Source: Candidatus Thorarchaeota archaeon SMTZ1-45 (GTDB taxonomy: Archaea > Asgardarchaeota > Thorarchaeia > Thorarchaeales > Thorarchaeaceae). From it: a stretch of DNA of 24,561 nt. The notes under the pieces were generated by a model. That model made no database searches, was not told the DNA's origin, and saw only the letters and a program-made list of their open reading frames with translations. Where the stretch lies: NCBI GenBank assembly GCA_001563335.1, contig LRSL01000016.1, positions 1 through 24,561 on the forward strand, in the 5' to 3' direction. The translations under genes were made by a program, and so were the position numbers. Shown here in pieces: positions 1 to 24,561 of this stretch (position 1 is its first letter; every line of letters begins with the position of its first letter).

Positions 1-1840
1 CGGAATGGTGAACTTCGAAATGTCCACGGTCATATGCCACTTCTGTTCCATTGGTCCAATAGACCTCAACATACCACTCACCAGCAGGTGAAGAAGAGTT
101 GAATATAAACGATCCACTATATATCTGACCCAATATGCCACCACTTATCTGATTCATTGCCCAAATCTGGTCTGAGGGATTAAACCAGCTGACATTTACA
201 GCGGTCAATGGGCCCATTGTTTCAGTATCTGTCCCAATAGTGACGTCTGCACGAGTTTCATTGCCTATTCTGAAAGTTGTCGAATCGCTCCATGTTGCAT
301 CAAATATCTGTTGCTTGATTGACTTGACATAATTGGGAGATTGCAGCTTTACCTCCCACCAACCTAGACGGTCAATAATTGAAGTAGGAACAGTGACAGA
401 GCCGCTGCTAATAATACATGTACTGGTAAGATCAGTAAGGAATGGATCTGATACTGTTAGATTCTCCCAATCAGACGGGAAAACAATTGTCATCTCAGGA
501 TTTTCGTATTGCCCGAGGTAACCAACATAAGCGTAGAATGTCAGTTCTGCGCTAAGACCATGGTCTATCGTGTATGAAACACCTACACTGCCAATATTAG
601 TCCGCCAATTTGAATCTGTAAATCGATGAGAATAAAGACGTGTTTTGTAATCAAAGGACACACTCGTGTTTGCTGTCAAAGTTACAGAAATAGGAGTGGT
701 AATCCAGTATGATGCATTTGGTATTGAAGCATAATATACACCCATGGATCCCGTAAGAGCCTCTGATACCCCACCAGTGACAAATTCAAGTTGAACCTGT
801 TCTGCAGTGGGAGGTATTGCCTTTATGAGTGATACATCATCAAGATAGACAGTGATATATGCTGAATTCCCAATACCATCAGCAATATGACCAGGATCTC
901 CATCGTAGTCATCTCTTTTGTCAAGAACTAATTCTTCATCAATGACTAAACCTAGTTCAAGTAGAAATGAACTTGGAACTCCACTAATGGTAAGTGGGAT
1001 ATCTCCTGTACTCAGCCAAACACCCCGTTGCGACAGAAGTAGAAGACTCATATTCCATACATTAATCCCATCAATGAAAAGAGTAATACTGCAATTGCCA
1101 ATAGGATCATCGTTCCCATCAGGTCCGTCAATTGGGCCCCTAAGATAGAAGTAGTCAAAACTGAAAATGAAGTCCTCAGTGTATGGAGTATTCTGAACAA
1201 ATTGAGTCCAAACAATTCGTGTGCCAGCTACATGTGCAAAGGCATTTTGACCTTCCTTTGCACCTTGACTTTCAACAGTGACATATTGACGTCCAGTCGA
1301 ATCATAGGCTGCTAGCTGGACATCATCTGCATAACTTGAAGGACCATCAATACTATCTGCAGACCAACCCAAAGGATAGTATTCAACTGTTCCATTTGGA
1401 TTCACGTTTGTACCGGGAATACCTTCTGAGTAACTTCCATTTACTGCATATAATTTTTCAAGATTCCAGACTGAAACCTCAGCTTCATTTGCAATCCAAC
1501 TATGAGCAACATCTAGCGGCAAATCATATCCAAGATTCTGGTTACTATCAGTTCGAGCAGAGATATTCGGGGAAGCAGCATAACCAGATTGCTCAACAAT
1601 AACTGGATTTAATATTCCATCCACAGGCGAATCATAAGCAAGATTATAGAGATTGGGTCTGGGTAATTGTTCATCTTCCAATGGAGTCAATTCATTATCA
1701 TCGATAGATTTCGGTGATGAGTTATTTTCAGTTGCGAGCTCCGAATCAATTGGAGTCGGAACAGGTATTTCTGGAATCCATGTCATCGTGATAATGAACA
1801 TTGATAGTACCAGTAATGAACACAGTAGTCTTCTTGCCAT
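1..1840 (-). CDS. Large secreted/surface glycoprotein, paralog of 2030..5575 (partial, 3' end runs off the window; absent from the ORF track)
   Basis: Manual translation of the minus strand is open from ATG 1840 (alternative in-frame ATG 1849; AGGTGA RBS just upstream) to the window edge: MARRLLCSLLVLSMFIITMTWIPEIP...VDGILNPVIVEQSGYAASPNISARTD...VWNLEKLYAVNGSYSEGIPGTNVNPNGTVEYYPLGWSA...NTSVSFDYKTRLYSHRF...DRLGWWEVKLQSPNY...YWTNGTEVAYDRGHFEVHHS. It is collinear with the 1181-aa neighbour and begins with a hydrophobic signal peptide. Confidence 0.9.
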   Translation of the reverse strand, partial: MARRLLCSLLVLSMFIITMTWIPEIPVPTPIDSELATENNSSPKSIDDNELTPLEDEQLPRPNLYNLAYDSPVDGILNPVIVEQSGYAASPNISARTDSNQNLGYDLPLDVAHSWIANEAEVSVWNLEKLYAVNGSYSEGIPGTNVNPNGTVEYYPLGWSADSIDGPSSYADDVQLAAYDSTGRQYVTVESQGAKEGQNAFAHVAGTRIVWTQFVQNTPYTEDFIFSFDYFYLRGPIDGPDGNDDPIGNCSITLFIDGINVWNMSLLLLSQRGVWLSTGDIPLTISGVPSSFLLELGLVIDEELVLDKRDDYDGDPGHIADGIGNSAYITVYLDDVSLIKAIPPTAEQVQLEFVTGGVSEALTGSMGVYYASIPNASYWITTPISVTLTANTSVSFDYKTRLYSHRFTDSNWRTNIGSVGVSYTIDHGLSAELTFYAYVGYLGQYENPEMTIVFPSDWENLTVSDPFLTDLTSTCIISSGSVTVPTSIIDRLGWWEVKLQSPNYVKSIKQQIFDATWSDSTTFRIGNETRADVTIGTDTETMGPLTAVNVSWFNPSDQIWAMNQISGGILGQIYSGSFIFNSSSPAGEWYVEVYWTNGTEVAYDRGHFEVHHS

Positions 1841-2029
1841 ATCCCTCATCACCTGAATTCCGATGACTTTTCCATCGTTTAAATTAGCCTGAACCCATTC
1901 CGTTCAGATTGTCAAGTTATTGAGCGTCTAGTAACTGGTCTAATTACATTTGTGTTGATGTACATATTATCCTAGGTTGACCTCAAGCCATTTGATATGA
2001 GGAAAACACACTGAAGTAGCTTATGCGTA

Positions 2030-5000
2030 TCAATCCGAATCATACGGAACATTATTCATGTCCGGATAAACAGGAAGAATATACTCCTCCTCTATGGCTC
2101 TGAAAACCCTAATGTAGACATCATCTTCAGAGCGTCCTGATTGTATGAGAATACGAATAAGTCTGACAAGGTTGAAAGAACCCTCTGCTTGCTCCAAAGG
2201 TATGGCCTTCTCAATGAATCTCAATTGTTTTGGAAACTTCTTGTGACCAACCTGATATCTTCGAATCAGTCCACCATCCATGAAATCATCAAACATCCAC
2301 TCGAATGTGTTGCGTATCTTACGATTAACGACCTCTCCAGTAGGTTCTGTAAGGGATTCGTCGAGCATCATACCAATTGCTCGCGCATAATTCTTCATCT
2401 TGTGCTCTTGGTCTGTAGAGGGTGATGTCATTGTGATAAATGCGCAAATTAGATGCTCAGTTGGAACAGTGCGGATTACTTCGGAAATTGGAATCACCGT
2501 GTAATCACCTGATCCTTTGCCTGTTTCAAACTCTGCTCTGAAGTGCATAATTGCTGTGATGAATGCCGACAACATCCCCTCCTCGAAGCCACCTTTAAAC
2601 ACCTTCGAGTAGACAGGAATTCCGCTAAGCTTGTGAAGGACCAGAAAACCTAGGATGTTGTTTGCATCGCTAATCCGATTCTTGATGTCAACTGCTTCAG
2701 AGTGTTTCTCACGTAGTTTCCGAGTACGCACTCTCTGTCCTGATACTACTGTTACTATAACAATAATTCCAAATCCTATTGGCATTGAGTTATCCAAAAG
2801 AGTCTGAACCAATCGAGCAGTGCTATCAAATGTAGGAACAAGAGCAGCACTGAAACCTTGAACCATTTCATGATTTGCTTTCTCAACCGCAATATTGACA
2901 GTATAGGTACCAGAGCCTGAATCTGGCATTATAAGAACTACAGAGTAAATTCCATCTCCATCTTCACTCATATTTGAACCAAAATGAAGAACGCCTCCTG
3001 GTCGATAAACTCCTAGAGTGACAATAGCTTCTTCCACTGGTAGACCAGTATCTAATTCGACTACAAGTACTTCCACAGTGAGGGGAGTACGTTCAAGTCC
3101 TACAAGACTAGAAATAGAAGCAATCTCAATAGGCACTTTGTTAACAAGGAACGATAAAACATGGGATTTGGTTTCGTAACCTTCTTTTGAAAATGTGAGT
3201 CTGATACTGTAGTCGCCAATAGCCATTGGTGATATTGTTAAATTGTAATGACCATTTCCGATGTTTGCGATGGAAGTCCATTCGGATCCTTCTTCCGTTA
3301 TGTTCACATCAGCTCCATCAATTCCAGTCCCGTTGAATGATGTTGAATAAAAGAAATCATAGCTGTATTGTCTTCCATAGATAAGTGGTGTCAGAGGTCC
3401 TAAAGGAGGAGTGAGACTTGTCAGATAGTGAGACTTGATCGTAATGATAAGAGGTACTGTTTCATAAAATGGTGCAGCTGAAACAATTACTACTGTGAAA
3501 TCACCTGCACCAACAAGAGCAGTATCAAAATCAGCCTGCCACCAGTTCTTTACTGCATCAGCAGTAAACTCCACGTCTGAACCAGACCAATTACCCACTA
3601 CCTGCGCCCCATCGTTAATAATATACAACCCATTATCAGAATCTAAGAATCTTAGGAAAACTGTGACTGGTTGACCCACGACAGTTTCAAGTGTGTCAGA
3701 GAAGACTAATTCAAGGATTGCTGTATGATGCAAGGAAAAAATTGAACAGTCATATGCAATTTCTGAACCATTTGACCAGAGGTAATTTACACCCCATATC
3801 CCTGCGGTTGTGTTAGTTGGTCCAAAAACAACAGCAGAACTACTAGCAACTCCGAAACCACCAGATGAGGAACTCTCATACCAGCATGTGCAATTTGGAA
3901 GCATCCATGTATAATTAACTGGACTTGAAATTGTTGGAGTATTAGATAACGTACCTAAAGTTACTGAAAGACGCGCAATGTCATTACTGTGGAATATACT
4001 CTCGTTCGCCCAGCCAGCATCATATCTCTCAACTAAAGCACCAGCAGCATAGTTTGGCGATTGGCATATGACTTTCCACCATCCCAATCTATCCGTTAGA
4101 GTATATGGTATTGTAACAACTCCTTCTGAGATGACACAACTTAGTGTGACATTGGTCAAGAAAGGATCATAGACAGTAAAATTCTCCCAATCCGATACAT
4201 GAGTGATACGCAAACTAAGTTCATCATAAACTCCAAGAAATCCCAAGTATGTAAACATCTCCAAATCACCACTTTCTCCAATTTCAATTGTGTATGCTAC
4301 ACCTTGGCGAAGTGTGTCTGTAGTCCAACTGGAATTGAGAAAACGATGATTCAATAGACGAGCAGAATAATCGAAAGAAACACTTGTGTTTGAGTATACT
4401 ATAAGATTGAGGTTACTACTAGTCCAGTAATTCGAGTTTATAATCTGACCAAAACCATTTCCAAGTGTTCCATTTATTGTTGTTGATGACCCATTGACTG
4501 AAAACCCAAGGTCAACATCCTCGCAATCAGGAGGTGTCATTGATACTAGTGAAACACTGTCGATGTACACGGTGAGATACTGGGTATTAATCAGACCATC
4601 TGGGAAACCATCTGAATCATAGTCGTTATCACCATCAACAACCATGGTGTTATTGATCACAAGACCAATCATGAACGAAGTCACGCCTGGTGAAGCCGCA
4701 GCAGTGATTGGTATTGCTCCTGTGCTAAACCAAGTACCTCTTTCTGAGAGTGATGGTAAGTCAACATTATACACTGATGCATTGTTGATGCGTACTTGCA
4801 AGGAGAAATCGCCACTAAACATCGGATTCAGTAGTCCCTGCAAGTATAGATAATCAAAACTTAGTACAAAATCATTAGTAAAGGGAGTCAATTCAAATGT
4901 TTGGTTCCAAAATACCACTGTATTAGCATAATGTGTGTAAATATGTTGAGGATTATTTGTTACCTCAGCTTGATTCTGAACAGACACATATCTGCGTCCA

Positions 5001-5575
5001 CTGTCGTCATACGAAACACGCTGGGTCTGCTCAATATTTGGATTATTACTTAAAGCAGACCAACCATATGGATAACTGCCAAGAGTACCATTAGGATTCA
5101 ATGTATAACCAGGAATGCCTTCATCAAATGTGCCATTCACAACATAGAGCTTCTGTAGGTCCCATACATCAATCTCAGCTGTACTTGCTATCCAGTCATA
5201 ATCAATATCAACAGGAAAGACCTGTTCGGTACCAATCATGGTATCAGTGCGAGCAGACAGATTCTCTGTATTATAATAGCCTCTTTGTTCTACTTGAACA
5301 GGATCAAGCACTCCAGAAACAGGCGGCTGTGCACTAGGCAAATCAGAAACTAGCATAACACCATGAGGAGAATCTTGTAAGATTGGAGATGGTTCAGTAA
5401 ACATCTGACCAACTGATTCAATCCTTGATACCGTCGATGAATCAAAGTACAGAGTATCATAGTTCGAACCTAGTGGGGACTGAAGCATTAGGCCAGTTGA
5501 AAGAAGTATCAAGAGAACAACAGGAATTGTCTGCAGGCACTTCAAATCTCTAGGTGGCATCCCCACAGCATCCAT
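2030..5575 (-). CDS. Large single-pass membrane protein: signal peptide, beta-rich glycosylated ectodomain, three Ig-like repeats, TM helix, cytoplasmic longin/roadblock-like domain
   Basis: 1181-aa ORF. N-terminal hydrophobic stretch IPVVLLILLSTGLML; many N-x-S/T sequons; three ~100-aa repeats ending in G-x-[YF]-x-[IV]-x-[ILV]...[YH]E; TM helix PIGFGIIVIVTVVSG followed by basic QRVRTRKLREK; tail ILGFLVLHKLSGIPVYSK...EEGMLSAFITAIMHF resembles the beta-beta-alpha start of longin domains. The ORF is secure, the domain calls are by eye. Confidence 0.8.
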   Translation of the reverse strand: MDAVGMPPRDLKCLQTIPVVLLILLSTGLMLQSPLGSNYDTLYFDSSTVSRIESVGQMFTEPSPILQDSPHGVMLVSDLPSAQPPVSGVLDPVQVEQRGYYNTENLSARTDTMIGTEQVFPVDIDYDWIASTAEIDVWDLQKLYVVNGTFDEGIPGYTLNPNGTLGSYPYGWSALSNNPNIEQTQRVSYDDSGRRYVSVQNQAEVTNNPQHIYTHYANTVVFWNQTFELTPFTNDFVLSFDYLYLQGLLNPMFSGDFSLQVRINNASVYNVDLPSLSERGTWFSTGAIPITAAASPGVTSFMIGLVINNTMVVDGDNDYDSDGFPDGLINTQYLTVYIDSVSLVSMTPPDCEDVDLGFSVNGSSTTINGTLGNGFGQIINSNYWTSSNLNLIVYSNTSVSFDYSARLLNHRFLNSSWTTDTLRQGVAYTIEIGESGDLEMFTYLGFLGVYDELSLRITHVSDWENFTVYDPFLTNVTLSCVISEGVVTIPYTLTDRLGWWKVICQSPNYAAGALVERYDAGWANESIFHSNDIARLSVTLGTLSNTPTISSPVNYTWMLPNCTCWYESSSSGGFGVASSSAVVFGPTNTTAGIWGVNYLWSNGSEIAYDCSIFSLHHTAILELVFSDTLETVVGQPVTVFLRFLDSDNGLYIINDGAQVVGNWSGSDVEFTADAVKNWWQADFDTALVGAGDFTVVIVSAAPFYETVPLIITIKSHYLTSLTPPLGPLTPLIYGRQYSYDFFYSTSFNGTGIDGADVNITEEGSEWTSIANIGNGHYNLTISPMAIGDYSIRLTFSKEGYETKSHVLSFLVNKVPIEIASISSLVGLERTPLTVEVLVVELDTGLPVEEAIVTLGVYRPGGVLHFGSNMSEDGDGIYSVVLIMPDSGSGTYTVNIAVEKANHEMVQGFSAALVPTFDSTARLVQTLLDNSMPIGFGIIVIVTVVSGQRVRTRKLREKHSEAVDIKNRISDANNILGFLVLHKLSGIPVYSKVFKGGFEEGMLSAFITAIMHFRAEFETGKGSGDYTVIPISEVIRTVPTEHLICAFITMTSPSTDQEHKMKNYARAIGMMLDESLTEPTGEVVNRKIRNTFEWMFDDFMDGGLIRRYQVGHKKFPKQLRFIEKAIPLEQAEGSFNLVRLIRILIQSGRSEDDVYIRVFRAIEEEYILPVYPDMNNVPYDSD

Positions 5576-5632
5576 TATATCGACTAGTAAAAGCTAAGAT
5601 GAAATAATATAACATTACTGTGGATAACCCAA

Positions 5633-6448
5633 TCAGTCTTCACCGTTTGTTACAATGCGGCCTTGAGCAATCACATCATGTTTATGAATGCTCTCCAAAG
5701 AACGCGCTTCAGCAAACATCTCTAAGTCCCGATCACTATACTTCTCTCTCGCATGTTGCAAGATGTTGCGGCAGACATCTTCGACAAGCAATGGGTTGTC
5801 ATGCATTTCCTTTGTGACATGTAACTCGTCTTCCAGTTTCAACAGGGAATATGTTTTGCTAGAAAATGACCGTTCAATAATCTCAATCATTGATCCATAG
5901 GTTGGAATAGCATCGATTTCTCCAACTATGCGTAGTTTTCCAAATGCACGTTGAATGTGCGTAAGACCATCGTTGTTTGCCATGCAATGTGGACAAACTG
6001 TGTTACCAATGACCTTCACTTCCACATCATGCATGAATGGTTTTCCTTCCGACATTATCGTGATAGCTGTGACTTCACAGACTTCCCATGTTCGTTTCTT
6101 GGAAATAGGTGTATGACTCACATAACCAAACTCAAAATCGAACTTGACTTCTCCACGCTTGAATTTGTGTTTTCCAGCCAGTCCTTCTAATATGCGCATC
6201 TGGATTTGTTCAATGGAGGAATGCACTCTGAACTGGTCACTGAGTTCTTCAGTCATAGATTCAACAAGACGGGACATGTGGACACCTTTCATTTCCGCTG
6301 GAAGATCTATTGTTATGTCCACAGTAGGCAGAATGTGATGTCTTAATCCGGAACGTTCAGTGATGACAAATGTCTTGAGATTCTTAACTCCCACTTTGCT
6401 TAGCTGAATCCTATGCTTGGGCCGTTCATTCTGAGTGTCAATCACCAA
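5633..6448 (-). CDS. mptA: GTP cyclohydrolase of the FolE2/MptA family (COG1469)
   Basis: Family motifs DTQ...LSKVGV, KGVHMSRL, TVCPHC, THIQR, LLKLEDE, NPLLVEDVCR, ESIHKHD. TTG start with GAGGCG RBS at 6456-6461. Confidence 0.88.
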   Translation of the reverse strand: MVIDTQNERPKHRIQLSKVGVKNLKTFVITERSGLRHHILPTVDITIDLPAEMKGVHMSRLVESMTEELSDQFRVHSSIEQIQMRILEGLAGKHKFKRGEVKFDFEFGYVSHTPISKKRTWEVCEVTAITIMSEGKPFMHDVEVKVIGNTVCPHCMANNDGLTHIQRAFGKLRIVGEIDAIPTYGSMIEIIERSFSSKTYSLLKLEDELHVTKEMHDNPLLVEDVCRNILQHAREKYSDRDLEMFAEARSLESIHKHDVIAQGRIVTNGED

Positions 6449-6480
6449 ATCATTACGCCTCTTTGTAGTCCAAGATTGTT

Positions 6481-6930
6481 TTATTTTTCATAACAGCCAG
6501 TTGAGCCTTCGCTTTCACTAACGCAGACTTTCACCTTGAAATCCTTCGGGAACTCCAGATTTTCATGAATATACTGAGCGAGCAGCTCTGCAGTTGTGGC
6601 TTTGGTTTGAAGAATTACGCAATCTTCCTCAGGAAAGACATATCGTTTTTCGCCAACATTCACCTCAATGAAGCCATCGGATTTGGAGATATTGATATTC
6701 GTTGACTCTCCTGGAAGTAACACCTTATGGTCTAGTGTTTTACAAATCTCAAGAGCTTTGGTTTTCGCTTTTCTGAAGTCATAAACCATTCCATCGTCAT
6801 TCAAAGGACCAGTCAATCTGATTTTCAGTGAATAATTATGACCATGAAGGTTCTCAACCTCTCCTTCACTTTTCAAAAAATGTGATGAGCTAAAGTGCAT
6901 CCTCTGATCTTTGACACGCACACTATGCAT
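6481..6930 (-). CDS. 6-pyruvoyl-tetrahydropterin synthase family protein (COG0720) with PTPS-III-type E-x2-HGH motif
   Basis: Motifs FSSSHF, EVENLHGHNY, GMVYDF, LDHKVL, TTAELLA, VSES. Start reassigned from 7032 to ATG 6930, which has a GGAGG RBS at 6938-6942, removes the overlap with lig and gives 149 aa. Confidence 0.85.
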   Translation of the reverse strand: MHSVRVKDQRMHFSSSHFLKSEGEVENLHGHNYSLKIRLTGPLNDDGMVYDFRKAKTKALEICKTLDHKVLLPGESTNINISKSDGFIEVNVGEKRYVFPEEDCVILQTKATTAELLAQYIHENLEFPKDFKVKVCVSESEGSTGCYEK

Positions 6931-6994
6931 TTGAAAGCCTCCATGTACAGGACTGGCTACGAACAGGACTACTTGTAAAACTGCCGGAAGGATA

Positions 6995-8752
6995 CTATTC
7001 AGAGATTCCACGTTGTCTTTCAAAGGCTTCAATCAAATCATCAACAGATGTTGCCTGAGTGGGATCCTTGTCATCACGCCAGCGACCAGTGAATCTCGGA
7101 AACCTTATTGCGAGTCCACCATCCTTGAGTTTTTGCCGACCAGCAGGATGAGTGGGACTTAGTGTAATCTCATCACCTAATACCTCAATGACCTCAACAG
7201 GCTCAAACCAGACATCCGCATCAATATCTGAGATTACCTTGGGATTCTTCTGTTCTAGTTTATGCTTATCTAAACGTTCTTTGAAATCTGCAAGCATCTC
7301 ATCAGTAAATCCAGTGCCAATCTTGCAAACAGTTGGATAGGTGTCACTGTCGATATCATAGGCTGAAGCTAAGATAGCACCATATAACCCAGTTCTTTTG
7401 CCCCGGCCATGAATGGCACCCACAATTACAAGATCAGCTGAATCAGCCAGTCCTTCCGTATATGATGCTTTCAACTTAATCCAGAGCCAGCTTCGAGACC
7501 CTGCCTGATATGTTGAATCATTATGTGTGGCTTTTGCAATTACACCTTCATGTCCAGATTTGATGGATTCTTCGAATATTGCTTGCAGTCGTTCAGGGTC
7601 ATCAGTGAGTTCAGCTACGGTAAGCTGTACTTTGTTAGTGACTTCAACAATCTCTTTCATGAGCTTTCTTCGTTTAAGCATCGAGAGGGAGGTGACATCT
7701 TCGCCATTAAGATAGAGAATGTCAAAAAAGAAAACAGCAATGGGAACCTCAGCCTGAGTCGCTTCAATGTCTGTCTTCCGTCTTCTACGCATTAGCTCTT
7801 GAAAAGGTCTCATCTTTCCAGTGGAGGGATCAATAGCAACACACTCACCCTCCATTACGCATGTATCAGCTTTCACATGTTTTTTGACCAGCTTTACAAC
7901 ATCTGGATATTGAGCTGTTATTATCTCCTGACGACGAGAATACAGTATTATTTCATCGCCTTTCTTATGAACCTGAACTCGCTCACCATCGTACTTATTC
8001 TCAACAAGAACTTTCCCTCCAGCCTTCTCAATTATTTCTTCAGGATTTGATAGCTTCTTCGCAGCCATCATTCGAATTGGGATTCCTACGTTCGTTCTGA
8101 CTTCTCGCACGGATTTGATGCCATTTTTTGCAAGCTTAAACGCGACCTCGCCAAGATCACTGCACACATTAAAAGCGGACTCAATGTCATTTCTTGTGTC
8201 TTTATTATCTGTAAATGCTGAAGCTAATGAATCTATGAGTCCCATATGTCCTAGACCTAAACGTAGAGAACCAGTAACTGTTCGAAGGATATACCGTGCT
8301 TCAATGGGTTTTGCATCAGCAAGTAGTCCAACTAGCTTGGAAACCTTGATTTTGTTACTACCAGATCCCATAACCTTTGCTGCTTGCTCTAAAGTGTCAT
8401 AGACCTTAGATACCGTCAAATCCTCTGCAAACAGAGTTGCCTGAGCACTCTTTTCCAGGAGAGTTTCAGCTGTACTTCCTATATCTCCTGTCTTCCTAAG
8501 AACAACCTGTACTTCGCTCTCAGGGACAGATGCGGCTGATGCGACCACTTGGATAGCCATCTTCTCAGCTACGCCAATCTCGGGTTCACCTTTCCAATCA
8601 GGATGTAGCTTACTTATGGTCAATGCAACTATTTGACGCACCTCCGGGGGGGTAGCCTTCTGAAGAAGTTCGGAGAATAGACGAATCTTCTCTAGCGATC
8701 CGCTGGTGGTTTCAACCTGGTCATATGCTGAAGCTAGGGTCTCGTAAAGCAA
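6995..8752 (-). CDS. lig: ATP-dependent DNA ligase (archaeal type)
   Basis: Motif I ENKYDGERVQVH, MEGECV, FFFDILYLNG, EGVIAK, WIKLK, DLVIVGA, IRFPRF; 585 aa; TTG start with GGGAGTG RBS. Confidence 0.97.
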   Translation of the reverse strand: MLYETLASAYDQVETTSGSLEKIRLFSELLQKATPPEVRQIVALTISKLHPDWKGEPEIGVAEKMAIQVVASAASVPESEVQVVLRKTGDIGSTAETLLEKSAQATLFAEDLTVSKVYDTLEQAAKVMGSGSNKIKVSKLVGLLADAKPIEARYILRTVTGSLRLGLGHMGLIDSLASAFTDNKDTRNDIESAFNVCSDLGEVAFKLAKNGIKSVREVRTNVGIPIRMMAAKKLSNPEEIIEKAGGKVLVENKYDGERVQVHKKGDEIILYSRRQEIITAQYPDVVKLVKKHVKADTCVMEGECVAIDPSTGKMRPFQELMRRRRKTDIEATQAEVPIAVFFFDILYLNGEDVTSLSMLKRRKLMKEIVEVTNKVQLTVAELTDDPERLQAIFEESIKSGHEGVIAKATHNDSTYQAGSRSWLWIKLKASYTEGLADSADLVIVGAIHGRGKRTGLYGAILASAYDIDSDTYPTVCKIGTGFTDEMLADFKERLDKHKLEQKNPKVISDIDADVWFEPVEVIEVLGDEITLSPTHPAGRQKLKDGGLAIRFPRFTGRWRDDKDPTQATSVDDLIEAFERQRGISE

Positions 8753-8787
8753 AGTTTCACTCCCTATTTTAGAGGCTCACCACATGC

Positions 8788-8795
8788 TTTATAAA
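8788..8795. promoter_or_regulatory. Palindromic TATA box TTTATAAA, possibly shared by divergent lig and rps17e
   Basis: The only TATA-like element I see in the 93-bp divergent intergenic region; about 35 nt from the lig start and 50 nt from the rps17e start. Confidence 0.5.
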
Positions 8796-8845
8796 CTCAG
8801 TCTGGAGCAAACCCGCAGTCACAGAAAATACTCGGTGAGCTGAAA

Positions 8846-9094
8846 TTGGGTAGTATAAGACCTCGATATATTAAGAACGCTGCGAAGAACCTTCTGGCTC
8901 TTTATCCAGACACATTCACAGATGATTTTGAATCTAACAAGAGGCTTGTAGAGCAGTTCACGGATGTTAGATCAAAGAAGGTGAGAAATCGCATCGCAGG
9001 ATATTTGGTCAGGCTCATCAAGATTGGAGTTGCTCGAGAAGAAGCTGAAGCTCTCGAACCTGGTGACGAAGTCATTGATGACATGGAGATGTAA
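8846..9094 (+). CDS. rps17e: 30S ribosomal protein S17e
   Basis: MGSIRPRYIK...YPDTFTDDFESNKRLV...SKKVRNRIAGYLVR matches S17e; GGTGA RBS before the TTG start; acidic C-terminal tail. Confidence 0.96.
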   Translation: MGSIRPRYIKNAAKNLLALYPDTFTDDFESNKRLVEQFTDVRSKKVRNRIAGYLVRLIKIGVAREEAEALEPGDEVIDDMEM

Positions 9095-9144
9095 TATTCA
9101 GATATTCAAGATCCCATCCCCTACATCTCAAAGATATCTTAAGG

Positions 9145-9165
9145 AGGAGTGTATAGTCCACTCCT
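9145..9165 (+). promoter_or_regulatory. Inverted repeat AGGAGTG-N7-CACTCCT directly abutting the methyltransferase ATG (operator or SD-sequestering hairpin)
   Basis: Perfect 7-bp arms at 9145-9151 and 9159-9165; ATG at 9166; the left arm overlaps AGGAGGAG. Confidence 0.5.
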
Positions 9166-10182
9166 ATGTCTGATTGGAAGAACCTTATACTCCATGGTGA
9201 TTGTCTTGATGTTATTAAGAAACACATAGACATTCTCAAGGGAAAGGTTCGTCTAATCTATATCGACCCACCCTTTTTTTCTGGTACTGATTATACTCTC
9301 AAGATAAGGTCCGACGGAGATAGTCAAAAAGCTGGTAATCTTCAAGAAGAAAAGACTTACAGTGACAAATGGGAAGGTGGACTTCAAGAGTATTTAGATT
9401 TCATGAGAGTTCGTCTTAGCGCGATGAAACCTTTACTCAAGGATAATGGCAGTATCTGGGTGCATCTTGATTGGCATGTGTCGCACTACATCAAGGTCAT
9501 CCTTGACGAAATATTTGAGTATTCCAATTTTGTGAATGAGATAATATGGAAACGCACCAATAGCCCAAAGGCTCAGAGCAAGGGTTTTGGAAGTCAGCAT
9601 GATGTTATTCTCCTGTACGCAGCTAATGCTTCCAAGTTCAAGACACAGCAAGTCTATAGAGAATTTGATGAAAAATCTCGCAGACCCTATAGCTACAAGG
9701 ATGAGAGAGGTAGGTTCCGACTAATAGAGATAGAGGCTCAAGGGATACAACGGACTGAAGACAGAAAGCAGTTTGAGTGGAGAGGGAGGACTGCACCGTA
9801 CCTTTATAGAAAGAAAATCCTTGATGAATGGTGGGAAGCGGGATTAATCTACACAAGTAAAAATGGCCGATATACAAAAAAGCAGTATCTCTCAGAAGTA
9901 CCAGGAATACCAGTATCAGACCTTTGGATTGACATTAGTCCAGTTCAGGGAACATCGAAGGAAAATACAGGATTTCTTACACAAAAGCCAGAAGCTTTAC
10001 TTGAACGCATTATTGATTCTTCCACTGACTCAGATGATATCATCGCAGACTTTTTTGCAGGTTCTGGAACCACTGCAGCAGTGGCTGAAAAGATGAATCG
10101 TCGATGGATCATATGTGATTCTTCAGAAGCGGCAATTCGAGTTATTGAAAATCGGCTTGGAATATCGCGGACTTCTTTATGA
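9166..10182 (+). CDS. Site-specific DNA methyltransferase, beta class (N6-adenine/N4-cytosine, Mod-like), with no adjacent endonuclease
   Basis: ILHGDCL, motif IV LIYIDPPF, GSIWVHLDWH, NEIIWKR, SDLWIDI, TQKPEALLERII and motif I DFFAGSGTT, in the IV-TRD-I order of beta-class enzymes. Confidence 0.93.
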   Translation: MSDWKNLILHGDCLDVIKKHIDILKGKVRLIYIDPPFFSGTDYTLKIRSDGDSQKAGNLQEEKTYSDKWEGGLQEYLDFMRVRLSAMKPLLKDNGSIWVHLDWHVSHYIKVILDEIFEYSNFVNEIIWKRTNSPKAQSKGFGSQHDVILLYAANASKFKTQQVYREFDEKSRRPYSYKDERGRFRLIEIEAQGIQRTEDRKQFEWRGRTAPYLYRKKILDEWWEAGLIYTSKNGRYTKKQYLSEVPGIPVSDLWIDISPVQGTSKENTGFLTQKPEALLERIIDSSTDSDDIIADFFAGSGTTAAVAEKMNRRWIICDSSEAAIRVIENRLGISRTSL

Positions 10183-10184
10183 AG

Positions 10185-10205
10185 GATTGAGGAAAGAACT
10201 CAATC
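10185..10205. terminator. Hairpin GATTGAG-N7-CTCAATC between convergent genes; possible terminator
   Basis: Perfect 7-bp inverted repeat just after the MTase stop, next to a purine tract that is pyrimidine-rich on the minus strand. Confidence 0.4.
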
Positions 10206-10255
10206 AAAGAGAAAAGAGGAAGATACCAGTATCTGCATCGACAAAGGTTTCAATC

Positions 10256-11344
10256 TCAATCCACCCAGATGGGTTCATCGTAATCCGTTGTTTTCTTGAA
10301 GACTTCGCCCATTGCGTTTTTATCCCATCTCCTGAGTAGCAAGTAGCTAATTAATATTCCAACAAGAGCGAAGATGTAAGGCAGATAGAGAAAGAAGTAT
10401 AGATAGGGTGAGTAGGGATAATATCCTCCACCCAATAACAAAAATAGTGGAATGTACCCAAGTAAGAATGACCCTATTGCAGCGAGAGTGGACACTCCTA
10501 CTCTTCTTGAGCCACGCCTACGTTTCTCCCAGTCACGGACACCCCACACAACAGTTTGTGCTTCATCCTCAGTTAACGGGTATCCTCTCTCAATATGTAC
10601 CTTGGCAACATTCGGATGTATACCATAAATCTCTTGAATACCATCAAAAGCAAGATCATGCCGCCAAAAAGTACCCTTCAAGAGTAATACGAGTATAATA
10701 GGAACCATGAAGAAGCTAGCAAAGGTGCTAAGTGCATACATAATGGTGTAGAAATAACCAATCATAATGCTCTGAGCGATTGTTATGGTGAAAGGCACCA
10801 GAAGTAGACTTGATGGATATGTGAATATCAAGAAAAGAATGAGTGAGCCAAACAAGTCTGCAATCCATCTTGTTCTGGGAACTCGTAATAAGTGGAAGGC
10901 AAGAAGAGCCTCACCACTTCCAGGAGTTTTTAATATTAAGTCAACCATCGGTTCAGAAACAATCACTGCATCAAATAATGGATTGAATGATGTGGCAATG
11001 AAAGATTCTTCACTCTGGCGAGTCCATATATGTGCTCTCGATGGCAAAACGACCTTCTGATAGACTTGTCCAACAAGAGCATTAAACTCAGAATTGGTCG
11101 ATGGATTATTGAATCTGATTTTGAGTAGCAGTAGAATTAGAATATGGATAATAAACCCTACATTCAATGTGATAAATAAAGCAGTTATCCAGTTCGAAGT
11201 AATGATTGTGAACTCGAAAATGAAGTAAAGGACAACAGAATATGGTAACGCTGTAAGAAACGTAAGGAGTGCAATGCCTCCTCTTGAAACAAGAGGTACT
11301 CGAGTACCAAACCATCTTGCATACCTGTCAGACGACTTCGTCAT
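10256..11344 (-). CDS. Multi-pass membrane protein with possible degenerate peptidase M48/HtpX-like fold
   Basis: About six hydrophobic helices. The soluble segment HIWTRQSEESFIATSFNPLFDAVIVSEPMVDLI...EALLAFHLLRV resembles the M48 region before HExxH, but HExxH is absent. ATG 11344 is preferred to TTG 11353; a TTATAA box lies at about 11382. Confidence 0.7.
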   Translation of the reverse strand: MTKSSDRYARWFGTRVPLVSRGGIALLTFLTALPYSVVLYFIFEFTIITSNWITALFITLNVGFIIHILILLLLKIRFNNPSTNSEFNALVGQVYQKVVLPSRAHIWTRQSEESFIATSFNPLFDAVIVSEPMVDLILKTPGSGEALLAFHLLRVPRTRWIADLFGSLILFLIFTYPSSLLLVPFTITIAQSIMIGYFYTIMYALSTFASFFMVPIILVLLLKGTFWRHDLAFDGIQEIYGIHPNVAKVHIERGYPLTEDEAQTVVWGVRDWEKRRRGSRRVGVSTLAAIGSFLLGYIPLFLLLGGGYYPYSPYLYFFLYLPYIFALVGILISYLLLRRWDKNAMGEVFKKTTDYDEPIWVD

Positions 11345-11489
11345 TCCGCCCAACCAACCTATGGGGGCTTAGCGCGGGGAGTTATAACTTGTATGCTTCA
11401 AGAGATGCTTTTAGTCAATAAAGGAATCAGGGTGCCAGTTCCAAGTCACATCCCCATTACTGGTACTCACATCATTGCTTCTCATTAGA

Positions 11490-11564
11490 TTATGAAGAAC
11501 GCATTTTAACTACGATTACTAGAACAATGATAACAGCTACTCCGCCGCCTGCAATTATCAACAT
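11490..11564 (-). other. 24-codon ORF encoding a single TM helix (MLIIAGGGVAVIIVLVIVVKMRSS): small membrane peptide or gene remnant
   Basis: Read manually downstream of sdhB. Hydrophobic helix plus basic tail, similar to the C-terminal anchor of the 22838..24052 protein. An in-frame TAA lies 10 codons upstream of the ATG. Confidence 0.4.
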
Positions 11565-11682
11565 GGCTGTAACAATGAATTCATAGCATCGTTACTGATG
11601 GCCTATGACTGCTAGATTTCTGCTAAAAGATTCCATATGCCAATATATGAGCTATTGCTTCTTTTTGAGATCTAGAGATTTG

Positions 11683-12414
11683 TCAAAGTTCCTTCAATTT
11701 CCTGATTGCACCACCAGGCGCAACTCCCTTTGGACATGCTTTTACACAATTCATTACAAGGTCACAAAGAGGTGCACCATCTTTTTGGGTTGCTACTTTA
11801 GCATATTGTTCAGGATTAGAACTTCTAGAGTCTTCATGGAAACGCCAAGCCTTTGCAAGAGCCGCAGGACCAACATACTCATCTTTAGTAGAATTGACTG
11901 GACAAGAACCATAGCAGAGAGCACAAAGAATGCAATTTACATATCGCTCAATCTTCTTTCGTTCTTTGGGACTCTGTGACAAGGGCTCATCGCCATGCTC
12001 TATATCACTCCAGAGCTTGAGCGATACAAGTGTATCATAGAACTTTTTCATGTCCACAACTAGATCCTTCAAGATTGGCATATTTGGTAGTGGTTCAACC
12101 AATATTTCTACTTCAGGATTCCATCCTGTAGGGGTTTCAGATATTTGAGAGAATGATTTCAGTTTCATCTCGTTCTTCTTCACTTCTATTATCTGGGTTC
12201 TACATGCTAGACGGGGTTCCTTATTAATCAACATTGAACAGCTACCACAGACAGCCCCCCTGCATGAATATCTAAATGAGAGTGAGGGGTCCATCCTATC
12301 TTGGATTTGAAATAGAGCATCAAGTACAGTCATTCCTTTCTTTGTGTCAACTTTGTAGAGATCGTAATGAGTGATGGTCCCACCAATTCTGCTTCTAGCA
12401 ATTCTGAACATCAT
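11683..12414 (-). CDS. sdhB: Succinate dehydrogenase/fumarate reductase iron-sulfur subunit
   Basis: [2Fe-2S] SCRGAVCGSC...RLAC, [4Fe-4S] CILCALCYGSCP, [3Fe-4S]-type CDLVMNCVKACP, EPLPNMPILKDLVVD. Start overlaps the sdhA stop (TAATG). Confidence 0.95.
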   Translation of the reverse strand: MMFRIARSRIGGTITHYDLYKVDTKKGMTVLDALFQIQDRMDPSLSFRYSCRGAVCGSCSMLINKEPRLACRTQIIEVKKNEMKLKSFSQISETPTGWNPEVEILVEPLPNMPILKDLVVDMKKFYDTLVSLKLWSDIEHGDEPLSQSPKERKKIERYVNCILCALCYGSCPVNSTKDEYVGPAALAKAWRFHEDSRSSNPEQYAKVATQKDGAPLCDLVMNCVKACPKGVAPGGAIRKLKEL

Positions 12415-14096
12415 TAGTAGCTCCTCTCCTTAACTTCAAACATACCAAGATTCACGTCGATTAGTTCCGTCTTGATGTAGTCTTCCACTTTTATGAACAG
12501 TGAGTGTTTCAAGAAATTCTCGTCATCACGTTCTGGATAGTCAAGTCTCCAGTGTGCACCACGACTCTCTCTTCGCATGAGCGCGCCCATTGTGATTATT
12601 TCAGCAATGTCTAGCATGTTCTCAAGTTCAAGTGTCCGAATAAGGGCATAGTTGAACTTATCATCGCTTCGTCCAACACTGACATTCTTGAATCGAGTCT
12701 TTAGCTCACGGATCATTTTTAATGCAGCTTCAAGAGCATCTGATTTTCTATAGACTCCAACAAGCACATCCATTGTCTGACCCATTGTTTCTCGAATATT
12801 CGCAGTTGAATCTCCACCTTCATGAAGTAGTAATCTTTGAAGTCGCTCTCGTGTTTCAAAGGTTTCTTGTTCAACAGATTCTACATCTAGGGATTTAACT
12901 GATGAAACATATTCTCCCACAGCTTTACCAACTGATCTGCCAAATACAAGTGTTTCAAGCAGAGAATTTCCACCAAGACGATTTGCACCATGAACGCTCA
13001 TGCATGCAGTTTCACCAACAGCGAAGAGACCTGGAACCGGAGTAGCACCTCTTTTATCAGTATGAATCCCGCCCATGGAGTAATGTTGTGCGGGTTGTAC
13101 TGGGATTGGTTCGTCAATCGGATCGATTCCAGCAAAATTGATGCATATCTCTTGGATCCCAGGTAAGCGTTCGTTAATCTTCTCTTTGCCCAAATGTCTA
13201 AGATCGAGATGCACATATTCATCCTCAAACCCTCGACTCTCCAGAACCTCAGTCCGTATTGCCCTAGCAACAATATCTCTAGGAGCTAGTTCCATCTTTT
13301 CAGGAGCATATTTTTCCATGAACCTCTCGCCAAGAGAATTGATGAGATATCCTCCTTCACCACGAGCTCCTTCAGTTATCAGAATACTGGATCCAAATAG
13401 ACAAGTGGGATGGAATTGGACAAACTCCATGTCTTTCAAGGGAGCTCCAACCTTTAGAGCAAGGGCACAACCATCACCAGTATTGATTATTGCATTAGTT
13501 GAATGACCATAAACTCTCCCGAATCCTCCTGTTGCAAGGACAACAGCTTTCGAGGAAAAACCATGAACTTCTCCTGTAGCAATGTTCAGAGCTGTCAAGC
13601 CACAGATTCGATTCTCTGACTTCGCAAGCGACGTGACGAACCACTCGTTGTAGAACATGATACCCCGTTTCAATGCTTGCTCAAAGGTTGTGTGCAGTAA
13701 ATTATGTCCAGTCCTATCTGCTGCATAACAAGTTCGTGGAAAGGCTGCACCACCAAAAGGTCTCTGAGCTATCTTTCCATCTTTTGTCCGAGAGAAAGCT
13801 GTGCCCCAACGTTCGTTCTCAATTACTGCTCTTGGAGCCTCTCTAGCAAGAATCTCAACCACATCTTGGTCTGCGAGATAATCAGATCCCTTCACCGTAT
13901 CAAAAGCATGAGCTTCCCAAGAGTCATCTTCACCCAACGAAGCGTTAATTCCTCCCTGAGCAGCAACAGAATGGGATCTCAATGGATGGACCTTTGTGAC
14001 AATAGCTACATTGAATTTTTCGCAGAGCTGAATCGCAGTTCGGAGTCCTGAAAGACCAGCACCAACGATGAGAACGTCATGTTTGAAAGATGAAAT
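12414..14096 (-). CDS. sdhA: Succinate dehydrogenase/fumarate reductase flavoprotein subunit (start extended to ATT 14096)
   Basis: RSHSVAAQGG (covalent-FAD His), QFHPT, TEGARGEGG, ELAPRDIVAR, HYSMGG, HGANRLGGNSL, RESRGAH. The frame continues upstream of the ORF-track start as ISSFKHDVLIVGAGLSGLRTAIQL...VTKVHPL, which holds the FAD GxGxxG motif. RBS GAGGTGA at 14109-14103. Confidence 0.93.
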   Translation of the reverse strand: MSSFKHDVLIVGAGLSGLRTAIQLCEKFNVAIVTKVHPLRSHSVAAQGGINASLGEDDSWEAHAFDTVKGSDYLADQDVVEILAREAPRAVIENERWGTAFSRTKDGKIAQRPFGGAAFPRTCYAADRTGHNLLHTTFEQALKRGIMFYNEWFVTSLAKSENRICGLTALNIATGEVHGFSSKAVVLATGGFGRVYGHSTNAIINTGDGCALALKVGAPLKDMEFVQFHPTCLFGSSILITEGARGEGGYLINSLGERFMEKYAPEKMELAPRDIVARAIRTEVLESRGFEDEYVHLDLRHLGKEKINERLPGIQEICINFAGIDPIDEPIPVQPAQHYSMGGIHTDKRGATPVPGLFAVGETACMSVHGANRLGGNSLLETLVFGRSVGKAVGEYVSSVKSLDVESVEQETFETRERLQRLLLHEGGDSTANIRETMGQTMDVLVGVYRKSDALEAALKMIRELKTRFKNVSVGRSDDKFNYALIRTLELENMLDIAEIITMGALMRRESRGAHWRLDYPERDDENFLKHSLFIKVEDYIKTELIDVNLGMFEVKERSY

Positions 14097-14130
14097 CGTC
14101 GCTCACCTCTGGATAACAAAGCTGTTGTTT

Positions 14131-14139
14131 AGTTATAAC
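14131..14139 (-). promoter_or_regulatory. Putative TATA box (GTTATAACT) for sdhAB
   Basis: Lies in the fumC-sdhA gap about 35 nt upstream of the proposed start. The same AGTTATAAC element occurs at 11380-11388, upstream of the 10256..11344 gene. Confidence 0.45.
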
Positions 14140-14158
14140 GTGTACGGCTCGAGATTAA

Positions 14159-15547
14159 TTAGACCATCTTTGTTGGGTCCAGGAGTTCATCAAGATCTCC
14201 ATTAATCTCAATCCCTGATTCTGTGACAACTTCATGTATTGTCTTGCCAGTTGAAAGAGCAATCTTAGCGATTTCAGCAGCTTTGTCATAGCCAATGATA
14301 GGCGCTAATCGTGTAACAACCATCAAGCTTTCTTGAAGTTGTCGAGCGATTTGTTCTTTGTTCACTTCTAAGCCTTGTAGGCAATTCTCTACGAATGAGT
14401 CTATTGCCTTGCCAAGAATTCGTATTGAATCAAGAAGATTGACAATCATCATTGGCTTTGTGACATTTAGATCGAGAATACTACCAAAACCCTCAGCCGC
14501 AGCTATAGCTGCATCATTGCCTATCACCTGAAGAGCGACCTGAATTAGAGCCTCTGACTGTGTTGGATTGACTTTTCCTGGCATGATGGAAGACCCTGGT
14601 TCATTCTCTGGCAAAACGAGTTCACCAAGTCCAGCTCTTGGACCACTCCCCATCCAACGAATGTCATTAGCCATCTTCATGCATGTTAGAGCAAGAGACC
14701 TTAGAGCACTGCTGGTTCTAACGATTGCACTATGAGAGGAAATACCTTCGGCTGGAACAGGATTTACCTCAAATTTGAAACCAGTTATTTTACTTAGCTC
14801 GCCTACAGCATTTTTTGCAAACCCTTTTGGTGTGTTGAGTCCAGTCCCTAAAGCAGTTCCACCAATTGCAAGAATCAAAAGACCCTCACTTGCGTTTGCG
14901 AGGTCTCTGTCTATTGAAGATTCAATCTGTTCTTTGTAGACCCTGAATTCTGTCGAGAGTGGAATGGGTACAGCATCTTGTAGATGAGTTCGGCCAATCT
15001 TTACAACATCATCAAATTGCTTAATCTTCTCATCAAGAGCCATTCGTAGTCTACTGAGAGAAGGAAGAAGATTGTCCCGAATTGCGATCAAGGTTGATAC
15101 ATGCATCGCTGTGGGAATTACATCATTACTGGACTGAGACATATTGACTGTGTTGTTTGGATGGACCGGAGATTTAGAACCTCTTGGATGACCAAGAATC
15201 TCATTAGCGCGATTACTTAAGACTTCATTCATGTTCATGTTTGTCTGCGTCCCTGACCCAGTCTGAAAGATATCAATCGGAAACTGGTCATCGAACTTGC
15301 CTTGAATGACCTCGTCAATTGCAGTTTCAAGAGCTGTGGCAAAATCATCAGGAATTAGTCCAGCTGTTCTATTGGCAAGAAGACACGCCTTCTTCACTTG
15401 GGCAAGGGAATGGATAAACTCAGACGAGAAGGACCGTCCGCTTATCTTAAAGTTCATCAATGCACGTTGTGTGTTGATTCCCCAGTAGGCGTCTGCAGGC
15501 ACATCGAGTTCACCTATGGAGTCCTTCTCTCTTCTAGTCTTCTTCAT
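14159..15547 (-). CDS. fumC: Class II fumarate hydratase
   Basis: REKDSIG, YWGINTQRA, QTGSGTQTNMNMNEV, SQSSNDVIPTAMH, KIGRTHLQDA and signature GSSIMPGKVNPTQSE. ATG 15547 (MKKTRR) has a GAGGT RBS and is preferred to TTG 15565. Position next to sdhAB favours fumarase over aspartase. Confidence 0.9.
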   Translation of the reverse strand: MKKTRREKDSIGELDVPADAYWGINTQRALMNFKISGRSFSSEFIHSLAQVKKACLLANRTAGLIPDDFATALETAIDEVIQGKFDDQFPIDIFQTGSGTQTNMNMNEVLSNRANEILGHPRGSKSPVHPNNTVNMSQSSNDVIPTAMHVSTLIAIRDNLLPSLSRLRMALDEKIKQFDDVVKIGRTHLQDAVPIPLSTEFRVYKEQIESSIDRDLANASEGLLILAIGGTALGTGLNTPKGFAKNAVGELSKITGFKFEVNPVPAEGISSHSAIVRTSSALRSLALTCMKMANDIRWMGSGPRAGLGELVLPENEPGSSIMPGKVNPTQSEALIQVALQVIGNDAAIAAAEGFGSILDLNVTKPMMIVNLLDSIRILGKAIDSFVENCLQGLEVNKEQIARQLQESLMVVTRLAPIIGYDKAAEIAKIALSTGKTIHEVVTESGIEINGDLDELLDPTKMV

Positions 15548-15582
15548 AATCAAGACCTCTGGCAAGTTCTGATATAGATGTT

Positions 15583-16452
15583 CTATATCATCAAATCATC
15601 AATAATCTGTTGGACGTCCTTAAGACTCGTCGTGTGGTCCTTTAGAGGTACGGCTTCTGGCAAAAACATGTTAGCTACCAAGTCAGGAGCATCTATTCTG
15701 TAGAAGACGCCAATTGGAATTTTACCCTCATTAACTAGAGCTTTCTCCAATGCGGAAAGACGATTGGAGGTGTCATGTCTATTATCCTGCAGAGAGTAAG
15801 TATGTTCATTATAGAATTTCCAAGTCAATTGTCTATTCCATGTCACGCAAGGTTGTAGGATATCAACAACTGCAAAACCCCTGTGTTTCACAGCTTCAAC
15901 CATGAGCTTCACCAGAACTTTTTGGTCTCCTGAGAATCCTCGGGCAACATATGTCGCTCCTGCAGCGATGGCTAGTGCGACTGGATTTGCAGGGTCCATG
16001 GGAGCACCTGGAGGTGGTGGGGAGGTGTTCGAAACATAACCTCTTGGGGCAGCAGGTGAGAATTGACCTTTTGTGAGACCCATGACTCCATTATTGTGAA
16101 TGAATACAGCAATGTTGACATTTCGTCGAGCTGCATGTACGAAGTGTCCCAGACCCTCACCTAAGCAATCGCCATCACCTGTATGGACTATCACGTTAAG
16201 ATCTTTGTTTGCCATATGAATTCCAGTTGCTACAGGAATTGGTCGGCCATGCAGATTATGAAAACTATTGAGACCTCCGATATAATGAGGTGCCTTTCCT
16301 GAGCACCCGATACCAGAGGAAATCACAAGATTATGCACTGGAATATCAAGTTGCAAGACAGCTTTCTTGAGAGCAGCCAGAATTCCATAATTTCCACACC
16401 CCGTACACCATGTCACCTTCTGTGGGCCTTCAAGTTGGTCTACAGTTGTCAT
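15583..16452 (-). CDS. korB: 2-oxoacid:ferredoxin oxidoreductase beta subunit (TPP-binding)
   Basis: WCTGCGNYG, SGIGCS, LHGR, GDGD...NN TPP motif, GLTKGQFSP, LQPCVTWN. ATGA overlap with the alpha subunit stop. Substrate specificity is not determinable from sequence. Confidence 0.92.
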   Translation of the reverse strand: MTTVDQLEGPQKVTWCTGCGNYGILAALKKAVLQLDIPVHNLVISSGIGCSGKAPHYIGGLNSFHNLHGRPIPVATGIHMANKDLNVIVHTGDGDCLGEGLGHFVHAARRNVNIAVFIHNNGVMGLTKGQFSPAAPRGYVSNTSPPPPGAPMDPANPVALAIAAGATYVARGFSGDQKVLVKLMVEAVKHRGFAVVDILQPCVTWNRQLTWKFYNEHTYSLQDNRHDTSNRLSALEKALVNEGKIPIGVFYRIDAPDLVANMFLPEAVPLKDHTTSLKDVQQIIDDLMI

Positions 16453-18167
16453 TTGATACCAACCTCCTTAATCTCATTAACAATCCATCTTGCAGTCATA
16501 GGTCGCCCATCATACTTGTTGATATGGTGATGAACTGATATCCCCGTAGCCATTTTGACAAGCTGTGCGAATTGAGATGTAACATTCTGCTCAACTGCGA
16601 TAATCTGCTTTGATTTACTCAGGACCTTTCTGAGTTTCTCCGTTCGTAACGGGTAAATATCACAGAAGTGCAGTTGATTTACAGACATCCCTGCATCTTT
16701 TAGAATCTGTAATGCCTCATTGGCAGCTCCCCAAGTTGAGCCCCATGTAAGTAGAGTGATCTTTGCATTTTCATCACCATAGAGTTCGGGGGGATTCATA
16801 GCGTTCATGATGGCAGGAAGCTTGTTCATGGATTTAACCACCATATTGTTCCGTATGTCTGCATTTTCAGTGATGTGACCATCCTCACGGTGGACATTTC
16901 CAGATGCCACTATGGACTTACCTTCGTCTCCAGGAAATGCTCGCGGTGATATTCCATCATCAGTTAATAGGTATCGTTTGTAGTCAGAACCAGTATCAAC
17001 CCGGGCAAGCTTTCCTCGGTCCAATTTGGTATTTGAAACATCGATTCGTGGAACGTTCATGACGGAGTCAGCAAAATACTGGTCACCAAGAATCATGACT
17101 GGAATCTGGAACTTGTCAGCAAGATTGAAGGCACGTATAGCAACATAGAACGCCTCAAGTGGATCTTTTGGGGCGAGCATGATTCGTGGGAATTCTCCTT
17201 GGCTTGCAAATGCCATGAAGAGAAGGTCTGCTTGCTCAGTTCGTGTTGGGAGTCCTGTACTAGGTCCAGGTCTTTGTGCGTTATAGATGACAACTGGAAC
17301 CTCAGCCATCGCTGCAAGACCCAATGCTTCAACCATCAGGGAAAAACCACCTCCAGAGGTTGTGACCATTGAGCGAGCTCCAGCATAGGAGGCTCCTATA
17401 GCCATACAAATTGCGGAAATCTCATCTTCGGTCTGCAATGCGCCAATATTCAAGTCGCGGGAGTAGGACATTATATCCATGAAAAGGGAGGTAGAGGGGC
17501 TCATTGGATATGCTGAGATCCATTTGATATTCGCAGCCATGGCACCAAAGGCCAATGCCTTATTCCCAGTAAGTAATAGCTTGTCCTTACAAGGACCAGT
17601 TTCCAATGTATCAAGATTGTATCGACATTTTCCTGCAAACTTCTCTGTAGTCAAATCATAGAGAGCTTTTGCAACAGCAACATTTCCTTCTACAATCTTC
17701 TCTCCCTTTCTTCCGAATATTGCGGTAAGCGCTTCTTCCGCAAGCTTGAATGGAAATCGCAAGACTGACAGGGTTGCACCAAGAGCTGCAGCATTCATCA
17801 TTCGAACATTGCCACCGACCTCTTTGGCAACCTTCTCGAGTGGTGCTTGATAGTGGCATGCCTCAAGGTCATCAAACTCGATTGTATCATCGAATATGAT
17901 CACTCCTTCTTCAATGAGCCGGTCACGTTGAGCAACAACTGCATCACGAGATAGTGCAACAATCACATCGATATAATCCACTGGAGCATGGATTGGTTCA
18001 TCACTTACCCTGACTTGAGTGAAGTTATATCCACCGCGAATTCTCGATTCGAAATCCTTGATGGTAAATGTGTAGAATCCCGCTTGGACAAAGACTTGAG
18101 TTAAGAGGTCTCCAATCGTGTCGATACCTTGACCAGCTTCTCCACCTATATTGAAAGTAATGTCCAT
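16449..18167 (-). CDS. korA: 2-oxoacid:ferredoxin oxidoreductase alpha subunit (gamma-alpha fusion)
   Basis: GGEAGQGI, ESRIRGG, AYPMSPS (YPITP-like), QTEDEISA, TTSGGGFSLMVE, QRPGPSTGLPT, WGST, VEQN, KYDGRP. Confidence 0.92.
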   Translation of the reverse strand: MDITFNIGGEAGQGIDTIGDLLTQVFVQAGFYTFTIKDFESRIRGGYNFTQVRVSDEPIHAPVDYIDVIVALSRDAVVAQRDRLIEEGVIIFDDTIEFDDLEACHYQAPLEKVAKEVGGNVRMMNAAALGATLSVLRFPFKLAEEALTAIFGRKGEKIVEGNVAVAKALYDLTTEKFAGKCRYNLDTLETGPCKDKLLLTGNKALAFGAMAANIKWISAYPMSPSTSLFMDIMSYSRDLNIGALQTEDEISAICMAIGASYAGARSMVTTSGGGFSLMVEALGLAAMAEVPVVIYNAQRPGPSTGLPTRTEQADLLFMAFASQGEFPRIMLAPKDPLEAFYVAIRAFNLADKFQIPVMILGDQYFADSVMNVPRIDVSNTKLDRGKLARVDTGSDYKRYLLTDDGISPRAFPGDEGKSIVASGNVHREDGHITENADIRNNMVVKSMNKLPAIMNAMNPPELYGDENAKITLLTWGSTWGAANEALQILKDAGMSVNQLHFCDIYPLRTEKLRKVLSKSKQIIAVEQNVTSQFAQLVKMATGISVHHHINKYDGRPMTARWIVNEIKEVGIK

Positions 18168-18263
18168 GTTAACAAGACACTCCCGTGTAATCTATCGAGA
18201 GTTCGTGCTTTTCTTATGTCCTTTGCTAAATAGGACCTATAACCTCGATAACAGACACAAGAA

Positions 18264-18866
18264 TTACTCCTCGAGCCAGTTCTCCTTCCTAGCTTTCTTC
18301 TCTTCTTCGAATGGATCCCAGTCACGCTTACGTTTCTCCCCACCTCTCTTCCACCATGATAGATCTAACCGCATACCAGACCAAGGAGATATCATATCAG
18401 GCCCTTCAATCCTCCAGAGCATAATGAGCCCAACTATGAACTGGATTGGAATTGGATAGACAAGCATGAAGGTGCCAGACATAGCTGATAGGTAAATGAC
18501 CAACGCTACTGGAAGAACGACACTGAGCATGCCAATCATTGCCACAGTGTATCTAGATGTCTGACCTTTGTAATATCGAACAACCCAAATTGCAAAAGCT
18601 ATATTGAGAATCGTAAGTGGCAACGTTAAGAAGATTATAAATGGATTAAGAAAAACAACCGGCATCATTCCAAATGGAAATTCGAAAAAGTTAGGCCCTA
18701 ATGGAAAGATCCAGAATATAGAATAAATCATAGGTTCAAACAGGAAAGTTGTTTCCGGAATGAACCCTATTGGGAATATACTAGTTACTATGAACATTAT
18801 GATCGCAACAACTCCCGGACTCACTCCATAGAGCTCAGACTCAGTAGCAAATTCATCCTTACTCAC
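18264..18866 (-). CDS. Hypothetical integral membrane protein (4-5 TM helices, charged C-terminus)
   Basis: 200-aa ORF with GTG start, several hydrophobic helices and a YPIPIQFIVG motif; TTTTAAAA box at 18891-18898 upstream. Confidence 0.75.
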   Translation of the reverse strand: MSKDEFATESELYGVSPGVVAIIMFIVTSIFPIGFIPETTFLFEPMIYSIFWIFPLGPNFFEFPFGMMPVVFLNPFIIFLTLPLTILNIAFAIWVVRYYKGQTSRYTVAMIGMLSVVLPVALVIYLSAMSGTFMLVYPIPIQFIVGLIMLWRIEGPDMISPWSGMRLDLSWWKRGGEKRKRDWDPFEEEKKARKENWLEE

Positions 18867-18967
18867 GACAGACCCTCACGTATGTTCCAATTTTAAAACC
18901 AGATAAGCACTTCGTCAGTCTGAGGACTGTACTGTCAAAATCAGTGGCCTTTGACAAGCTTTAAAAA

Positions 18968-19022
18968 CGAAGTACATGTACAGTTTTTTTAGAAGTATAT
19001 GCCGAAGTGCATGTACAGTTTT
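18968..19022 (+). promoter_or_regulatory. Tandem 20-bp direct repeat CGAAGT(A/G)CATGTACAGTTTT upstream of the thermosome gene; putative operator
   Basis: Copies at 18968-18987 and 19003-19022 (1 mismatch, 35-bp period). Copy 1 contains the palindrome GTACATGTAC and directly follows TTTAAAAA (18960-18967). Confidence 0.7.
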
Positions 19023-19095
19023 ACACAATGAACAGTATACTATTCTATCCTAGGAAAATGAATAGAACTGAAGTAAAAGACAAGGGGAAAACAAA

Positions 19096-20766
19096 ATGGC
19101 ACAGTTGTCTGGAACACCCATCCTTATCCTTAAGGAGGGTACTTCAAGAACACGCGGCAGATCCGCACAGTCCAACAACATCATGGCTGGTATAGTCATC
19201 TCTGACGCTGTGAAATCCACACTCGGTCCACGTGGAATGGACAAGATGCTTGTGGACAGTCTTGGAGATGTGACCATCACAAATGATGGCGCGTCTATCC
19301 TGAAAGAGATTGATGTACAGCACCCAGCTGCAAAGATGCTTGTAGAAGTGGCTAAAAGCCAGGACCAAGAAACCGGTGATGGTACTACAACCTCAGTAGT
19401 CATCGCTGGAGAACTCCTGAAGAGAGCGCAGGACCTGCTGGAAAAGAAAATTCACCCAACAATCATTGTTGGAGGTTATCAAAAAGCAGCTGATCAAGCC
19501 ACCAAGATACTCAGTGATATTGCTGTATCAATGGAAGGCATGGACAAGAAGATACTGACAAGTATAGCATCAACTTCAATGAACAGCAAGTCAGTGGTTG
19601 GCTCAAAGGATCTCTTTGCAAAGATTGCTGTCGATGCAATATTGCAGATTGTAGAGAGGACCGATGGCGAAATAAAGGCTGACATTGAGATGATCGAGAT
19701 CATCAAGAAGCAGGGCAAGAGCCTTACAGAAACCGAACTAGTCAAGGGGATGGTCGTTGATAAAGAAGTAGTTCACGCTTCAATGCCTCGAAGACTTGAG
19801 AAAGCCAAGATTGCTTTAGTCAATGCAGCTATCGAAGTTGAGAAGACTGAGTTTGATGCAGAGATCAAGATTGATAGTCCTGAACAAATAAAGGCATTCC
19901 TAGACGAGGAGGAAAAGATGCTCACTCGGATGGTTGACAAGATTGTCGCCACTGGTGCGAATGTACTTGTTTGTCAGAAGGGCATTGATGACGTTGCACA
20001 GCACTATCTCGCTAAAGCTGGTATAATGGCAATGCGAAGGGCAAAGAAAAGCACTCTTGAGAAGCTGGCAAAGGCTACTGGTGGAAAGATTGCCACAAGT
20101 CTTGACGAACTTGATGCTGACTACTTAGGCGCTGCTGGAATTGTCGAGGAAGTAAAGATTGGTGATGACAAACTCGTCTATGTCAAAGACTGCAAGGATC
20201 CAAAAGCTGTATCCATAGTGATTCGTGGTGGAACTGAGCATGTCGTGGATGAAGCTGATAGAGCAATGCATGATGCACTTTGTGTTGTGAGAAATGTCGT
20301 AGAAGACACAACCTATGTAGCAGGCGGTGGTTCAGTTGAGGCTGAGATTGCTAAGAGACTCGAAGCATATGCCAACAAGGTTGGTGGTCGTGAACAGCTC
20401 GCAATAGAAGCATTTGCTGAATCTCTAAGAGTCGTTCCAAAGACCCTCGCTGAGAATGGTGGTCATGATCCTATCGACATCATAGCAGACCTGAACAAAG
20501 ACCACTCAAAAGAGACTGGTATCTGGTTCGGTGTTGATGTAATGAAAGGAACAACCACGGACATGATGAAGGCAAGCGTGATCGAACCGGCTCGAGTCAA
20601 GAGTCAAGCAATCCGTTCTGCTGCTGAGGCGGCTCAAATGATCCTCAGGATTGACGATGTCATTGCTGCTAAGGCTTCATCTGGCCCGCCAGCTGGTGCT
20701 GAGGGCATGGGTGGTATGCCACCCGGTGGAATGGGTGGAATGGGCGGAATGCCTGGAATGATGTAA
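19096..20766 (+). CDS. Thermosome subunit (group II chaperonin)
   Basis: STLGPRGMDKMLV, ITNDGASIL, GDGTTTSVV, VCQKGIDD, IRGG, VAGGGS, ILRIDDVI and a C-terminal GGM-repeat tail. Alpha versus beta cannot be assigned by eye. Confidence 0.97.
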   Translation: MAQLSGTPILILKEGTSRTRGRSAQSNNIMAGIVISDAVKSTLGPRGMDKMLVDSLGDVTITNDGASILKEIDVQHPAAKMLVEVAKSQDQETGDGTTTSVVIAGELLKRAQDLLEKKIHPTIIVGGYQKAADQATKILSDIAVSMEGMDKKILTSIASTSMNSKSVVGSKDLFAKIAVDAILQIVERTDGEIKADIEMIEIIKKQGKSLTETELVKGMVVDKEVVHASMPRRLEKAKIALVNAAIEVEKTEFDAEIKIDSPEQIKAFLDEEEKMLTRMVDKIVATGANVLVCQKGIDDVAQHYLAKAGIMAMRRAKKSTLEKLAKATGGKIATSLDELDADYLGAAGIVEEVKIGDDKLVYVKDCKDPKAVSIVIRGGTEHVVDEADRAMHDALCVVRNVVEDTTYVAGGGSVEAEIAKRLEAYANKVGGREQLAIEAFAESLRVVPKTLAENGGHDPIDIIADLNKDHSKETGIWFGVDVMKGTTTDMMKASVIEPARVKSQAIRSAAEAAQMILRIDDVIAAKASSGPPAGAEGMGGMPPGGMGGMGGMPGMM

Positions 20767-20784
20767 CAATAGACCATATTAAGT

Positions 20785-20815
20785 TGGAGCCGCAAGGCTC
20801 CACTCATCTCTTTTT
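20785..20815 (+). terminator. Hairpin TGGAGCC-GCAA-GGCTCCA followed by a pyrimidine/T tract
   Basis: Perfect 7-bp GC-rich stem with a GNRA tetraloop 18 nt after the thermosome stop, then CTCATCTCTTTTT. Confidence 0.7.
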
Positions 20816-20830
20816 CCGAGGTTCATCAGC

Positions 20831-21703
20831 TTGACTATGCGTGTCTTACTAGTTGGTATGAATAGTTTTGACTCAGGAAAGACACAGTTTGCTGTAAAAT
20901 TGAGTAGAACTCTGACAGAGAATGGTTATTCGATTGAGTATTTCAAGCCGCTAAGTGGACATAATTACTGGTACAAGTACGATCACACACAACTCTGTCT
21001 TCGAAAGGGCATCATTGTTTCAGCTGACGCAATTGAAGTACGTAGCGCGTTTGAATCAAAGCAACCTATAGAACTAGCCAATCCGGTTCATAGTCTATTT
21101 GTGCCAATGAAACTCGAAAGACCTTTACAAAACTTACCGAATACACTAGGTCTAGCAGGAGCTAATTCAATACTCACGATGGAACGCTTCAGCAGACCTG
21201 ATAATTCCGATATTGACACAACAGTTCTGGTTGCGCAGCAGCTTCTAGAGGATGAGCAACTTATTATTTCGCAAGAAGAAGCTGGAATGTTGACAAAGGG
21301 TGCAGCCATTCTATCTATTAGTAACCTCGAAGAAGTCCAGGAGTTTGAGCGATTGAACTTTGAAAGATATGTTTCAGATGCTTTTACTAAATTGGAGAGG
21401 TCTGTTGACATAGTTATCATTGAAGGCTTTAATAACGCAGCATGGCCCTGGGATGGATTGGGTAGTGTGGATTCGGTAATTCTAATCAGTCCTGGGAACA
21501 TATTCTCCTATGATCCTGAGAGGTTCAAAAAAGCAGCATATCTGATGAACAGAGGGAATCTCCCAATCAGAGAGGTGACATTTGGTAGAATTTCAGACTT
21601 GCTAAAACCAACTAGTCATTTAGAGATTAGACCTGATACTAATATATCTGTGAATGAGATTGAGAAACTTGGAATTTCCTTTCACACAGGAAAGAAAGAT
21701 TAA
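20831..21703 (+). CDS. Predicted P-loop NTPase, BioD/CobQ-like archaeal family (COG4028-like)
   Basis: RVLLVGMNSFDSGKT (Walker A variant), YFKPLSGHNYW, ELANPVH, DIVIIEGFNN. The start may be ATG 20837. Confidence 0.78.
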   Translation: MTMRVLLVGMNSFDSGKTQFAVKLSRTLTENGYSIEYFKPLSGHNYWYKYDHTQLCLRKGIIVSADAIEVRSAFESKQPIELANPVHSLFVPMKLERPLQNLPNTLGLAGANSILTMERFSRPDNSDIDTTVLVAQQLLEDEQLIISQEEAGMLTKGAAILSISNLEEVQEFERLNFERYVSDAFTKLERSVDIVIIEGFNNAAWPWDGLGSVDSVILISPGNIFSYDPERFKKAAYLMNRGNLPIREVTFGRISDLLKPTSHLEIRPDTNISVNEIEKLGISFHTGKKD

Positions 21704-21757
21704 GCCTTAATGAAAACCTAGAACACAATACTTGGGACCTAAGACGGAGACAGTAGA

Positions 21758-22711
21758 TTGACAGAGGACTTGAACTGGGAACTTGTTGTCGTTGGTGGAG
21801 GACCTGCAGGAATGACAGCAGCCATCTACGGTGCAAGATATGGACTTAAGACCCTATTATTAGAATCCAAAGTCCTCGGTGGAGCTCAAGCCACTAGTCC
21901 AGGTATCGAGAATTACCCAGGGTACACATTCATTGTAGGACTGGATCTGGCAAACAAAATGAAAGAGCAGGTCAAGAAATCAGGGGCAATCATTAAGGAG
22001 ATTACTGAGGTCAAGAGTATAGAGAGAGAAGGAAATGACGGTGATTTTCTTCTCGAAACTCGACGAGGTGTCTACCGGGCAAAGGCAATCATCATTGCAA
22101 CAGGCGGAGGACACAAACACCTGGATGTGCCTGGTGAAGAGAAACTTACTGGTCGTGGAGTATCATACTGTGCTACATGTGATGGCCCACTTTTCCGCGG
22201 CAAGACTGTTGCAGTTGTGGGGGGTGGAAATACAGCTGTCACTGAGGCATTGTATCTCTCAGAGGTTGTGAGTAAGGTCTATCTCATTCATAGAAGGGAT
22301 GAGTTGCGTGCGGAAAAGGTAGTTCAAGATTATGTGTTCAACTCAAGTGTAGAGATTATTTGGGACACTATTGTCAAAGAGATACGAGGCGACGACCTTG
22401 TTAATGAGTTGCTTTTACATAACGTGAAGACTAGAGAAGAACGAATCCTTACAGTAGATGGGGCATTTATTGCGCTTGGTTCTAGTCCAGAAAGCTCTTT
22501 AGCTAAAAGTATTGGAGTGGAAACTAATAAGCGTGGGGAGATTCTTGTTTCTGCAAAACAAGCAACGAACATTTCTGGAGTGTTCGCAGCTGGAGACGTT
22601 GTCGAATCTATGAAGCAGATTGCTGTTGCTGTTGGTCACGGAGCTATCGCTGCAGACAGCGCTTATTCATACATAAGGAAGAAACAGAGAGGACCAATTG
22701 GTTACGCATGA
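21758..22711 (+). CDS. trxB: Thioredoxin-disulfide reductase
   Basis: VVGGGPAGMTAAIY, IENYPG, GRGVSYCATCDG (CxxC), VVGGGNTA, HRRDELRA (NADPH-type), GVFAAGD. Confidence 0.96.
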   Translation: MTEDLNWELVVVGGGPAGMTAAIYGARYGLKTLLLESKVLGGAQATSPGIENYPGYTFIVGLDLANKMKEQVKKSGAIIKEITEVKSIEREGNDGDFLLETRRGVYRAKAIIIATGGGHKHLDVPGEEKLTGRGVSYCATCDGPLFRGKTVAVVGGGNTAVTEALYLSEVVSKVYLIHRRDELRAEKVVQDYVFNSSVEIIWDTIVKEIRGDDLVNELLLHNVKTREERILTVDGAFIALGSSPESSLAKSIGVETNKRGEILVSAKQATNISGVFAAGDVVESMKQIAVAVGHGAIAADSAYSYIRKKQRGPIGYA

Positions 22712-22837
22712 AGATAATGTCGCTGTGTTTCCTAGTACAACCTTTGGGATGGGGAAACGTTAATAACCGCACCTCAGCCCGATGCTCAAAGCGCTGAGCA
22801 AAATCTCAGTGACACCTAGATTGACCGTGATGTCATT

Positions 22838-24052
22838 ATGAAAAGGGTCAAAGTCGTAACAATTGCACTCGCGTTCACATTCATACTACTTGCGTTTGCA
22901 GCACAACCAGTTGCTGCAGCAAGTCGATTAGACTCTCTTACATCATATTTGAACAGCAGGTACGACGCTGTCAGGGGTGGATACTCAATTCCTGGCGAGG
23001 GAGTGGTACGCATCGATCCAACATATGGCGCTATTAGTATCATGAATGAATTAGGTAGTATTCGAAATAGACCTCCACCAGTTACTATCACGCTTGTTAT
23101 GGACTTCTTAATTGACCGTCAATGGTTATCTGGAAATGAGGGTGATGAACCAAGGTATGGAGGGTTTGGTGATTACCTCTTGGGACCAGTCACAAATGGT
23201 GGGAATTACAGAGGATTAGCTATTTGGCAGATATTGAAAGACCAGAGTGATATTCCAGGTACAGAAGACTATGACATCAATGCTACAGCCAACCTCTTTT
23301 GGATTAATAGGACGTACACTGACTCCGGTGGTTTTGCTCTGAATACAGAGGCAATAGATGCTCACGCTGGACCAGACCTTTTGTCCACCGCATATGCCCT
23401 ATCATCAATTAGACTGATTCACACAATGTATTCAGAGGAAAATGCATGGGATTGGTTGGTTAACGAAACTGCAACGGTTGAATGGATTGAAAGCTGCAAA
23501 GAGGGAAATGGATACAAATTGAGTCCAAATGATTTCCTTCCAAGTGTAACGGGCACTGCAGCAGCAGTCATGGCATATCATGCTTTAGACCCCCTAGCAG
23601 CGGTTCCAGATGCAAGTATTCTCCGGAATTGGCTCGTTGAGCGCCAAGTTCTGGATTCTGAGGAAGCAGACTTCAACGGTGGTTTTGAGGAAGGAAATGG
23701 AACTGAAGTATCAAGTCTGGAGTCAACATACTATGCGCTCTCAGCAATTGAGATTCTCAACGGACTCCAATTAGTAAACACAACCGCAGTTGAAGAGTTC
23801 ATCCTGAATTGCCAGACTTCTGAAGGTTCCTTTGCAAACACACCGGGAACTGACACAGGGAAGCTCCTGTATTCCGGTTATGCATGCGAGATATTGAATA
23901 TGGCTGGATCAGATCGAGCATTGAATATTCTATCATCGTCAATTGATCCCTATTCACCGGGAGGTACTGGATTTGAATGGCGAATTTATGTCATAATTGG
24001 AATCATTGTGGTTGCAGTCGTTTTTGCAGTTCTTGGCGTTAGATCGGACTGA
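22838..24052 (+). CDS. Exported, C-terminally anchored protein with prenyltransferase/squalene-cyclase-type (alpha/alpha toroid) repeats
   Basis: Signal peptide MKRVKVVTIALAFTFILLAFAAQPVAAA; repeats GGF...DLLSTAYAL, GGFEEG...SLESTYYALSAIEIL and FILNCQTSEGSF; C-terminal TM helix IYVIIGIIVVAVVFAVLGV. Upstream GGGGAAACGTTAATAA (about 22751-22766) resembles BRE-TATA. Confidence 0.8.
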   Translation: MKRVKVVTIALAFTFILLAFAAQPVAAASRLDSLTSYLNSRYDAVRGGYSIPGEGVVRIDPTYGAISIMNELGSIRNRPPPVTITLVMDFLIDRQWLSGNEGDEPRYGGFGDYLLGPVTNGGNYRGLAIWQILKDQSDIPGTEDYDINATANLFWINRTYTDSGGFALNTEAIDAHAGPDLLSTAYALSSIRLIHTMYSEENAWDWLVNETATVEWIESCKEGNGYKLSPNDFLPSVTGTAAAVMAYHALDPLAAVPDASILRNWLVERQVLDSEEADFNGGFEEGNGTEVSSLESTYYALSAIEILNGLQLVNTTAVEEFILNCQTSEGSFANTPGTDTGKLLYSGYACEILNMAGSDRALNILSSSIDPYSPGGTGFEWRIYVIIGIIVVAVVFAVLGVRSD

Positions 24053-24128
24053 TGAATGCAATATCTTTATCACAATAACGAGGAATTAGCCTTTAGGGAT
24101 CGACAAATTCGAACCCTAGGTGTATCAA

Positions 24129-24561
24129 ATGCCCTACTCTGAAACAGACGATGAGTCAATTCCAAGGTACAAACGTGGGTATGAGTGGTTTTCACACCTT
24201 GCTAATGCCAAACTGTCTAGGAAACCTTGGAGACGATTGGGCTTCTTTTCCTTCTACGATGCACCTTACGCAGAGAGTGAGCTCCTATACCTATCACCTA
24301 AACAAGTCATGCTGACGATGGCAAAAATGGCTAAGGCTAAAGAGAATGGTCTGGTGTTTGTTGTAGATGCAATGGAAAAGGATGAGATGGGACTCAGTAC
24401 TAGAGCCGGCTTTGACCAGTTCATGGAGATTTTCGATGGACTCTTTCCCAACTCATCAAAGTTCTATTTTGGACCTAAGGAATCTGAGAGAGAATGGCTT
24501 CATGAATTTTCATCAATTAGAGTTCCTCTTGATTGGCTTGTGAAAAGACCCAATGTATTCG
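24129..24561 (+). CDS. Hypothetical protein (partial, runs off the window; absent from the ORF track)
   Basis: AGGTG RBS then ATG 24129; open to the window end: MPYSETDDESIPRYKRGYEWFSHLANAKLSRKPWRRLGFFSFYDAPYAESELLYLSPKQVML...LDWLVKRPNVF. Confidence 0.75.
   Translation, partial: MPYSETDDESIPRYKRGYEWFSHLANAKLSRKPWRRLGFFSFYDAPYAESELLYLSPKQVMLTMAKMAKAKENGLVFVVDAMEKDEMGLSTRAGFDQFMEIFDGLFPNSSKFYFGPKESEREWLHEFSSIRVPLDWLVKRPNVF

Follow-up and report, generated by a model that had tools for sequence, protein, structure and literature searches.

Longin and roadblock domains belong to the eukaryotic signature proteins found in Asgard archaea, where their cellular role is described as unknown and their partners as unreadable from gene order (PMC10933270; this and the other papers are cited from the parts of their text that were available). 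The locus studied here lies in a window of 24,561 nucleotides (the whole stretch of DNA that was analysed) from Candidatus Thorarchaeota archaeon SMTZ1-45, and it raises the question of what such a domain might do at the inner end of a large surface protein. The frame at 2030..5575 on the minus strand is open throughout and encodes 1181 aa (P0001), and by sequence criteria the product is a type I membrane protein with a cytoplasmic C-terminus. Its parts and its neighbour are given below; the cytoplasmic tail of 231 aa has its own numbering, and tail numbering plus 950 gives protein residues.

2030..5575, minus strand: whole gene, 1181-aa type I membrane glycoprotein (predicted).
5465..5539, minus strand: N-terminal hydrophobic leader, aa 13-37 (hydropathy windows 11-37 above 1.6).
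2792..5464, minus strand: ectodomain, aa 38-928 (~890 aa), from its 22 N-X-S/T sequons and composition.
2735..2791, minus strand: single transmembrane (TM) helix, aa 929-947 (SMPIGFGIIVIVTVVSGQ region), from hydropathy.
2660..2734, minus strand: basic stop-transfer RVRTRKLREKH and conserved juxtamembrane helix, aa 948-972, from the tail model and family alignment.
2267..2659, minus strand: cytoplasmic longin domain, aa 973-1103 (tail residues 23-153), from the model and structural matches.
2060..2260, minus strand: acidic winged-helix-like domain, aa 1106-1172 (tail residues 156-222), from the model, structural matches and charge.
2033..2059, minus strand: C-terminal end, unstructured and unconserved, aa 1173-1181 (pLDDT < 50 at tail residues 224-231).
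2..1852, minus strand: tandem paralog P0002, first 617 aa only, where the contig ends.

Positions 2030-2790 correspond to residues 929-1181, i.e., the TM helix and the tail. Only three hydrophobic stretches were found in P0001 by hydropathy, at aa 11-37, at aa 925-949 and, weaker and within the ectodomain, at aa 693-713. The leader is probably a signal peptide or signal anchor, and the basic RVRTRKLREKH flank follows directly C-terminal to the TM helix. A leader, one TM segment, a positive-inside C-terminus and sequons outside were all found, as in a type I membrane glycoprotein, with the glycosylation predicted. All 22 of the 22 sequons lie within aa 105-868; the ectodomain count compares with 10.6 +/- 2.9 in shuffles, and none of 2000 shuffles reached 22. 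The tail has 0 sequons against 0.93 expected, a difference that is not significant alone. Sequons occurred at 2.5 per 100 aa outside and 0.2 inside across 131 homologues that are 1000 aa or longer and in which a TM can be recognised. The order of ectodomain, single TM and cytoplasmic tail, proposed in a preliminary description made from the letters alone, was borne out by hydropathy, the basic flank and the sequon distribution, and the four peptide strings quoted there are all present in the P0001 translation. The database copy of P0001 begins at residue 6 and is 1176 aa long.

The ectodomain is poor in Lys/Arg (K 0.9%) and rich in Ser/Thr/Asn. Its membrane-proximal part resembles Ig-like/beta-sandwich repeats in homologues, for which the precomputed Pfam families are PF13620, PF05751, PF01835, PF09134, PF00630, PF02369 and PF13115; paralog matches were sub-threshold. 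For aa 85-350, the nearest Atlas look-alikes were CBM_4_9, galactose-binding-like and DUF642 clusters at 0.84-0.87, below the 0.9 mark, and as a lead only, the ectodomain may have at its N-terminal side (aa ~85-350) a jelly roll of galactose-binding/CBM-like type.

The AlphaFold2 model of the tail has a pLDDT of 89.4 and a pTM of 0.85. In its DSSP assignment (tail numbering), a helix at 2-22 (pLDDT 95-97) is followed by strands 24-31 and 37-42, helix 49-66, a 2-residue bridge at 78-79, strands 84-88 and 92-98, and helices 104-121 and 135-148. The C-terminal part consists of helix 151-154, strand 156-159, helices 166-178, 186-195 and 200-212, and strand 216-218. The model follows the order known from longins, where a five-stranded antiparallel sheet is arranged as beta1-beta2-alpha1-beta3-beta4-beta5-alpha2-alpha3, with beta3 merely the 2-residue bridge at tail residues 78-79, and the beta-beta-alpha-beta-beta-beta-alpha(-alpha) pattern with a small helical/beta tail, previously read from the translation, is seen in it. 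Foldseek with the tail model listed longin/roadblock-type proteins, the best at E 3.2e-4. The VIA wide search of 48,161 chains returned 40 at Z>=8, the best being sedlin 2j3w_A (Z 11.9, rmsd 2.9, 126 aligned, tail residues 15-151), and a second look gave 148 of 988 chains at Z>=8, the best being 7kmt_K (yeast TRAPPIII, Z 12.6). The best 50 matches listed in these searches were all longin/roadblock-type proteins, the neighbours in the wide search being so classed by their titles. On the model, residues 973-1103 of the protein are a longin domain by fold. The preliminary description had assigned the first tail domain to the longin type, and had named a fold that was not longin/profilin-like, or a C-terminus outside the cell, as outcomes that would speak against it; in the AlphaFold/Foldseek check that it proposed, the fold is longin-like (Z up to 12.6, the matches listed all of longin/roadblock type), and topology puts the C-terminus inside.

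Sequence comparison does not place the tail in a named family. At E<=10 it matched no Pfam family, including Longin, Sedlin_N, Sybindin, Clat_adaptor_s, Fuz_longin_1, the HTH families, Robl_LC7 and profilin, and only chance-level matches came from NCBIfam at E<=1 and from PDB chain sequences, searched with the single sequence and with the family profile. Its nearest Atlas clusters are Asgard proteins of 215-236 aa without names (0.82-0.92, a lead only). The most conserved longin parts are alpha1 (SAFITAIxxFRxEF) and beta3-beta5 (IPISxxIRxVxTxxLICAFIT), and the juxtamembrane segment has the family consensus RFxDxxNxxG. A homodimer prediction with two copies of tail residues 1-222 and the family alignment scored 0.00 and 0.00 against a mark of 0.42, which, being without controls, speaks neither for nor against dimerisation. 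Since longin domains elsewhere also have roles unrelated to GTPases, as in SNAREs and coat subunits, the longin fold alone does not give the function.

The best structural neighbours, over tail residues 14-153, are the TRAPP longin subunits (sedlin/TRAPPC2, Bet5/TRAPPC1 and Trs23/TRAPPC4-synbindin). Chains 7kmt_K (Z 12.6), 2j3w_A (Z 11.9) and 7b6d_E (Z 11.9) have the same beta2-alpha-beta3-alpha-alpha order as the tail, with 121-127 residues aligned at rmsd 2.8-3.0 and 6-12% identity in structural alignments; unlike P0001, they are soluble Rab-GEF subunits without TM, ectodomain or winged helix. The longin SNAREs Sec22, Ykt6 and VAMP7 (Z 9.4-11.2) resemble P0001 in being membrane-anchored with the longin on the cytoplasmic face, but they are tail-anchored, with an N-terminal longin, a C-terminal TM, a SNARE motif and no ectodomain, whereas in P0001 the TM precedes the longin domain and the tail model contains no coiled-coil SNARE motif. 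MglB/Roadblock-LC7 proteins and the Asgard roadblock and roadblock-longin proteins (such as 8yqg, 9jue and 7yh1), which are known or proposed to form dimeric platforms for GTPases, share the superfold of the tail: Lokiarchaeal longin 8yqg_B matches at Z 9.6 over 129 aligned residues, and the MK-D1 roadblocks score Z 7.9-9.2. These proteins are small and soluble or GTPase-fused, and none is described with a TM and an ectodomain in the available text (PMC10933270). No Pfam match to Roadblock/LC7 (PF03259) was found, and the tail model has the longin alpha3, which the roadblock order alpha-beta-beta-alpha-beta-beta-beta lacks; the conserved N-terminal helix of the tail is a roadblock-like extra element.

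The domain order has a parallel in NPRL2/NPRL3 (GATOR1; SEACIT Npr2/Npr3), which combine longin and wHTH domains (PMC3521125; PMC3747258) and have a longin followed by winged helix, where the tail has a longin followed by a winged-helix-like domain; they are described with 2-3 winged-helix domains against the one such domain of the tail, and they and the published 'NPRL2-like' proteins are soluble, whereas P0001 is membrane-anchored. GATOR1 chain 8fw5_C matched the longin part at Z 8.4 in the wide search, and GATOR1 chains were not among the best 50 of the second-look matches, which does not exclude a relationship. No NPR2, NPR3 or HTH_NPRL3 match was found in the tail at E<=10, nor any match of Pfam NPR2 (PF06218) in the whole genome (87.7% complete) at E<=10; HTH_NPRL3 was seen only in a soluble paralog, at E 0.092. 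Large expansions of longin/roadblock proteins with unusual fusions are on record for Asgard archaea, together with a family of longin plus NPRL2-type C-terminal domain 'in most Thor MAGs' (10.1101/2020.10.19.343400), and the reported distribution of the 'NPRL2-like' proteins in Thor and Loki genomes, as given in the available text, mirrors that of the present module. To have called the locus a candidate for an undescribed system was therefore an overstatement. The longin expansions and the Thor 'NPRL2-like' proteins are already known, and it is the receptor-like ectodomain-TM-longin fusion that was not found described in the available running text of the literature on Asgard longin, roadblock, NPRL2 and surface proteins.

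The tail module is a conserved unit and no chance pattern: it was matched, at or near the C-terminus, in 129 clusters (50% identity; E<=1e-3), with 84 at E<=1e-30. The proteins bearing it reach 2342 aa and have variable, Ig-like ectodomains. Every named one of the 107 full-length homologues is labelled as Thor-, Sif-, Loki- or Promethearchaeota, and 47 of 201 Asgard genomes have a module match, in agreement with the Asgard origin suggested earlier; the module is nearly confined to one Asgard family, that of the P0001 genome (36 of 43 genomes, 1-6 copies each). Between paralogs, identity is 37-45% in the tail and 30-38% in the ectodomain; between orthologues, it is 53-69% and 54-64%, and here the tail does not clearly exceed the ectodomain in conservation. 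All six short homologues inspected (183-250 aa) look like fragments, five starting inside or just after the TM or juxtamembrane helix and P0178 within beta1 of the longin domain, so they make no case for a soluble protein that consists of exactly this module.

Candidate partners are present in the genome and do not lie beside the gene. No GTPase, roadblock or longin gene adjoins the P0001 gene, and no conserved signalling genes were found nearby at its own locus or at six syntenic loci, where the neighbours are housekeeping genes only (FolE2, PTPS/QueD, DNA ligase, methylase); these six loci, picked as best matches, are all from the same genus and are not independent. Elsewhere in the genome, 25 loci match the Ras profile, and Roadblock/LC7 was found at 11 loci with E<=1e-3, of which 10 also exceed the Pfam cut-off. 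Soluble longin+wHTH proteins are also present, which have the beta2-alpha1 motif in common with the tail (hhalign probability 82%, 38 columns) and reach 13.7-22.5 bits for Fuz_longin_1, below the 26.1 cut-off.

Considering these results, we propose, with a probability of roughly 0.45 and largely by analogy, that the P0001 tail, carried on a type I surface glycoprotein, acts as a longin platform anchored in the membrane, to which a small GTPase or a soluble longin/longin-wHTH partner would bind. Longin/roadblock dimers are described as platforms for small GTPases (PMC3747258; PMC10933270). The signalling to small GTPases, the sensing by the ectodomain and the possible dimerisation with the tandem paralog put forward in the preliminary description are conjecture of the same kind. 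In the P0001 family, a variable extracellular part, possibly a lectin-like head on a stalk of Ig-like repeats, is linked by a single TM helix to a constant cytoplasmic module of 215 aa, made up of juxtamembrane helix, longin and acidic winged-helix-like domain. In the proposed model, this module would hold or regulate one of the many Ras-superfamily GTPases of the genome, or pair with a soluble longin/longin-wHTH protein, and would thereby tie ectodomain binding outside, or simply the location of the protein, to machinery inside. The acidic winged helix may be a second protein-binding surface and no DNA reader.

A different explanation, somewhat unlikely in our judgement, is that P0001 is a structural surface protein or adhesin whose module serves its own biogenesis or anchoring (sorting, clustering, retention, or a cytoskeleton or coat-like tie), with no signal and no GTPase regulation. 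Several of the best structural neighbours fit such a role: they are coat/SNARE longins (sigma/mu adaptins, zeta/delta-COP, Sec22, VAMP7, Ykt6), whose partners are coat proteins and which are not GTPase regulators. However, we know of no coat-like partner in this lineage. In its build the ectodomain resembles the surface adhesins of archaea and bacteria, with Ig-like repeats in homologues and a heavy sequon load, cultured Lokiarchaeia carry many complex surface proteins instead of an S-layer (PMC9834061), and the lack of conserved signalling genes near the P0001 loci points the same way. Nevertheless, a 215-aa two-domain module that retains 33-47% identity across paralogs with very different ectodomains exceeds what a simple anchor needs.

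The platform reading can be taken further, to a version that we regard as doubtful. The P0001 family may be prokaryotic adhesion/contact receptors that operate in a eukaryote-like way: their variable lectin/Ig ectodomains would bind partners, for instance syntrophic cells or polymers, and where contact is made the constant longin-winged-helix tail would directly recruit or switch a Rab/Arf/Rag-like GTPase, perhaps in a tandem-paralog heterodimer or together with a soluble NPRL2-like longin. Eukaryotic adhesion receptors such as integrins and cadherins likewise combine a large ectodomain, glycosylated and made of Ig-like repeats, with one TM and an adaptor-recruiting tail; this is an analogy only, with no homology claimed, and in P0001 the adaptor-like domain lies within the chain itself. 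If the contact-receptor reading is true, the family would be a forerunner, coupled to a receptor, both of longin platforms of the GATOR/TRAPP type and of eukaryotic membrane-site specification.

The second tail domain bears on another alternative, which we consider very improbable: a membrane-tethered one-component transcription regulator of ToxR/CadC-like logic, in which the winged helix would bind DNA directly or after tail cleavage and the longin would be a dimerisation or ligand unit. Tail residues 156-222 are weakly assigned as a winged helix on a sub-model of pLDDT 77.1. The preliminary description had suggested a winged-helix tail, and this stood weakly insofar as winged-helix domains (MCM C-terminus, SAMD1, MecI/BlaI, RPA32C, Lrp/AsnC, DEP) match with Z 5.0-6.4 across 50-69 residues, values that are common; the best structural match is TbtB 6ec8_A, a lantibiotic-dehydratase-type domain (Z 8.5), and Foldseek with the sub-model found nothing at E<=1e-3. 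The wing apparently lacks its second strand, as the protein stops before it. A regulator would be in keeping with a tail that ends in such a domain, with soluble relatives in the same genome that combine a longin-like domain with a TrmB/HTH_47-type wHTH above Pfam cut-offs, and with TrmB- and HTH_47-bearing Thor clusters among the Atlas look-alikes of the tail (0.80-0.81, a lead only). However, DNA binding is unlikely because the part is acidic: with charge taken as a proxy for DNA binding, its mean net charge over 35 family members is -4.1 (range -11 to +4), and that of the putative recognition helix, which is not basic, is -2.4. The tail also lacks a Pfam HTH family even at E<=10, and its structural matches include many protein-binding winged-helix domains (MCM C-terminus, RPA32C, DEP, RRE-type).

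Among the lower-scoring structural matches, roadblock proteins reached Z 7.5-9.2, and one chain at Z 7.4 is presumably a profilin (Tyr p 36). That the first tail domain acts as a profilin or roadblock instead, binding actin or a motor-like partner and so coupling the surface protein to the Asgard actin cytoskeleton, is slightly less probable still: roadblock, longin and profilin share a common core fold (PMC10933270) and the conserved juxtamembrane helix could serve as the roadblock N-terminal helix, but longins score higher (Z 10-12.6) and align through alpha3 (helix 135-148) to tail residues 149-155, whereas roadblock alignments end at ~121-127 (tail residues), and the tail has no Pfam Robl_LC7 or profilin match.

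A longin module that forms a fixed part of large, variable surface glycoproteins, at their inner end, would give these domains a concrete and testable place of action, the cell envelope, and the P0001 tail offers a handle for pull-downs of its cognate partner, be it a GTPase or a longin. Should the tail couple surface contacts to a GTPase, it would bear on the pre-eukaryotic origin of membrane-site identity and of cell-cell contact signalling; even as an anchor alone, it would remain useful as a marker of the Asgard envelope, which is unusual and free of an S-layer.

The tandem paralog mentioned in the preliminary description exists as P0002 (2..1852, minus strand), and tandem paralogs are frequent in the module family. 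Orthologues of P0002 elsewhere are 1693-1789 aa long, and its missing C-terminus, with TM and longin-winged-helix tail, most likely corresponds to an open frame of 447 aa with which contig C76 of the same assembly begins.

The open reading frame at 2030..5575 (minus strand) runs through 1181 codons without interruption, with window positions 2030-2790 encoding residues 929-1181, and its translation contains all four peptides quoted in the preliminary description. The window is contig C16 of an assembly of 3.54 Mb in 119 contigs, which is 87.7% complete. Hydropathy in 19-residue windows (score > 1.6) placed the following segments in this minus-strand product:

aa 11-37, N-terminal leader
aa 693-713, weaker hydrophobic stretch within the ectodomain
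aa 925-949, transmembrane (TM) helix, with RVRTRKLREKH directly after it

All 22 N-X-S/T sequons lie within aa 105-868, about twice the 10.6 +/- 2.9 expected for the ectodomain from its own composition (0 of 2000 shuffles reached 22), and the tail (aa 951-1181) has none against 0.93 expected, which is not significant taken alone. Lysine makes up 0.9% of the ectodomain versus 6.0% of the tail, where arginine reaches 7.7%. Among 131 homologues of at least 1000 aa with a TM helix located by script, there were 2.5 sequons per 100 aa outside versus 0.2 inside. The basic (positive-inside) flank and the uneven spread of sequons favour a type I topology, N-out and C-in, and a predicted surface glycoprotein, and together with hydropathy they bear out the ectodomain, single TM helix and cytoplasmic tail proposed from the sequence.

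The 231-aa tail had no meaningful match in Pfam (E<=10) or NCBIfam (E<=1), and neither its single sequence nor its family profile found anything meaningful among PDB sequences. In a 50%-identity representative library it matched 129 clusters at E<=1e-3 (119 at E<=1e-10 and 84 at E<=1e-30) over nearly the whole query, approximately tail residues 2-220 (tail numbering plus 950 gives the protein residue), at or near the C-terminal end of long proteins (1835-2050 of 2053, 1912-2125 of 2145 and 2107-2326 of 2342). All six short homologues inspected look like fragments, five beginning in or just past the TM/juxtamembrane helix and one (P0178) in the first longin strand. A word-indexed search returned 107 full-length relatives of 690-1916 aa, and the named homologues carried Thorarchaeota or Sifarchaeia labels, with one Lokiarchaeota and one Promethearchaeota. 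These labels place the source of the window among Asgard archaea, in the Thor/Sif group. The precomputed Pfam domains of the relatives are Ig-like or β-sandwich (CarboxypepD_reg, FixH, MG2, Invasin_D3, Filamin, Big_1, YtkA) and accompany the C-terminal module; this is therefore a paralogous family in which variable ectodomains are joined to a constant cytoplasmic tail, the longin–winged-helix module. The best-conserved tail positions in a 35-sequence alignment were the juxtamembrane RFxDxxNxxG, α1 SAFITAIxxFRxEF and β3-β5 IPISxxIRxVxTxxLICAFIT. On the outside, aa 85-350 (window ~4526-5323, minus strand) are conserved among the paralogs and in P0094, a 1557-aa protein labelled 'Lokiarchaeota'; their language-model look-alikes (0.84-0.87) were CBM_4_9, galactose-binding-like or DUF642 jelly rolls, which serve as a lead only.

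The AlphaFold2 model of the tail, built with the 35-sequence alignment, reached a pLDDT of 89.4 and a pTM of 0.85. In tail numbering, helix 2-22 is followed by strands 24-31 and 37-42, helix 49-66, a two-residue bridge (78-79), strands 84-88 and 92-98, and helices 104-121 and 135-148; the C-terminal part consists of helix 151-154, strand 156-159, helices 166-178, 186-195 and 200-212, and strand 216-218. Among the Foldseek matches listed from the PDB (best E 3.2e-4) there were only longin/roadblock-type proteins, including COPI zeta/delta, AP sigma/mu, sedlin, TRAPP subunits, MglB, Mon1-Ccz1, Fuzzy, LAMTOR, Gtr/Rag C-terminal domains and Asgard roadblocks. A VIA search of 48,161 representatives, independent of Foldseek, gave 40 chains with Z>=8, led by sedlin (2j3w_A, Z 11.9, rmsd 2.9 over 126 residues, tail residues 15-151) and followed by a TRAPPII chain (Z 11.2), synbindin (10.4), Sec22 (10.4), VAMP7 (10.3) and the Lst4 longin (9.9); a roadblock-longin protein from Lokiarchaea scored 9.6 with its longin domain (8yqg_B). 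Judged by their titles, the best 50 rows were all longin/roadblock superfold proteins or complexes, individual chains being ones that we take to be longin subunits. When VIA was applied to Foldseek's top 988 chains, 148 had Z>=8, and 7kmt_K (TRAPPIII) reached 12.6. Alignments with longin neighbours extend through helix 135-148, the longin α3, whereas those with roadblock neighbours (MglB and MK-D1 roadblocks) end at about tail residue 121-127 and score lower (Z up to 9.2); because of this difference, aa 973-1103 of the model are classed as a longin domain. The longin-like fold suggested earlier was thus right, and in the model the domain has an additional helix at its N-terminus, which is conserved and runs on from the TM segment.

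Tail matches at E<=1e-5 occurred in 47 of 201 genomes sampled across the phylum. The window's own family accounts for 36 of 43 genomes, with 1-6 matches each, mostly at E 1e-35 to 1e-110; matches in other families were few and weak (7/40, 2/19 and 1/10 genomes; E ~1e-6 to 1e-8, one 1.5e-20), some of them in large open frames. The genome itself holds four large-protein copies, on C16 (the target), C10, C89 and, as a fragment, C76, plus a weak short-frame match on C73. One further open frame adjoins the target:

2..1852, minus strand, tandem paralog P0002 (first 617 aa), immediately downstream of the target and cut by the contig end

Six syntenic loci were compared, all from one genus and picked as best matches, hence not independent. 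The order ligase, PTPS, FolE2 and orthologue (1176-1186 aa) was kept at all six, and the methylase that precedes the ligase in the window was seen at five, the remaining locus (L028) starting inside the ligase gene. At 5/6 loci the orthologue is followed by a P0002-type paralog (1693-1789 aa when complete, cut by the contig end in two), and three have an extra paralog of 1344-1357 aa, in between or last. Contig C76 starts with a 447-aa open frame resembling the C-terminus of P0002-type proteins (49.6-51.4% identity), followed by a 227-230-aa gene that is the same as at two of the loci (72.6% and 58.3% identity). Because the paralog C-terminus and the next gene both agree with the related loci, C76 most likely extends the window past base 1, and P0002 would then most likely also end in a TM helix and longin–winged-helix tail. 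The 230-aa product in this stretch (C76, 1-2108) is a membrane protein with DUF4332/HhH motifs. Orthologues are about equally conserved in tail (53-69% identity) and ectodomain (54-64%), and between paralogs the tail (37-45%) is somewhat better kept than the ectodomain (30-38%).

The Fuz_longin_1 profile gave seven sub-threshold places in the genome (12-23.6 bits, cut-off 26.1). Two are N-terminal in the products of adjacent genes on C82 (15693-18977), a soluble longin-like and wHTH pair of 303 and 430 aa; the former has HTH_47 above cut-off, and the latter TrmB above cut-off and HTH_NPRL3 at E 0.092. The pair may be of the published 'NPRL2-like' kind. The tail family profile matched the β2-α1 motif of the 303-aa product (hhalign probability 82%, 38 columns) but gave only 4.5% for the 430-aa product. 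A ParA/MinD-type ATPase gene follows the pair. Among the soluble tail relatives found in this genome, the nearest is a C73 protein whose counterparts in other genomes have ~300 aa. It combines a longin-like domain at the N-terminus (tail match E 5e-5, Fuz_longin_1 E 1.4e-4) with an unassigned C-terminal domain. Its gene is preceded by one for a Cys-rich 236-237-aa protein here and in three of four relatives (not seen at L033), and an L-aspartate-oxidase-like gene lies nearby here and in one relative. On these matches, the membrane-anchored module is part of a wider, diverged Thor longin set, in which several proteins carry wHTH domains after the longin part. The genome also has 25 Ras-profile loci (14 at E<=1e-38), a largely overlapping Arf set and 11 Roadblock/LC7 loci at E<=1e-3 (10 above the Pfam cut-off), none of them on the window's contig.

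Longin and roadblock dimers are small-GTPase platforms in MglB-MglA, SRX-SRβ, TRAPP-Rab1, Mon1-Ccz1-Rab7 and Ragulator-Rag, according to the consulted parts of PMC3747258 and PMC10933270. Considering these roles elsewhere and the genome's many GTPases, roadblock and soluble longin-wHTH proteins, we tentatively propose, with a probability of roughly 0.45, that the constant longin–winged-helix module serves as a binding platform anchored in the membrane, its likeliest partners being a small GTPase, a further longin chain or both. This further chain could be P0002, the tandem paralog, or one of the soluble relatives; contact would probably be on the conserved α1/β3-β5 surface, and the ectodomain would either sense something or merely position the platform. 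The main rival, that the tail only sorts or anchors a structural surface protein, seems unlikely but deserves consideration.

The last ~70 residues may form a winged helix. Modelled alone, aa 1075-1181 gave a pLDDT of 77 (core > 90) and no Foldseek match at E<=1e-3. The best VIA match was to TbtB, an enzyme of thiopeptide synthesis, in one domain (Z 8.5 over 85 residues); next came a long series of winged-helix domains over 50-69 residues (MetAP insert, archaeal MCM C-terminal, SAMD1, MecI/BlaI, DEP, RPA32C, Lrp/AsnC, ORC and Stn1) at Z 5.0-6.4, a range flagged as common by the tool, so that the winged-helix-like assignment is reasonable but weak. The possible winged helix of the preliminary description is therefore plausible from these matches, with the same reservation. 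The part averages a net charge of -4.1 over 35 family members, and the helix at the recognition position -2.4; this acidity speaks for a protein-binding rather than a DNA-binding winged helix and makes a membrane-tethered transcription factor improbable. A profilin- or roadblock-like cytoskeletal link is similarly improbable, the longin alignments being better and longer.

The tail resembles NPRL2/3 in domain logic, a longin followed by a winged helix. However, it has no NPR2, NPR3 or HTH_NPRL3 match (Pfam E<=10), Pfam NPR2 has no match in the genome at E<=10, and one GATOR1 chain aligned with the longin part at Z 8.4 (VIA), well below TRAPP, SNARE and coat longins; because sequence membership fails and the structural match is lower, we would not file it as an NPRL2/3 member. 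In the parts consulted, a 2020 preprint (10.1101/2020.10.19.343400) reports 130 asCOGs in the Asgard Roadblock/LC7 superfamily, longins included, multidomain ESP architectures mostly unique to narrow Asgard subsets, and NPRL2-like longins fused to two-component-type domains. The consulted parts of PMC9834061 use 'NPRL2-like longin domain' as one of the ESP categories of Lokiarchaeum ossiferum; cells of this species bear numerous complex proteins on their surface and lack an ordered S-layer. The module had been put forward as an undescribed system, which is only partly fair: the passages searched, including parts of PMC12962969, do not describe any surface protein that crosses the membrane once and ends in a cytoplasmic longin tail, but Fig. 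5c and the supplements of the preprint may already tabulate the family.

Upstream of the target, 5633-10182 holds genes for FolE2-type GTP cyclohydrolase, PTPS/QueD and ATP-dependent DNA ligase, with a divergent N4/N6 DNA methylase gene. Five central-carbon genes form a single run on one strand (11683-18167, minus):

16449-18167, minus strand, 2-oxoacid:ferredoxin oxidoreductase alpha/gamma-type
15583-16452, minus strand, 2-oxoacid:ferredoxin oxidoreductase beta
14159-15565, minus strand, class II fumarase
12414-13982, minus strand, succinate dehydrogenase/fumarate reductase flavoprotein (SdhA-type)
11683-12414, minus strand, succinate dehydrogenase/fumarate reductase Fe-S subunit (SdhB-type)

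The open frames 10256-11353 (minus, 365 aa) and 18264-18866 (minus, 200 aa) had no Pfam match at E<=0.01 and no meaningful NCBIfam match, and 24120-24560 (plus, at least 147 aa) had no Pfam family at E<=0.01. The 290-aa frame at 20831-21703 (plus), which resembles MobB-like P-loop proteins only weakly and below threshold (Pfam E 5.8e-5; TIGR00176 22.4 bits, cut-off 76.2), sits between the thermosome subunit gene and a thioredoxin-reductase-like gene.
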